Of a stretch of 64,000 nucleotides of DNA, positions 1 through 64,000 are shown piece by piece. The translations under genes and the position numbers were made by a program. Position 1 is the stretch's first letter; every line of letters begins with the position of its first letter. Source of the stretch: Bacteroidota bacterium (lineage in GTDB: Bacteria; Bacteroidota; Bacteroidia; UKL13-3); contig JAAFJM010000009.1 of assembly GCA_013298895.1 (NCBI GenBank), positions 18,619 to 82,618 of the forward strand, given 5' to 3'. The notes under the pieces are model-generated. The model had not been told where the DNA came from. It searched no databases and worked only from the letters and a program-made list of their open reading frames with translations.

Positions 1-631
1 GTTTGTTTCCACTTGTAGACTTTAATTTAGAAAATCTTTTAGCTTCCCATTTAGCATATTCAATGTGTTTTTGTTTCCAATTGACATGATCAAAATTTAC
101 GTTATGCTCAATCTTTTCTGAAATTAATCCCAAACTACCATTTACAATTGGATGTTCATGAATTTCCATATCTAATTTACTCCAATTTTCTTCTTCAATT
201 TTTTCATAAAAACCAAAATTGGTTTGAAAAAGCGCTAATTTTTTTAGTGGGTAGCCAGCTTTAAGCTTATAATCATTCATATAAATTGAATAATTGAGCC
301 AAAAACCTTTATGCTGAGTTAAGGGTAAAATTTCTTTTATTTTTCTTTTAAAATTTTCTGTTAATAATTCATCAGCATCTAAAAAAAGTACCCATTTGGA
401 TTTTGGTGTGAAGTTAAATAAATACCAATTGCGTTTTTTAGGATATTTCCCATCCCAATTGAACTGAATTACATTTGCTCCTAATTCTTTAGCAATTGCT
501 GCTGTATCGTCAGTACTGTTTGAATCTATAACATCAATGTATTTAGCAAAATCCTTACCAATATGATTGATACACTCAGCTATTTGATGAGCCTCATTCT
601 TAACTGGAATTGCAATTGTTAAATCTAACAT
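1..631 (-). CDS. Glycosyltransferase family 2, 3' end runs off the window
   Basis: Not in the ORF track. Hand translation from ATG at 631 gives MLDLTIAIPVKNEAHQIAECI...IDSNSTDDT...WVLFLDADE, with the GT2 N-terminal motif and DxD. The frame stays open to the window edge. Confidence 0.9.
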   Translation of the reverse strand, partial: MLDLTIAIPVKNEAHQIAECINHIGKDFAKYIDVIDSNSTDDTAAIAKELGANVIQFNWDGKYPKKRNWYLFNFTPKSKWVLFLDADELLTENFKRKIKEILPLTQHKGFWLNYSIYMNDYKLKAGYPLKKLALFQTNFGFYEKIEEENWSKLDMEIHEHPIVNGSLGLISEKIEHNVNFDHVNWKQKHIEYAKWEAKRFSKLKSTSGNK

Positions 632-641
632 TTTATTCGTT

Positions 642-1199
642 TTAATTCTTTATTACTCTTTTTTTGATTGGTTTACATGGAAAACCAGCGCAAATGAACC
701 CTTTTGGCATATCATAAATAACTACCGACCTAGCACCTATGATGCAATCATCTTCAATGCTTACACCAGGATGAACAAATGCTTCTGCTGCTATCCAAAC
801 ATTAGATCCAATTGTAATTGGTTTTGTTATGAGTTCAAAACCTTCACTTTCAAAGTTGTGTGTACCTGTACATATATGACTTCCTTGAGAAATAACTGTG
901 TTTTTGCCAATCGAAATTTTATCTTGCGAATAAAGAATGGTGTTATCTCCAATACCGCAAAAATCAGCTAACTCCAAGTTCCAAGGTGCCCAAATTTTTA
1001 CTTTTCCATAAACATGCACTCCCTTTCCAACTTTGGCTTTAAATAATTTCAAAATAAACCTTCTCCATCCATGGAATGGTTTGGGTGAATATTTAAAAAC
1101 TAAGACATAAACGATATTCCAAAAAAGTCGTTTAAATCTATTTGATAAACTGAAAGATGGACCTGTTCTTGTATCTGTATTAACCATCATTACATCCAA
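642..1199 (-). CDS. wcaF: WcaF-like left-handed beta-helix acetyltransferase
   Basis: Hexapeptide repeats (IGKNTVISQGSHICTGTH, IGSNVWIAAEAFVHPGV) and a WAPWNL motif. True start is probably 1190 or 1187. Confidence 0.8.
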   Translation of the reverse strand: MDVMMVNTDTRTGPSFSLSNRFKRLFWNIVYVLVFKYSPKPFHGWRRFILKLFKAKVGKGVHVYGKVKIWAPWNLELADFCGIGDNTILYSQDKISIGKNTVISQGSHICTGTHNFESEGFELITKPITIGSNVWIAAEAFVHPGVSIEDDCIIGARSVVIYDMPKGFICAGFPCKPIKKRVIKN

Positions 1200-1960
1200 A
1201 AATTGGGTAATATTTTTCTAAAAATAGCTCTTAGTAAATAACCTAATCTTTTATCTAAAGACTGGTAGTTAACATTCCAATGCGCCCCATGCCCTACAGG
1301 ACTAACATTTATAGGAAATCGTAATAACACATCTTTGCCCACTTTATTTACAAGTAATAATTTATATAAAAGTGTTTCAAAATGAGTTACGTCAAGTTCT
1401 AACATCAAACTTTTTTTATCAAATAAATTTTCTTTATACCAAAGTATATTGAATATAAAAAGGTTGCTCAGCACATAATTATGTTTCCATTTCCCAAAAT
1501 TGAAATTTCTTGAGTCAGCAATGAATTTATACCTAAGAACCGTTTTTACAAGCAGCGAAGATATTTTTGGAAAGTAAACTCTCCCTGTTGTTTTTATTAT
1601 AAAATCATTATCATTAAGTAAAGTAATTTTATCCAAAATGTTATCTATCAGTTCTAACTCACTGTATCCATAATGCAAACCTTCTGGAACTTTTGATGCA
1701 ATAGCTTGAATGATTTGATATTTTCTATTATAAATATTTTCTTTTATAAATACAGTTTCTATTTCAGTTAAATCGTAGCCCGAATTTTCCGCAAAAATGA
1801 TTGAAGTTATGGAGTCATCATTATGATGAAGCCAAAGTTTCAAAGCCGTTTTATAATCTTCTAATCTGATTAAAGTATCATTTCTGTGTACCTTATCTTT
1901 AAATTGTGTTGGTTCAATACAAGCAGTTAATAATAAACCAATTTTAAACTTATTATTCAT
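1190..1960 (-). CDS. Hypothetical protein of polysaccharide loci, possibly GT-like
   Basis: 256-aa ORF abutting its neighbours in the operon. Motifs LLLTACI, FAENSGY, IKTTGR. No family assigned. Confidence 0.6.
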   Translation of the reverse strand: MNNKFKIGLLLTACIEPTQFKDKVHRNDTLIRLEDYKTALKLWLHHNDDSITSIIFAENSGYDLTEIETVFIKENIYNRKYQIIQAIASKVPEGLHYGYSELELIDNILDKITLLNDNDFIIKTTGRVYFPKISSLLVKTVLRYKFIADSRNFNFGKWKHNYVLSNLFIFNILWYKENLFDKKSLMLELDVTHFETLLYKLLLVNKVGKDVLLRFPINVSPVGHGAHWNVNYQSLDKRLGYLLRAIFRKILPNFWM

Positions 1961-1963
1961 TTG

Positions 1964-3127
1964 TTAATGGCACAATAAAATGGCATGTAGCCTTTTAGCA
2001 TATAAATGAGGCTTGTAATTATTTTCGTATGTTTTCATCGCATTGATACACATTTGTTCATATTCATATTGTGATAATTTGCAAAATGAATTAATTACTT
2101 TTATTAAATTCTCTTCAGTGTCATCTTCAGCCAATCCAGCTTTATTCGATACTATTTCAGTCCAAATATTAACCTGTTTTGATAAAAGTACAGGAATTCC
2201 CAAACCAAGTGACTCTGCAACTGAAATACCAAAATTTTCTTGATGACTCCATAAAATCATAGCTTTGGCATTGGCTAATAACTTCCATTTTTCCTCACCA
2301 GAAACCATTTCTTTTAGTTCAACATGATTCCCTAGAACATCACTTTCATTAACTAACCTTTGAATATATTGTCCATATGGAGCATCTAATCCTGGTCCAG
2401 CAATCACTAATTTTGGAAATTTACTGTTTTCTTGAAGTAATTTTTTATAAGTGTTTATGATGGTATCAATTCCTTTTTTTTCATCGTATCGTCCTAAAAA
2501 AATAAAATAGTCCTTATTACCTGTTTGCTTGAATGTATTGATGGGCACATCAATTCCATAACCTAAATTCAAGGTTTGTTTAGGTTTATAATTTGCAAAA
2601 GTTTTGGAAGCAATATTTTTTTCTTCTTCCGATGTAAATATTAAACCATCTGCAATTGCCACATTTTTATGTTCAACTAAATGCCAATAAAAGAAATTTC
2701 TAAAAGCTTTAAGTTTTCTGGTTTTATTACTTTGAAAATAACCATCCAGCATTCCATGCGGATAAATAAAATATTTTGTTTTAAACAGTTCGTTTGTTTT
2801 TCTTAATGTGTTTACTGCTTTTGATACTGCATAAGTGTGGTAAAGCCAAATTCCATGAACTATTATTGCATCATAATTTATTAAGTTATTTAACAACCAA
2901 TTGTACAGCTTTGAATTGTATTGCCAAGGTGTTTTATTTTCGTTTAAGGCAATTATATTTAAAGATGTTTTTTTTATAAATTCATCATTTATATTATCCA
3001 AACAAACTATAGTTGTTTCAATATTTAATTCATCCAAATAAGGTGTTATATATTTTATTCCATTTGGAGGTCCACCTGTTTTAGGATCCATGCTTGAAAT
3101 AATACGTAAGAGTTTTATTTTTTTCAT
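1964..3127 (-). CDS. Glycosyltransferase family 4
   Basis: GGP N-terminal motif, FLGRYDEKKG, and ENFGISVAESL (GT-B E-x7-E). Confidence 0.92.
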   Translation of the reverse strand: MKKIKLLRIISSMDPKTGGPPNGIKYITPYLDELNIETTIVCLDNINDEFIKKTSLNIIALNENKTPWQYNSKLYNWLLNNLINYDAIIVHGIWLYHTYAVSKAVNTLRKTNELFKTKYFIYPHGMLDGYFQSNKTRKLKAFRNFFYWHLVEHKNVAIADGLIFTSEEEKNIASKTFANYKPKQTLNLGYGIDVPINTFKQTGNKDYFIFLGRYDEKKGIDTIINTYKKLLQENSKFPKLVIAGPGLDAPYGQYIQRLVNESDVLGNHVELKEMVSGEEKWKLLANAKAMILWSHQENFGISVAESLGLGIPVLLSKQVNIWTEIVSNKAGLAEDDTEENLIKVINSFCKLSQYEYEQMCINAMKTYENNYKPHLYAKRLHAILLCH

Positions 3128-3796
3128 TTAATAAACAAAACCTTCTGATCTTGTAAAATATTTCGAATTGGGATTAAGCGCTTTAACTGATTTAGCAGGC
3201 ACGCCACCATACAAAAAATGAGAATCTTTAAATTCTTTATTGAGCAACGATTTCGCACCCAAAACTGAAAAGGATGGTAAACAAGCTCCGCCAATTATTA
3301 CCACATTGGTACTTACAAAACAATAATCACCAATAAAAATTGGACTGCTATCTTGTCTGTTTTCTTCAATATTTATTGAATGAGTAAGCAGTTGCGATTG
3401 ATATCCAGCAATGGTTGTAAACTTTCCAATTTTTATTTGATTAGTACAATCAAAATGATGATTTTTAGTTATTGCGGAATGTTCGCCAACAATAAGTTCT
3501 GGAGTTCTATTGGGTTGATGAATAAAGTGCTTACTTTTTTTGTTAATGCTAAATCCTGTAATCCAATTTCCACGGCCAATTTTTGCATCGTTTTGTAAAT
3601 GGATTTTATTTAAATGTATAGCTATATTAAAATGACCAATCATACTATTGCTTTCCATGATTAAATGATCTGGAAATATCCATGAAAAGCCGACACGTGC
3701 GGTTGGATGAATTTTATACCCCAATAATTTTTGAAGCAAAAATCGTTTTATAAACCATGGTTGAATAACAATAAATGCCTGAATTATTTTTTTCAT
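3128..3796 (-). CDS. Left-handed beta-helix acyltransferase
   Basis: Hexapeptide-like repeats (IKIGKFTTIAG, IFIGDYCFVST) and C-terminal YGGVPAK. Confidence 0.8.
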   Translation of the reverse strand: MKKIIQAFIVIQPWFIKRFLLQKLLGYKIHPTARVGFSWIFPDHLIMESNSMIGHFNIAIHLNKIHLQNDAKIGRGNWITGFSINKKSKHFIHQPNRTPELIVGEHSAITKNHHFDCTNQIKIGKFTTIAGYQSQLLTHSINIEENRQDSSPIFIGDYCFVSTNVVIIGGACLPSFSVLGAKSLLNKEFKDSHFLYGGVPAKSVKALNPNSKYFTRSEGFVY

Positions 3797-4944
3797 TGAT
3801 GGATGGTTTTATAAAAATCTATATAATTATTTACCATTTTTTTCGTGGTATATTTTTGAGCATTTTCAAAACCTTTTTGTATTAAATTGTCCCTTAATAA
3901 AGAATCGTTTAATGATAGAAATGAATTTACAAAATCCAGCTCATAAATTGGATTTGCGGTTATAACACCATTTCCACCGATTTCAGGCAATGGTTCTATA
4001 TTGGAACAAATTACTGGTGTGCCACAAGTTTGAGCTTCAATTATTGGCCATCCAAAACCTTCAGATAAGGATGGGAATACCAAAGCATCACATTGGTTAT
4101 AAAGTAAATTTAACAATTCATGATTTGGGTTTTGAATAAAATAAATTCTATCACTTACTCCTACATCTGCTGCTAGTTGTAATAGATGGTTATCAGGTTT
4201 TTGTCCTGCAAAACATAAAAGCCCATCATAATTATTTCTTAATTTACTAAGCATTTTGACTAGTAAAACTCTATTTTTTCTTGCTAAGTTTGAACCTACA
4301 TGTAAAATGTATTTTTGAGAGGGGAAATTGGAATATTTCTGAATTAATTTATGAACTTCCGCTATCTCTAATTTTTTAAAATCAGCATTTAATCCATTGT
4401 AAATAACTTGGTATTTATTTTGAAAATGATTAGCTCCTAATGCTATAAATTGATTTTTTGTGTTTTGTGAGACAAAAGCAATGTTTATATTCTTTTTTAA
4501 GTTTTTGAGTATAAAATGCTGTAATAATTTACCAAAACCACTTGCTTCACAATAGGCATCTTTAAAACCTAACGCACCTCTAATAGCTAATACATCATGA
4601 CAAGTAATTAGTATTTTATTTAAAGGAAATAATGGAATATAAATTGAATTGGAGTGATCACAAATATGGTAAATACAATTTATTTGAGTCAGTTTATGAA
4701 TGAGTACTTTTATATAAAAAAAAATAGTTGTAATAATGTACTTGTCAATATAGCCAAACCATTTCCCAATACCTTTATTGGTATTTTTCACAAAATATCC
4801 AAAGCAAACATTTGGCTTCCAAATCTCCAATTCAAATCCTTCGTTTTTTAAACCAAGAACTAAAATATTTAAAAAACTATTCATGCTAACTTGTTTGTCG
4901 CATGTATAATTTCCAATCAAAATGACTTTAAAGTTGTTCATCAA
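3793..4944 (-). CDS. Glycosyltransferase family 4
   Basis: LHVGSNLARKN and FPSLSEGFGWPIIEAQTCGTPVI. Confidence 0.92.
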   Translation of the reverse strand: MMNNFKVILIGNYTCDKQVSMNSFLNILVLGLKNEGFELEIWKPNVCFGYFVKNTNKGIGKWFGYIDKYIITTIFFYIKVLIHKLTQINCIYHICDHSNSIYIPLFPLNKILITCHDVLAIRGALGFKDAYCEASGFGKLLQHFILKNLKKNINIAFVSQNTKNQFIALGANHFQNKYQVIYNGLNADFKKLEIAEVHKLIQKYSNFPSQKYILHVGSNLARKNRVLLVKMLSKLRNNYDGLLCFAGQKPDNHLLQLAADVGVSDRIYFIQNPNHELLNLLYNQCDALVFPSLSEGFGWPIIEAQTCGTPVICSNIEPLPEIGGNGVITANPIYELDFVNSFLSLNDSLLRDNLIQKGFENAQKYTTKKMVNNYIDFYKTIHQ

Positions 4945-4951
4945 TTACCTA

Positions 4952-6241
4952 TTAAGTTTGCTCATACTTAAATGATGCTATCAAAAGTCCACAAACCAAA
5001 ACACAAAATCCTAATGAAGTTGGTTGAGACCAGCCGCCTTGAGGTAAAATAAAAAGTGTAAACGATAACAATATCCATGGAAGTATATCATTAATTTTCA
5101 AATATTGCCAAGCCCATGAAGTTAATTTAGCGGTCATTAACAACCTAATTAAAATGATGGCTATGCCAAGTATTGGACCCAATTCACCAATTAATCTTCC
5201 CCATTCTCCCTCTGAAATAAGGAAAGCTCTTTTATTTGTTAAAATACTACTTCCAACATTTGTTCCGTAGCCCAAACCATATCCTAAAAATGGTTGATTG
5301 GTTGATGAACTTAAAGCATTTATTAAACCACCTAAATACCTATCAAGAAAAACAGATTCAATGCCACCTTCTGCAGTATTGGCTCTTTCAAGTCTGGTAG
5401 AAAAAGCTTCAATTCCTATTGAAAATATATCGAATAAACTCAATAATAACGCTAATGCAGAAAAACCTAAAATCATAGTTATTCCCTTATTGCTATTTTG
5501 TTTAATAATATTTGCTCCAATTATGGTAAATCCAAAACTTATCATTATTTGAAACAGTAAACTTCTACTAATTGAAAAAGGAATGGAGGCCAGCAATGCA
5601 GCTGTGGCCAATGATAAAACAACTCTGTTTATTTTTTTTGATTCAATCCAAAAGTAAAAAACAAACACTGCAACTAAACTAAAAAAAGAGGTGGTTCCAC
5701 TTGTAAACGAAAATGTTCCTGGGGGCCTTAAATAGCCCATTGCTCCGCTAAAACCTCCACCAATTGCATCGCCTATACCTTTGTTAACCCAAGCTGTTTG
5801 AGGACTAAAAAACTGAACTGCAATTAATAGTGCCATTGGAATAGAAATGTATAAAATTACTTTACCCATTTTTATAACATCTTCCTTATTAAAAACGGTT
5901 CCAATTAAAAATATCATTGGAAAATGAATTATAAAAATTCTAGCTCCATACAACGCTACAATAATATTACCATGGCCGGTTATCATGGTTGCAATAAAGC
6001 TCACAGCAACAATACTTAACATATAGAATATATAACTATTAAAGTATACAACTCTGTTAAAGCTTGCCGAAAAGAATAAATAAAGAACCAATGGATCTCT
6101 AATTAACAATAATGGATTTGCTAATTGGGGTAATATCCATTTTCGTAAAGCTCCTTCAAATACTAATAAAATAAAGTATAACCAAATTCCATTTTTTAAA
6201 TTGGTTAAACTGTCATTTTTATTTAGATTTAGATGATTCAA
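4952..6241 (-). CDS. Polytopic membrane protein, Wzy polymerase / O-antigen ligase-like
   Basis: About ten hydrophobic segments, a large loop (RPPGTFSF) and GYGLGYGT before the last helices. Lies inside the GT operon. Confidence 0.65.
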   Translation of the reverse strand: MNHLNLNKNDSLTNLKNGIWLYFILLVFEGALRKWILPQLANPLLLIRDPLVLYLFFSASFNRVVYFNSYIFYMLSIVAVSFIATMITGHGNIIVALYGARIFIIHFPMIFLIGTVFNKEDVIKMGKVILYISIPMALLIAVQFFSPQTAWVNKGIGDAIGGGFSGAMGYLRPPGTFSFTSGTTSFFSLVAVFVFYFWIESKKINRVVLSLATAALLASIPFSISRSLLFQIMISFGFTIIGANIIKQNSNKGITMILGFSALALLLSLFDIFSIGIEAFSTRLERANTAEGGIESVFLDRYLGGLINALSSSTNQPFLGYGLGYGTNVGSSILTNKRAFLISEGEWGRLIGELGPILGIAIILIRLLMTAKLTSWAWQYLKINDILPWILLSFTLFILPQGGWSQPTSLGFCVLVCGLLIASFKYEQT

Positions 6242-6295
6242 TTGGTTAAATATTTTATGTTGATTTTATAAACTAGCAGGTAAATCAATAGTTGA

Positions 6296-7357
6296 TTAAT
6301 TTTTAATTTCTTGTGGTCTTTCATTGGTTAATGGTTTTTCAAAATATTTATAAATGAGGGCTGAAATAATAATTGTTGCCATTAATCCAATTAACTTAGA
6401 TACCAAATTGCCTATTCCATTTATCCTGATGACAGATGTTAAATAATAGGCGGTAAACATTACCGGAATATGGCTTAAATAAATAGAGTAAGACCATAAG
6501 CTTACATTTTGAATACCAACCTTCAACCATTTTAAATGTTTAAAAGTAAAATTCATTTTTTCTACTTTTGGCATTATTAAGGCAAAAGCTAAAGGTGTTA
6601 ACATCAAAAACAATTGTCCACTTCTTATTTCCTCATATTTTATATTTGAAAAATGAACTTGTTTAATGCAATAAAATAATAAGATACAACCAACCACTAA
6701 CATATAGTTTGAAAGGTTTTTGCTGTTATTTTTTGTGTTTATAATAAACGATGCTGCCACACCGTAAACAATTGCATCTAATCTTGCTAAAGTTATGCCT
6801 CTTAATGAATGACCAACGTATTGTTCAATTAAATAATACCTAATAATAATAGATACTATTGTGAAGAAAAATAGGGTAATAGTAAATGTAACTTTTTTCG
6901 AAAATCTTAAAATTGATAGTAATAAAAGCACTAAAGGAAATAACAAATAAAACCATTCTTCAATACACAAACTCCACGAAACACTGTAAAATTCTTCTTC
7001 TCTTGCTATAAAATTTTGTATAAAAAATATTGATTTTAAAATGGTTTCAAAACCAGTAAACTGTTTAGTCCAAAACCATTGAAACACTATCATTACCAAT
7101 AAAAACAAATAATAATTTGGAATTGTTCGCCACCATCTTCTTTTCCAAAAATTGGTAACTAATTTTATATTATATGTTTTACTTGAATTATAATTTTCCC
7201 AAATTATTTTCCCAATTAAATAACCACTTAATGCAAAAAATAATTCTACTCCCCAAAAACCAATAGAATCGAATACTTTAGCAAAATGGGCGAGCAATAC
7301 AAATCCAATTGCAAATGTCCTAAGCAAATCTAATCCAAAACTTCGGGTACTACTCAT
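6296..7357 (-). CDS. Acyltransferase family 3 (OafA-like) membrane O-acyltransferase
   Basis: GLDLLR, GVELFFALSGYLI, RRWWRTIP, SWSLCIEEWFY and SYSIYLSH motifs. Confidence 0.92.
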   Translation of the reverse strand: MSSTRSFGLDLLRTFAIGFVLLAHFAKVFDSIGFWGVELFFALSGYLIGKIIWENYNSSKTYNIKLVTNFWKRRWWRTIPNYYLFLLVMIVFQWFWTKQFTGFETILKSIFFIQNFIAREEEFYSVSWSLCIEEWFYLLFPLVLLLLSILRFSKKVTFTITLFFFTIVSIIIRYYLIEQYVGHSLRGITLARLDAIVYGVAASFIINTKNNSKNLSNYMLVVGCILLFYCIKQVHFSNIKYEEIRSGQLFLMLTPLAFALIMPKVEKMNFTFKHLKWLKVGIQNVSLWSYSIYLSHIPVMFTAYYLTSVIRINGIGNLVSKLIGLMATIIISALIYKYFEKPLTNERPQEIKN

Positions 7358-8594
7358 TGCTTAAATTTTGTTTTATAAATAAGGCTAACTCACTTGCATA
7401 TTTGTGCCATGGTCTTTCTTTGGCGGTGTTTTGAGCATTTATCTTTATTTGATCTAACTGTTCTCTGTTATCAATTATGTTTTGAATTACCTGAATCATT
7501 GCGTTCGAATCTCCTGGTTCTACAATCCATCCATTTTTCCCATGAATTATAAAATCTTTACCTGCTGTATGGTTTGTAGTAATTACTGGCATTCCTTGCG
7601 ACATAGCTTCACTTATAACCATTCCAAATCCTTCAAATAAAGAAGGAAATAGTAGTATATCGTGCTGCTGCATTTGCGCTAATATTTCATTGTGAGGTAA
7701 ACTTGGAATCCAAGTATAATTTTTTAAATTATTATCTAGTTCCTTACATTCATTCGAAGTTTTACGTCCAATGATGGTTAGTTCTGTGTGTTTACCAAAA
7801 TAATTAGCAGTTTCAAATACTTCTGCAATTCCTTTTCGTTGTGTTAAACCGCCTACAAATAATAACTTTAATGGTTTACTTGTTTTTTCTTTGAATGGGT
7901 TTCTTGTTGTAACTTCTGGGAAACCATAAGGAATAACTGTTACTTTATTTAATGGATTTGGATATAAATTTAACGTATCATTGGTAAAACTACTTGCCAC
8001 AATTATATGATCAGCAAGTGCCAATTCTTCATCCTTTTTAGCTAATTTATTATCTGAATTTAACAGCCCAGTAAGCGTACTTGCATAAAGTGGTTGGCGT
8101 TCTTTTTCAATTGCTAATATTTGGCTTCCCATGCGCCAATATCCAATTGATAAATCATAAAAGTTAGTCAAGCCAATTTGTTTTGATTTAATAAAAGATT
8201 GTAATGCTGCGTCTTCATAAGCATAAATGGCTTTAGCTCCTTTACTTTGCTGTTGCCCTATTTTTTTACTTACCCAATAATCATGATTTGAATAAACTCC
8301 ATCTACACTAAATTTACCAAATTCATGTTTTATTAAACTTTCCCAATTCATTTTCATGCTTAGTTGGCGCATGAGTTCATGGTAAGGATTAGTATTTGTA
8401 AATGGTTTCAAATCGTTATCAAAAACTCGTTTTCTAAGTTCAGCTAGTTTTGAAAATCTCCCAATTTTATATAAAAAATCATTTTCAAAGCAAGCAATAC
8501 TTGTATAAAACGATTGCAGTATTCGAGCTTGAATTAATCCAGAAGCCACATACCTTACAAATTGATTACCAGTTGGGTGAGATAAAATTACCAT
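7350..8594 (-). CDS. Glycosyltransferase family 4
   Basis: LFVGGLTQRKG and FPSLFEGFGMVISEAMSQGMPVITT. Confidence 0.92.
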   Translation of the reverse strand: MVILSHPTGNQFVRYVASGLIQARILQSFYTSIACFENDFLYKIGRFSKLAELRKRVFDNDLKPFTNTNPYHELMRQLSMKMNWESLIKHEFGKFSVDGVYSNHDYWVSKKIGQQQSKGAKAIYAYEDAALQSFIKSKQIGLTNFYDLSIGYWRMGSQILAIEKERQPLYASTLTGLLNSDNKLAKKDEELALADHIIVASSFTNDTLNLYPNPLNKVTVIPYGFPEVTTRNPFKEKTSKPLKLLFVGGLTQRKGIAEVFETANYFGKHTELTIIGRKTSNECKELDNNLKNYTWIPSLPHNEILAQMQQHDILLFPSLFEGFGMVISEAMSQGMPVITTNHTAGKDFIIHGKNGWIVEPGDSNAMIQVIQNIIDNREQLDQIKINAQNTAKERPWHKYASELALFIKQNLSNE

Positions 8595-8597
8595 AAA

Positions 8598-9671
8598 TTA
8601 ATTTCCTTGTAAAACTAATTTCCATTTATCAATCAAAACCTCAGATGCATATTTTTTATGGTATGCTTCAATTTGTTTTTGATAAATAAACTCTTTATTG
8701 ATTAAGTTATCGGTAAAATTTTTTAAGTGTGTTATCAAAACAGTATTATTAGTGCCTTTCGGTAGTAAATAATTAAAATGTTCATCAACTCGTAGTTCTT
8801 TAATACCACCTCTATCAGTGGCAATCCAAGGTAAACCCGCACTCATAACTTCAAGTAAACTAATTGGTAAACCTTCTGGATGTGTTGAATACAAAATAAA
8901 AGCATCAATGGTATTTAATGCAATGGTGAGTTCTTCTTTGTTTTTAAAAGAACCCATGTAGTTTAAATTTGGATAGTTTTTAAAATAGTTTTCATCGTAC
9001 GTTTTACCCTCACCCCAAATATAAAATTCTATATTTTTAAGTTCTAAAGTATTTGAAAGTTCACAAATACTTTCAATACCTTTCTCTTTAATTAAACGTC
9101 CTATATATCCAATTTTTATTTTTTTAAAATCAATTGGCATTCTTTCAATATTAATTGTTCTCGAAAAACAAGGAATAGAAATTACCTTTCTGTTTAAAAC
9201 TTCTTTCATGAGTTTAGCATTGTATTGCGCACAAGCTATAACCACGGTTGCATTTTGTAACGTTCTTAAATATTGCTTAGTCCAAGTTTTTTGGTCATTT
9301 TCATCACCAGAGGTATGATGATGATGAACCCAATTTTTGATATTAAATAAGAATTTTTTAATTAAATAAATACTGTTTCCTTGTCCATTGCTATAAAATG
9401 TAACAAACCTTTTTAAGTTAATTAATGGAATAAGCAATAATAATTTTAAGTACCTAACTAATACATTTGGATGGTTAATTATCCAAACGTTTTCGCAAAC
9501 TTCATGGTAAAAAGAGTGTGTTTGGCTACTTGCTTTTGAATGAAGAACTAATATAGATATTGATAAATTATTATCTTGTTTAAGTTGAATACAAAATTCT
9601 TTTAAATGGCTTTCAATACCTCCATTTTCCAGTATTTGAGTTACAAATATCAATACCTTTTTTTTAGTCAA
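8598..9671 (-). CDS. Glycosyltransferase family 4
   Basis: GGIESH, GYIGRLIKEKG and EGLPISLLEVMSAGLP. Confidence 0.92.
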   Translation of the reverse strand: MTKKKVLIFVTQILENGGIESHLKEFCIQLKQDNNLSISILVLHSKASSQTHSFYHEVCENVWIINHPNVLVRYLKLLLLIPLINLKRFVTFYSNGQGNSIYLIKKFLFNIKNWVHHHHTSGDENDQKTWTKQYLRTLQNATVVIACAQYNAKLMKEVLNRKVISIPCFSRTINIERMPIDFKKIKIGYIGRLIKEKGIESICELSNTLELKNIEFYIWGEGKTYDENYFKNYPNLNYMGSFKNKEELTIALNTIDAFILYSTHPEGLPISLLEVMSAGLPWIATDRGGIKELRVDEHFNYLLPKGTNNTVLITHLKNFTDNLINKEFIYQKQIEAYHKKYASEVLIDKWKLVLQGN

Positions 9672-10677
9672 TTAGATATTCCTTTCCAAATACACGTTCA
9701 AATGATTTTTTAAAGAATCCCAATTTATATATGGCCTTTAAGCCAAAAGAAGTTATTGATGAAATAAACTTATATTTTTGATATTGAAAATAAAGTTTAG
9801 TATTAGCTTTATCAGTAAAGGGATTTTTATTATTTTTTACTGCTAATTTTAATAAATATGTTAAGTTTTTTTTGATTTTATCAGCCTTATCTTTTTTAAT
9901 TGCAGATTCTGGCAAACTATCATATTCCATTAAATCATCATAAGATATAATGTTAATTAATTTACTGAGTACGCTTAATCTAGGATCCTTAGGATTAGGG
10001 TGAATTAAAATTACAGGAATACCCATTCCAATGCATGGCAAAGCGCAATGAATTTTGGTTGTTAATACCAATTTTGCTTGTTCGTATCTTTTAAATAACG
10101 AAAAAGTTAGTTCTGTGTTATCCTCCACATAATTTTCAAATTTCAGAAATCTACTTAATGGATCATGAGAAATTTTAGTAAACCCTTCAGGTATCAGATT
10201 GTTTAATTTTTGCTCAATTTTTAAAGGTATAGGATGATCAATATTATCAACCCAAATAACTTCAGATTTATTTCCTTGAAATGAATTACTATTGTTAAAT
10301 GTTAAGGTTAAACAACTTGAATAATAAGCAGGAATGTCAAATCCACGCATTAGCCAAAGTGTTTTCAAATCTCTGCAACCAATTGGTGCATTTTTTTTAA
10401 AATGCTCTCTGATGCTTTTTATCTTTATAAAATCCGATTTTGCTATATGAACTGAAATATAGAAAGGAATAACTTCGGTGGGTGGTGGGAATTTATCAAA
10501 CTCATGTTGATACCAACCATTGGCAATAAGTAAGCTTGGCACATTGGTTAATGAGCTAAGTTTTTCCCTATTAACAGGTGTAGCACCATTAGGTAAAAAT
10601 TGTTTAGCAGCCAATCCTTGAATTACATCACCTAAATTATTTCTTTTTAAACCTTCTATTTGATAATAATATTTCAC
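9664..10677 (-). CDS. Polysaccharide pyruvyl transferase family protein
   Basis: NLGDVIQ, ANGWY, PIGCRD and TTKIHCALPCIGMGIPV motifs. Confidence 0.85.
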   Translation of the reverse strand: MKYYYQIEGLKRNNLGDVIQGLAAKQFLPNGATPVNREKLSSLTNVPSLLIANGWYQHEFDKFPPPTEVIPFYISVHIAKSDFIKIKSIREHFKKNAPIGCRDLKTLWLMRGFDIPAYYSSCLTLTFNNSNSFQGNKSEVIWVDNIDHPIPLKIEQKLNNLIPEGFTKISHDPLSRFLKFENYVEDNTELTFSLFKRYEQAKLVLTTKIHCALPCIGMGIPVILIHPNPKDPRLSVLSKLINIISYDDLMEYDSLPESAIKKDKADKIKKNLTYLLKLAVKNNKNPFTDKANTKLYFQYQKYKFISSITSFGLKAIYKLGFFKKSFERVFGKEYLID

Positions 10678-10682
10678 TATAA

Positions 10683-11786
10683 TTAGCTTAATGAATTATT
10701 GTTAAACAATGTAATCAATCTTGATGTAACCCATATTTGATTATTTTTTATTTCTCCTTTTTCTAATTTAATATTTGTAGGACTTGATGTAAATATCATT
10801 TGTTTTGCAAAATTATTTTGAGATGCTTCAAGTTTTAAAATTGTTGGTTGCTCACCTCTAAGTAAGACTGGTAAACCATGTTCTAACATAGCCAAAGTAG
10901 AGCCACTTTTACCAAAATATTCGTAATTGGCTCTTGAAACTCCAATATCTGCATTTAAAAAAATATAAGAAATTTCATTTTCATCTTTTTCTCCTATACA
11001 ATTTAAGGCATATTGACCAAGCACATTTTTTATCGCGCTAAATGCAGCCTCTTTATGAATTCCATTGTTTCCAATAACATTAAATTTTACGGGTAACATT
11101 TTTGTTTTCGAATATTCTTTTATCCAATTTAATTGGATCAAAAATTCATGCTGATTAGGCGAAAAACTGCCAAAAAAAACAACGTTTATTTCGTTCTTTA
11201 AAGTAAATGTATGTTCATTTTTTAATGCCTTAATGTTTCCAAACAACGGAAGTAACTGAGCCTTGTTTTTTTGAAGTTTTGAAAGATAGGTATTAATATT
11301 TGTGGTTATTAATTGTGGTTTTAGTTTATAAAGTATTGCTTTAATACAAACTTCTTGAAGTTTACCAAGTATTTTATTTTTAAAACTAATTGAACTCTTA
11401 TAATCAATCCATAATTCATGGAACATAATATGTAATTTGTATTGTTTAATTCCATTTAACAAATAAATTAAGTTTAATGGTAATCCTTTTTTTTGATATG
11501 CAAACGATACAAATTGTAAGCTAATCCAATCAGGATTAAATTGTTCAGCAATTTGATTGATTATATTTAATTTATTCTTTAGAGGCAAATTATTCGATAT
11601 TCTTACTTTTGGGTGGCTTTCATGAATAATGTTTTTAATGTTATTGGTTACGTGTTTGGTGTCATTGATTGAAATGATGGCAACTTGATGTCCAAGTTTT
11701 TCCAAAGTTTTACTTAAGTTCAGCACATAATCGGCCACACCATTTTTTTTTTCAACTAGTGAACCAACTATAAACATAATTTTCAT
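10683..11786 (-). CDS. Glycosyltransferase, GT-B/GT4-like
   Basis: GVADY N-terminal motif, MFHELW, VVFFGS and GKSGSTLAMLEHGLPV. Confidence 0.7.
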   Translation of the reverse strand: MKIMFIVGSLVEKKNGVADYVLNLSKTLEKLGHQVAIISINDTKHVTNNIKNIIHESHPKVRISNNLPLKNKLNIINQIAEQFNPDWISLQFVSFAYQKKGLPLNLIYLLNGIKQYKLHIMFHELWIDYKSSISFKNKILGKLQEVCIKAILYKLKPQLITTNINTYLSKLQKNKAQLLPLFGNIKALKNEHTFTLKNEINVVFFGSFSPNQHEFLIQLNWIKEYSKTKMLPVKFNVIGNNGIHKEAAFSAIKNVLGQYALNCIGEKDENEISYIFLNADIGVSRANYEYFGKSGSTLAMLEHGLPVLLRGEQPTILKLEASQNNFAKQMIFTSSPTNIKLEKGEIKNNQIWVTSRLITLFNNNSLS

Positions 11787-12352
11787 TATTTACGTTCCGA
11801 TATTTTTTTTGCAGGTACACCGCCCCATATTTCGAAGCTAGGAATATTTTTTGTTACAACAGATCCAGCTCCAATAATTGCTCCTTTTTGTATTTCAACT
11901 CCTTTTAAAATAACAGCATTTGCACCTATCCAAACATCTTCATTTATTGTTATGCCAAGTTCAACTCCAGGTTGTTTATTTATTAAATTATCTTTTGAAA
12001 ACCCATGGTCATGGTCAATAAATTTCACACCAGATGCTATTAAACAATTGCTTTTTATTTGAATGGATTTTCGGATATTAAATTCGGTATTCGTTCCAAT
12101 AAAAACATTGTGGTCAATAATAATACTTGGCCCTGGCTTTAAGATTCCATCAAATTTAAAGAATATATTGCTTTCCAATTTACAGTTATTTCCAATTCTA
12201 ACTTGATGTGGCCAAGTAATATTCACTTTTGGCAAATTGGTTCCTTTTCCAATTTTTAGCCCTTGTAATTCAAAGAATATTTTTCTTAAATAACTAAAGA
12301 ATCTATTACTCAGTTTTACCCTAATTAAAAAAAATAATTGCAACAAATTCAT
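11786..12352 (-). CDS. Left-handed beta-helix acyltransferase (maltose/galactoside O-acetyltransferase family)
   Basis: DHDH, ITINEDVWIGANAVILKGV, GAIIGAGSVVTK and WGGVPAK. Confidence 0.9.
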   Translation of the reverse strand: MNLLQLFFLIRVKLSNRFFSYLRKIFFELQGLKIGKGTNLPKVNITWPHQVRIGNNCKLESNIFFKFDGILKPGPSIIIDHNVFIGTNTEFNIRKSIQIKSNCLIASGVKFIDHDHGFSKDNLINKQPGVELGITINEDVWIGANAVILKGVEIQKGAIIGAGSVVTKNIPSFEIWGGVPAKKISERK

Positions 12353-12357
12353 TTTAA

Positions 12358-13161
12358 TTAGATGAATATCATGATGAAGTTAAATACCATTTTATCTATA
12401 TAACACAACCAACCTTTAAACCTATATTGAGCTAGTTCCTTTAAGTTTGAAAATATACTGCCAACAAATATTTTAATACGTTGCTGCTTAAATTGAAAAG
12501 TATTTTTCTGATTGAATTTTTTAGCAAAATACCTTTGTGATCGTATCCTTAATTTAAAATTTTTAAAGGCAACTCTCCTTCTCCATGGGTGAATTACTAA
12601 GCTGTTTTCAATAAATTGAAACTGAGTAATAAGTTTCAAACGTTCGTTAAAATCAATATCTTCCATTGTTGAAAATGGATAATTTTCATCAAATCCGCCT
12701 ATGCTAAAGAAAAGTTTTTTTTGAATTGCAAAATTACAAGACCAAAGTTTACCACCACTTAAATTAATTGGAGATACTTCATCATACCTAGTTTTCGCTG
12801 TATTTGCAATGGTTTTCCCTTCCAATACTAAACTGGTATTATTTTTTATAGCAAGTTCATAGCTTAATAACCAATTTTGCTGAGGTAAACAATCATCATC
12901 TAAAAATATTAACCAATCTCCTTTGGCTTGTTTTGCTGCATAATTTCTATTAGCAGCAGGTCCTTTGCTTGGGCCATTTATTACGCTAACTTTTGGATAC
13001 TTATTATTAACAAATTTATTAATATTTTGTTCCAAAGCATCATTTGATACTATTACTTCAATATCATTTCTATTTTTAATATGATCGTAAATATTGCTAA
13101 TACAATTGATTAACTCAGCTTCTCGTTTAAAAGTTGGGATAATTATGGAAATATTCACCAT
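12358..13161 (-). CDS. Glycosyltransferase family 2
   Basis: SIIIPTFKR, GPAANRN, FLDDD and GGFDE...MEDIDF. Confidence 0.92.
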   Translation of the reverse strand: MVNISIIIPTFKREAELINCISNIYDHIKNRNDIEVIVSNDALEQNINKFVNNKYPKVSVINGPSKGPAANRNYAAKQAKGDWLIFLDDDCLPQQNWLLSYELAIKNNTSLVLEGKTIANTAKTRYDEVSPINLSGGKLWSCNFAIQKKLFFSIGGFDENYPFSTMEDIDFNERLKLITQFQFIENSLVIHPWRRRVAFKNFKLRIRSQRYFAKKFNQKNTFQFKQQRIKIFVGSIFSNLKELAQYRFKGWLCYIDKMVFNFIMIFI

Positions 13162-14241
13162 TTAATTATTAAATAAAATATTGATTCCTTTTGAAATCAT
13201 ACCATAACTTTTTTCTTCCATTTCTTTTAAAATTTCTTCGCTTGGTTTTAATGCAGTTTTAGGAAGCTTGTCTAATAGAATTAAATCCTCAGCATTTAAA
13301 TAATCTGATTTACTAAATCCCATTTCCTTTAATAATTCCTCATTTTTACGTGCGTAAGCAATAGGCTTTACTTTTGCACCAGAACGAAATCCAAAAATAG
13401 TAGCATGTAAACGGGTTGTTATTACTTCATCTGAAGGTGTAATTGTTGCTATAATTTTAGCTGGATCTGGATCAAAACTTAAATGATTAACAGCTAAACC
13501 TTTTAATAAAAACTTTGCATAAGCTTCATCCATAGGAGTAAACGACCAAGAATAAACTTCCTTACCTTCTTTTAAAGCATTATTTACCTCATTTATAATT
13601 AAGGTTTTGTAATTTTGATGAATTGATAAAAAGTTTTCGAAAATTTCTGGTCTTTCATTTTTATAGGCATTTATTGGTTTTACTATTCCATTATTAAACA
13701 TGGCATATAATGGCAAAATATTTACAAATAATTTTTTTTCTAAATTATTTGTAAAGGTTCTTAATTTTTCATAATGTTTTCTTTGGAAAGAAAAAGCTAA
13801 ATCTGGTTGCGAATAAATATCTTTTCTACCAGTTAATTCTTTTAGTCTATCAGCTTGCGATTTACTTCTTGTACTAACAAATGCAGCCTTATTAATTAGT
13901 TCAATTGATTCATCACTGTAAAAATTACTATTAAAATCAACACCCATAAAAGCTACTTTTTTATAATTATTGCCATGCCTTTTAATTATCTCTAATAATG
14001 AATTTTCATAACCAATTGCACCTCCACCCACTATAGTATAATCTCTTTCAAGCCAATATTTTAAATTATATATTGTTTGTAGTTCGGATTTAATATTTTT
14101 TTCTTTTAAAATTTCTTTAACACTGTTGCCTAGCGCTATATCACCTAAATTTCCGTAATGATAACCACCAGTTATAGCAACTTCTTTTTTGTTAAAAAAA
14201 TGAGTAAGCCATTTTTTTTTATGTAATAAATTAGGACTCAT
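13162..14241 (-). CDS. Polysaccharide pyruvyl transferase (CsaB/WcaK-like)
   Basis: GGYHYGNLGD, VGGG, PDLAF, TTRLHATIF and IAYARK. Confidence 0.85.
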   Translation of the reverse strand: MSPNLLHKKKWLTHFFNKKEVAITGGYHYGNLGDIALGNSVKEILKEKNIKSELQTIYNLKYWLERDYTIVGGGAIGYENSLLEIIKRHGNNYKKVAFMGVDFNSNFYSDESIELINKAAFVSTRSKSQADRLKELTGRKDIYSQPDLAFSFQRKHYEKLRTFTNNLEKKLFVNILPLYAMFNNGIVKPINAYKNERPEIFENFLSIHQNYKTLIINEVNNALKEGKEVYSWSFTPMDEAYAKFLLKGLAVNHLSFDPDPAKIIATITPSDEVITTRLHATIFGFRSGAKVKPIAYARKNEELLKEMGFSKSDYLNAEDLILLDKLPKTALKPSEEILKEMEEKSYGMISKGINILFNN

Positions 14242-15134
14242 TTTTGTAAAATTTGGTTTTTCAGTAAACCTAAAAATTTATAATTTTTTAAAACTCTAAA
14301 ATTTGATTTTGTTATCATTAAAACAAGAGATGAAAGTCTATTACTTATTTTTTTTTGATATACCATATTTAAATAAACATGAATAAATCTATTGACAAAA
14401 AATTCATTTCGTTCAGTTCTATTTAAATATTTTAAATATGAAAATGCTAGTGCTAGTGCTTCATTTTTCATTTTTAAACTTTGACTAACTGTTTTGGTCT
14501 GTGAGTTTATCCTAAAAAAAGATTGTATTTTTTTGTATTTATATACTGTGGGTTTATGCAATGAAATGCGGCAATACCAATCTAAATCCATGCAATAATG
14601 TAACTTAGTGTTTAAAAAATTCAGATTATTTTTATTTAAAAAATCTCTTTTTATAAATACACTTTGCGATGGAATGATATATTCAGCATTGCTATAAAAA
14701 TTAATGAGAGAAGCTAGGTTTAACTTGTTTTTTTTTGATTTATTTGGTTTTGCATTTTCAAGAGTATTTCCAATTAATATATCTCCATATAAAAAATCTT
14801 TTTCAATACTGTTTTTGTCTGTAAAAATTAGTTCAAATGCATCCTCTAAATAAACATCATCAGAGTTTATAAAAGCAATATATTCCCCAGTGGCAACTTT
14901 AAGTCCTTTGTTAATGGCATCTGCTTGACCATTATCTTTTTCGCTAACCCAATAATTAATTTGTTTATCGTACTTTTTAATTATTTCAACTGAATTATCT
15001 GTACTTCCTCCATCAATAATGATTAACTGCAATTGAGGATAGTTTTGATTAATAACTGAACAAATGGTTTCTTCAATATAATTTCCATAATTGTAATTAG
15101 GAATTATAATGGAAATGGATGGCATTCCACTCAT
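14238..15134 (-). CDS. Glycosyltransferase family 2 (WfgS-like)
   Basis: SIIIPNYN, IDGGSTDNS, SEKDNGQADAINKG and FINSDD. Confidence 0.92.
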   Translation of the reverse strand: MSGMPSISIIIPNYNYGNYIEETICSVINQNYPQLQLIIIDGGSTDNSVEIIKKYDKQINYWVSEKDNGQADAINKGLKVATGEYIAFINSDDVYLEDAFELIFTDKNSIEKDFLYGDILIGNTLENAKPNKSKKNKLNLASLINFYSNAEYIIPSQSVFIKRDFLNKNNLNFLNTKLHYCMDLDWYCRISLHKPTVYKYKKIQSFFRINSQTKTVSQSLKMKNEALALAFSYLKYLNRTERNEFFVNRFIHVYLNMVYQKKISNRLSSLVLMITKSNFRVLKNYKFLGLLKNQILQK

Positions 15135-15140
15135 AAAAAG

Positions 15141-16073
15141 TTAACTAATATTTGCTTTTGAATCGGCAATGCTATTTAAATAAAAATTGCGTGTATAGTT
15201 GGAGCAATCCATCATAACTTTCTTTAGTTTGAATGTTATTAAATTATTGTACGACAAAAGCTTTTCTAATTTTGGTCCTCTAAAATCAATTGGTTCGCCT
15301 CCCCAAATTGTAGTTTCGTTTAATAATTCTAATAATTCGTTTGATACATGTGAAATGTTCACACTGTTTTTATATTTTTTTTCTTCAACCGATTTACACG
15401 CTATTAATGGCTTTCCAACCTTATGAATTTTGGTAGATATCGGACAGTCTAAAAAATATTTTTTTGTCCATTCAGGATCTTTTGTAAATATTTCAATGAT
15501 TGATTTTTGATCTAAACCATACAAATTACTTTTATATTGTAAATAGAATTCATAAAAGTTGGTATTACTTAAAAAGCTTATTTTATTTGGTCTATAAGCA
15601 CTTAAACCCGCTAGTATAGTTGTAATTGGAAAAATATGGTTTTTATGAGTTCTGAGCGTCTGTAAGTAATAGTTTGGTTGATTAATAAAATAATAGGTCG
15701 CTTTTATCTCAGACGTATTAGGAATGGAATCTAAATCTCTACATAAAACCAATCCTGATAGCTTGTCAAAAACTGGTTTATAACGCCATAATGTTGGTTC
15801 AGTATGGTTATATGGCAATGATAAAAACTTGAGTTTTAACATATCAAATTTTTCAGATAGTTTTTCAAGTATTTCAAAAAGCGGATGCTTGATAAGATCT
15901 TCTGGCATATAAATCCAAATTTCAGAATTAGGGTAAACCATTAAGTTTATAGCAACTAATGCCGGAATATTATACCAATACCTTAATTCTGAATTATGTG
16001 GATCCCAAACCCTAATTTCTTTGTTCAAATTTTTAGGGGTGAATAAACAATAACTTATAATAATTTTTTCCAT
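15141..16073 (-). CDS. Hypothetical protein, possible GT-A-fold transferase
   Basis: 310-aa ORF in the operon with IISYCLF, WRY, RDLDS and a late DQ motif. Function is inferred only. Confidence 0.55.
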   Translation of the reverse strand: MEKIIISYCLFTPKNLNKEIRVWDPHNSELRYWYNIPALVAINLMVYPNSEIWIYMPEDLIKHPLFEILEKLSEKFDMLKLKFLSLPYNHTEPTLWRYKPVFDKLSGLVLCRDLDSIPNTSEIKATYYFINQPNYYLQTLRTHKNHIFPITTILAGLSAYRPNKISFLSNTNFYEFYLQYKSNLYGLDQKSIIEIFTKDPEWTKKYFLDCPISTKIHKVGKPLIACKSVEEKKYKNSVNISHVSNELLELLNETTIWGGEPIDFRGPKLEKLLSYNNLITFKLKKVMMDCSNYTRNFYLNSIADSKANIS

Positions 16074-17008
16074 TGAAGCTTATCTATCTTTAATATATTT
16101 ATCTTAAATTTTGTAATGAAATTACTTAACTTTAATTTTCGAAGTTGTTTTTTTCTAAAATTAATTACTTTTTTTACTTCCCTGTCGCACAATTCTGCTT
16201 CATTCAAATCAATATGGGCATTATCGGATATTGGAAAATGAGAGGTGTCTTGTTTACTTTTATGATAACCACTTCCATCGTTACCAATGTTTAAGGTAAG
16301 AGATATGGCTGGATATAAATTCAATTTATCTTTGACGAATAAGGAGGCGTACCACCTAATTGCCCAAGAATTTTTTTTGCCTTCAATTTGTTCTTCCAAT
16401 AATTCTTTAAAATTATAACTATTGTTTATGTTAAATTTTTCCCACGAATTATTGGTATTTATTATTTCCCAAAGTTTTTTTCCATTTGGTTCAAATAAAT
16501 CCCACCTATCTCTCCAAGTTGCCCATCCCCAACAACCTACTGCTGAATCAAAGTAGGTATTTACATCGTTATCAAAATTAATTGGAAACTGAAAACCTTG
16601 GATTGTAGACACTTTATTATTGTGTTCATATAAAAACAATCCTTTATTCATAAACTGAAGAAACCCTTTAGAAACAACAATATCATCTTCCAATACTATA
16701 ATATATTTATACATAGCTAAAACATTAGATATCCCATCTATTATGTTGTTAGCCAATCCAAAATTATTTGATCTTTCAATTATGGTAATTAAATTAAATC
16801 CTTTAGTATATTGAAAAATAAGGGATTTCATTTCTTTAATTTTATTAACCTCAATAGTATTTGAACTATCTTTAGCTCCATCTGCGAAGACATATAGATT
16901 ACTATTTATTGCCTCAGGGTTTTTTATTAACGAGTCTAATACCCGTTTTGTGTGCTCAGGTCTATTATATACAAAAAGTGCAATAGGAGCTAAATTATTC
17001 TGTAGCAT
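16055..17008 (-). CDS. GT-A fold glycosyltransferase (GT2 / GnT-I-like)
   Basis: PIALFVYNRPEHT, IVLEDD and CWGWATWRDRW. Confidence 0.85.
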   Translation of the reverse strand: MLQNNLAPIALFVYNRPEHTKRVLDSLIKNPEAINSNLYVFADGAKDSSNTIEVNKIKEMKSLIFQYTKGFNLITIIERSNNFGLANNIIDGISNVLAMYKYIIVLEDDIVVSKGFLQFMNKGLFLYEHNNKVSTIQGFQFPINFDNDVNTYFDSAVGCWGWATWRDRWDLFEPNGKKLWEIINTNNSWEKFNINNSYNFKELLEEQIEGKKNSWAIRWYASLFVKDKLNLYPAISLTLNIGNDGSGYHKSKQDTSHFPISDNAHIDLNEAELCDREVKKVINFRKKQLRKLKLSNFITKFKINILKIDKLQWKKLL

Positions 17009-17708
17009 TTAATTTAAAAAATAAGGTGTTTATTGTTTTTGCAACTATAGAATAATTATGTTCCTTCAAAAATGTTACAAGTTCTGAGTTTATTAGATCA
17101 TGAAATTGTTTATTTTTTAATTCTTCTACAAGAATAAGTTTGGGTTTATATTTTTTCCAATCATTTGATTTCAGTACATTTAAATCATTACCTTCAGTAT
17201 CTATTGAAATAAAATCAATTTCATTAGTTCCAATATATTGATTGAAAATTGTTTCTAACTTTAATGTTTTAACTTCAACTGTTTGAAGAATTTTATATCC
17301 ATTTTTGCCATCTTTACTTAAGGCTTCTTCTTTGTTTAAGGTATTTAAAGCAGATTCATTGAATATATAAAACAACTTGGTTTCTTCTTCATTTGAAATA
17401 GCTATTTCTAAGTTAATATCTCGCTTTCGTACTAAATTAAATTCCGCCATACTATTTGGCATTGCATCTATATTTATTCCGTTCCAACCTCTTTTATAGA
17501 ATATGGCAGTATTCGAAAATCTTAATGGATGATGAGCACCTATATCAACAAAAAATCCATTTTTTTTATAGCCTAATAATTTATCAATTATCAAATCTTC
17601 ACCTTCTTGAGAATAAGAATTATTTCTAAAAGGAAATGTTTCTATGGCTATTAAATTTTTTAGTTTTTGGGGTAAAATTGCTAAAAATAACCGAGTAGTA
17701 ATTTTCAA
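16995..17708 (-). CDS. FkbM-family SAM methyltransferase
   Basis: SYSQEGED, FVDIGAHHP, SNT, GINIDA and ISIDTEGND. Confidence 0.92.
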   Translation of the reverse strand: MKITTRLFLAILPQKLKNLIAIETFPFRNNSYSQEGEDLIIDKLLGYKKNGFFVDIGAHHPLRFSNTAIFYKRGWNGINIDAMPNSMAEFNLVRKRDINLEIAISNEEETKLFYIFNESALNTLNKEEALSKDGKNGYKILQTVEVKTLKLETIFNQYIGTNEIDFISIDTEGNDLNVLKSNDWKKYKPKLILVEELKNKQFHDLINSELVTFLKEHNYSIVAKTINTLFFKLNATE

Positions 17709-17710
17709 AA

Positions 17711-18391
17711 TTAATAACCTCCTCCAATAGGAATAACTGGTTGAACTGTTATTGGTTTAAACTTAAATTGTTTAAAAAAAATACTAGTAGTCCAAGTATA
17801 ATCGTTTATTGGACCAAAACCACTAAAATCAATTTGGGTATATCCTGCATCTCTTAAAATTAAACAGTTTTGTGGGTCTCTATCCGAATTATCGTAAATA
17901 AACATACCATCTTCTTTTATAAAGTTTAAGGCATTTGTTAAACATTCACCACGCAAAATCCCATCAATAATTATGAGATCAAATTTATTGTTAAATTCAT
18001 TGATTGCATTTGCATATCCATTTTCTGTAGCATGTATCAATTGTTGGTTTTTTTGTAAATTCACTTTTTGTGTATTATACCAATCTATATTATGCTCTAT
18101 TGAAGTTATGTGATGACATCTTTCTGCAAAATATTTTGAAGAATTGCCAGACCCCCATTCAAATATATTGGCTTCTGTAAAATCTAATTGATTCAAAAAC
18201 TCAATTGATGAATAGGTGAACCAAGGTAACGGCTCATTTTTTCCGTTGATTGCACTTTTTGATTGCTTCGATAAATGATGCCCAAATCCTGAGTTTAATA
18301 TTTTTATTTTTATATCTAACTCCTGAGGTTTAAACAAGAAGTTATTTATTTTTTTTAGTAACATGTTGTATTTATAAATAAGTAAAATCAA
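17711..18391 (-). CDS. Class I SAM-dependent methyltransferase-like protein
   Basis: PLPW, FEWGSGNSS, IIIDG and YDNSD. True start is probably ATG at 18364. Confidence 0.75.
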   Translation of the reverse strand: MILLIYKYNMLLKKINNFLFKPQELDIKIKILNSGFGHHLSKQSKSAINGKNEPLPWFTYSSIEFLNQLDFTEANIFEWGSGNSSKYFAERCHHITSIEHNIDWYNTQKVNLQKNQQLIHATENGYANAINEFNNKFDLIIIDGILRGECLTNALNFIKEDGMFIYDNSDRDPQNCLILRDAGYTQIDFSGFGPINDYTWTTSIFFKQFKFKPITVQPVIPIGGGY

Positions 18392-19622
18392 GGTAAAAGC
18401 TACCTTGTCCAGTTGGTAAAGTATGCACTAACTCACCAAAATAACTATCACTTTCAATTGAAAATGGTAATGCATCAATAACCCAATCGTGAATTTGTCC
18501 ACCTGATGCCACAAACACAGTGATAGTATATTTACCCATGGCTAATGGCAAATGATTAATCATTATTTTTTGGCTCCAATTACCATTTGTTAATGGGTGT
18601 AATGTTTGGCCTGAAACTTTATTACTAATTAATGTTATACGATTCCCATATTGGTCGCTTATGCCGAGCGAGATTTCTAAGTTGCTACTAATTTTAAATT
18701 GGTTAGAAGCTAATTCTATATCAAAAACCAAGCCCATTCCAGCATATAGGTTATTGGTAATTTTTTCTGTTTTTTTATCAATAAAATGAATATTAATAAC
18801 CTTTACTTTTCCATCACCTTTTCTATCTGTTCTATCAATTAATGATATATTGTTTTCTTGATTTTGCATGTAGTTATTTATCATTTCTTGAACATTTCCA
18901 AAACCATGCATTGTTCCTTTATTAAGTAATAATGCCTTAGAACATAAACTTTGAATGGATTGCATATTATGGCTCACAAAAAGTACTGTTCTCCCCTGCC
19001 CTTTGCTAATGCTTCCCATTTTACCTAAACACTTTTTTTGAAAATCAGCATCACCAACAGCAAGAACTTCATCTACTATTAGAATCTCCGATTCCAAATG
19101 TGCAGCTACCGCAAATGCTAGTCTTACATACATACCAGATGAATATCTTTTAACAGGTGTGTCTAAATAACTTTCAACACCACTAAAATCAACAATTTCA
19201 TCAAAGTTCTTTTTTATTTCATGACGTTTCATTCCAAGTATTGCGCCATTTAAATATATATTCTCTCTGCCCGAAAGTTCAGGATGAAAACCTGTACCAA
19301 CTTCCAATAAACTTGCTATACGTCCATTTCCTTTTATAGCTCCTTTGGTAGGTGTAGTTACCCTGCTTAGTATTTTTAATAAGGTACTTTTACCAGCTCC
19401 ATTTTTTCCAATAATACCAAGAGCTTCACCTTGTTTCAGTTCAAAATTTATATCCTTTAAACTCCAAACTAAATTCGCATCTTGATTTAAAGCTAATTGT
19501 TTTTTGGGACTAAATATGGAAATAATTTTTTGTTCAATATCTCTTGAAAGTGTTCCAGTACTAATAGCACCTTTTATGTACGATTTTGAAACATTTTCTA
19601 CTTTAATGGCCGTGTTTGTCAT
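18372..19622 (-). CDS. wzt: Polysaccharide ABC transporter ATP-binding protein with C-terminal Wzt_C domain
   Basis: Walker A GKNGAGKST, signature YSSGM, Walker B ILIVDE, FVSH, and an approximately 150-aa C-terminal extension. Confidence 0.95.
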   Translation of the reverse strand: MTNTAIKVENVSKSYIKGAISTGTLSRDIEQKIISIFSPKKQLALNQDANLVWSLKDINFELKQGEALGIIGKNGAGKSTLLKILSRVTTPTKGAIKGNGRIASLLEVGTGFHPELSGRENIYLNGAILGMKRHEIKKNFDEIVDFSGVESYLDTPVKRYSSGMYVRLAFAVAAHLESEILIVDEVLAVGDADFQKKCLGKMGSISKGQGRTVLFVSHNMQSIQSLCSKALLLNKGTMHGFGNVQEMINNYMQNQENNISLIDRTDRKGDGKVKVINIHFIDKKTEKITNNLYAGMGLVFDIELASNQFKISSNLEISLGISDQYGNRITLISNKVSGQTLHPLTNGNWSQKIMINHLPLAMGKYTITVFVASGGQIHDWVIDALPFSIESDSYFGELVHTLPTGQGSFYLDFTYL

Positions 19623-19625
19623 TGT

Positions 19626-20474
19626 TTAAATAGTATCAATAAAGTTTTTTTCAACCTTATTAAACAAAATTATTCCTAGTAAAAAAATGATGATGGTGGT
19701 TATTGTGGTATATAAAATGGCTGTTATTGAAAATGTTCCTTGACCTAAAAAAGCATATCTAAATGTTTCTAAAATGATAGTCATTGGATTAAGTTCAATT
19801 AAAAACTTAAAATTATTTGGTGCTGCTGAAAGTGGGTAGGTTACCGTTGTACTAAACATTAATAATTGAACTCCAAAATTTACCAATAATGCTAAATCAC
19901 GGTACTTTGTGGTTAATGAGGATATGATTAACCCTAATCCTTGCCCTAGTGCAGCCATTAAAATAAGTAAGTAAGGAATCAATAAAACAGCAAACGATAA
20001 ATGAATTTGAAAGCCTTTAAACGAATAAATAACAAGTATAACAATGAATAGAAATAATTGAATAAAAAATCTAACCATACTTGAAAAAACAATACTCATG
20101 GGTAATATTATTCGAGGGAAATAAACTTTGCTAAACAAATTAGCATTATCTCTAAACACAGTTGAATTTTTTAAGATGCATTCAGCAAAATAATTCCAGC
20201 ATATAATTCCTGGTAAATAAAATAATGGTTTAGGTAAATTATTGGTTGAAATATTTCCAATTTTGCCAAATACAAACGAAAATACTATCATGGTTAAAAT
20301 GGGTTGTATAAAAAACCAAAGAGGCCCAAGAATAGTTTGTTTATAAAAGGCTATAAAGTCGCGTTTAATTAATAAAAAGAACAAATCTTTATATTCCCAA
20401 GTATTCACTAAATCTAGTTTAAACCAAGGGTTTTCCGATTTAATTGTCCAATCGTATTTTGGTTGTTCCTTCAT
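19626..20474 (-). CDS. wzm: Polysaccharide ABC transporter permease
   Basis: RDF...YKQTILGPLW, KVYFPR, KYRD and LNP motifs. Six TM segments, adjacent to wzt. Confidence 0.95.
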   Translation of the reverse strand: MKEQPKYDWTIKSENPWFKLDLVNTWEYKDLFFLLIKRDFIAFYKQTILGPLWFFIQPILTMIVFSFVFGKIGNISTNNLPKPLFYLPGIICWNYFAECILKNSTVFRDNANLFSKVYFPRIILPMSIVFSSMVRFFIQLFLFIVILVIYSFKGFQIHLSFAVLLIPYLLILMAALGQGLGLIISSLTTKYRDLALLVNFGVQLLMFSTTVTYPLSAAPNNFKFLIELNPMTIILETFRYAFLGQGTFSITAILYTTITTIIIFLLGIILFNKVEKNFIDTI

Positions 20475-22871
20475 CTATTTGTGTTTTACAAATTTTGAAA
20501 CAATTTTTTTAAAGAAAGATTTAGTTTCCTTTTTATCATCTGTGTAAGTATTGCCATAGCCATAACTGTACCCATATCCGTAACCATATCCATAGCCGTA
20601 ATTGTAGTTATAATTACCTACTCCACGTTTTTTTATACCATTGTATATTAGGTTGATATTATTCAATTCGTTATTGGTATAAAACTTTTGAATCATCTTT
20701 AAAAAGTATTTTAAAGTGTAACCATGTCGCAACACATACAAACAAATATTTGAATACTTGTTAAGCAGTTTTGCATCGGTTACTAGCCCAATTGGAGGTG
20801 AATCAATTACAATATAATCAAATTGTTGTTTCAACTCGTTCATGAGTTCATCCAATTTCCCATTCAAAATAAGTTCTGTTGGATTTGGAGGAACAGTTCC
20901 CGCAGGAATTACATACAATGAATCAAAGTCTTCTACTTTTATTATAATATCATCAATACTTATTTTATTTAATAAATAATTGGTTATTCCTGGCTCGCGC
21001 TGAACGTTTAATAAAATGTTTATTTTAGGCTTTCTTAAATCAAGCTCCATTATGGCAACCTTTTGTCCTGAAAGGGCTAAACTATTTGCTAGATTTACCG
21101 ATAAAAAACTTTTCCCTTCACCTGAAATGGAGGAAGTAAATAATATGGTTTTACAACCTTCAATATGATACAATTTCTCTTGAACTGCCGTTCTTAAAGA
21201 TCTTAATTGCTCTGCAATAATGGAACGATTATGGTGTTTTATGGCTATTGGATCTTTATTTTCATTAAAGTTTATTTCAGCAATAACCTCAGCCGATGTT
21301 TCTTCTTCAATTTGCGATCTGAAAATTATTTTATTATTTAAATCTTCTTTTATAAAAATATAAACTATAACAATAACAATTGATAATGAAATGGCAATTA
21401 AATAAATGGTTAATGGAATTGGTTTAATGGGCACATTTCCTGCTTGTGCATTATCTAATATGATACCATCCGAAACTGTTGCAGCAAATGAAAGTTCAGC
21501 CTCTTCTTTGGTTTGAAGTAAGAAAGTGTATATATTATTTTTAATGGTTTGTTGTCTTGTTAAATCAAATAACTCACGCTCAAAAAAAGGAATTTTATAT
21601 AACTCAAGTTTTACTTTTTCAAGTTCAAAATTCAGTTTATTTTCTTTTATGATAAGGTTACTGTTGATGGTTTTTATATTATCGTTGATGTCAAGTTTAG
21701 TTCTGTTAATTTTATTTTGAACTGCTATTATAGACTGTGTATTTTGACCACCTTTAATTTCTAATTGCGTTTTTTCTGATTCTAATTCAATTAATTTAGC
21801 CAATAAATTTAATAAAACAGGGTCTGAAATATCATTGGTAGCAGGCACCAAGCCGGGACCATTATTTTTATTGCTTATATAATTTTGGATGGAAAGAAGT
21901 ATTTCCTTTTGGATTTGAACATTGGATAAGTTTTTATAAATATCATTTGTCAATGTTAAAATTGCTGAACCAGTGCTTGATAAATCACTTATACCATTAT
22001 TCGACTTAAATGATTCAATTTCTTTTTCAATAAGCTTTAGGTCATTGTTCACTAACTGTATTCTGCCGTTTATAAAGTTAATGGTATTTAACGATTTCTG
22101 ATTTTTGTTTTCAATAACTGCTTGATTATATACTTTAATGATGGTATTTAATATTTTTTCTGAACGTAAAGCTACTGGGTCGGTAAGTTTTAATAAAATG
22201 GTACTTGCCTCTTTCGAATTTGGAGTAACTCTTAACCTGCCAAGTATTTGAGCCGACACATGTTTAATGGTTAAAATCTTAAAATAAAAATTACTGCTTT
22301 TTGCTAAATCTCGTCCTTTATTATTGATATGAAATATAAGTTTTCCATAGGGTGTATTAACAATTGTATCTAATAAATATTTTACTTCATTTACTATTAT
22401 ATAATTTTCGTTTTTATGGTAGTAAAATCCAATTTCTTCGATATGTTCATTTAATAAATCAGGTTCAGGCGAAGTAATGGATATAGGTGAATTATTGTAA
22501 GATAAAATATCTCTGAATTTCCCTTCAAAATAAATGGGTATATATAAATTTAATTCCTTAACTACTTCGTTTATTACTTTACTTGATTTAATTAATTCAA
22601 TTTCGTTTTCAACTGAAGTATTTTCATCCATATTTACTAATTCATCAAGCACTTTAGTTTCAACTTTGCTTGCTTGTTGGTTTTTCAGTAAAATTTGAGC
22701 TGTGGCTTCAAATACGGGCGTTTGAAGTTTTAAAAATAACCATGCGCATAGAATCGAAACTATGAATGATAAAATAAATAATGGCCAAAATGGAACAAAT
22801 CTATAGATAATATTATTAAGAATATTACCAGTTTTTTTACCTTCAAAAGGATTATTCAACTCTTTAATCAT
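20475..22871 (-). CDS. wzc: Polysaccharide co-polymerase / BY-kinase
   Basis: Two TM segments flank a coiled-coil periplasmic region. Walker A SSISGEGKS, DLRKP, IDSPP, and a C-terminal cluster of 11 Tyr (NYNYNYGYGYGYGYGYSYGYGNTY). Confidence 0.95.
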   Translation of the reverse strand: MIKELNNPFEGKKTGNILNNIIYRFVPFWPLFILSFIVSILCAWLFLKLQTPVFEATAQILLKNQQASKVETKVLDELVNMDENTSVENEIELIKSSKVINEVVKELNLYIPIYFEGKFRDILSYNNSPISITSPEPDLLNEHIEEIGFYYHKNENYIIVNEVKYLLDTIVNTPYGKLIFHINNKGRDLAKSSNFYFKILTIKHVSAQILGRLRVTPNSKEASTILLKLTDPVALRSEKILNTIIKVYNQAVIENKNQKSLNTINFINGRIQLVNNDLKLIEKEIESFKSNNGISDLSSTGSAILTLTNDIYKNLSNVQIQKEILLSIQNYISNKNNGPGLVPATNDISDPVLLNLLAKLIELESEKTQLEIKGGQNTQSIIAVQNKINRTKLDINDNIKTINSNLIIKENKLNFELEKVKLELYKIPFFERELFDLTRQQTIKNNIYTFLLQTKEEAELSFAATVSDGIILDNAQAGNVPIKPIPLTIYLIAISLSIVIVIVYIFIKEDLNNKIIFRSQIEEETSAEVIAEINFNENKDPIAIKHHNRSIIAEQLRSLRTAVQEKLYHIEGCKTILFTSSISGEGKSFLSVNLANSLALSGQKVAIMELDLRKPKINILLNVQREPGITNYLLNKISIDDIIIKVEDFDSLYVIPAGTVPPNPTELILNGKLDELMNELKQQFDYIVIDSPPIGLVTDAKLLNKYSNICLYVLRHGYTLKYFLKMIQKFYTNNELNNINLIYNGIKKRGVGNYNYNYGYGYGYGYGYSYGYGNTYTDDKKETKSFFKKIVSKFVKHK

Positions 22872-22882
22872 GTTTATCTTAA

Positions 22883-23620
22883 TTACCTATTGAAACTTAA
22901 AATTAAAACAGTAAGTGTTAAAATTCCTGTTGCAAATCCTAAAATTGAACGACTTTGGCTTGCATTGAATGCCCTAATGGCATTAGGTTCAACGTATATT
23001 ATATCTCTGTTTTGTAAATTAAAATAATAAGGATTAAACATTACCGAATCGTTAAGACTAAATCTCTTAAATGTTCTCACACCATTCTGTTCGCGTATTA
23101 ACAAAATGTTATTCCTTTTGGCAAAAACAGTTAAATCGCCTGATAGCCCTAAAAGTTCAGGAAGTGTTATTTGTTCTTCTGGTATGTTGACCAATCCGGG
23201 TTTATTTACTTCGCCTAGTATGGTAACATGAAAATTCATTACTTTTACTATTGCTAAAGGGTTTTTAGCAATTTTCTTTTCTATTAATGATGTTTCAATT
23301 TTAGTTTTTAAAGCTTCTTTGGTTAATTCAATTACTTTTATTTTTCCAATAAAAGGAAAATCAATCATTCCTTGATTATCTATTTTATAAGAACCATTTG
23401 TATTGAAGGTGTTAACCTGTATTTGTGTTTGTTCATCTAAATTTCCTAGTAATATTTGTAAAATATCTGATTTGTCAATTAAATTTGAGTCGACCAAATA
23501 ATTAATTTTAGTTTGATCTTCTTTTTTAACCTGCTGAAAACTTGAAATTTCCTTATTACTAAAACAAGATGAGAAAATGATTATTAAGAAAATGGAAATA
23601 CTTAAATTACTGAATTTCAT
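22883..23620 (-). CDS. wza: Polysaccharide export outer-membrane lipoprotein
   Basis: Lipobox IFSSC, Poly_export region (GMIDFPFIG), SLBB region (VTILGEVNKPG, GDLT) and DIIYVEPN. Confidence 0.92.
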   Translation of the reverse strand: MKFSNLSISIFLIIIFSSCFSNKEISSFQQVKKEDQTKINYLVDSNLIDKSDILQILLGNLDEQTQIQVNTFNTNGSYKIDNQGMIDFPFIGKIKVIELTKEALKTKIETSLIEKKIAKNPLAIVKVMNFHVTILGEVNKPGLVNIPEEQITLPELLGLSGDLTVFAKRNNILLIREQNGVRTFKRFSLNDSVMFNPYYFNLQNRDIIYVEPNAIRAFNASQSRSILGFATGILTLTVLILSFNR

Positions 23621-24196
23621 TATTTTTTATTATATAGCTTCGCCTAGTCAGTCACATGTTTGTAACTGATTATTTGTGATGTTTCTTAAAAAATTAGTAG
23701 ATTATTTTGTAAATAAATCAGGTGCGAAAATGAATTTTAAAAAGGGGAGTTAAGTTAAGTAAGTATGATATAATGCTATACTTAATGTTAATTTGGTGTT
23801 AGCTAAATGCTAAGAATTAGAACAAGATTTTTATATTATATACAATTAATTAATATAGCATTTTTCTTGTAAAAAAAACCGTTTTAGTTTTGGACTAAAA
23901 TGATTTGAATTGTAAGCTACTATTTAATGTTTGTATTGAGTTTACGCAGACAAAAACATATATAAAATATTAAAACAGTAAATTACAGTTTTCCAATGCA
24001 ACGATTGGTTCTTACTTTTTCTCTTATCCGCCACCACACAGCACAACTGAAATTTATTTGATAGTTGTCTTTTTACACCTTTCAAACCTTTGTCAATCGT
24101 CAATATTTGGCGTAATAGTTCGTTAATTCTTGGGGTTCGACATAAATAAAATAAAATACTTTTTATTTATCAATTTATTAATTAAAATTACATGTT

Positions 24197-24826
24197 TTGC
24201 CAATCGTATTTATAAAAAATATAACCAACGACATAATATTAGGATTATGGAAAATAAAGGAGCCGAAATCTTTTTTTGTGGAAAAATTAGGCAGCCATTT
24301 AATTGATAAATCTAAACCTATAAATCCTGCTGAAAATGTGGGCTTACATTGGTTTGCAAGTAGATATTTGCTTCAACAATTATTTAAAGCATCTAGTATT
24401 GAAATCCATAAAAATGAAAACAATAAACCAACTTTATTTATTGATAATAATAAATACTATGTTAGCATTTCTCATTCATTCGAATACGTTGGTATTATGT
24501 TTAGTAAGCATCATGAACTTGGATTTGATATTGAAAAAATAGATACCAGAATAGAGCGAGTGGCTCATAAATTTTTAAATAATAATGAACAATTATTTGC
24601 ACAAAACATTATAACGAAAACACTAATTTGGAGCGCAAAGGAAAGTGTTTATAAATGGTATGGTAAAAAGGAACTTGATTTTAAATTGCACATGGAAATG
24701 CAATCATTTACAGAAAAAAATGAAGGTGAATTTATCTGTAAACTTAATAAAAATGAACTCAAAATAGAAATACCGGTTAATTATTTCCTCATGGATAATT
24801 ATGTATTCACGTTTTGCTTCCAATAA
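24197..24826 (+). CDS. 4'-phosphopantetheinyl transferase (Sfp/EntD-like)
   Basis: NKP, SISHS, GFDIEK and WSAKESVYK. TTG start. Confidence 0.9.
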   Translation: MPIVFIKNITNDIILGLWKIKEPKSFFVEKLGSHLIDKSKPINPAENVGLHWFASRYLLQQLFKASSIEIHKNENNKPTLFIDNNKYYVSISHSFEYVGIMFSKHHELGFDIEKIDTRIERVAHKFLNNNEQLFAQNIITKTLIWSAKESVYKWYGKKELDFKLHMEMQSFTEKNEGEFICKLNKNELKIEIPVNYFLMDNYVFTFCFQ

Positions 24827-24853
24827 AATTATTCCCTTAATTAAATAACAAAC

Positions 24854-25258
24854 ATGTTAGAAAATATAGAACACATAGGAATTGCAGTAAAAAATGCCGA
24901 AGAAAGCATGAAGTTATTTAACGCATTGCTAAATACTAAACCTTATAAAGAAGAGGCTGTAATTAGCGAGAATGTTAGAACAATTTTTTATAAAACTGGT
25001 GAAACTAAGATAGAATTACTAGAATCAAGTAACGATGAAAGTGCAATAGCCAAGTTTATTGAAAAAAAAGGGGAAGGAATACACCATATTGCTTTTGCTG
25101 TGAAGGATATTTACGCTGAAATAGAAAGACTAAAAACTGAAGGATTTGTATTTGTGAATGAAACTCCTAAAAAAGGTGCTGATAATAAATTAATTGTTTT
25201 TTTACACCCTAAAAGTAGCAATGGTGTTTTAATAGAACTTTGTCAGGAAATTATTTAA
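24854..25258 (+). CDS. mce: Methylmalonyl-CoA epimerase
   Basis: HIGIAV, IELLE, GEGIHHIAF, FLHPKS and LIELCQ. Confidence 0.95.
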   Translation: MLENIEHIGIAVKNAEESMKLFNALLNTKPYKEEAVISENVRTIFYKTGETKIELLESSNDESAIAKFIEKKGEGIHHIAFAVKDIYAEIERLKTEGFVFVNETPKKGADNKLIVFLHPKSSNGVLIELCQEII

Positions 25259-25286
25259 CAAAACTAGCCTAAAAAAAAGATAGCCT

Positions 25287-26093
25287 TTATTTAAATGGAC
25301 TATCTTTTTCTTTTGCAATGGTATTATACACCAATTTATCTAGTATTCTTGGAACAAATTTTTGAAGTAAAAAACTCAGTTTACCTTGTAAAGTGAGCAC
25401 TTGTTCAGCTTTTTTAGTAGTAATCATATTTAGAATATAATCGGCCACTGCTTCAGCTGACATCAATTTACTTTCGTCAAAAGGGCTTTCTGCTTGGCTT
25501 TTAGCATCCTTATTCAAAGCTGCATTTCTAATATTGGAAGCGGTATAACCGGGGCGCATAACACCTACGTGTAAGCCTGTTTTCAAGTTTTCAATGCGTA
25601 ACGATTCCATAAACCCTTCCATAGCAAATTTACTTGCGCTATATCCTGTTCTTCCTGGTAAACCTTTAAAACCAGCTACTGAACTAATTCCTATAACGCT
25701 TCCTTTTTGAGCTAACAAATAAGTCATGGCATATTTGGTACAATAAACTGTTCCCCAAAAATTAATATCCATTACTTGCTTTAAAACCGCCAAATCTAAA
25801 TCGGCAAACAATGCACGCATACTAATTCCTGCATTATTTATCAATATATCAATGGTTTTAAATTGAGCTACAGTTTGGTTGATTAAATTTTTGCAATCTT
25901 CCTCCAAACTAACATCGCATTGAACCAAAAGTGTTTGTGCTCCCAATGCTTCACATTGCTGTTTTACATGGTTCAATTTATCAATAGAACGAGCAGCCAA
26001 AACCACTTTTGCTCCTTGTTTGGCAAATGCGTAAGCACACGCCTCTCCTATTCCTGACGAAGCTCCTGTGATGATAACAACTTTATTCTTCAA
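25287..26093 (-). CDS. Short-chain dehydrogenase/reductase
   Basis: TGASSGIG, NNAG and catalytic YSASK. Confidence 0.95.
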   Translation of the reverse strand: MKNKVVIITGASSGIGEACAYAFAKQGAKVVLAARSIDKLNHVKQQCEALGAQTLLVQCDVSLEEDCKNLINQTVAQFKTIDILINNAGISMRALFADLDLAVLKQVMDINFWGTVYCTKYAMTYLLAQKGSVIGISSVAGFKGLPGRTGYSASKFAMEGFMESLRIENLKTGLHVGVMRPGYTASNIRNAALNKDAKSQAESPFDESKLMSAEAVADYILNMITTKKAEQVLTLQGKLSFLLQKFVPRILDKLVYNTIAKEKDSPFK

Positions 26094-26188
26094 ATTTTGA
26101 ATGTTGGATTTTGAATGTTGAATTGAAATATGAACTCATCATTTTGAAATAGATAATCATTCAAAACTCAGCATTCATAATTTCGGTT

Positions 26189-26725
26189 CTATTTCCAAAT
26201 AATGGGTGTTCCAAATGCTGGAATAAAAGGAAAATCTGGCTCAATTCCGTCTAATGCTTCTTCAATGGCATCTTCTAAATACGCTTGAGTTACCATGTTT
26301 TCATTTTCCCAAGCATCATCAATTGCACCTTTATAGACTAGCTCACGTTTTGCATTGAATAAAAATACTTCAGGATTGGTTTGAGCTCCAAATTTTTTAG
26401 CTACTTCTTGTGTATCATCTTTTAAATACAAAAAGTTTATTTTATCCAAACCAAATTTGTAAGCAGCTTTGGTCATGTGCTCCAAACTATCTTCAGGCGA
26501 TTTAACACTATCGTTGCTATTAATACCTACAATTCCTAAATTATCTTCTTCGTATTTCGCAAATAATTTGATTAATCGTTGGCTATATGATTGCGATATT
26601 TCTGAACTATCGCAAGTAAAAATTACTACCAATGCATATTTATCGGCATACTCAAAGCTTGAGTGTTTTTTATTGTCAAAACCAGTTAGGTTAAATTCGG
26701 GTAACTTATCTCCTATTTGTAACAT
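26189..26725 (-). CDS. Thioredoxin-like AhpC/TSA (PRX-like) protein with only one cysteine
   Basis: IGDKLPEFNL, GINSND, YLKDDTQEVAKKFGA, PEVFLF and YKGAIDD. Confidence 0.85.
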   Translation of the reverse strand: MLQIGDKLPEFNLTGFDNKKHSSFEYADKYALVVIFTCDSSEISQSYSQRLIKLFAKYEEDNLGIVGINSNDSVKSPEDSLEHMTKAAYKFGLDKINFLYLKDDTQEVAKKFGAQTNPEVFLFNAKRELVYKGAIDDAWENENMVTQAYLEDAIEEALDGIEPDFPFIPAFGTPIIWK

Positions 26726-26788
26726 ATTTATAAGGGTATTTAGGTTTATTTATTGTTAAAATTTAATGTTCAATAATACTAAAATTAG

Positions 26789-29014
26789 TTACAATTTCTC
26801 TAACCAAAAATTTAACATTTTGGTGTATAAATGTAAACGTGTTTTTCCTCCACTAATTCCGTGGTTTTTATTGGGATAATACTCTGAATCGAAGGCAATA
26901 TTTTTCTTAATCATGGCATCTACCATTTCTACAGCATTTTGAAAATGTACATTGTCATCAGCAGTTCCATGTATAATTAAATAGTTTCCTTTAATTTTCT
27001 CTACATGGCTTAACGGTGAGTTTTCATCATAATTTTTGCCATTTTCTTGCGGAGTGCGCATGTAACGCTCTGTGTATATATTATCGTAAAAGCGCCAATT
27101 AGTTACTGGTGCTACAGCTATAGCCGATTTAAATACATCAGCACCTTTACTAATAGCCAAACTAGCCATATAACCTCCAAAACTCCAACCCCAAAAACCA
27201 ATTCGTTTTGAATCTACATAACTTAGTTTACCTAATTCGCCAGCCAAGAATATTTGGTCTTCAATTTCGTATTTACCCAAATTTAAATAGGTACATTTTT
27301 TAAATGCTTCACCTTTAAAACCAGTTCCACGAGCATCGGCACAAAAAATAATATAACCTTTATTGGCCAATACTTGGTAAAAATAGTAGTTACTTCCCAT
27401 CCATCTATCCACGGCTAACTGATGACCAGGGCCATTGTAAGCATACATAATAACTGGATATTTTTTATTGGGGTCAAAGTTTTCTGGTTTAATAATAAAA
27501 GCATTTAAATCATCTCCATTGCCATTTTTTATAGGTATAAATTGTGCTTTAGCTATTTCAAAATCAGCTAATTTAGTATTTAATTTTTCGTTACTTTCTA
27601 ATGTACGTAATTGGTTACCTGCGGCAGTATGAATGGTATAAACTGGAGGGGTGTTTATATTGCTCCAAGTATTTAAAAAATATGATAAACTGCTGTTAAA
27701 TGTTGGACTACTCCAACCATGTTTGGGAGTTAAATTCTTTTTGTTTTTGCCATTCAAACCAATGCTGTATACAAAACGTTCGGCTGATAAATTTTTACTT
27801 ACTTTACCTTCTATAAATTCAGGACTTGAGTAAAAAATGGTTTTTGTTTTTTCATCTATGCCATAAAATGCATCTACATCAAAATTACCATTGGTTATTT
27901 GTTTTACCAATTTACCTTTCAAATCGTATTGATATAAATGGTTGTAACCATTGCGTTCACTGGTAATAATAAAAGTTTTGTTATCGTTTAAAAAAGTTAA
28001 ATTATCGGTAATTTCTACATAGTATTTATTTTCTTCGGTATAAATTACACTTGATTTTCCAGTACTGGTATTTGCCAATAATACTTCTAATTTATTTTGT
28101 AAACGATTTAAGCGCTGAATAGCCAATACATTATTGTCTTTGGTAAATTGAATACGAGGAATATAAATGTCGGCCTCTTTACCGATTTCCATTTCAGCAT
28201 TTAACTCTGAACGTAAATCATATACCAAAATACCGATGGTAGAGTTAGCCTCGCCTGCTTTTGGGTATTTAAACTTGGTTTGAGTTGGGTATAATTTGCC
28301 ATACATGGTCATTTCAAACTCTTTTACTTTACTTTCGTCAAAACGGTAAAAAGCTATTTTATCGCTATTAGGACTCCAAGCAAAACCTTTCCAAATGGCA
28401 AACTCTTCTTCGTAAACCCAATCGGTAGCACCATTAATAATGCTATTGAATTTACCATCAGTAGTAATGGTTTCTTCCTTATTTAAAAACAAATCGTAGT
28501 AAAATAAATTATTGTCTTTTACATAAGCCAATTTATTGCCATCGGGCGAAAAAGTGGCATTCATTACCTTAAAAGTAAAAGGCTGAGTCAGTTTTTTCTT
28601 TTTTACATCGTACACAAAAATATTGGCTTGGGTAGAATGACGATACAAACTTTGGGTATTGCTGGTAAATAATATTTTATTTTCATCGGCACTAAACTCA
28701 AAATTATCAAAGACCAAAATACCACCATTAAATAATAAATCAGTATGTTTTAAAATGGTATCTACCAAATTACCTGTGGAAAATTCGTAACGCAAAATAT
28801 TGGCATCGTTATCTAAATTACAGTAATAACGACTATCGTTAAGCGATGTAAAACCACTAACACCCGCCATTTGAAAAGAGCCTTTAACATAAATATCATC
28901 TAGGCTAATTGGTTTTTTATTTTGCGCAATTAATGTTACTGAAAAAAGAAATAAAACTGCTAAAAACAGTGCGTTTTTTTTAGCCAAGTACGTTGGAGTA
29001 AGTTTATGTATCAT
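26789..29014 (-). CDS. Dipeptidyl peptidase IV (S9B)
   Basis: Signal peptide, DWVYEEE, nucleophile GWSFGG, HGTADDNVH and NHGI. Confidence 0.95.
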   Translation of the reverse strand: MIHKLTPTYLAKKNALFLAVLFLFSVTLIAQNKKPISLDDIYVKGSFQMAGVSGFTSLNDSRYYCNLDNDANILRYEFSTGNLVDTILKHTDLLFNGGILVFDNFEFSADENKILFTSNTQSLYRHSTQANIFVYDVKKKKLTQPFTFKVMNATFSPDGNKLAYVKDNNLFYYDLFLNKEETITTDGKFNSIINGATDWVYEEEFAIWKGFAWSPNSDKIAFYRFDESKVKEFEMTMYGKLYPTQTKFKYPKAGEANSTIGILVYDLRSELNAEMEIGKEADIYIPRIQFTKDNNVLAIQRLNRLQNKLEVLLANTSTGKSSVIYTEENKYYVEITDNLTFLNDNKTFIITSERNGYNHLYQYDLKGKLVKQITNGNFDVDAFYGIDEKTKTIFYSSPEFIEGKVSKNLSAERFVYSIGLNGKNKKNLTPKHGWSSPTFNSSLSYFLNTWSNINTPPVYTIHTAAGNQLRTLESNEKLNTKLADFEIAKAQFIPIKNGNGDDLNAFIIKPENFDPNKKYPVIMYAYNGPGHQLAVDRWMGSNYYFYQVLANKGYIIFCADARGTGFKGEAFKKCTYLNLGKYEIEDQIFLAGELGKLSYVDSKRIGFWGWSFGGYMASLAISKGADVFKSAIAVAPVTNWRFYDNIYTERYMRTPQENGKNYDENSPLSHVEKIKGNYLIIHGTADDNVHFQNAVEMVDAMIKKNIAFDSEYYPNKNHGISGGKTRLHLYTKMLNFWLEKL

Positions 29015-29189
29015 GTTGGGTTTTGTTTAAAATAAAATAATGCCTTTTAAAATTTTATCACATTTAAATAATTAGGCATAGTTTATGTTTGCTGCAAATA
29101 AACACAAGCATTTTAAAAAAACTAAATACTTTTATGGAAATGGTAACAATTCTGTATCTGTATAATTAAAATCAAATAATTTAAAATTT

Positions 29190-29924
29190 ATGAAAACCAT
29201 CAAAAACGCGCTAATAATATTAGCATTTAGTATTTTAGGCTTAAATGCCATTGCTCAAAACAATCAAAACCAAATTATTAGAAAAAACATATCGGTTACA
29301 GGTACTGCCGAAATGGAAATTGTGCCCGATGAAATTTATGTTTCCATCACCTTGCAAGAATATAAAGAAAATGGAAACAAAGTGGTAATTGAAACTTTAG
29401 AAAAAGCCTTGCGCGAAGTACTAAATACCATGAAAATAGATGCTAAAAACCTAACCATTGAAAGTAGCTATGGTTACAGAAACTATATTCCTAAAAAACA
29501 CAAACAAAAAGAGTTTTTTTTAAGCAAAACCTACCAATTAAAAATGAGTGAGTTAAGTAAATACAATGAACTGATAGATAGACTAGATGATGAAGGCATA
29601 AGCCAAGTAAATATTAGCCGCACTCACCACAGTAAAATGGAAGAATTAAAAAAACAGCTAAAAATAAATGCCATTAAAGCTGCTAAAGAAAAAGCCGGTT
29701 ATTTATTAGTAGCCATTAACGAACAATTAGGCGAAGCATTGGAGGTAAACGACCAAGAAAGTAACGAAAATTTTCCTATTTATAGTAACTTTAGAGGCAA
29801 CAGAATGTATAAAGCAGAAGCTATGGGCAGTGCTGATGCTGTTTCAAATTGGGTCGAACCTGCCTTAGAAATGAAAACCATAAAAATTACTAGCCAAGTA
29901 AATGTGGTTTTTGCTATCAAATAA
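29190..29924 (+). CDS. SIMPL (DUF541) periplasmic protein
   Basis: Signal peptide, ISVTGTAEMEIVPDE, AIKAAKEKA and ITSQVNVVF. Confidence 0.9.
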   Translation: MKTIKNALIILAFSILGLNAIAQNNQNQIIRKNISVTGTAEMEIVPDEIYVSITLQEYKENGNKVVIETLEKALREVLNTMKIDAKNLTIESSYGYRNYIPKKHKQKEFFLSKTYQLKMSELSKYNELIDRLDDEGISQVNISRTHHSKMEELKKQLKINAIKAAKEKAGYLLVAINEQLGEALEVNDQESNENFPIYSNFRGNRMYKAEAMGSADAVSNWVEPALEMKTIKITSQVNVVFAIK

Positions 29925-29925
29925 G

Positions 29926-29967
29926 TTCGTAGTTTTTAGTTCTTAGTTCGAAGTTCGAAGTTTTAAG
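29926..29967 (+). repeat. Six degenerate in-phase heptamers directly after the stop codon
   Basis: ttcgtag tttttag ttcttag ttcgaag ttcgaag ttttaag. Confidence 0.8.
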
Positions 29968-29980
29968 CTCAAAATGTGAT

Positions 29981-30271
29981 AAGTGCAGGAACCATCTTCA
30001 TTGAAAGGAACAAAGCAATCTCAAGTTATATAAGCCATTGCTCGCTTGAGATTGCTTCACTGCATTCTCAATGACGTTTGTTGCTGATTATAAAGTTAAC
30101 TTTAATGTGAAGTAATCTTTTAAAGTAAGAAGATGCTTGCAGCATGACCGAGTGGAGAGTTTGGAGTGAGAAGTGCGGGACTATCGTCATTGCGAGGTAC
30201 GAAGCAATCTCAAGTTATATAAGCCATTGCTCGCTTGAATTTGCTTCACTGCGTTCTCAATGACGTTTGTT
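29981..30271. repeat. Two tandem copies (about 190-bp period) of a palindromic REP-like element
   Basis: An identical 37-bp core lies at 30013-30049 and 30202-30238. Copy 1 has a 13-bp perfect stem (aagcaatctcaag / cttgagattgctt) and an outer tcattga / tcaatga pair. Confidence 0.9.
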
Positions 30272-30440
30272 TATGATCCCAGTTAACTTTGTCAAAGTTA
30301 AGGTTATTGGAAAGCACTAATTTAATTAAAGCAAGATGCTCACAGATCAACCTAATAGAGAGGCTAAATTGTAAAAATAAAGGCAATTTATTACTATAAA
30401 AATGTTGAATTAAACGTCTTTAACAAATACCAAACTAAAT

Positions 30441-30469
30441 TGAGATTGCTTTTTTAAGATCGCAATGAC
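30441..30469. repeat. Right half of a third, decayed copy of the same REP-like element
   Basis: tgagattgct...cgcaatgac matches the 3' arm of the two upstream copies. Confidence 0.6.
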
Positions 30470-30903
30470 TTTTAATGCAGATTGCTAAGTCTTTGTTAAA
30501 GTTAAACCAAACCAACAAGTTAATGCAAAGAAGTTGTTTACGGTATGAATAGATGGCTAGTGTTCAGCCTTTGGCTGCAATGAATTTCCATAATGAGGTT
30601 TAATTAAACATATTTACTTAAAGCAATAATCATGATTGGAAAGCTAAGAAATTTAAAACAGTAAAAAAATGTGTAAAAATTAGATTAAGTCCACGTATTT
30701 TTGAATTATTAACCAATTTACAAGAAAAGATTAAATTTTGAAAATTAGGAACTTGTTTATTATAATTACAAATAAACTTTTAAAACAATCAACTATTATT
30801 ATTATTAGTCAATTATTTATGAATAATTTTAAAAAATAATTTTGAAAATGACTCAGTTCTTTCCAAACAAATTATAGTAATCAAAAGCAATAAATAAATT
30901 AAT

Positions 30904-31335
30904 TTGTACTTTACATTGACAAATAGAAAAATGAAATACATAAATATAATAACCATTTTATTCTTGTTTTCTTGTTCATCAAGCAATCAAAATGAGGTAA
31001 AAGCAATACTTGATACCAAACTAAAAAACTGCGATAAAGTTATCATTGAGGCTTATCAAAACAGAGATACTTTTACTACTTTTACACAAGATAAAAGTAC
31101 TATAATTACTTTTAAAGAATTAATGAATGGCCGTCAAGATAAGAAGTTAGGCTGTACACCAAAAGGCAGTTTAATTTTTATGCAAAACGATTCAGTTTTA
31201 TTCAAAGCCACCACTTCAAGTAATTGTACACAATACGTATTAAATGGTAAAACATATCAAACGCGCATGACTCTTAGAGCTGGCTTATTAATTGAAGAGG
31301 TTACAGAACGATTAATTAAAGAAAGAAAAAAATGA
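30904..31335 (+). CDS. Hypothetical lipoprotein
   Basis: Lipobox ILFLFSC. True start is probably ATG at 30931. Confidence 0.7.
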   Translation: MYFTLTNRKMKYINIITILFLFSCSSSNQNEVKAILDTKLKNCDKVIIEAYQNRDTFTTFTQDKSTIITFKELMNGRQDKKLGCTPKGSLIFMQNDSVLFKATTSSNCTQYVLNGKTYQTRMTLRAGLLIEEVTERLIKERKK

Positions 31336-31676
31336 AAATTTACGGAATAAAAAACTGCGATACCATGAAAAAAGCGTTTACATGGTTAAACAATAATGGC
31401 ATTGAATACACTTTTTTGGATTATAAAAAAGAAATATTAGCAGAGGAGCAATTTAAATTTTGGCTCACAAAATTGCCTTTGGAACAAATTGTAAACAAGC
31501 AAGGAACTACTTTTAAAAAATTGACTGATGAGCAAAAAGTAGCAGTTTTAATTCCTGAAACAAGTTTTAGTATAATCATAGAAAATACTTCAGTAATCAA
31601 ACGCCCATTGATAGATATAAACAATCAGGTTTATGTTGGATTTAATGAAGCAACTTGGTCACAAATTTTTAGATAA
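31332..31676 (+). CDS. ArsC/Spx (YffB-like) family protein
   Basis: MKIYGIKNCDTMKKA, DYKK, SVIKRP and VGF. Confidence 0.9.
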   Translation: MKIYGIKNCDTMKKAFTWLNNNGIEYTFLDYKKEILAEEQFKFWLTKLPLEQIVNKQGTTFKKLTDEQKVAVLIPETSFSIIIENTSVIKRPLIDINNQVYVGFNEATWSQIFR

Positions 31677-31709
31677 TTTTTATTAATATTGTTTATAAAA
31701 TTTAACCAA

Positions 31710-31758
31710 ATAGGAACATAGAAAACATGGCATAAACTGATGTTTTCTATGTTCCTAT
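31710..31758. repeat. 18-bp perfect inverted repeat between arsC-like and alr
   Basis: ataggaacatagaaaaca (31710-31727), a 13-nt loop, then tgttttctatgttcctat (31741-31758). Confidence 0.9.
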
Positions 31759-31778
31759 GTGGTTCAAAAATCAATAAA

Positions 31779-34250
31779 ATGACTAATTATTCTATCGAAA
31801 ATATTGCCTCAATTATAAAAGGAACATTTGTTTTAAAAAGCAATGGAAACGATAAAATTGCGCATTTACTTTTTGATACAAGAAAAATAATATTTGCCGA
31901 AACAAGCTTGTTTTTTGCGCTTAAAAGCAATAAAAATAACGGACATAAATATTTGTTAGATGCTTATGAAGCTGGTATTAGAAACTTCTTAGTAAGTGAA
32001 ACAATTGATGTTGCACCATTTAAAAATGCCAATATTATTTTAGTTGAAAACACCCAATTAGCTTTACAATATTTAAGTACTCATCATCGCAATTTATTTA
32101 ATATTACAATAATTGGTATTACGGGTAGCAATGGAAAAACCATTGTGAAAGAATGGTTGTTTCAATTATTTGCCAACCAATTAAATGTTTGTAAAAATCC
32201 TAAAAGCTACAACTCACAAGTTGGTGTTCCATTGAGCGTTTGGCAATTAAATAACCAACATCAATTAGGAATTTTTGAAGCGGGAATTTCGGAACCAAAC
32301 GAGATGCAAACACTTGCTCAAATAATCAATCCAACTATTGGTTTGTTTAATTATTTAGGAAATGCACACAGCGAAGGTTTTACCAATGATGAAGAAAAAT
32401 TAAGCGAAAAATTACAGTTATTTACTCATGTAAAACAATTGGTTTTTTGTGTTGATCAACCTTTGGTAAATGATGCTATTCAAAGCTTTGCAAATCATCA
32501 TCACACCAATTTATTTTCATGGAGTAAAGCAGGCAATGATGCTCATTTTCAGTTTGAGGTAAATGAGCAAATTCATGTTACCGAAATTAACTATAAGCAA
32601 CATAAAATAATTATTCCGTTTACCGATGAGGCAAGTATTTGGAATGCTTGTAGCTGTTTGGCTTTGGTGTTAATGGTGCATGAATTGCAATTGTTTCCAC
32701 TGAATTTAGATACGGTTTTAGCTGAATTTAAAAACCTACAAGCGGTTGAAATGCGCTTGCAATTAAAGGAAGCCAATAATAATTGCATCGTAATAAACGA
32801 TAGTTATAGCAACGATATTGATAGTTTAAAAATTGCTCTGAATTTTTTATTACATCAAGGAAATGGATTAAACAAAACCCTTATTTTATCTGATATTTTT
32901 CAAAGCGGTTTAATTGATTTAGCATTGTGCGAACAGGTTAACGAATTGATAAAAGTAAACCAAATAAGTAAGTTCATAAGTATTGGAAATATGTTTGAAA
33001 AGCATAAAGACTTATTTCAAGTAAACACTCAATTTTATAATAACACCCAAGATTTTATTGATGCTTTCAGCAGTTTAACCTTTGAAAATGAAATTATTCT
33101 TTTAAAAGGTGCAAGGCAATTTGAGTTTGAAAAAATAAATGCTTTGCTCGAAAAACGTGTGCATGAAACTGTATTTGAAATCAACTTAAACGCACTGACC
33201 AATAACTTTAACGTGTACCGTAAATTGGTAGAACCAAAAACCAAAATTATGGCCATGGTTAAAGCTTTTAGTTACGGAACAGGTAGTTATGAAATTGCCA
33301 AAACATTGGCATTTAATCAAGTGGATTATTTTGCAGTGGCATACGCAGATGAGGGGGTGGTGCTGCGCAAAGCAGGAATTAAAACACCCATTATGGTAAT
33401 GAATCCTGAAAAATCGAGCTTTGATTTGATTGTAAAATATAACTTAGAACCAGCCATTTATAATTTAAGTATTTTAAATGATTTAATAAAGGCCATAAAT
33501 GGACAAGAAATAGGTATTCATATTGAGTTAGATTCAGGCATGAAACGATTGGGTTTTGATGAACCTCAATTGCAAGATTTATTAAACACTTTAGCTCAAA
33601 ATAATCATATTCAAATAAAAAGTATTCTATCGCATTTGGCAGCAAGCGAAGCGCATGAACACGATGCTTTTACACAAAACCAAATAGCTAAGTTTGATGC
33701 ATTTTCGCAAAAAATAACAAATGCGTTTCCTTATAAAATTTTAAGACATATTTTAAATAGCAGCGGAATTGTGAGGTTTAAAAATGCACAATTTGATATG
33801 GTTCGTTTGGGGATTGGTTTATATGGAATTGATCCTGCTTTAGAAGTTCAAAAACAACTCCAAGCCATCGGAAGTTTAAAAACGGTGATTTCACAAATTA
33901 GAAATATAAGTGTAGATGAAAGCATTGGTTATGGACGAAGAGGCACGGTAAATAAGCCTTCACGAATTGCGATAGTTGCCATTGGTTATGCCGATGGATT
34001 GGATAGAAAGTTGAGTAATGGAAATGGTTACATGCTGGTAAATGGCAAAAAAGCGCCCATTATTGGTAGCATTTGTATGGATATGACCATGATAGATGTA
34101 ACTGAAATTAATTGCCAAGAAGGCGATGAAGTAATAGTGTTTGGTGGCGAGTTAGGCATTGAAGTTTTAGCTGAAAAACTAGGAACCATTCCTTACGAAA
34201 TATTGACTTCTATTTCTCAACGTGTAAAACGTGTGTATTACGCTGAATAA
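31779..34250 (+). CDS. alr: Bifunctional MurF-like ligase / alanine racemase
   Basis: N-terminal Mur ligase (ITGSNGKT, SYNSQVG, NDSY) fused to Alr (MVKAFSYG, SGMKRLG, GYADG, ICMDM, YEILT). The track start at 31740 lies in the inverted repeat, so ATG 31779 was used. Confidence 0.95.
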   Translation: MTNYSIENIASIIKGTFVLKSNGNDKIAHLLFDTRKIIFAETSLFFALKSNKNNGHKYLLDAYEAGIRNFLVSETIDVAPFKNANIILVENTQLALQYLSTHHRNLFNITIIGITGSNGKTIVKEWLFQLFANQLNVCKNPKSYNSQVGVPLSVWQLNNQHQLGIFEAGISEPNEMQTLAQIINPTIGLFNYLGNAHSEGFTNDEEKLSEKLQLFTHVKQLVFCVDQPLVNDAIQSFANHHHTNLFSWSKAGNDAHFQFEVNEQIHVTEINYKQHKIIIPFTDEASIWNACSCLALVLMVHELQLFPLNLDTVLAEFKNLQAVEMRLQLKEANNNCIVINDSYSNDIDSLKIALNFLLHQGNGLNKTLILSDIFQSGLIDLALCEQVNELIKVNQISKFISIGNMFEKHKDLFQVNTQFYNNTQDFIDAFSSLTFENEIILLKGARQFEFEKINALLEKRVHETVFEINLNALTNNFNVYRKLVEPKTKIMAMVKAFSYGTGSYEIAKTLAFNQVDYFAVAYADEGVVLRKAGIKTPIMVMNPEKSSFDLIVKYNLEPAIYNLSILNDLIKAINGQEIGIHIELDSGMKRLGFDEPQLQDLLNTLAQNNHIQIKSILSHLAASEAHEHDAFTQNQIAKFDAFSQKITNAFPYKILRHILNSSGIVRFKNAQFDMVRLGIGLYGIDPALEVQKQLQAIGSLKTVISQIRNISVDESIGYGRRGTVNKPSRIAIVAIGYADGLDRKLSNGNGYMLVNGKKAPIIGSICMDMTMIDVTEINCQEGDEVIVFGGELGIEVLAEKLGTIPYEILTSISQRVKRVYYAE

Positions 34251-34259
34251 TTTAAAACC

Positions 34260-34676
34260 ATGAATTTACCCGAAATTACTCCTCAAAATATTGCGCAGCT
34301 ACTTAATAAAGAAAACATTATTAACGAAACCATAGCGCAAATTCAAAAGGATTTTGGGATGTATAATATCAATATTCAGTTTGATGGAAATACCGAAACT
34401 GCTTACGAGCAATTAATGGATGGATTAACCTTAGAGGTAAAGCAATTATTAACCAACGATAAAAGTAAACTACAATCCATTTTATATAGAATTGACCTTT
34501 CGGAAATGGCTATCAAAAAAGCACTTCAACATACTCTAGCAAATAATAATCAAACACCAATCAGTAATAGTAACACAAACAATTTTGAGATTCAACAACA
34601 GCTAATTTCGCATGAAATTATAGTACGTGAATTGAAAAAGGTGTTAACAAGGAATTATTTTAAAAATTTAGGGTAA
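34260..34676 (+). CDS. Conserved hypothetical protein
   Basis: 138-aa ORF with QIQKDF, LYRIDLSE and RELKKV motifs. Lies 9 bp after alr. Confidence 0.7.
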   Translation: MNLPEITPQNIAQLLNKENIINETIAQIQKDFGMYNINIQFDGNTETAYEQLMDGLTLEVKQLLTNDKSKLQSILYRIDLSEMAIKKALQHTLANNNQTPISNSNTNNFEIQQQLISHEIIVRELKKVLTRNYFKNLG

Positions 34677-34677
34677 A

Positions 34678-35385
34678 ATGGGTTTAGACAGCGTTGAATT
34701 ATTGATGGAAGTAGAAGATACCTTGGGTATTGAAATTTCAAATCTAGAAGCCGAGAAAATAAATACCGTTCAAGATTTTTATGATTGTGCTTGGAAGCAT
34801 GTTTCAAATAAAAAGCTAGCCATTGAAAAATGTTATACGCAAAGTGTATTTTATAAAATAAGGCAAGCCATTGTTGAAAATGTTAAAGTAGATAAAGCAA
34901 GTATCACACCTAAAACTAAAATAGCTGACATAATTACAATTAAAAATAGAAGGCAAATTTGGCATCAATTGGAAGATAAATTGCAACTTAAATTACCACA
35001 ATTAGAGTTAAGAAACCCCTATAATTTTATATTAATTGCTTTTGGGATAACAACCATATTAGGTTCTTTTTTAGCGGAATTATTTTTAGTAAAAGTATAT
35101 AATGCTTCTACTTGGGTTTATAGTTACAGTTTAATTGGTATTGTTTTAACAACCTTATTATCAAAAGCCTTAAATCCTTTTAGAACTAATTTTGTACCAA
35201 CCGATTTTGGTGAACTTACCAAAAATGTTTACGGCAATAATTTTAAACTAATTACTGCTGAAAAAGGAATAACTAAAAATGATTTAGAAATAGTAATTAG
35301 GGAAATTCTTAGTAAAAAGTGTGGCCTTGATTTAGCCGAAATTACTTCTGAAAAAACTATAACAGGAGATTTAGGTATTAATTAA
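34678..35385 (+). CDS. Acyl-carrier-protein-like membrane protein, apparently circularly permuted
   Basis: The N-terminus resembles ACP helices II-IV, the C-terminus resembles ACP helix I plus loop, and a TM hairpin lies centrally. Confidence 0.7.
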   Translation: MGLDSVELLMEVEDTLGIEISNLEAEKINTVQDFYDCAWKHVSNKKLAIEKCYTQSVFYKIRQAIVENVKVDKASITPKTKIADIITIKNRRQIWHQLEDKLQLKLPQLELRNPYNFILIAFGITTILGSFLAELFLVKVYNASTWVYSYSLIGIVLTTLLSKALNPFRTNFVPTDFGELTKNVYGNNFKLITAEKGITKNDLEIVIREILSKKCGLDLAEITSEKTITGDLGIN

Positions 35386-35394
35386 AACTCTATA

Positions 35395-35799
35395 ATGAAT
35401 ACCATCACCATTTCTACCGATAAAAACCAATTGGATATAAACTTTATCCATGCATTTATAAGCAACACTTATTGGGCTAAAGGCAGAACTTTAGAGGAAG
35501 TCCAAACTTGTATAAACAACTCGTTAAATTTTGGCATTTATTTAAATAACCAACAAATAGGTTATGCACGTGTGGTTACCGATTATGTGGCTTTTGCTTA
35601 TTTATTGGATGTGTATATTACAGAACAACACCAAAAGCAAGGATATTCAACCCAATTAATAGAGTTTATTTTAAACTATCCTGAACTTAAAAGCATAAAA
35701 GTTTGGCGTTTAGCCACTACCGATGCACATTATTTATACCAAAAATTTGGTTTTACCGCATTAAAGTCGCCCGAAAAAATGATGGAACGAATAGTTTAA
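35395..35799 (+). CDS. GNAT N-acetyltransferase
   Basis: ISTDK, YWAKGRT, GYARVVTD, LLDVYI, QKQGYS and YQKFGF. Confidence 0.92.
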   Translation: MNTITISTDKNQLDINFIHAFISNTYWAKGRTLEEVQTCINNSLNFGIYLNNQQIGYARVVTDYVAFAYLLDVYITEQHQKQGYSTQLIEFILNYPELKSIKVWRLATTDAHYLYQKFGFTALKSPEKMMERIV

Positions 35800-35889
35800 C
35801 GAACATCATTTTCCATTTAAAATAATTCATACCATTAATTTGGTGTAAGTTTATATTTTCGTTCCTTTAAAAATTTGTAAAAAATTTAT

Positions 35890-37941
35890 ATGAAAATTAA
35901 ACATTACTTATTGTTAACATCGGCAGTTTGTGCCCTCACTACCTCGGCTCAAGATGGTAAAAAGGCTAAAAAAAGTGCTAAAAAACCAGCAATTGACAAG
36001 GCGTCAATGGATTTAAGCGTAAAGCCAAATCAAAATTTTTACCAATATGCAAATGGAACTTGGCTTAAAAATAATCCTGTTCCTAGTACCGAAAGCAGAT
36101 GGGGTAATTTTAATATTGTAGCTGAGCGTAACAACGATATTTTACGTGGCATTTTAGAAAACTTAGCTAAAACAACTCACACTCCAGGTTCAATTGAAGA
36201 TAAAATTGCAACCTTTTATAAATTATATGTTGATACCAATAAACGTAAATATGATGGATTAAAGTCAGCTATACCTTTTTTAGATAAAATAAATACAATA
36301 TCAGGTGGCAAACAAATGTTTGATGTTATTGCAGATATGCACAGAAAAGGTATTTCAACTTTATTTAGATTTAGTATTTCACAGGATGCAAAAAATAGTA
36401 AAGTATACATTCCATATTTATCTCAAGGTGGTCTTGGTTTACCCGATAAAGATTTTTATTTTAAAACAGATGAAAAATCGAAGAAAATAAGAGTTGAATA
36501 TAAAAAATACATTTCGTTAGTTTTAGAAAATTATGGAAGTGATAAAGATAAACAAATACGAAATGCCGAAACCATTTTTAAAATAGAGAGTGATTTGGCT
36601 AGTGGATCTATGTCCAGATTAGAACGAAGAGATCCAGAAAAGCAATACAATAAATTTGCAAGTGATTATTTAGAAAATGAATATCCTAATTTACCATTAA
36701 AAAATTACATAACAAGAACAGGTGTAATTCCGTTTAGTGAAATTTTAATTAGTCAACCAAACTTTTTTGCCAATTTAAATACCATTTTAAACAAATACAC
36801 AATAGAAGATTGGAAGGTATATTTATCTTGGACTTTTATGAACAATACCATTTCATTACTAACTCCTGATTTGGAGAAATTACAATTTAGTTTTTATGCA
36901 ACTGTTTTAAGTGGAACAAAAGAACAAAAACCTTTGTGGAAAAAAGCCATTTCAGCTTGTAATGGTGGTGTAGGTGAAATGCTAGGACAATTATTTGTAA
37001 AACAAACATTCAGCCCAAATGCAAAAAAACAAGTCAATACTATGGTTTCTAATATTTCTAATGCTTTTGAAGAGCGACTAAGTAAGTTACAGTGGATGAG
37101 CGATGAAACGAAAGAAAAAGCTAAAATTAAACTTTCAAGCATTTCTCGTAAATTTGGGTACACAGATAAATGGACTGATTATACTACTTTAAATATCACC
37201 AATTCAAGTTATTTTGAAAATGTACTTGCTGCCAACGAATTTGATTACAATGAAATGATAAACCGTTTGGGCAAACCAATTGATAAAACACAATGGGGTA
37301 TGTTACCACAAACAGTTAATGCGTACTATAACCCAATTAATAACGAAATTGTGTTTCCCGCTGCTATTTTACAATCACCATTTTTTGATGAAAATGCCGA
37401 TGCTGCTTTAAACTATGGTGCTATTGGTGCAGTTATAGGCCATGAAATTACACATGGTTTTGATGACCAAGGAAGCAAATACGATGCAAACGGAAACTTA
37501 AATAGTTGGTGGACAGAAAACGATAGAAAACAATTTGAAACCAGAACTAATGTGTTAGTAGAACAGTTTAATAAATTTAAAGTAGGCGATAGTTTATATG
37601 TTAATGGTAAACTTACTTTAGGCGAAAACATTGCCGATTTAGGCGGTTTAAGCATAGCTTACGATGCATTTAAATTATACTTAAAGCAACATCCTGAAGA
37701 AAACGTAGTGAAAAATGGTTTTACACCTGAACAACGTTTCTTTATTGGGTTTGCACAATTATGGAAAAACAATGCAAGGCCTGAAGCTATTCGCCAGTTA
37801 ATACTAACCGACACACACTCACCAGGAGAATTCAGGGTAAAAGGCCCTTTAAGCAATATGCCTACTTTTTACGAAGCATTTAAAGTAAAAGAAGGTGACG
37901 AAATGTATATTAACGATGCTGGAAGAGCTGATATTTGGTAA
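35890..37941 (+). CDS. M13 family metalloendopeptidase
   Basis: Signal peptide, VNAYY, HEITH zinc motif, GENIAD and HSP. Confidence 0.95.
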   Translation: MKIKHYLLLTSAVCALTTSAQDGKKAKKSAKKPAIDKASMDLSVKPNQNFYQYANGTWLKNNPVPSTESRWGNFNIVAERNNDILRGILENLAKTTHTPGSIEDKIATFYKLYVDTNKRKYDGLKSAIPFLDKINTISGGKQMFDVIADMHRKGISTLFRFSISQDAKNSKVYIPYLSQGGLGLPDKDFYFKTDEKSKKIRVEYKKYISLVLENYGSDKDKQIRNAETIFKIESDLASGSMSRLERRDPEKQYNKFASDYLENEYPNLPLKNYITRTGVIPFSEILISQPNFFANLNTILNKYTIEDWKVYLSWTFMNNTISLLTPDLEKLQFSFYATVLSGTKEQKPLWKKAISACNGGVGEMLGQLFVKQTFSPNAKKQVNTMVSNISNAFEERLSKLQWMSDETKEKAKIKLSSISRKFGYTDKWTDYTTLNITNSSYFENVLAANEFDYNEMINRLGKPIDKTQWGMLPQTVNAYYNPINNEIVFPAAILQSPFFDENADAALNYGAIGAVIGHEITHGFDDQGSKYDANGNLNSWWTENDRKQFETRTNVLVEQFNKFKVGDSLYVNGKLTLGENIADLGGLSIAYDAFKLYLKQHPEENVVKNGFTPEQRFFIGFAQLWKNNARPEAIRQLILTDTHSPGEFRVKGPLSNMPTFYEAFKVKEGDEMYINDAGRADIW

Positions 37942-37966
37942 TTTAACTATTCAATAACTTAAAAAG

Positions 37967-37999
37967 AAGGTAAGATTATAAAAAATCTTACCTTTTTTT
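37967..37999. terminator. Likely bidirectional intrinsic terminator between convergent genes
   Basis: An 11-bp stem aaggtaagatt / aatcttacctt is followed by a T run and preceded by an A run. Confidence 0.8.
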
Positions 38000-38102
38000 A
38001 TGGACATTTAAGTAATATCTTCATATAGTGTTATTGGTATGAATCATTAATTATTAAAATTAATCAGTTGAAGCCCTAATAATTCTTAGGTCATTTTTTT
38101 AA

Positions 38103-38843
38103 CTAGTCACCACTATTAACTGTATCTTGAACAATCTCTTCACCATCTTCTTCACGGTCAATTGAAATTTCCTCTGGATAAGCGCTTGGGTCTATACTTC
38201 TAATTTCGTTAATAACTATGTATTGGAATGTTGAACCCGAAATATCACTATTTTCCATAATAGCCTTTAGTTCAGCCAACCTATCAGCAGTTTTGGTAAT
38301 AGCCAAAGCTCTGTTAATAAAAATGGCAGCTGCAATATCAGTTGTACCTTCACTGTAGCCTTTATCTTTAATCCAACCTTTTTCAATTCCTTTGGCTTTA
38401 CCTCTTTTACCTGCCACTTCTATCCAATCATCTTTTTTTGAAATAATGGCTATTATATCCATTTCATTAAACGATTTTTTACTGATGGTAGATAAATCAG
38501 GACGAGAATAAATATCTGATTTTTCAATTATTACCGCAGGTCTTGACTCTATTGCCACATAATCAGCCATAATCCAACCTTCTTTACCATCTAATAATTT
38601 TACCTTTAAATATTGTTTGCCTTTTTCTTCCTCTTTATCGTCTAAAAACATCAACTTTTCGCCAAGCGACACAGATGATAATACTTTTCCTTCTTTTTTA
38701 GATGGTTTATCTAATACAGGGGCTTTATCGGAAATACATACCGATGGAATTTCCTTATCGCTGCCACACGATACAAATACGGTAGAAATAAAGCCAATGG
38801 CTAAAAATAAAAATAGGTATTTCTTAATAAAATTTAAATTCAT
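38103..38843 (-). CDS. Lipoprotein with two SH3b-like domains
   Basis: Lipobox VFVSC, YLKVKLLDGKEGWI and DWIEV...KGWIK. Confidence 0.75.
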   Translation of the reverse strand: MNLNFIKKYLFLFLAIGFISTVFVSCGSDKEIPSVCISDKAPVLDKPSKKEGKVLSSVSLGEKLMFLDDKEEEKGKQYLKVKLLDGKEGWIMADYVAIESRPAVIIEKSDIYSRPDLSTISKKSFNEMDIIAIISKKDDWIEVAGKRGKAKGIEKGWIKDKGYSEGTTDIAAAIFINRALAITKTADRLAELKAIMENSDISGSTFQYIVINEIRSIDPSAYPEEISIDREEDGEEIVQDTVNSGD

Positions 38844-39005
38844 GGTTGTTTCAAAATTTTGAATCGCAATTAATGCTTTTGAAGCCTAATTATCAAATTT
38901 GATAAAAGTATAAATACAAAAAACTAAATCAAGGTTTACCTCATATTTTACTCTATTACCAACAAGCCATAAAATTATCAAAGGGTAATCTTTTACTTTG
39001 CCTGA

Positions 39006-39058
39006 GGTTGGTGTTTTTACCAACCTACTCGTTAAATCGGTCGGTGAAAACACAGACC
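39006..39058. repeat. Inverted pair of 20-bp REP-like palindromes
   Basis: ggttggtgtttttaccaacc (39006-39025) and ggtcggtgaaaacacagacc (39039-39058). The reverse complement of the second matches the first at 16/20. Confidence 0.65.
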
Positions 39059-39175
39059 ATAGGCAAGACCCAAGCAATTGGATCTTTTTTGAAACTTATT
39101 TAATTATTATTCTTTTTACCATTCTATTAATTTAAACCTATTAGTATTATTATTGTAAAACCTTAATAATATTAA

Positions 39176-42100
39176 ATGAAGAAACTTTTTTACCTATTAG
39201 CTTTTACCTACCTAATGGTATTTAGCAAAACTACTTTTGCAAGTCATTTTGCTGGATGCGATATTAGCTATGCTTGTACCTCTACCCCAAATATTTACAA
39301 AGTAACCATGAAAATTTACAGAAGTTGTTCTGGAGTTAACTTCTGCTCTGGTTGTACAAACCCAATTCCAACTGGTAATGTTACAGGTTGTACTACATCA
39401 TCATCAAGTTTTGTTAATAGTATAACTGGTGCCACCGGAACTTTTACAGGCATAAATTATGGTTCATTCAACCTAAATGCATTACCCGGTACAGGTATAG
39501 ACATTGTTGTAACTTGTGACAATTTTAAAACCATTTGTACCAATTGCAACACACGTACTCCAGGCACATACAGTCCAGGTTTAGAAGTTTATGAATTTGA
39601 AGGTAATGTGAATTTATCAGCTATACCTGCTGCATGTTGCAAAGTAATTTTAGGAACAAGCACTTGCTGTTGGAACGGAGGAATTACCACCTTTAATCCT
39701 AGTAGTTTTTATACAGAAGCTATTTTAGATAGATGCCAAACTATTTGCAATTCTGCTCCTATATTTACTAATAATGCAAGACCAATAATTTGCAGTGGCA
39801 TTGATTTTACATATAATTTAGGAGCTATAGACCCTGATGGAGATTCTTTAAGTTATGAATTTGCACCTTCATTAGAAGCCGCCAACTCCAATGTTGCATA
39901 TGTTACACCTTATGGTATTAACAATCCATTTCCTTATTTAGGTGCTCCAAACCCTAATGCATTGTATCCAGCGGGATTACAAATTTTGCCAACAAACGGA
40001 GATATTAGATTTAGACCAATGGGTGTGTTTTCGACTAATTTAGCAATTGGAGTATTTCAGTGGAAATATTTAAATGGCGTTTGGATTAATGTAGGTTATA
40101 CAAGGCGTGACGTTCAAATGGAAACTAGACCTTGTTTTTCAAATAAAGCTTCAATTATAAAAATATATAAAAATGGTATTAGACAGTTTAATAACAACTA
40201 TGAATTAGTAGCAGGACAGCCATTTTGTTTAGATTTAGTTTGCGAAGACCAACAAGATTTGACTATTACTCCTCCAATTAATTCTGATACAACTGAATTA
40301 ACATGGAATAATCCAGGAATTTTTGATTCTACAATGAGTAATGCCACTTTTACAGCTAATTATATTTTATCACAAAGAGGAATGAATGGGCCAAAGGCTG
40401 ATAGTTTTAAATTTTGTTGGACCCCACCAATTAATGCAATTAGAAAAACACCTCACTTTTTCACAGTAATTGGTAATGAAAAGTTATGCCCAATTAAATT
40501 AGGTATTATTTCAGGAATAAGCTTAAAAGTTAGTCCTACACATATTATTATTGATAGCATAATAACAAAAAAAACATTTTGTAACAATAAAATAACAAAT
40601 ACGAATGTAAAATACCAATCAAGAGGAATAAGTCTACTTGTCAACAATTTATTTACTGTTCAATTGTCCGATTCGTTAGGCTCATTTACTAATCCTAGCA
40701 CAATTGGAACTAAAACCAGTACTGATACTATTGGTTTAATTGTAGTTAACATTCCTGCTAATTTACCTTTAAATAAAAATTATAAAATACGTGTAAATTG
40801 TAGTTCCGATAATACTTTAAAAGGAATTGAAATGTCTATTAGTTTTGTTGGAGGTTTTACTAAACCAAGCATTACCAGTAATAAAGATTCAATTTGTAAT
40901 GGTTTAACCGCCAATTTACAAACATCTCATATTGGAGCTGGTTATGTATACAAATGGCTAAAAAACAACCAATTTATAGCGAATGCCACTAATAATAATT
41001 TAACCATTAATAATGATAGCAACTACCGCGTAATTGTTTCTAATACTGGTTGTACTGATACCTCGTTGGTTAAAAAAATTACTATCTTACCAAAACCAAT
41101 AGCCAATATTGGAATAAGTACTTTTTGTGCATCGCCTAATGCTGTAAATATTGTTAATTCATCAACCATAGCTAGCGGAACCATGAGTTATAATTGGACC
41201 TTTAGCGATAATACCACTTCTGCTATTTTATCGCCAAGTAAAACATTTATTGACTCAGGTTCAATTACTGCTAATCTAGTGGTTACCTCTAACTTCAATT
41301 GCAAAGATTCAGTAATCAAAACAATTATTATCAATAGTACACCAAAAGCTAATTTTAATATTAACGATACCTTGCAATGTGTAACTGGAAATCGGTTTAC
41401 ATTATTGAATACCACTACAGGTGGTAGTATTTATAATTGGAATTTTGGAGATAATACAACCAATAACAATGTAAATAATAATAAAGTTTACATCAATGCT
41501 GGAAATTATGCTATCAAATTAGTGGCCTCTGCCAGTGGTTGTAGTGATAGTATTGTTAAAAATGTAAACGTAGTTGCTAAAGCTACCAATGTTGATTTTT
41601 CGGTAAATCAAATGAGCCAATGTTTGCGTGGAAACAATTTTGTGTTTACCAATAATAGTAATCCCAATAATACTACCTTAAGTTATTTATGGACTTTTGA
41701 TAATTTTACAACTTCCACTTTGCGCAATCCTGCTAATTTTTCAACCAATAAAGTGGGTGTAGTTCCAGTTAGTTTGGTGGTAGTTGCCAATGAAAAATGT
41801 ATTGATACCATTTCTAAAAATATTACGGTAACTGCTAATCCGCAAATTGGTACTATTTTAGGGAATGTTAATCCAAATAGTAATGCCACTCCATTTACCT
41901 ATTCGGTATTAAATCAAGCTAATAGCACTTACAATTGGACTGCAACGAACGCTACTGTTCAATCAGGACAAGGAACTAATCAAATCAGTGTGTTATTTAC
42001 CAATGCTGGCAATGCTAAAATTGTAGCGCAAATTACTGATAATAATAATTGTACAGATTCTAATTCATTAAATTTAGCAGTTACTGTTGGCATAAATGAA

Positions 42101-42343
42101 TTGAGTTTGGAAAATGATTTAAAAGTATTTCCAAATCCAACTAAATCAACACTTACCATAACTAATAAAACCAATATGTTAGGTAAAAAATATATTATAA
42201 CGAACCTAATTGGCCAAACAGTTCTTTCGGGTAAACTCAATTTAGACGAAACCGTTATCAATACTGAATCTTTAACCAAAGGTGTTTATTTATTAAGCAT
42301 TGAAGGTATGAACAAACAAGCCATTAAAATTATTAAAGAGTAA
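39176..42343 (+). CDS. T9SS type A-CTD secreted protein with Cys-rich N-terminal region and PKD domains
   Basis: Signal peptide, SHFAGCDISY, DPDGDSLSY, PKD-like repeats (YNWNFGD, YLWTFD) and a CTD with VFPNPT...GVYLL. Confidence 0.88.
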   Translation: MKKLFYLLAFTYLMVFSKTTFASHFAGCDISYACTSTPNIYKVTMKIYRSCSGVNFCSGCTNPIPTGNVTGCTTSSSSFVNSITGATGTFTGINYGSFNLNALPGTGIDIVVTCDNFKTICTNCNTRTPGTYSPGLEVYEFEGNVNLSAIPAACCKVILGTSTCCWNGGITTFNPSSFYTEAILDRCQTICNSAPIFTNNARPIICSGIDFTYNLGAIDPDGDSLSYEFAPSLEAANSNVAYVTPYGINNPFPYLGAPNPNALYPAGLQILPTNGDIRFRPMGVFSTNLAIGVFQWKYLNGVWINVGYTRRDVQMETRPCFSNKASIIKIYKNGIRQFNNNYELVAGQPFCLDLVCEDQQDLTITPPINSDTTELTWNNPGIFDSTMSNATFTANYILSQRGMNGPKADSFKFCWTPPINAIRKTPHFFTVIGNEKLCPIKLGIISGISLKVSPTHIIIDSIITKKTFCNNKITNTNVKYQSRGISLLVNNLFTVQLSDSLGSFTNPSTIGTKTSTDTIGLIVVNIPANLPLNKNYKIRVNCSSDNTLKGIEMSISFVGGFTKPSITSNKDSICNGLTANLQTSHIGAGYVYKWLKNNQFIANATNNNLTINNDSNYRVIVSNTGCTDTSLVKKITILPKPIANIGISTFCASPNAVNIVNSSTIASGTMSYNWTFSDNTTSAILSPSKTFIDSGSITANLVVTSNFNCKDSVIKTIIINSTPKANFNINDTLQCVTGNRFTLLNTTTGGSIYNWNFGDNTTNNNVNNNKVYINAGNYAIKLVASASGCSDSIVKNVNVVAKATNVDFSVNQMSQCLRGNNFVFTNNSNPNNTTLSYLWTFDNFTTSTLRNPANFSTNKVGVVPVSLVVVANEKCIDTISKNITVTANPQIGTILGNVNPNSNATPFTYSVLNQANSTYNWTATNATVQSGQGTNQISVLFTNAGNAKIVAQITDNNNCTDSNSLNLAVTVGINELSLENDLKVFPNPTKSTLTITNKTNMLGKKYIITNLIGQTVLSGKLNLDETVINTESLTKGVYLLSIEGMNKQAIKIIKE

Positions 42344-42360
42344 TCTTTCTACTTCCATCC

Positions 42361-42387
42361 AAAAGACCCCAGCAATCGGGTCTTTTT
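42361..42387 (+). terminator. Intrinsic terminator after the T9SS cargo gene
   Basis: aaaagaccc / gggtctttt stem with an 8-nt loop and a T tail. Confidence 0.8.
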
Positions 42388-42483
42388 GCTTTTAGAAAAT
42401 CGGTCAAAATTTCCAGTGGCAATACTTTTGATAAGGTAGGGTATAAAAAATAAAATAATTTTAGCATTAAATAACTAATCACC

Positions 42484-43056
42484 ATGAATAACGAGCAAGA
42501 GAAAGAGTTAACAAACGATTCAACTACAGAAAATACTGCCGAGAATCCAGTTAACGAAAGTGAGCAAACTGACAACACTGTCACTAATGAAGAACAAAAG
42601 GCAGAAGAACCAGTTAAAACTATTGAGCAAGAATTAGCCGAAGCAAAAGATAAATATTTACGCTTATACAGCGATTTTGAAAACTACAAACGCAGAACAG
42701 CTAAAGAAAGAATGGAATTGATGATGACTGCCAATAAAGAAGTTTTGGTGTCGTTAATTCCTGTATTAGACGATTTTGAACGTGCATCCAAAGCTATGGA
42801 AAAAGCCACTGAAGTGAGTGCTGTGAAAGAAGGTGTTGAGTTAGTAAGTCATAAATTAAAAACCATTTTAACTAATAAAGGTTTAAAGGAAATGGAAAGC
42901 ACTAACAAACCATTTGATAGCGAGTTTCATGAAGCCATTACCAATATTCCTGCACCTACTGAAGATATGAAAGGTAAAGTAATTGATACAGTAGAAAAAG
43001 GTTATTTGCTGAATGAAAGAGTGATTCGTTTTGCAAAAGTGGTTGTGGGAGAGTAG
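42484..43056 (+). CDS. grpE: Nucleotide exchange factor GrpE
   Basis: RLYSDFENYKRR, LIPVLDDFERA, FDSEFHEAI, KGYLL and RFAKVVV. Confidence 0.97.
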   Translation: MNNEQEKELTNDSTTENTAENPVNESEQTDNTVTNEEQKAEEPVKTIEQELAEAKDKYLRLYSDFENYKRRTAKERMELMMTANKEVLVSLIPVLDDFERASKAMEKATEVSAVKEGVELVSHKLKTILTNKGLKEMESTNKPFDSEFHEAITNIPAPTEDMKGKVIDTVEKGYLLNERVIRFAKVVVGE

Positions 43057-43112
43057 TTGAAGGGTTGATTGGTTAGCGGGTTAAAGGGTTAGTATATTGA
43101 TAAGTTGATGAG
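43057..43112 (+). repeat. Seven degenerate in-phase octamers directly after the grpE stop
   Basis: ttgaaggg ttgattgg ttagcggg ttaaaggg ttagtata ttgataag ttgatgag. Confidence 0.75.
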
Positions 43113-43210
43113 TAAAAAATAGATTATTAGATTAGAAATTTAAAACCTACAAAATTTTGTAATTTTTAAATATTTCAATCTTGTAATCTTATAATTGATA
43201 AGAAATTTAG

Positions 43211-44341
43211 ATGGCAAAAAGAGATTATTACGAAGTACTAGGACTAAGCAAAGGCGCATCGGAAGCAGATATTAAAAAGGCTTACCGACAAATGGCTATT
43301 AAATACCACCCTGATAAAAACCCGGGTGATGCTAAAGCTGAAGAAAAATTTAAAGAAGCAGCAGAAGCTTACGAAGTATTGAGCGATGGCAATAAAAAAG
43401 CTCGCTACGACCAATATGGACACGCTGGCACTGGAAGCCAAGGTGGCTATGGTGGAGGCGGTATGAACATGGACGATATATTTAGCCAATTTGGCGATGT
43501 TTTTGGAAATGATGGAAGCCCATTTGAATCGTTTTTTGGTGGTGGTGGTGGAAGAAGCCGTGGTGGACATCGCGGAGTTAGAGGAAGTAATATTCGCTTA
43601 AAAGTAAAATTAACTTTACAAGAAATAGCTACTGGAGTAGAAAAGAAACTAAAATTTGGTCGTTTGGTAATGGCCGAAGGATTGAGTTTTGAGACTTGTG
43701 GAACTTGTAAAGGTTCGGGTCAAGTGCGCAGAGTTACCAATACCTTTTTAGGTCAAATGGCTACTACAAGTGCCTGCCCTACCTGCCACGGAACCGGACG
43801 AATTATGGGTAAGCGCCCTGCAGGTTCTAATGCCGATGGCTTGGTAAATAAAGAAGAAGTAGTATCTGTAAATATTCCTGCCGGTGTAGCCAATGGCATG
43901 CAATTAAGCATGAGTGGTAAAGGTAATGCCGGTCCAATGGGCGGGCCTGCTGGTGATTTAATTATATTAATTGAAGAAGCCGAAGATGCAATTTTAAAAC
44001 GCGATGGCAATAATATAGTGTATGACTTGTACATTAATTTTGCTGATGTAGCTTTAGGAATGCAGGTAGAGGTACCAACTGTTGATGGAAAAGTAAAACT
44101 AAAAATTGATGCTGGCACACAAGCTGGAAAAATTTTACGTTTACGCGGTAAAGGTTTACCTGAGTTAAATACCAACTTTAAAGGCGATCAATTGATTCAT
44201 GTAAATGTTTGGACACCACAAAAGTTAAATAATGAAGAGCGTGAAATGTTAGAAAAATTGCGTGATTCAGAAAACTTTAGACCAAAACCAAATGCCAGTG
44301 ACAAAGGTTTTTTTGATAGAATGCGTGAGTTTTTTAACTAA
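43211..44341 (+). CDS. dnaJ: Chaperone DnaJ
   Basis: J-domain with HPD, a G/F-rich region, two CxxCxGxG motifs and the C-terminal substrate domain. Confidence 0.97.
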
Positions 44342-44376
44342 ATAATCCTTAACAGGTTTTTCTGCTTTTTGTCCTT

Positions 44377-44396
44377 GGTTGGTGGCCTCACCAATC
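44377..44396. repeat. REP-like palindrome of the same family as 39006
   Basis: ggttggtg gcct caccaatc, between convergent genes. Confidence 0.6.
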
Positions 44397-44433
44397 ACTG
44401 AAAACAAGATAGATTCATAGATTGTACAATTCG

Positions 44434-45420
44434 TTAAATCTGAATATTCTTTAAATAATCATAGGCGTTTTTTATATCATAATGTGCAAGTAAACTTGGG
44501 TTTGCTTGCACATTTTTGTTTTCAATGGCTTGTATAACATCGGCTATATTGGTGGCAGCATAACTTTTACTTTCGTTTACCAAATCTAACAAACCTGCTT
44601 TGGCATAAGCTATAACAGGTGTTCCAACCAAAATACTTTCATGAGCTACACGATTCCAACCTTCGTTTATGGCAGTTAAAGCCAAAGTAAATTCACTAAT
44701 AGCCATTTGAGTTAAATAATCCTCAAAATGCTCAAAATAAACCACTTCGTAATCGTTGGTTTTTTTTGCAAAATCTTTAAAATTGGTACTAAAATAACAA
44801 TAATATCCTTTTGCTTTAAGCTGTTTGGCCACTTCAAATACATCAGGATGGTTTTTAAAACTCCATTGCCCTAAATGAATTTGTCTGTTACTTTTTTGTT
44901 CAGGCATCAAAGTCAAAACTCTGTTATTTTCGTAATAAGTATTATCAAAGAAATTAGGAAAAAGATAAACCTGAATATTATTATTGATTTTATTTTTAAA
45001 ATAATTTACCCAAAAAGGGGCAACTGCTACAATGGAAATATTTTTACTAGGCAAATTTCTAAGTAAAAAATACAGCAAATGGTAATACCATTTTAGCCAA
45101 ATTGATTTACCATCATCCTCATCAAAATTATGTAATACAATATAAACTTTATTTTTAGTAACTAAATTGCGAAGCACAGCAAATACAGCTACTCTAACTA
45201 CTACAATATTGTAATTTCCATTAGCTTTTAAACCCAATAAAAATAACTTTACATAGGCAAAAGGATTTTCAAAAAATCTATTCGGTCGCTCAATAATTAG
45301 CTCACATTTTTCATTTTCAGTTGTTAAAAACTGGGTGAGTTGTTGAGCAAAAAACAGCTCGTGCTTATACCCGCCTGTTTCATATTTTCCATAGGAAATG
45401 TATTTTACTTTTAAACTCAA
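44434..45420 (-). CDS. Glycosyltransferase, GT-B/GT4-like
   Basis: TGG N-terminal motif and EGWNRVAHESILVGTPVI. TTG start. Confidence 0.75.
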   Translation of the reverse strand: MSLKVKYISYGKYETGGYKHELFFAQQLTQFLTTENEKCELIIERPNRFFENPFAYVKLFLLGLKANGNYNIVVVRVAVFAVLRNLVTKNKVYIVLHNFDEDDGKSIWLKWYYHLLYFLLRNLPSKNISIVAVAPFWVNYFKNKINNNIQVYLFPNFFDNTYYENNRVLTLMPEQKSNRQIHLGQWSFKNHPDVFEVAKQLKAKGYYCYFSTNFKDFAKKTNDYEVVYFEHFEDYLTQMAISEFTLALTAINEGWNRVAHESILVGTPVIAYAKAGLLDLVNESKSYAATNIADVIQAIENKNVQANPSLLAHYDIKNAYDYLKNIQI

Positions 45421-45507
45421 AATGTTAAATATTTATCCAATTAAAGCTAGCAATTTAACAAATTGTAAAAAATACCAAACAAATACTTTTTATATACCCT
45501 GAGCAGT

Positions 45508-45515
45508 TATATTTG
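45508..45515 (+). promoter_or_regulatory. Bacteroidota -7 promoter element
   Basis: TATATTTG matches TAnnTTTG, 17 bp before the C25 gene start. Confidence 0.5.
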
Positions 45516-45532
45516 TTTGATTTATAATTTGA

Positions 45533-48500
45533 ATGAAAAAACTACTAATAATCGTAACAATTTTATTTTTAAAACTAAATGGATTTGCCCAAGTTATGGG
45601 TAACGAATGGATTAAAACTAATCAACCATATTACAAAATAAAAATTGTAGAACAAGGCATTTATAAAATTGATTCGAATACTTTGGCTCAACTTGGTGTT
45701 AACCTTACAGGCTTAAATCCAAATAGATTTCAAATATTTAAGAATGGCCAAGAACAAGCTTGTTACATTTATGGAGAATCGGATGCCATCTTTAATTCAG
45801 ATGATTACTTAATTTTTTATGGAACTAAAAATGATGGAACTTTAGATACTGAACTTTATAAAAACGCCTACGATCAGCCACATCAATACAATAGTTTGTT
45901 TAGCGATACTTCAGTTTATTTTCTTACCATATTACCCAATAATAGTGCCATTTTAGGAAAACGATTTACAAAGTTTAATGAAACAAATTACAATGCCTAC
46001 ACAGCTGAAAACTACTTTATAAATGAAATAATAGAAGCACCATTAGAAGAATATTATAGAGGAAAATCGGAATTAGTAGGACCAGGTGATTTTTACTATT
46101 TTTCGGAGTACACATCTGGAGAAAGTTGGGTTGATGTAAGATTTGGTTTAGGTGAAAATAAAACATATTCACTCAACACCCCTCACCTATTTGCTGGAGG
46201 GCCGGAAGCCATTTTAGAAACAAAAGTTTTTGGTGTAAGTGATGATAAATCAAATAAGATAAACCATCATTTAAAGTTTGGTATTAGCAATGACAATACT
46301 AATTATACAACGCTTAAGGATACCACATACACAGGTTATACCGAAACTAATTATTACAATATTTTATCAAATTCATTAATAGGAAATACAACCCATATTA
46401 AATTTGAAAATATCCCAGACCTGAATTTAAGTAGTGACTACAACTCTATTTCGTTAATCAAATTGAAGTATGCCTGTCTATTTGATTTTCAAAACTATAA
46501 AGATTTACTTTTTAAGCACAAAACTCAACAAAATGCTTCAAGAATATATTTTCAAATTAACAATTACAGTAAATCAAAGCCAGTTATTTTAGATTTAAAA
46601 AATAACATTATTTCTACCTGCAATCTCATAGGAAATACATTAAATTCCCTAACTCCTAACTTTAACAACGAACAACTTTTCTACATTTTTGATGAATCAG
46701 ATATTAGGTCTATTGGTTCACTTGAGTTAGTAAACATGAATTATATTCAACCCAATTTAAATACCGAATTTTTAATTATTTCAAATAAAAAAATAGAAAC
46801 AGCTGCCATTGCTTATAAAAATTATCGTACACAAAAATTTAACACATCCTTAGTTTATAGCAATGATTTGTATAACCAATTTTATTATGGATACGAGCAC
46901 CCATTAGCAGTATCACATTTATTAAAATACTTATATAACAATCAAACCATTAAACCAAGTTACCTACTTTTATTGGGACGAGGGTATCAAAATAATTTAA
47001 TAAGAAATGGTTTCCAGGATGCCTACAACAATAATTTAGTACCTGCCATAGGCGAACCATCGAGCGACCATATGTTTAGTATAGGTTTGAATCAAAGTAT
47101 GCCTTATACACCTGCTTTGGCTACAGGAAGAATTCCAGCAGCCAATAATGAAGAAGCATTTAATTATCTCAACAAACTTATTAATTATGAAAAAGATACC
47201 ATTTTTGATATTGATTGGAGAAAACAAGTATTGCATGTTTCGGGAGGAAGTGGAAGCGAACAAATAGATTATACAAATCAAGCCAATTATAACAAATCGC
47301 TTATTAGTAACTTATATTATGGTGCTAATGTAACTTCGTTTAATAAAAACACAAGTGGTACAGTACAAACCGATTTTAAGCCAATATTGATAAAGGAGTT
47401 AAACAGTGGAAAAAGTATGATGACTTTTTTAGGACACGGTTCTTTATCGGTATTGGATGTTGATTTTGGAAGGATAAGCGATATGCAAAACACCAATAAG
47501 TATACTTTCTTTTATTTTAATGGGTGCAATATTGGAAATGCAAATGATGCTGACCCACAAGGAAGTGGTAATATTTATGGAAAAGATTTTATAGTAGCAC
47601 CTAATAAAGGAGCAATAGGTTGGCTAGCACACTCTAACCTAACTCTGAGCAATCAACTCTTTATACAGATGAATACCTTTTATAAAAATTTCAGTAAGGA
47701 TTATTATGGAAGTAGTATTGGTAAAATTATTCAGCAAACATTAGCCGTAACTACTGTTTCAGGTGGACTATACGAGGTTTCACATGGTAATCAAATATTA
47801 TTTCAAGGAGATCCTGCATTAAGAATTGGAAGTCCTTTGCTTCCAGATTATGAAATAAAAAATACTGATGTTTTTTTATCAGATAAAAACATAACTGCAT
47901 TAGTGGATTCTTTTGAAATAAATGGTATTGTAAAAAATTTAGGTAAAGCAAATAATGATACCGTGTTTGTATTAATTGAACATACTACCTCCTCCAATAA
48001 TTTAACTTACAGGTATGATAGTATTTTACTTATAACACCTTTATACAAAGATACCTTTTCGGTTAAATTACCAGGAAAAGGAAAATCAATGATTGGCGAT
48101 AATATATTTAAAATAACCATAGATTATCTAAACTTAAAAAATGAAATTAATGAAATAAATAATGAAACTACTGTAACAAAGTTCATTCCTGGTAGTGGCA
48201 TTAATACAATTTATCCAACAAATTATTCAATAGTCAACAGCGATAGTGTTGAACTTGTCGCACAAAACAACGATTTACGTACAGAGAATAAAGAATATAT
48301 TTTTGAAATAGATAATTCGCATTTATTCAATACAAATTCCCCTTTTTATCAAACATCTGGTATTATAAATGCTAATGATTTAGTAAAATGGAAAATTAAA
48401 TTAAACAGTAGTGATACCACTGTATATTACTGGAGGGTTAAAATAAATGTACCCGAAACGCAAGGAGGTATTTGGAACAATGCATCATTCACAAAAATAC

Positions 48501-50569
48501 ATAATGGCAGTTATGGATTTATGCAAAGTACTTTTGAGCAATATAGCAATACAATAGGAATGGATAAAGTATTGGTAGATTCAATTGCTAAACAAATTTC
48601 ATTTGTAAATAGTGAATTAGTTATTGGAATTCAAAACAAAAGATTTGACCATAGAAATATGGGAGTAATTATTCCATATCAATTAAACCAAGGTGTAGGT
48701 ACATGCCCGGGTAATACAGTGGTAGCCTTGGTATTTGAACCATCGCAGGTTGATATTCCTTACGAGATTCCTAACTATCCATTTAACTGCCAATTTATTC
48801 AAGATAATAAAGAAAATAGAAGTAGAAGATATTACCCTTTTGGAACTGAAACTTTATCTGGAAGAAGTGAATTTAAACGTTTTATTGACAGTATTCCCTC
48901 TGGATATTATGTAGCTATTTTTTCGAGATATAACAGTGATATTAACAATTGGGACCAAGCCACTTTAAATAGCTTAAAAAAACTTGGTTCGGTAAAAATA
49001 CCACAAATAAAAAGTAACAATACTGCTTGGGCAATAATTAGTAAAAAAGATGCTGAACCTGGATTCGCTGTGGAAGATACAGTAAATAATGATTCGCTAG
49101 GAGCCTTAGTTAATATGGGGTTGGTAGGATTACCGCCTGCCACCAATCAACCGCAAGACTCTAAAATTTTAGTAATAAAGAAAGGCCTTATTACCAAGTG
49201 GCATACAGGAAGCATTGTGTCAATTCCATTTGGTCCTGTTAGCAGTTGGAATAAACTCAACTTTAATTTTATAGAAAGTGATAATTCAACCAATAGCAAA
49301 TTAAATATTGATTTACTTGGAGTAAATGTCAATGGAATGGATACACTTCTATTCAAAAACATCACAGCTACTAATTTTGATATTAGTACAATAGATGCTA
49401 AAAAAATCCCATTCTTAAAGATTAAATTAAATATGGAAGATAGCGCCAAAAGAACCCCACAACAATTTGGATATTGGCAATTATTAGCTTCGCCAATTGC
49501 AGAGGCTAAGCTTTCTCCAAATATTGCATTTAGCTTAAAAAACAATCCTATTGAAGAAGGAGATTCGTTACAATTAGAAATGGGGATTGAAAATATTAGC
49601 AATACCAATTACGAACCCACTAACTTGAACATAAAAATTGTTAATGAAATGCGGGCGGTTAAATATGAAAAAAATATACCCTTAGACACCATTAATGGCA
49701 ATAGTTTTACAATTGCAAAAACAAAACTTGCCACATTAGGGTTACAAAAAAACAATACTGTTCAGTTTTCATTGAATAATAATAGAAAAACAAATGAATT
49801 AACTTTTGCAAATAACTTTTTCTCAACCAATTTTGACGTTAAAAATGATAAAAGTAATCCATTCTTAGAAGTTACATTTGATGGATCTAAAATAATGAAT
49901 GGTGAAATTGTATCAGCTACCCCAATCATTAACATTACCTCAACTGATAATAACAAATTCATTTTCCAAAAAGATACTGCTTTATTTAATGTGTTACTCA
50001 GAAAACCTAATAGTATTGATTTTGAACGTATCAATTTGAATAGCCCTGAAATTGAATTTATTCCAGCTAAAAACAATAGCAATAAATCAACAATTTTATA
50101 CAGACCTAAAAATCTAACTGATGGAGAATATTCATTAAGAATACAAAGCATGGATGCAGTTGGAAACCCATCAGGAACGAATGATTATGAAGTTTCGTTT
50201 GAAATAATAAACAAATCAAGTATCAGTAATTTTTTACCTTACCCTAATCCTGCTACAACCAATATAAGATTCATTTTTACTTTAACAGGTAGCGTATTAC
50301 CTGATGATTTGTTGATCAGAATTTCTACCATTTCAGGAAAAGTAGTTAAGGAAATAAACAAACAGGAATTTGGTAATATTAAGTTTGGTAATAATATTAG
50401 CGAATATGCTTGGGACGGGAATGATATGTATGGAGATAGATTAGCAAACGGTGTTTATTTATACCAAGTATTTACTACAATAAATCAAAAAAATATAGAA
50501 AACTACAAAATAATTAATAATGATAAATACTTTACACAAGGAGTTGGAAAAATTTACCTGATGCGATAA
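45533..50569 (+). CDS. Large C25-family (gingipain / PorU-like) cysteine peptidase with T9SS CTD
   Basis: Signal peptide, GNEWI, YKIKIVEQGIYKI, YLLLLGRG, GRIPA, putative dyad FLGHGS / FNGC, GDPAL and CTD PYPNP...NGVYLY. Confidence 0.9.
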   Translation: MKKLLIIVTILFLKLNGFAQVMGNEWIKTNQPYYKIKIVEQGIYKIDSNTLAQLGVNLTGLNPNRFQIFKNGQEQACYIYGESDAIFNSDDYLIFYGTKNDGTLDTELYKNAYDQPHQYNSLFSDTSVYFLTILPNNSAILGKRFTKFNETNYNAYTAENYFINEIIEAPLEEYYRGKSELVGPGDFYYFSEYTSGESWVDVRFGLGENKTYSLNTPHLFAGGPEAILETKVFGVSDDKSNKINHHLKFGISNDNTNYTTLKDTTYTGYTETNYYNILSNSLIGNTTHIKFENIPDLNLSSDYNSISLIKLKYACLFDFQNYKDLLFKHKTQQNASRIYFQINNYSKSKPVILDLKNNIISTCNLIGNTLNSLTPNFNNEQLFYIFDESDIRSIGSLELVNMNYIQPNLNTEFLIISNKKIETAAIAYKNYRTQKFNTSLVYSNDLYNQFYYGYEHPLAVSHLLKYLYNNQTIKPSYLLLLGRGYQNNLIRNGFQDAYNNNLVPAIGEPSSDHMFSIGLNQSMPYTPALATGRIPAANNEEAFNYLNKLINYEKDTIFDIDWRKQVLHVSGGSGSEQIDYTNQANYNKSLISNLYYGANVTSFNKNTSGTVQTDFKPILIKELNSGKSMMTFLGHGSLSVLDVDFGRISDMQNTNKYTFFYFNGCNIGNANDADPQGSGNIYGKDFIVAPNKGAIGWLAHSNLTLSNQLFIQMNTFYKNFSKDYYGSSIGKIIQQTLAVTTVSGGLYEVSHGNQILFQGDPALRIGSPLLPDYEIKNTDVFLSDKNITALVDSFEINGIVKNLGKANNDTVFVLIEHTTSSNNLTYRYDSILLITPLYKDTFSVKLPGKGKSMIGDNIFKITIDYLNLKNEINEINNETTVTKFIPGSGINTIYPTNYSIVNSDSVELVAQNNDLRTENKEYIFEIDNSHLFNTNSPFYQTSGIINANDLVKWKIKLNSSDTTVYYWRVKINVPETQGGIWNNASFTKIHNGSYGFMQSTFEQYSNTIGMDKVLVDSIAKQISFVNSELVIGIQNKRFDHRNMGVIIPYQLNQGVGTCPGNTVVALVFEPSQVDIPYEIPNYPFNCQFIQDNKENRSRRYYPFGTETLSGRSEFKRFIDSIPSGYYVAIFSRYNSDINNWDQATLNSLKKLGSVKIPQIKSNNTAWAIISKKDAEPGFAVEDTVNNDSLGALVNMGLVGLPPATNQPQDSKILVIKKGLITKWHTGSIVSIPFGPVSSWNKLNFNFIESDNSTNSKLNIDLLGVNVNGMDTLLFKNITATNFDISTIDAKKIPFLKIKLNMEDSAKRTPQQFGYWQLLASPIAEAKLSPNIAFSLKNNPIEEGDSLQLEMGIENISNTNYEPTNLNIKIVNEMRAVKYEKNIPLDTINGNSFTIAKTKLATLGLQKNNTVQFSLNNNRKTNELTFANNFFSTNFDVKNDKSNPFLEVTFDGSKIMNGEIVSATPIINITSTDNNKFIFQKDTALFNVLLRKPNSIDFERINLNSPEIEFIPAKNNSNKSTILYRPKNLTDGEYSLRIQSMDAVGNPSGTNDYEVSFEIINKSSISNFLPYPNPATTNIRFIFTLTGSVLPDDLLIRISTISGKVVKEINKQEFGNIKFGNNISEYAWDGNDMYGDRLANGVYLYQVFTTINQKNIENYKIINNDKYFTQGVGKIYLMR

Positions 50570-51525
50570 GTTTTATTAATAAACAACCATACTATACCTA
50601 CAAACCCTGCGAAAACAGTAAATAAAGTTTGGAAACCATGAATGATAAACGACATTCCTAGTGCCAATTCTTTATCAATACCCATAGCTGTTAATCCAAA
50701 TACTATTGCTAAATGATAAGCTCCAATTGCACCACCAGGCAAAGGAAGAGAGCGAGCAACAGTACCAATCATCATAATTTGAAATGCTTGAAATGGAGAA
50801 AGATTTGATGTAGATTCAAAAACAAAAAACCACAAATAAGTCATTAAGTAATAGCTTAACCAAATAAAGATAGTGTGTAATGAAAACCTCAAATTAACCA
50901 AAAGCGATAACATGTCTTTTAAATTATTGATAAAACCTACAAGCCAAGAATCTTTTGTTTTAAATTTATTATAAATAACAAATCCAATAATTGCTATTGT
51001 TATACCAACAACAATAACTGCCCAAATGCGATAATTTTTAATGAATTGACTAGGATTTACCAAATTTGTAATTAAATAATTATTGGAGGTAAATTCTATT
51101 CCAAAAACAAATACTAATAAAATTACCAAACATAATAAATCAACTATTCTTTCAAAAAATGTACTTGATACACTTTGGCTAATTGATACATTATCGGTTT
51201 TTTTTAACAACATACATTTAACTACTTCTCCCCCACGAGGAAATATATAACTTACCAAATAGCCTATTGCAATTGCTGAGAAATTATTCATAAAACCAAT
51301 ATTGGCATTTACTTTTTTTAAAATAATATTCCACCTGTAAATTCTAGAAACATATGCCAAAATAGAAATAATAAAAACCCATAAAGCTACCCAATAATTG
51401 CCATCAATAAGAGTATTATAAAACGAGTTTACATCTATTTTATTAAAGCTAAGTTTTAGTAAAACTATGCTAATAATAATAAATATTAAATATTGAAAAC
51501 CAACAAATATCTTTGATTTAAACAT
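50554..51525 (-). CDS. Lysylphosphatidylglycerol synthase TM-like (UPF0104) flippase-type membrane protein
   Basis: RIYRW, PRGGEVVK, FERIVD and PLPGGAIGAYH. Multiple TM segments. Confidence 0.85.
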   Translation of the reverse strand: MFKSKIFVGFQYLIFIIISIVLLKLSFNKIDVNSFYNTLIDGNYWVALWVFIISILAYVSRIYRWNIILKKVNANIGFMNNFSAIAIGYLVSYIFPRGGEVVKCMLLKKTDNVSISQSVSSTFFERIVDLLCLVILLVFVFGIEFTSNNYLITNLVNPSQFIKNYRIWAVIVVGITIAIIGFVIYNKFKTKDSWLVGFINNLKDMLSLLVNLRFSLHTIFIWLSYYLMTYLWFFVFESTSNLSPFQAFQIMMIGTVARSLPLPGGAIGAYHLAIVFGLTAMGIDKELALGMSFIIHGFQTLFTVFAGFVGIVWLFINKTYRIR

Positions 51526-51527
51526 GG

Positions 51528-54245
51528 CTATTTTACTTGATATACAAATAATTTATTGTCAAAATCGGATGTGATTAAAAAATAATTCTCATCGTTATTT
51601 AAATGACCAAAAGTGAAGAAATAATTGGCATTAACAGGGAAGTTTTCTAGTAAGGAATTATTTAATTTTTCTAAATAAACCTTACCTTTTAAACTATCGA
51701 GGTAACAAACATGCACAGCTCCATTTTTATAAATTAATTCAAGCTGAGGACTAGAAGAATCTGTAAGATTTTTAGTATAAATCCTATTTCCTATACTGTT
51801 AAATAAGTTAACTTTCTGATTTCTGTTTTCATAAAAATAAAAGTTACTATTTAAGTCAAAATTATCTGTGGGAATAAAATTAATATTTGTTAGTATGATA
51901 TCCTTTTTAGTCCCATTAGTGTGGTATTCTTTTACCTTAAAATTATTGGTAGAATCAATATAATAAAATTTTATAAAACCAGTATCAATAACTTGGTGGT
52001 TCATGTATTTATAAACAGCATTACTATCTAATCCAAAATAAGAATATGGCTTCCCATTAAATTGATAAAAATTGAGTTTACCTTTTTCGTTAATAACATA
52101 ACTAATTAATTCATTTCTGAATTTAAACGACTTAATATTTTGAATTGGATTAGGATAACTATTCTTTGGATTCCAACCACTTTGAAGCCTACCTTGAATA
52201 TTGTAACACCAAATTTTATAATACTTACCAACAGCAAAAATTTGATACGACTTATCATTTAAATAATCACTAACTTGAATTGGATAATTAGTTCCTGTTG
52301 GTATCCAAATGGGATATCCTTGCACATTTTTACCAGTTTCATCAATTAAATATATTTGACTATTGGTATTAAACAAATATTGCGTATTTCCGTTGTTAAA
52401 GGCATCTACTTGATTAACATTCCCTACTATTTTCCCTGAAATTGGTACCTTAAATAGAACCTTACTTTCATTATTGATTAAGTAAACTTGATTTCTCAAA
52501 TCTTGAATAAAAATACAGTTTTGGTTAGTACTTGAATTAAATACAATTTGCGGTTTTATGGCTAAATTTGTATCAATAGCTAACTCCCATAGTAATTCAG
52601 TTTTACTGTTTGAAGTTGTATTGAAATCAATTTGCACATTGGTTAAATAGTTTTTATCATTAGTGGCATTCATTTGATAACTTACAAATCTTGTCTTTTT
52701 AAAATAACCCATATTTGATTTGTAATCATCTACCAATTCTGAATTAACAATTGACTCCATCTGAGGGACAAATAAATTATTATTAATAAAAAATTCAATA
52801 TTGGAGTTAATGCTAAGTTCTGATTGATGTGCTAAATAATTGGCATCCTTGGCTAATAAATTACCTTTTAATTGACTATTATAAAAACTACTTAAAACCA
52901 ATGCGTTATTGGCAAACAAAACGTACTCGCCATAAACCAAGGCATAATTGGCTTGCTTATTTAAAAAAATATTGCCCCATGTATAATCGAAGTAATTAAG
53001 TAAATTTATTTTGTACAAATTGGGTAATTTACTGATTATTGTATCGGCATTGAGAGAGTCATTTATTGCAATAGCTTTTAGTTGATTTAAAAGCTTTTCT
53101 TTGTTTTTTAATTTAACTGCAAGCACCTCACAACTATCAAAACTGAACTGTACATTACTTAAGTTTACTTGCAAAACCTCATTACCAAAATTTTCAATCA
53201 ATTGATTGTATAGATTATAATTTTGCTTTATGATATTGATGCTATCGCGTGTTATGTTTTTAGTATTTATTTTATTAACTGTGTAATATTCTTTTAAATT
53301 TTGAGCAAATAAATTTTCATTACTAAAATTAACTCCAAAAAAATAACTTGTATTACTTGGCAACAATTTTTTAAAATTAAACTCCTGCGCTTGCATGTTG
53401 TTAAAGCAATCGTAATATTGAAAAGTTACATCATCGGTTATAGTAACACCTTTAAGTGAAATACTGCTATTTGAAACATTAACGCCAAAGGCACTCCATG
53501 CAGCAAAATTGGGAAGATTAGCAGTAACACCTAATTTGGAAAGATCAACGAATGCGCTTAAAAAAGTAGGAATATTTTTATGGTTAATATATAAATTATA
53601 GTTTCCTAAACTTTTCACAAAACTCAACTTATCAAGTTTAGAAGTTTCATATGCCTTCTTGTTATCAATATTAATCAATGTTTCTTCAATCAATTGACCA
53701 TTTTCAGAGATTGCTAAAATCTTATTCTTAAAAGCTAGGCTAAATTTTTTTTGTGTTTTAAAATCAAGAAAATCATAGATAACATTTCCAAAAAACTTTC
53801 TTTTACTTATGGTTAACCTATTTTTATTATTTTGAAATATCCAATTAGTAATATCCGACATTTCGAACTTCTTTTTTGTTTCAAATAAAACCAAAGCATC
53901 AATTGATTTATTAGCATAGCCATGAAAAGAGATAGTTATATTTTCATTACTTTTCCAATCGTTAAAATTTTCTTCAAAACTTAAAATACTATCTAAATAC
54001 CTTATAGAATTATTGGCTTCACCTAATACCTTATTATTGGTAAGTTGTTGCCAAAACAATTGGTTATTCAATAATTTGTATTGTAAACTAAAATTATTAA
54101 CCTCTAATGCCAGGACTGTATTTTGAGGTAACACATTTATAGCATGAATTGACTTAGTATTAATCTTTGAAAAGTAAAATACAAACAAAAAAATTACTAT
54201 TAATACCGAAGTAATTACAACACCTGTTATAAAATTTCTATTCAT
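51528..54245 (-). CDS. Conserved hypothetical exported protein (DUF3352-like)
   Basis: N-terminal signal anchor, 905 aa, and a C-terminal region with beta-propeller-like repeats (QVDAFNNG, DYLNDK, G.P motifs). Confidence 0.6.
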   Translation of the reverse strand: MNRNFITGVVITSVLIVIFLFVFYFSKINTKSIHAINVLPQNTVLALEVNNFSLQYKLLNNQLFWQQLTNNKVLGEANNSIRYLDSILSFEENFNDWKSNENITISFHGYANKSIDALVLFETKKKFEMSDITNWIFQNNKNRLTISKRKFFGNVIYDFLDFKTQKKFSLAFKNKILAISENGQLIEETLINIDNKKAYETSKLDKLSFVKSLGNYNLYINHKNIPTFLSAFVDLSKLGVTANLPNFAAWSAFGVNVSNSSISLKGVTITDDVTFQYYDCFNNMQAQEFNFKKLLPSNTSYFFGVNFSNENLFAQNLKEYYTVNKINTKNITRDSINIIKQNYNLYNQLIENFGNEVLQVNLSNVQFSFDSCEVLAVKLKNKEKLLNQLKAIAINDSLNADTIISKLPNLYKINLLNYFDYTWGNIFLNKQANYALVYGEYVLFANNALVLSSFYNSQLKGNLLAKDANYLAHQSELSINSNIEFFINNNLFVPQMESIVNSELVDDYKSNMGYFKKTRFVSYQMNATNDKNYLTNVQIDFNTTSNSKTELLWELAIDTNLAIKPQIVFNSSTNQNCIFIQDLRNQVYLINNESKVLFKVPISGKIVGNVNQVDAFNNGNTQYLFNTNSQIYLIDETGKNVQGYPIWIPTGTNYPIQVSDYLNDKSYQIFAVGKYYKIWCYNIQGRLQSGWNPKNSYPNPIQNIKSFKFRNELISYVINEKGKLNFYQFNGKPYSYFGLDSNAVYKYMNHQVIDTGFIKFYYIDSTNNFKVKEYHTNGTKKDIILTNINFIPTDNFDLNSNFYFYENRNQKVNLFNSIGNRIYTKNLTDSSSPQLELIYKNGAVHVCYLDSLKGKVYLEKLNNSLLENFPVNANYFFTFGHLNNDENYFLITSDFDNKLFVYQVK

Positions 54246-54261
54246 AAAAAATTAAATCGTT

Positions 54262-54269
54262 CAAAAATA
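54262..54269 (-). promoter_or_regulatory. Bacteroidota -7 promoter element
   Basis: The minus strand reads TATTTTTG, 16 bp upstream of the 54245 start. Confidence 0.45.
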
Positions 54270-54320
54270 ATTGGTATTTAAGTTATTAAATATGTTATTT
54301 GTTCACAATAAAAACTTAAA

Positions 54321-54836
54321 ATGGTTAATATGGATAAGAACAACAACATTTACATTAAAACAGGTTTTACTATTGCAGCTTTTTGCGTTCTACTAGGAGC
54401 CTTTGCTAGTCATTTTTTAAAGGATTTACTCAGCGATACGGAGTTAGCAATATTTGATACAGGTACAAAATATTTATTTTACCATGCGTTAGCAATAATT
54501 ATTGTTTCTTTAAATAGTAGAAAATTTAATCAAAGTGTATTGGATTTATCTATTTTCTTGTTTTTAGGAGGTATGGTGTTTTTTACAGGAAGCCTTTATC
54601 TGTTATCTACAAGAACCATTTGGGGGGGAGATGATTTTGAATGGCTTGGTGCATTAACTCCTATTGGAGGAGTTCTTTTCATATCAGGTTGGTTCTTGTT
54701 AATTTTTAAAGGAATAAAAAATAGTGCTGATAAAATCATTGAAAGTAAGGCTAAAAGAGCAAAAAGAAAGTTTAGGAAATCAAAAAAAGAAGTATCAATT
54801 GAAAACAAGATTGAGAATGTCCAACAAAACAATTAG
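54321..54836 (+). CDS. DUF423 membrane protein
   Basis: LGAFASH, YLFYHA, FTGSLY, LGALTPIGG and GW. Confidence 0.9.
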   Translation: MVNMDKNNNIYIKTGFTIAAFCVLLGAFASHFLKDLLSDTELAIFDTGTKYLFYHALAIIIVSLNSRKFNQSVLDLSIFLFLGGMVFFTGSLYLLSTRTIWGGDDFEWLGALTPIGGVLFISGWFLLIFKGIKNSADKIIESKAKRAKRKFRKSKKEVSIENKIENVQQNN

Positions 54837-54843
54837 GTAATCA

Positions 54844-55329
54844 ATGAAAAGGTTAATTTTAATGCGTCATGCAAAAGCAGAACAAGGCAATTTTGAAACT
54901 ATTGACTTTGACCGAAAACTTGCTAACAAAGGTAAAATAGATGCAAATTCTGCTGCAAAAGCTTTAAAAATGCATTTACATAAAATTGATTTAATCGTAA
55001 GCAGTTCATCAAAACGAACCGCCAAAACTGCGAAAATTGTAGCTGAAAATTTAGATATTGATAAAAAAGAAATAGTTTTGGTTGATGAATTATATGAAGC
55101 AGAAACCAATGCATACATTCATGTAATTAGAAACTTAAGTGATTTAAATGTCAATACGGTATTGCTAGTTGGTCACAACCCTACTATAGGTGCCATGGCC
55201 GCTATAATGAGTGATTTTAAAATACAAGAATTTAAACCAGGCTCATTTGCAGTATTTCAAATTCCTCTAGAGACTTGGAAATTATTTAAAATAGAAGAAA
55301 ACAAATTAGAAATAAGCCATAAACCATAA
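54844..55329 (+). CDS. sixA: SixA-like histidine phosphatase
   Basis: LMRHAK, SSSKRT and LLVGHNP. Confidence 0.88.
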   Translation: MKRLILMRHAKAEQGNFETIDFDRKLANKGKIDANSAAKALKMHLHKIDLIVSSSSKRTAKTAKIVAENLDIDKKEIVLVDELYEAETNAYIHVIRNLSDLNVNTVLLVGHNPTIGAMAAIMSDFKIQEFKPGSFAVFQIPLETWKLFKIEENKLEISHKP

Positions 55330-55336
55330 TAGTTTA

Positions 55337-55753
55337 TCAATTTAATTCAATAAAACGTTGCTTATTTTTTAAATTGATAAAAATTTGGAAGACTATTTCA
55401 TTTTCCAAAATTTCTTTGATTTTTTCAGGCCATTCAATTAAACAAATATTACCACTACTAAAATAATCTTCAACACCCATATCGTAAACTTCTTCAATTG
55501 ATTTTACCCTATAAAAATCAAAATGATAAACTGTTGTACCAACTACCGTTTTATATTCATTTACAATCGAAAAAGTGGGACTACTTACCTCATCAATCAC
55601 ACCTAAACTTTTGCAAATTGATTTTATTAAAGTAGTTTTCCCCGCTCCCATTTCTCCATCAAAAATCCATATTTTATAATCCAAACCCTTCTCAATAATA
55701 TAATTCGAGATCATTGGTAAATCGGTTAATTGGTAATTATTAAGTATGCTCAT
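55337..55753 (-). CDS. tsaE: tRNA threonylcarbamoyladenosine biosynthesis ATPase
   Basis: GEMGAGKTT, SSPTFSIVNEY, HFDFYR and IEWPE. Confidence 0.97.
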   Translation of the reverse strand: MSILNNYQLTDLPMISNYIIEKGLDYKIWIFDGEMGAGKTTLIKSICKSLGVIDEVSSPTFSIVNEYKTVVGTTVYHFDFYRVKSIEEVYDMGVEDYFSSGNICLIEWPEKIKEILENEIVFQIFINLKNKQRFIELN

Positions 55754-55770
55754 TTAGAAATTTTTATCAT

Positions 55771-55778
55771 CAAAAATA
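55771..55778 (-). promoter_or_regulatory. Bacteroidota -7 promoter element for tsaE
   Basis: The minus strand reads TATTTTTG, 17 bp upstream of the start. Confidence 0.45.
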
Positions 55779-55840
55779 AATAATATTGGTATCATTGCTT
55801 ACTTTTATTGAAATTCGCACATAATAATTTAAAAATCTAT

Positions 55841-56416
55841 ATGTTAAATATTGTACTATTTGGCCCTCCAGGTGCTGGCAAAGGAACTCAATCAGAAAAA
55901 TTAATAGCTAAATACAACTTAGTTCATTTATCAACTGGCGATATTTTCAGAGCAAATATTAAAGGAGAAACTGAATTAGGTAAATTAGCCAAAACCTATA
56001 TGGATGGAGGAAACTTAGTTCCTGACGAGGTTACCATTAATATGTTAGCAGCTGAGTTAGACAAAGCGCCAAATGCTAAAGGTTTTATTTTTGATGGTTT
56101 TCCAAGAACGCAAGCACAAGCGGCAGCTTTAGATTCACTTTTGGCATCAAAAAACACTTCAATTACTTCTATGCTTGCATTAGAAGTGGAAGAAGAAGAA
56201 CTAAAGAAACGTTTGTTAATTAGAGGAAAAGATAGTGGCCGTGCCGATGATCAGAATCCTGAAATTATTCAAAATCGAATAAACGAATACAACAACAAAA
56301 CCATGCCTGTTAAAGATTTTTATGCTGCCCAAAATAAGTATAAAGGTATCAATGGCATTGGCGAAATTGAAAGAATTTTTGCATTGCTTTGCAACGAAAT
56401 TGAACAAGCTATTTAG
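55841..56416 (+). CDS. adk: Adenylate kinase (short LID type)
   Basis: GPPGAGKGTQ, HLSTGD, DGFPRT and GRADD. ATG 55841 was preferred over the TTG at 55808. Confidence 0.97.
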   Translation: MLNIVLFGPPGAGKGTQSEKLIAKYNLVHLSTGDIFRANIKGETELGKLAKTYMDGGNLVPDEVTINMLAAELDKAPNAKGFIFDGFPRTQAQAAALDSLLASKNTSITSMLALEVEEEELKKRLLIRGKDSGRADDQNPEIIQNRINEYNNKTMPVKDFYAAQNKYKGINGIGEIERIFALLCNEIEQAI

Positions 56417-56620
56417 CTATTAGTTCTTAGTTGTCGGTTGATAGTTGATAGAAATTCAAAGCAATTTAACCATTCAGCAATTTAGAAACCTAGGTTGTCC
56501 TTAGATAGTTGATTGTTGAAAGAAATTCAATGTAACTTAACAATCTAACCATACAGCATTAGAACAATTAAGCAATCAAAAAATCTAAAAATCACCAAAT
56601 TCAAAAATCAATAAATAAAA
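56417..56620 (+). repeat. Periodic intergenic spacer: G/T-rich heptamers then C/A-rich octamers
   Basis: 56417-56451 reads ctattag ttcttag ttgtcgg ttgatag ttgatag. 56541-56620 holds ten in-phase octamers from caatctaa to aaataaaa. Confidence 0.7.
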
Positions 56621-56621
56621 A

Positions 56622-57611
56622 ATGTCAGAGTCAAACTTTGTAGATTACGTTAAAATATGTTGCCGAAGTGGCAAGGGGGGAAAGGGTGCAATGCATTTTA
56701 TGCGCGATAAACATACTGCTAAAGGTGGCCCGGATGGTGGTGATGGTGGCAGAGGTGGACATATTATACTTCGCGGAAGTAATAACGCTTGGACATTATT
56801 GCATTTAAAATACCGTAAACATGTAATAGCAGAACCAGGAGGAAATGGAGATGCAGCTTTGCGCCATGGTGCCAATGGAGAAGATATTTTTATTGATGTG
56901 CCTCTAGGAACCGTTGCTAAAGATGCTGAAACAAATGAGGTTTTAGCCGAAATTACTGAAAATGGTCAAGAGTATATAATTCTTAAAGGCGGAAGAGGTG
57001 GTTTGGGTAATCATCATTTCAAAAACTCAGTAAATCAAAATCCTCGCTATGCGCAACCAGGTGAAGATGGCCGTGAAGAATGGAAGGTTTTAGAACTTAA
57101 AGTGTTGGCCGATATTGGTTTAGTTGGATTTCCAAATGCAGGAAAATCAACCTTATTATCGGTAATTACTGCTGCAAAACCCGAAATAGCCGATTATCCA
57201 TTTACTACTTTGGTACCTAATTTAGGAATTGTAAAATACCATGATTATAAAAGTTTTGTGGTAGCCGATATTCCAGGAATTATTGAAGGTGCTCACGAAG
57301 GAAAAGGCTTAGGAACACGTTTTTTACGCCATATTGAACGAAATGCAACTTTACTCTTTATGATTCCCGCTACTAGCGAAGATATAAAAAGTGAATATAA
57401 AATTTTATTAAATGAGCTGAAGCAATATAACAAAGAGCTTGGCGATAAAAAAAGATTGCTTGCCATTACCAAATGTGATTTGGTGGATGAAGAAACTTTA
57501 AAGGCAATTAAGAAATTACTACCACGTGGTATTCCGAACATTTTTATAAGCTCTGCTAATAATAAAAATATTAGTGAACTAAAAGATAAGTTGTGGGAAA
57601 TGATTAATTAA
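56622..57611 (+). CDS. obgE: GTPase Obg
   Basis: [34 protein letters not shown] and TKCD. Confidence 0.97.
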
Positions 57612-57804
57612 TAATTAATTTCAAACTAATATGTGTTGTAATTGGCATCAAAAAACTTGAGAATATTTCTCACCTAAAAACTTTCCCCATACCTGTTCAA
57701 GTTATTTTTATAAAAAATGAAGATGCTGAAATAACAGATGATAGGTATAAAAATAAATACTTTATTGGTACCATTATGAAATATACAAATTGGGTGTAAT
57801 AAAC

Positions 57805-57991
57805 AATCCTGAAAGTATTGAATATGAATAGCCACGAATGCAATGCATGGATGAAAATGAGCCAAGCAAAACAACTCTGAAGGAGTTGAATATACATGCT
57901 GTTATTTAACCCTTTCAGGATTAGTTTATATCTAAATAAATAATACTGGGTTAACATCAAAGCCTATTCGGATTCAACTCATTAAGAGTTG
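57805..57991. repeat. Degenerate REP/BIME-like cluster of nested inverted repeats
   Basis: aatcctgaaag (57805) pairs with ctttcaggatt (57912). caactctgaaggagttgaat (57872) matches the reverse complement of 57972-57991 at 18/20. Confidence 0.65.
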
Positions 57992-58373
57992 AGGTACAGT
58001 GTAATTTAGTTTTTTACTTTAACGATGCGTATTTTTTATTTGAAAAATCATCAAACAAGAACAACTTATGCAACTATTTGCTAGTTGTTAGAGCACACCA
58101 AACAATAAGCTAACTCACACATTTGGCTTGTAACTCCAACAAAATAGCAAGTCGCATTTTGCATTTAGTTGGTATTGCATTTAGAAGAAATAAATTGTTG
58201 GTTTTGCTGCGCTTAAACCACAACGCCTTAAAGATAAAAAATTAGTCATGCAGCGCATGTCCTTTATTGGGCAACCAATACTCCATTAGCTATCTTGGTT
58301 TCCATGGAAAGGAATTTCCTTTGAAAATGAGTTGTTGGTGCCGCTGCGCTTAAACACCTAACAACGGCTGATT

Positions 58374-58498
58374 GGGCAATGGGCAATGGGCAATGGGCAA
58401 TGGGCAATGGGCAATGGGCAATGGGCAAAACGAATTTTTCTAAACTTAACTTACAAATTAACTTATTAACCTATCAACTCCCGATTTATCGGGACAAC
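58374..58498 (+). repeat. (GGGCAAT)x7 array plus 73-bp direct repeat, copy 1
   Basis: Array at 58374-58422. The unit 58426-58498 matches 61627-61699 at 71/73. Confidence 0.95.
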
Positions 58499-58590
58499 TC
58501 CATCAACCAACTAACAATACAACAATTCGACCAATCGACCAATTTTAAAACACTAACAACCAACAAAATACTAAAAACATTTTTGAGGCT

Positions 58591-58617
58591 TGAAACTTTT
58601 TGGTTTAGTTATGCAAC
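58591..58617 (+). promoter_or_regulatory. Candidate ECF-type (autoregulatory) promoter
   Basis: TGAAAC-N16-GCAAC lies 27 bp before the sigma gene. ECF -35 elements typically contain AAC. Confidence 0.35.
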
Positions 58618-58644
58618 CTACTGACATAACAAGTAAATAAAAAT

Positions 58645-59187
58645 TTGCAAATTAATATTTCAAAACAAGAGCATTTTATGAGTTTGTATCAGCCGCTGCA
58701 TGCGCGGTTGAGCAGGTTTGTGCAAACATTGGTTTGGGATAATGAAGAAGCGAAAGATGTGGTGAGCGAAACAGTTTTAGTGGCTTTTGAAAGTTTTGAG
58801 AAACTTGAAAACGAAAATGCTTTTTTGAGTTATTTATTCAGTATTGCAAGCAATTTGGTCAATAAAAAACTAAGGCGTAAAAAGTTTTGGGGCTTGTTTG
58901 ATACTGATAAAGCGGCAAACAAACCTGATAATTTTAACAGTGAAAGTTCGTTGATGAAATACGAACTGAACAAAGCTTTAAAACGCCTGCCCTCTAAACA
59001 AAGTGAGGCATTGGTTTGGTACGAAATAAGTGGTTTGAGTATGGACGAAATTGCAACAATTCATGGCATTACGGTTAATGGTGTAAAAACCAATATTAGC
59101 CGTGCGCGCAAAACGTTAGCTTTATGGCTCGAAAAAGATGAAACACAATCGGTAAAAAATATGAAAGGAGTTTGGAATGAGCAATAA
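58645..59187 (+). CDS. ECF RNA polymerase sigma factor
   Basis: Region 2 (LSRFV, AKDVVSET, FLSYLFSIASN) and region 4 (LKRLP, GLSMDEIA, VKTNISRAR). 180 aa, TTG start. Confidence 0.95.
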   Translation: MQINISKQEHFMSLYQPLHARLSRFVQTLVWDNEEAKDVVSETVLVAFESFEKLENENAFLSYLFSIASNLVNKKLRRKKFWGLFDTDKAANKPDNFNSESSLMKYELNKALKRLPSKQSEALVWYEISGLSMDEIATIHGITVNGVKTNISRARKTLALWLEKDETQSVKNMKGVWNEQ

Positions 59188-61474
59188 ACTAAATCAATTA
59201 TTAGAAAATGCTAAACACGAAAACCCTTTGTTAACCGAAAATGATGTTATTTCTGTTATCAACAACCGCAGTTTACTTGGTAAAAAACAAACATTTTTCA
59301 CCTTAAAAAATATTTTAATCATGTCGGTATTAAGTAGCATAATAATTGGGTTATGGATGGTATTTTATCCAACAGCAACCACCAATTTAACAGAGCAAAC
59401 TTCAAGAACTTCGCCTAAAAACAAGGAGCAATTAACTGAAAAATCTGAAGAAAATAATTTGTTAGCTGATGTTGATAACAATAAGAAGTTTACAACAACT
59501 AAAGAAACTAGGAAGTCATTACAAGTGTTTGATAGCCTTAAAAATTTTCCAGCAATACATAATAAACCTGCTACAAAATTATTTGATCCTATTCCATTTA
59601 CTCCCCTATTTAACGAAAAACCAATTGACGATAACCGCACCTATTTTGACAAAGATGGTTATTTGATTTTAACCAACGAAGAACTAGCTAAACTAGGTAT
59701 TATAACTGATGGAAATGTGTTGAAATATGAGAATGTAACGGATACATTTTTTACTTTTAAAGAAAATGGAAAAATAACAACACAACATACTTCATTTAAA
59801 CTTAATGTAGAAGAGCATGGAAGCAGAAGCACTAGCCTTGGAATATCAAAAGATACTGTAATTATTAAAAAATCTCTACCTTTTTGGGCTGCATCACTTT
59901 CAATTATTAATTTTCCAATTGCCATAAATACAACTAATAAAAAAGATAGCAGTCATCAAATTATTGAATTCCTAAATGGTAATAGTTATGAAAATGATTT
60001 CCTTAAAGAAATAGAATCAATGTTGGTTCCAATTGTAGTTCATTTAAAATCTGTTCCACATAAATACAGCAGTGATTTAAAATTGATATTTTGGTTCAAA
60101 ACTGAACCTAAATTTTATGAAGTATTAAGTAATGATATTGCAAACGCTGTAGAGCATAAATATGGCACTTCCACAGAAAGTGATTACAAGAGAATTTTAT
60201 ATAAATACAGAGGTTTTTCAAGAAAAACTGCTCAAAAAGGATTTGATTCTTTAATAGTAAAAAGACTTCAAAAAAATTATATTCAATTAAATGATAAACA
60301 ATTAAAAGAGTTGAATATTACAAAAAAGAGAAATGGATTTAAATTAAAAAGCTACCAAAACATTGATAATAGAACCAATATTTTAAGACTTAAAGTAAAG
60401 AATGGAAATTCCGAATGCTATGACAATGTGAATATTTTGAATTTAATCAAACGGAAAAATCCGCAATACCTTGTAGTTGCAAAAACTGATATTTCAATAA
60501 AACATATTCATTATTTAATGCAATTTTCTGATAGTGTTCCTCATTCCAAACAAAATGAAATGGCAAGCAAATATTTCAGAGAAAACGTTCAGAAATTGAT
60601 TCCAATTAAAGTAGATTCTTCTTATTTAATTTGGTTTGAACCAACCGAGGACTTGAAGCGAATTATAGATAAACAAAACAAACAAATTACGAGAACACAT
60701 ATTTACAATAATTTAAAACTAGACTTATTAAACTTAAACGAGTTTGAACTGAAAAAATTAGGTATAAGCTTCGAAAAAAAGGCCATAAAAATGCCTATTA
60801 TTTCTTATAAAAACAGCACTGTATTTATAAGTTTAAGAAAACGAAATTCAAGTACATTATTCCATTTTGACACATCAGAAAATCAAAACAAACCATTATA
60901 TCCTATTCCATTATTAGTTACTGACCAATCTGGACTATATTGGCGTTTCTATAATTTAGATACCACTTACGAGGTTGGAAAATTTAATGAATATACCAGC
61001 AAAATGACACAACAATTGAATAATTGTATCCCAATCAAAATAGTTCAAAATAACGTTTCCATTATTGCTTGGTATGAACCTGATAGCTTATTTTTAAGTT
61101 CATTACCAAATACAGAATCAACTGAAATAAAAACTGAATACCATGCCATTTCAAATAATCTGCCAGCGCCTAGCTGCAAGTATTTTGAGGTTTGCCAAAA
61201 TGTAACTGGAAAAATAAATTCCTATTTGGCGTATCCAAATCCGGCTGAACAAACCCTGAATATTGAAATAGATTTAGCAGAAGAACGCCAATTAGAGTTT
61301 ATAATAACTGATATTACTGGAAAAATTATTAAAACCCTAAACCAAAATTTAAACCAAGCCAAAGGCACTCAAACGTACACCTATCAAATTGGTGAATTAA
61401 CCGAAGGCATGTATTTATTGGTTATAACAACCGACAAAGGAGAAAAAGTGAGTACGAGGATTGTGAAAAGATGA
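59177..61474 (+). CDS. Single-TM anti-sigma-like protein with three internal repeats and a T9SS type A CTD
   Basis: Overlaps the sigma gene by 11 bp. TM at about aa 46-64, three repeats, and a CTD AYPNPA...ITDITGK...GMYLL...TRIVKR. Confidence 0.75.
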
Positions 61475-61521
61475 GAGTGTGGAATGCGGAATGTCAAAAA
61501 TGCGAAGTAAGTAGAAATGAT

Positions 61522-61699
61522 CAATAGGCAATAGGCAATAGGCAATAGGCAATAGGCAATAGGCAATAGGCAATAGGCAATAGGCAATAGGCAATAGGCA
61601 ATAGGCAATAGGCAATAGGCAATAGGCAAAACGAATTTTTCTAAACCTAACTTACAAATTAACTTATTAACCTATCAACTCCCTATTTATCGGGACAAC
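61522..61699 (+). repeat. (CAATAGG)x15 array plus 73-bp direct repeat, copy 2
   Basis: A perfect 105-bp array at 61522-61626 is followed by the unit 61627-61699. Confidence 0.95.
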
Positions 61700-61754
61700 C
61701 AATCAACCATTCAACTTAACTAAACGATCCAACAATTTAGCAATCAGTCAAATC

Positions 61755-61782
61755 AAAAATCAAAAATCAAAAATCAAAAATC
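61755..61782 (+). repeat. (AAAAATC)x4 immediately upstream of the lpxB promoter
   Basis: Four perfect copies read directly from the sequence. Confidence 0.9.
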
Positions 61783-61787
61783 TACCT

Positions 61788-61795
61788 TACTTTCG
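61788..61795 (+). promoter_or_regulatory. Bacteroidota -7 element variant for lpxB, implying a very short or leaderless 5' UTR
   Basis: TACTTTCG ends 5 nt before ATG 61801. Confidence 0.45.
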
Positions 61796-61800
61796 CGGCA

Positions 61801-62910
61801 ATGAAATATTTTATTGTTGCAGGCGAAGCAAGTGGCGATTTGCATGGTGCCAATTTAATAAAAGCCATTAAACAAAAAGATGCACAAGCTGAATTTCAGT
61901 TTTGGGGTGGCGATTTAATGCAGGCGCAAGCCGATGGTTTACTTATGCATTATAACCAAACGGCTATCATGGGTTTTGTGGAGGTTTTGCTTAAAATTAG
62001 AACCATTTTAGGCTTTCTAAGTTTATGCAAAAAACAAATTACTGCATTTAAACCCGATGTGGTTATATTAATTGATTACCCTGGCTTTAATCTTAGAATA
62101 GCTGAATTTGCCAAGCAACAACATATTAAAACTGTATATTACATAGCTCCAAAAGTTTGGGCTTGGAAAGAAAACAGAGCCAAAAAATTAGAAAAATTTG
62201 TAGATGAATTATTGCTCATTTTTCCTTTTGAGGTATCGTATTTTAAAAAATGGCAAATAAAAGCATCGTATATTGGTAATCCATTATTGGATGAAATAAA
62301 CGCTTTTGTTCATGACCCTGATTTTAAAACTAAAAATAATTTATCGCCACAAAAACCAATCATAGCTTTATTGCCCGGTAGCCGCAAACAAGAAATTAGC
62401 ACTACCCTACCCAATATGATGTTGCTTGCACAAGCTTATCCAAATTATGAATTTGTGATTTGTGCTGCACCATCTATAAAGCCTGAGTTTTACCAAACTT
62501 TTATTGGACCAAACACTAAAATTATATACAATAAAACTTACGAAGTTTTGCATTTAGCCAAGGCTGCCATAGTTTGTAGCGGAACAGCTACTTTAGAAAC
62601 AGCTTTGTTTAAAGTACCTCAAGTGTGCGCTTATGTGGCTAATCAAATTTCATATGTTATAGCCAAACAATTTGTGAAAATAAAATACATATCGTTGGTT
62701 AATTTAAATTTGGATAAACCTGCCATTAACGAATTGATTCAACAAGATTATACCTTACAAAGGCTAAAGCAAGAGTTTGAAGCTGTGTTGCCAACCGGTA
62801 ATAAATATGAGGCTTTGATGCAAGATTATGCAACTTTAGCAACTGAACTTAACAAACAAGGAGCAAGCAATAATGCTGCTCAAATTATTATTGATTTAAT
62901 TAAAAAATGA
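61801..62910 (+). CDS. lpxB: Lipid-A-disaccharide synthase
   Basis: AGEASGDLHG, IDYPGFN, PKVWAW, LLPGSRKQE and SGTATLE. Confidence 0.97.
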   Translation: MKYFIVAGEASGDLHGANLIKAIKQKDAQAEFQFWGGDLMQAQADGLLMHYNQTAIMGFVEVLLKIRTILGFLSLCKKQITAFKPDVVILIDYPGFNLRIAEFAKQQHIKTVYYIAPKVWAWKENRAKKLEKFVDELLLIFPFEVSYFKKWQIKASYIGNPLLDEINAFVHDPDFKTKNNLSPQKPIIALLPGSRKQEISTTLPNMMLLAQAYPNYEFVICAAPSIKPEFYQTFIGPNTKIIYNKTYEVLHLAKAAIVCSGTATLETALFKVPQVCAYVANQISYVIAKQFVKIKYISLVNLNLDKPAINELIQQDYTLQRLKQEFEAVLPTGNKYEALMQDYATLATELNKQGASNNAAQIIIDLIKK

Positions 62911-63812
62911 GAATTATATTTTTAGGAACTCCCGATTTTTCGGTTCCATCGCTAGATGCTATAGTAAAAGCCGGACACGAAGTAGTAGCAGTAGTTACCA
63001 TGCCCGATAAACCTGCTGGACGCGGCATGCAATTGCAACAAAGTGCAGTAAAAAAATATGCGGTTGAAAACAATATAAAAGTATTACAACCTGTTAAGTT
63101 AAAAGACCCTGAATTTATAGCTGAACTGCAAAGTTTAAATGCTGATTTGCAAGTGGTGATTGCTTTTAGAATGTTGCCTCAAATAGTTTGGCAAATGCCT
63201 AAGTTTGGCACTTTAAATTTACATGCCTCTTTACTTCCTGATTACCGTGGTGCAGCGCCAATTAATTGGGCTATCATCAATGGCGAAACCAAAACAGGTG
63301 TGAGTACTTTTTTCTTAAAACATGAAATTGATACAGGCGATGTGTTGTTAACCAAAGAGGTAGCAATTACACCAACTATGAAGGCAGGTGAGCTGCACGA
63401 TTTGCTGATGCAAGTTGGAGCAGAAACTGTGGTAAAATCATTAGCATTAATTGAAAGTGGTAATACCAAAGGCACACCTCAAGGCGATGACAATAACAAA
63501 ATGGCGCCAAAAATTTTTAAGGAACATTGCCTTATTAACTTTAACCAAAGCGGACAAAATATTTATAATTTAATCAGAGGTTTAAGTCCATACCCAGCGG
63601 CATTTACGCATTTTGATAATAAAATATTGAAGGTTTACGAATCTACATTCGAAGCATCAAACCATCAAGAACCAATTGGCAAGATGATGAGTGACAATAA
63701 AACATTTTTAAAAGTAGCTTGCCAAGATGGATATATTCATTTATTGCAAATTCAACTAGAAGGCAAAAAACGCATGAAAGTAGATGAGTTTTTGAGGGGA
63801 AATAAGATTTGA
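62907..63812 (+). CDS. fmt: Methionyl-tRNA formyltransferase
   Basis: FLGTPDF, PDKPAGRG, NLHASLLPDYRGAAPI, DTGD and IRGLSPYP. Confidence 0.97.
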   Translation: MRIIFLGTPDFSVPSLDAIVKAGHEVVAVVTMPDKPAGRGMQLQQSAVKKYAVENNIKVLQPVKLKDPEFIAELQSLNADLQVVIAFRMLPQIVWQMPKFGTLNLHASLLPDYRGAAPINWAIINGETKTGVSTFFLKHEIDTGDVLLTKEVAITPTMKAGELHDLLMQVGAETVVKSLALIESGNTKGTPQGDDNNKMAPKIFKEHCLINFNQSGQNIYNLIRGLSPYPAAFTHFDNKILKVYESTFEASNHQEPIGKMMSDNKTFLKVACQDGYIHLLQIQLEGKKRMKVDEFLRGNKI

Positions 63813-64000
63813 TTTGTGAGATTTGATTTAGGATTTTTGAAAGGAAGATGCTTGATTATTAGTTTCAAATTTTAAATAAAAGAACATTTAGATTTTTGAT
63901 ATTTAATATCAAATTGTGCAATATTTAACTTTACAAATTGGTCTAAGTCAGAACTCAAAATTTTACATTTTGGACCAATTATTATTTCATCAATTACTGG

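Follow-up and report, generated by a model that had tools for sequence, protein, structure and literature searches.

An ECF sigma factor gene coupled to a putative membrane-anchored anti-sigma protein with a type IX secretion sorting domain in Bacteroidota

[quoted passage not shown] In the 64-kb stretch of Bacteroidota DNA analysed here (64,000 nucleotides of contig JAAFJM010000009.1, hereafter the window), a gene for an ECF sigma factor is followed by a gene for a 765-aa protein that has a CTD and, in the same chain, an inner-membrane anchor that looks uncleaved and a sigma-coupled module in the cytoplasm, and this combination contradicts the standard picture of T9SS cargo. The original prediction, made from the sequence of this single locus, regarded the pair as a possible signalling module in which T9SS engagement or export of the periplasmic part controls sigma activity. 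The locus raises the question of what kind of protein the partner is and how its fate could be connected with the sigma factor.

The sigma gene is located at 58,678 to 59,187 on the forward strand, as are all features described below, and encodes 169 aa. The mechanically called open reading frame (58,645 to 59,187) has a TTG start, but the ATG at 58,678 (MSLYQPLHARL...) is more likely to be the true start, as the same start is found in homologous loci. The protein contains the domains Sigma70_r2 (PF04542, E 7.9e-9) and Sigma70_r4_2 (PF08281, E 1.7e-14), and TIGR02937 scored 69.1 bits against a cut-off of 42.9. The presence of sigma-2 and sigma-4 domains only, in a chain of 169 aa, agrees with the ECF (group 4) class of ~170 to 200 aa, and the closest solved structures were ECF sigma factors such as SigW, SigE, and SigL. 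None of the ECF subfamily models reached its cut-off, the best scores being 85.1 vs 126.4 for TIGR02985 and 81.5 vs 130 for NF058625. The stop codon TAA of the sigma gene at 59,185 to 59,187 overlaps the ATG of the partner gene (59,177 to 61,474) by 11 bp, as originally predicted, and the partner gene is directly 3' of the ECF sigma gene, which is the arrangement of the anti-sigma class. The sigma/partner junction was either an overlap or a gap of ≤12 bp in every examined locus.

An ECF-type promoter motif, GAAACTTT-N15-AACCTAC, was found at 58,592 to 58,621, 57 nt 5' of the sigma ATG, and is presumed to be an autoregulated promoter. Alignment of the upstream regions of 12 loci showed that the motif was kept even in distant loci. 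The pattern GAAACTTT-N15-AAC[CA]TAC occurred once per locus, 5' of the sigma gene, in 15 of the 20 fetched loci, and in the window it occurred once (0.01 expected). The five loci with no exact match were the family loci L010, which includes only 4 nt of upstream DNA, and L011 and L019/L020, which deviate from the pattern, together with L014, a CTD-only match outside the family. The distance between promoter and sigma gene was 57 to 90 nt in most loci and ~220 nt in L009, in which the upstream region is rearranged. Scanning the window with the pattern revealed no regulon member besides the sigma/partner operon, and Rfam searches of the whole window and of the 1-kb upstream spacer found nothing.

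The partner protein begins with a hydrophilic module of 43 aa (59,177 to 59,305), close to the ~45 N-terminal residues originally described, in which two short helices were predicted at aa 2-15 and 21-28 with low model confidence. This module is probably cytoplasmic and carries the family motif L-x-x-[LYF]-F-x-x-A-[KR]-x3-P-[LVI]-h-x-x-[ED][ED]-[VI]-x-x-L-[IL], which was kept in 118 representative clusters. Residues 1-40 showed 98% identity to those of the syntenic locus L007. No anti-sigma domain (zf-HC2, RskA, FecR, or RsgI_N) was detected when the whole partner was compared with Pfam and NCBIfam at E ≤ 1, four N-termini had no match in Pfam at E ≤ 10, and a profile of 23 N-termini searched against PDB sequences hit only unrelated proteins with a best E of 0.078. 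A word-index homology search with aa 1-74 alone returned one fragment. The motif is the sole element that the protein has in common with L023p, a partner devoid of repeats and CTD. As it is the sole feature common to all partners of the sigma clade, we infer that the 43-aa module binds the sigma factor, and it would represent a new short anti-sigma domain.

The module is followed by the only hydrophobic segment of the protein (aa 44-64, 59,306 to 59,368), with a Kyte-Doolittle 19-residue maximum of 2.31 at aa 46, which was modelled as a helix at aa 44-63. The charge is +3 in the 15 aa before the segment and 0 net after it, and no AxA-like or [AGS]Q signal-peptidase site was found after it, in agreement with the single helix and the lack of a clear peptidase site noted originally. 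By hydropathy, charge, and motif heuristics, the segment is a signal-anchor giving an N-in single-pass topology, and the partner lacks the cleavable Sec signal peptide of T9SS type A cargo. A downstream start giving a normal signal peptide was considered and rejected, as the in-frame TTG at aa 18 and the ATG codons at aa 49 and aa 61 leave no charged n-region plus h-region. The same organization was observed in the family. Among the best 130 long matches, 118 had a long N-terminus and an uncharged segment of ~22 aa, and none had a classical signal peptide, which would have pointed to ordinary cargo. The uncharged segment had a median of 22 aa (10th to 90th percentile, 19 to 29), with a net charge of +3.6 before and +0.3 after it, and the motifs following it were below the shuffled expectation (39 vs 58.8 for AxA-like and 13 vs 20.1 for [AGS]Q). 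Beyond the segment is a tether of ~88 aa (aa 65-152, 59,369 to 59,632), rich in K, S, N, T, E, and P as anticipated for the linker. It has no predicted secondary structure and was modelled as disordered from about aa 64-65 to 152 with pLDDT values below 50. Across the family, the stretch between the transmembrane (TM) segment and the first repeat is polar in composition and never shorter than 45 aa (10th percentile 81, median 138).

The tether leads to three repeats, at aa 153-350 (59,633 to 60,226), aa 355-512 (60,239 to 60,712), and aa 513-655 (60,713 to 61,141). They were undetected in a BLASTP comparison of the partner with itself, and profile-profile comparison of alignment slices by hhalign bore out the three repeats of the original prediction: repeats 1 and 3 matched with a probability of 95.6% (E 1.3e-8) and repeats 2 and 3 with 94.6% (E 6.6e-8), while repeats 1 and 2 matched in the C-terminal part only (E 0.026). 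Repeat 3 is the type kept most widely among distant members. Repeat 1, which starts with ELAKLGI and ends with LVPIVV...IFWFK, was modelled alone by AF2 as an alpha/beta domain with a pLDDT of 87.7 and a pTM of 0.86. Foldseek found no fold match for this model in the PDB (best E 0.022, TM ≤ 0.23), and with the whole-partner model only the CTD was matched in the PDB and BFVD. Foldseek searches of both models against the PDB showed no SEA-like or GAIN-like autoproteolytic domain, no site-1 protease site was found in the partner, and PADLOC found nothing in the sigma and partner proteins.

Most of repeats 1 and 2 lies within a replaced, mosaic block (59,750 to 60,650). In this block only, the DNA identity to L007 dropped from 94 to 98% to 33 to 60%, and the protein identity was 22 to 48%, as opposed to 96 to 98% for the flanking genes. 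The alleles of repeats 1, 2, and 3 assort independently among 16 homologues. Repeats 1 and 2 are swapped between near-identical strains, a pattern seen in surface-exposed proteins, and the hypervariability would match either surface exposure or the binding of variable ligands. Replacement at the strain level suggests a diversifying pressure like that on phage receptors or recognition proteins.

The predicted cysteine pair, C-K-Y-F-E-V-C of the pattern CxYFExC, is present at aa 667-673 (61,175 to 61,195), just before the CTD. C667 and C673 were invariant in alignment A1, and in the diverse alignment A3 a tryptophan and the two cysteines were the sole invariant columns, which is consistent with an oxidising, extracytoplasmic location. 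The type A CTD at aa 686-765 (61,232 to 61,471) matched Por_Secre_tail (PF18962) over aa 686-763 with an E of 2e-12 (47.7 bits vs 27), and its TIGR04183 score (41.4 bits, cut-off 23) upheld the original assignment. Both the YPNP motif and the terminal motif are intact. Its beta-sandwich model resembled the CTD of RemZ in complex with the SprA translocon (8gl8_D), with a TM of 0.65. Residues 656-765 showed 84 to 96% identity among close homologues and were better conserved than the repeats. The organism has T9SS machinery, as the window also contains a PorU2-like sortase homologue at 45,533 to 50,569 (NF052324, 661.8 bits vs 450) and a second, ordinary CTD cargo at 39,176 to 42,343. Both start with a classical signal peptide, MKKLFYLLAFTYLMVFSKTTFA in the ordinary cargo and MKKLLIIVTILFLKLNGFA in the PorU2-like protein. 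The 64-kb window itself contains no core T9SS genes such as sprA and gldKLMN.

An exhaustive HMMER search yielded 727 clusters of the partner family at E ≤ 1e-10. Among uncultured Bacteroidia of freshwater and the sea the family is common, which is probably the reason that it has gone undescribed, and a literature search brought up no earlier example of an anti-sigma factor that bears a T9SS CTD. Judged from these comparisons, the sigma gene and its CTD-tagged partner represent a large, undescribed Bacteroidota family. The pairing recurs in it: searching from the partner, we found an ECF sigma gene directly upstream in 14/14 informative loci (the window, L001, L002, L003, L005, L007, L009, L010, L011, L013, L021, L028, L029, and L030), and the adjacency persisted to ~29% partner identity and in marine subfamilies. 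Searching from the sigma factor (62 to 34% identity) revealed a family member as the next gene in L015, L017, L019, L022, and L025, and in L023, found in the same way, the partner retains only the N-terminal motif and the TM segment. The CTD was absent in L015, L021, and L025 and in 14 of 117 representatives (~12%). The metagenome scan used the narrower subfamily alignment A4, as A3 (25 sequences) was too divergent. The genome scan showed one sigma/partner locus per genome, and the idea that a multi-copy paralogue family was the source of like termini and variable middles was therefore rejected.

The architecture, its conservation over hundreds of clusters, the obligatory sigma adjacency, the true type A CTD, and the repeat replacement are established by these data. 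Our main reading, to which we give a probability of about one half, is that the locus encodes a sigma factor and the cognate anchored partner, the two genes being coupled in translation and probably autoregulated, with sigma release linked to export or proteolysis. The N-terminal module would hold the sigma factor at the inner membrane. The outer part, which consists of the disordered tether, three domains of unknown fold, the Cys loop, and the CTD, would be recognised by the T9SS through the CTD and would reach the cell surface or be released from it. Since the N-terminus is anchored, the tether would have to be cut or pulled for export to take place. Once the outer part is lost, the remaining membrane stub would be open to intramembrane cleavage by a site-2 (RseP-type) protease, a route known from other anti-sigma pathways with regulated proteolysis, and clearance of the stub would release the sigma factor, which could then act on its own promoter and on a further regulon. 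In this way, sigma activity would reflect what happens to the outer part, be it T9SS export or a pull at the surface that depends on a ligand. A 1:1 autoregulated pair in which the anti-sigma factor is consumed by export would need an extra brake, and none was identified. In a more specific version, the sigma factor would be activated directly by T9SS export or by the PMF-driven pull of the T9SS on the CTD: the anchored anti-sigma factor would be extracted or torn at the tether, intramembrane proteolysis would remove the stub, and the sigma factor would be released. This version appears possible but doubtful. CTD-less members exist, and T9SS engagement is thus not essential to sigma control in all members. 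What stands of the signalling module originally predicted is a sigma-coupled, anchored protein (adjacency in 14/14 loci, topology in 118/130 matches), whereas an obligatory T9SS link does not hold for a family in which 14/117 representatives have no CTD.

The partner could instead be T9SS cargo of the ordinary kind, its signal peptide being extended but still cleaved, and the ECF sigma factor merely activating the cargo gene without being controlled by the cargo. Such a protein would have a genuine CTD, an outer part resembling a polymorphic surface protein, and no recognised anti-sigma domain, all as observed, and a conserved N-terminal extension does exist on the signal peptides of some autotransporters. 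However, the hydrophobic segment has the length of a TM helix throughout the family, the signal-peptidase motifs after it are under-represented, and the gene overlap and translational coupling seen at nearly all loci are a typical mark of sigma/anti-sigma stoichiometry. Furthermore, the N-terminal motif persists in L015p, L025p, and L023p without the CTD, and even without repeats, so that a secretion-specific signal extension fails to explain the motif. We consider ordinary cargo distinctly unlikely; the sequence comparisons support a sigma-coupled, N-in, single-pass membrane protein.

Two further alternatives accept an anchored anti-sigma factor and differ in where its outer part ends up. In one of them, the outer part remains on its tether within the periplasm, where the CTD docks on the T9SS (e.g., on PorV, PorN, or GldN) and reads its status or load, or is inert. 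An anchored N-terminus is indeed hard to square with passage through the SprA translocon, the CTD-less members indicate that a sensor could function without this domain, and the tether lengths (minimum 45 aa, 10th percentile 81) would let the outer part cross the periplasm. On the other hand, the CTD is the best-conserved outer region, well over its cut-off and with its motifs intact, and repeat replacement amid flanks of 96 to 98% identity is typical of surface proteins and unusual for periplasmic sensors, which makes periplasmic sensing rather unlikely. In the other, a single chain spans the envelope, with the N-terminus at the sigma factor, the tether running through the periplasm and outer membrane, and the surface repeats signalling mechanically; one chain would do what three do in FecA-FecR-FecI. 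The ~88-aa tether would measure ~30 nm fully extended, no member has less than 45 aa between TM segment and repeat, a protease site or autoproteolytic domain was undetected, and the surface-type hypervariability applies equally to this case. Nevertheless, the data give it no specific support, and such a protein would keep a translocon occupied. CTD cargo of type A is as a rule cleaved by PorU and linked to anionic LPS, and no mechanism is known by which a chain transported by the T9SS could remain threaded through the outer membrane. An envelope-spanning chain is therefore very improbable.

Under the main reading of a cognate, anchored partner, the family may connect the control of genes with secretion or with sensing at the surface, and the sigma/partner pair offers a simple genetic handle on how Bacteroidota couple expression to type IX secretion or surface events. 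The family also adds three uncurated modules, namely the short N-terminal motif, the alpha/beta repeat, and the Cys loop before the CTD. If a T9SS pull proved to be the activating signal, the sigma factor would be a direct read-out of T9SS flux and a secretion checkpoint for a Bacteroidota-specific machine, with the polymorphic repeats contributing specificity for a ligand or surface.

Several known systems share parts of this organization. The class II anti-sigma factor CnrY has a cytoplasmic sigma-binding region of ~30 to 45 aa with two helices and a single TM segment. The very short cytoplasmic region, two helices, and subsequent TM segment are like those of the partner, with no detectable sequence similarity, but CnrY has almost no periplasmic part and requires a separate sensor, CnrX. 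FecI/FecR/FecA and the pairs of Bacteroides polysaccharide utilisation loci also combine an ECF sigma factor with an adjacent single-pass, N-in anti-sigma factor that reports surface events. FecR-type proteins, however, have a FecR domain, absent in the partner, and sense through a TonB-dependent outer-membrane transducer. The window operon has no adjacent TonB-dependent receptor gene, whereas L019 and L023 have one 1 to 3 kb away, and we read the CTD as taking the place of a separate outer-membrane partner. The analogy to FlgM/sigma-28 of the flagellar T3SS, drawn in the original prediction, holds loosely: an anti-sigma factor with an export signal, whose inhibition secretion competence can relieve, is the common concept, but FlgM is small, soluble, and exported whole from the cytoplasm, whereas the partner is anchored, has 765 aa, and bears its export signal on the periplasmic side.

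PorA of Porphyromonas gingivalis is a CTD protein that acts upstream of PorXY-SigP (PMC7712824). Like the partner, it is a T9SS CTD protein tied to an ECF sigma factor, and this was the sole published link of the kind that we found. Unlike the partner, PorA has a normal signal peptide and no cytoplasmic domain. It is a protein of its own, located at the outer membrane or the surface, its signal runs via the two-component system PorY/PorX, and porA does not adjoin sigP. A closer parallel than FlgM is SigI/RsgI, which occurs in Clostridium (Hungateiclostridium) thermocellum and Bacillus subtilis (PMC10328401, PMC10556640, PMC12203970). RsgI comprises an N-terminal anti-sigma domain, a TM segment, a disordered region, and a sensing domain, and loss of the outer part leads to site-2 cleavage (PMC10556640, PMC10328401). 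RsgI, a mechanosensitive anti-sigma factor, differs from the partner in several respects: it belongs to monoderm cells with no outer membrane to cross, pairs with SigI and not with an ECF sigma factor, and has RsgI_N and an autoproteolytic SEAL domain, neither of which is detectable in the partner, where the juxtamembrane region is disordered and the chain ends in a T9SS CTD. Nevertheless, both proteins adjoin a sigma gene, the SigI/RsgI pair being autoregulated and the pair in the window presumably so, and both have a short cytoplasmic N-terminus, inferred to bind sigma in the partner, one TM segment, and an extracytoplasmic disordered region. The C-terminal modules of RsgI sense external material outside the cell, and its sigma factor is released upon loss of the outer part and a site-2 protease cut; we propose a comparable role for the outer part of the partner and a similar route of sigma release.

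Between obg (56622-57611) and lpxB/fmt (61801-63812) there are two ORFs on the same strand. The first (mechanical ORF 58645-59187) encodes an ECF sigma factor with Sigma70_r2 and Sigma70_r4_2 domains and a TIGR02937 score of 69.1 bits (cut-off 42.9). Because the homologous loci all begin with MSLYQP or MALYQP, its true start is most likely the ATG at 58678, giving a predicted protein of 169 aa. The second ORF (59177-61474) encodes a 765-aa protein, here called the partner, and its first bases overlap the end of the sigma gene by 11 bp. The ORF coordinates and domain matches bear out the original prediction of an ECF sigma gene overlapping the next ORF.

The sigma factor and the partner are genuinely paired, not placed together by chance, and the sigma factor with its T9SS-tagged partner constitutes a large uncurated family. 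A word-index search found 19 close relatives of the partner, all in uncultured Bacteroidia, the best annotation among them being 'T9SS type A sorting domain-containing protein'. With the family profile, an exhaustive HMMER search across 1.84 billion cluster representatives produced 727 matches at E<=1e-10, of which 80 also passed E<=1e-30. The check on sigma adjacency among homologues, suggested earlier, was positive: an ECF sigma gene was located immediately upstream of the partner, usually overlapping it, in 14/14 informative loci found via the partner. These loci have unrelated genomic neighbourhoods, partner identities down to 29%, and include a distant marine subfamily. The reverse search started from sigma homologues at 62-34% identity and found family members downstream. 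At one homologous locus (L023; sigma factor 51% identical), the downstream gene encodes a protein of 302 aa in which the N-terminal motif and the transmembrane segment alone are those of the family, the outer part being unrelated. The N-terminal module is thus all that every partner of this sigma clade shares, which is the main argument for its being the putative sigma-binding part.

The closer relatives of the window show many different neighbourhoods, so the pair seems, from these comparisons, to have moved between genomic sites. It adjoins secA in three distant relatives (L015, L017 and L025) and lies just upstream of an MTHFR gene in L002 and L015. In L016, an Ntox21 toxin-domain ORF (7053-7559) and then a small ORF are found downstream of MTHFR and a member without the C-terminal sorting domain (CTD).

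An ECF-type motif, GAAACTTT-N15-AAC[CA]TAC, was found upstream of the sigma gene. The window copy (58592-58621), 57 nt before the sigma ATG, is the single occurrence in 64 kb, against 0.01 expected. The exact pattern occurred once per locus in 15 of the 20 loci then fetched, mostly at 57-90 nt from the sigma ATG but, in L009 with its rearranged upstream region, at about 220 nt. This single conserved motif fits an operon autoregulated via a putative ECF-type promoter. A direct repeat brackets the operon: its upstream copy (58373-58498) combines a heptamer array, (TGGGCAA)x8, with a unit of ~75 nt, and its downstream copy (61522-61699) combines (CAATAGG)x15 with that unit again, at 93% identity. 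The heptamer copy number varies between the window and the syntenic locus L007, and L001 has the core of the ~75-nt unit as well, ahead of its sigma gene but in another genomic context; the repeat may be the scar of a recombination event, the boundary of a mobile cassette or a contingency repeat. A spacer of 1066 nt (57612-58677) separates obg from the sigma gene; it has no convincing ORF and no Rfam match, is 89% identical to L007 (about 95% across the first 470 nt) and holds paired inverted repeats (57805-57922 and 57872-57991) and a duplicated GCTGCGCTTAAAC box.

Hydropathy and a motif scan confirmed one hydrophobic helix in the partner with no clear signal peptidase site. This single segment has its hydropathy maximum at aa 46; the charge is +3 directly before it and zero, net, beyond it. 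Neither an AxA-like nor an [AGS]Q site was found, and none of the in-frame alternative starts would yield an ordinary signal peptide. The linker expected after the helix corresponds to a tether (aa 64-152) left disordered by AlphaFold2. Among the 130 best HMMER matches longer than 350 aa, 118 had a hydrophilic N-terminus of 28-60 aa (median 48) and then an uncharged segment (median 22 aa), and the remaining 12 were apparently N-terminally truncated or slightly under the threshold used. In the 118, the net charge was +3.6 in the 15 aa before the uncharged segment and +0.3 after it. The common N-terminal motif, L-x-x-[LYF]-F-x-x-A-[KR]-x3-P-[LVI]-h-x-x-[ED][ED]-[VI]-x-x-L-[IL], had no counterpart among Pfam families or PDB sequences.

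Three copies (R1 to R3) of a 140-200-aa alpha/beta domain follow the tether, each opening on an E-L-x-K-L-G-I helix and closing on L-I-P-I-x-V ... I-x-W-[FY]-E-P. The three repeats noticed earlier were recovered by profile-profile comparison alone (R1 and R3, E 1.3e-8; R2 and R3, E 6.6e-8); BLASTP of the partner against itself detected no internal repeats. R1 modelled alone was confident (pLDDT 87.7, pTM 0.86), and a fold search of the PDB gave it no neighbour (lowest E 0.022, TM no higher than 0.23). Family members carry one to about six repeats. The predicted CxxxxxC pair is likewise present, C667 and C673 being invariant in the alignments. L007 and the window share 96-98% identity in Obg, sigma, LpxB and Fmt, and the partner is 67% identical overall: 98% at aa 1-40, 88% at aa 41-80, 22-48% at aa 201-480 and 92-100% at aa 521-760. 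In the DNA comparison, the drop in identity, from 94-98% to 33-60%, is confined to roughly 59750-60650. Among 16 homologues, R1, R2 and R3 alleles occur in independent combinations, whereas the N-terminus and the segment of Cys-loop plus CTD do not vary. Such cassette-like replacement is the pattern of surface-exposed or recognition proteins, an argument for genuine use of the partner's CTD.

The type A T9SS CTD from aa 686 was upheld by TIGR04183 (41.4 bits, cut-off 23) and PF18962 (E 2e-12), and this domain (aa 686-765) is the only curated one in the partner. Only the C-terminal beta-sandwich of the full model has structural matches, among them the RemZ CTD bound in the SprA-PorV translocon (8gl8_D, TM 0.65). 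Since the window encodes a PorU2-type sortase homologue and a normal CTD cargo, its genes point to a T9SS in this organism. The sortase homologue (45533-50569, + strand; 1678 aa, with Peptidase_C25 and ILEI-like domains) scored 661.8 bits on NF052324 (cut-off 450) and 239 bits on the canonical PorU model (cut-off 420), far below its PorU2 match. The cargo (39176-42343, + strand) has PKD repeats, Por_Secre_tail and a classical signal peptide. Elsewhere in the window, an 836-aa fusion (31740-34250, + strand) joins a Mur ligase middle domain to alanine racemase, and a 905-aa ORF (51528-54245, - strand) with an N-terminal hydrophobic segment matched no Pfam or NCBIfam family. About 23 co-directional genes (642-23620, - strand) end with a Wzz/GNVR/AAA_31 tyrosine-kinase-type chain-length regulator (20475-22871), the only gene of this run that was scanned; the run is probably a surface polysaccharide biosynthesis cluster.

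We consider the locus to encode a sigma/anti-sigma pair whose anti-sigma factor has a T9SS-tagged outer part (probability roughly 0.75). The N-terminal module would sequester the sigma factor at the inner membrane, and the T9SS would take up the outer part, which would reach the surface. Because the chain is anchored, export would need a cut or pull in the tether; with the outer part lost, a site-2 protease would clear the stub and free the sigma factor. Stub clearance follows the precedent of RsgI and further anti-sigma pathways that work by regulated proteolysis (PMC10556640, PMC10328401, PMC12203970). For this composite of sequestration, export and proteolytic release, we put the chances at about even, and it is doubtful that T9SS engagement itself triggers sigma release.

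The CTD would also suit a partner that is an ordinary T9SS cargo whose extended signal peptide is cleaved off. However, no classical signal peptide was found among the 130 best long family matches, whereas the ordinary CTD cargo and the PorU2-like protein of the window carry textbook ones. After the hydrophobic core, AxA-like and [AGS]Q motifs in the family were rarer than in shuffled controls (39 vs 58.8 and 13 vs 20.1, respectively), and we regard this explanation as improbable. Slightly less so, though still unlikely, is a periplasm-resident sensor in which the CTD is a docking or inert module. A CTD match is absent in 14 of 117 family representatives, and the CTD-less members L015p (494 aa), L021/P0016 (503 aa) and L025p (477 aa) stop cleanly at the end of R2, ahead of unrelated genes. 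Their existence weakens the hypothesis that the T9SS controls the sigma factor, as proposed in the original prediction, as an obligatory feature, whereas the conserved CTD and the surface-type hypervariability of the repeats strengthen real T9SS use. A single chain across the entire envelope would join the anchored N-terminus to a surface-exposed outer part through the disordered tether, and appears very improbable.

Our literature search found no anti-sigma factor ending in a T9SS CTD; its coverage was incomplete, so that this is absence of evidence only. PorA-PorXY-SigP (PMC7712824) is the only published case found in which a CTD protein is connected with an ECF sigma factor; PorA differs in having a signal peptide and in signalling via a two-component system. 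Searches of the partner for FecR-type and class I/ZAS anti-sigma domains found none, and FlgM has only the concept in common with it. The closest functional analogue is SigI/RsgI. In RsgI, a short N-terminal anti-sigma domain and a transmembrane segment precede a disordered region and sensing modules displayed outside the cell, and losing the outer part switches the system on. However, the partner lacks any RsgI defining domain, and the sigma factor here is of the ECF type. With its new N-terminal module, a repeat domain without known fold and a T9SS sorting tag, the pair would represent a new version of sigma/anti-sigma signalling.
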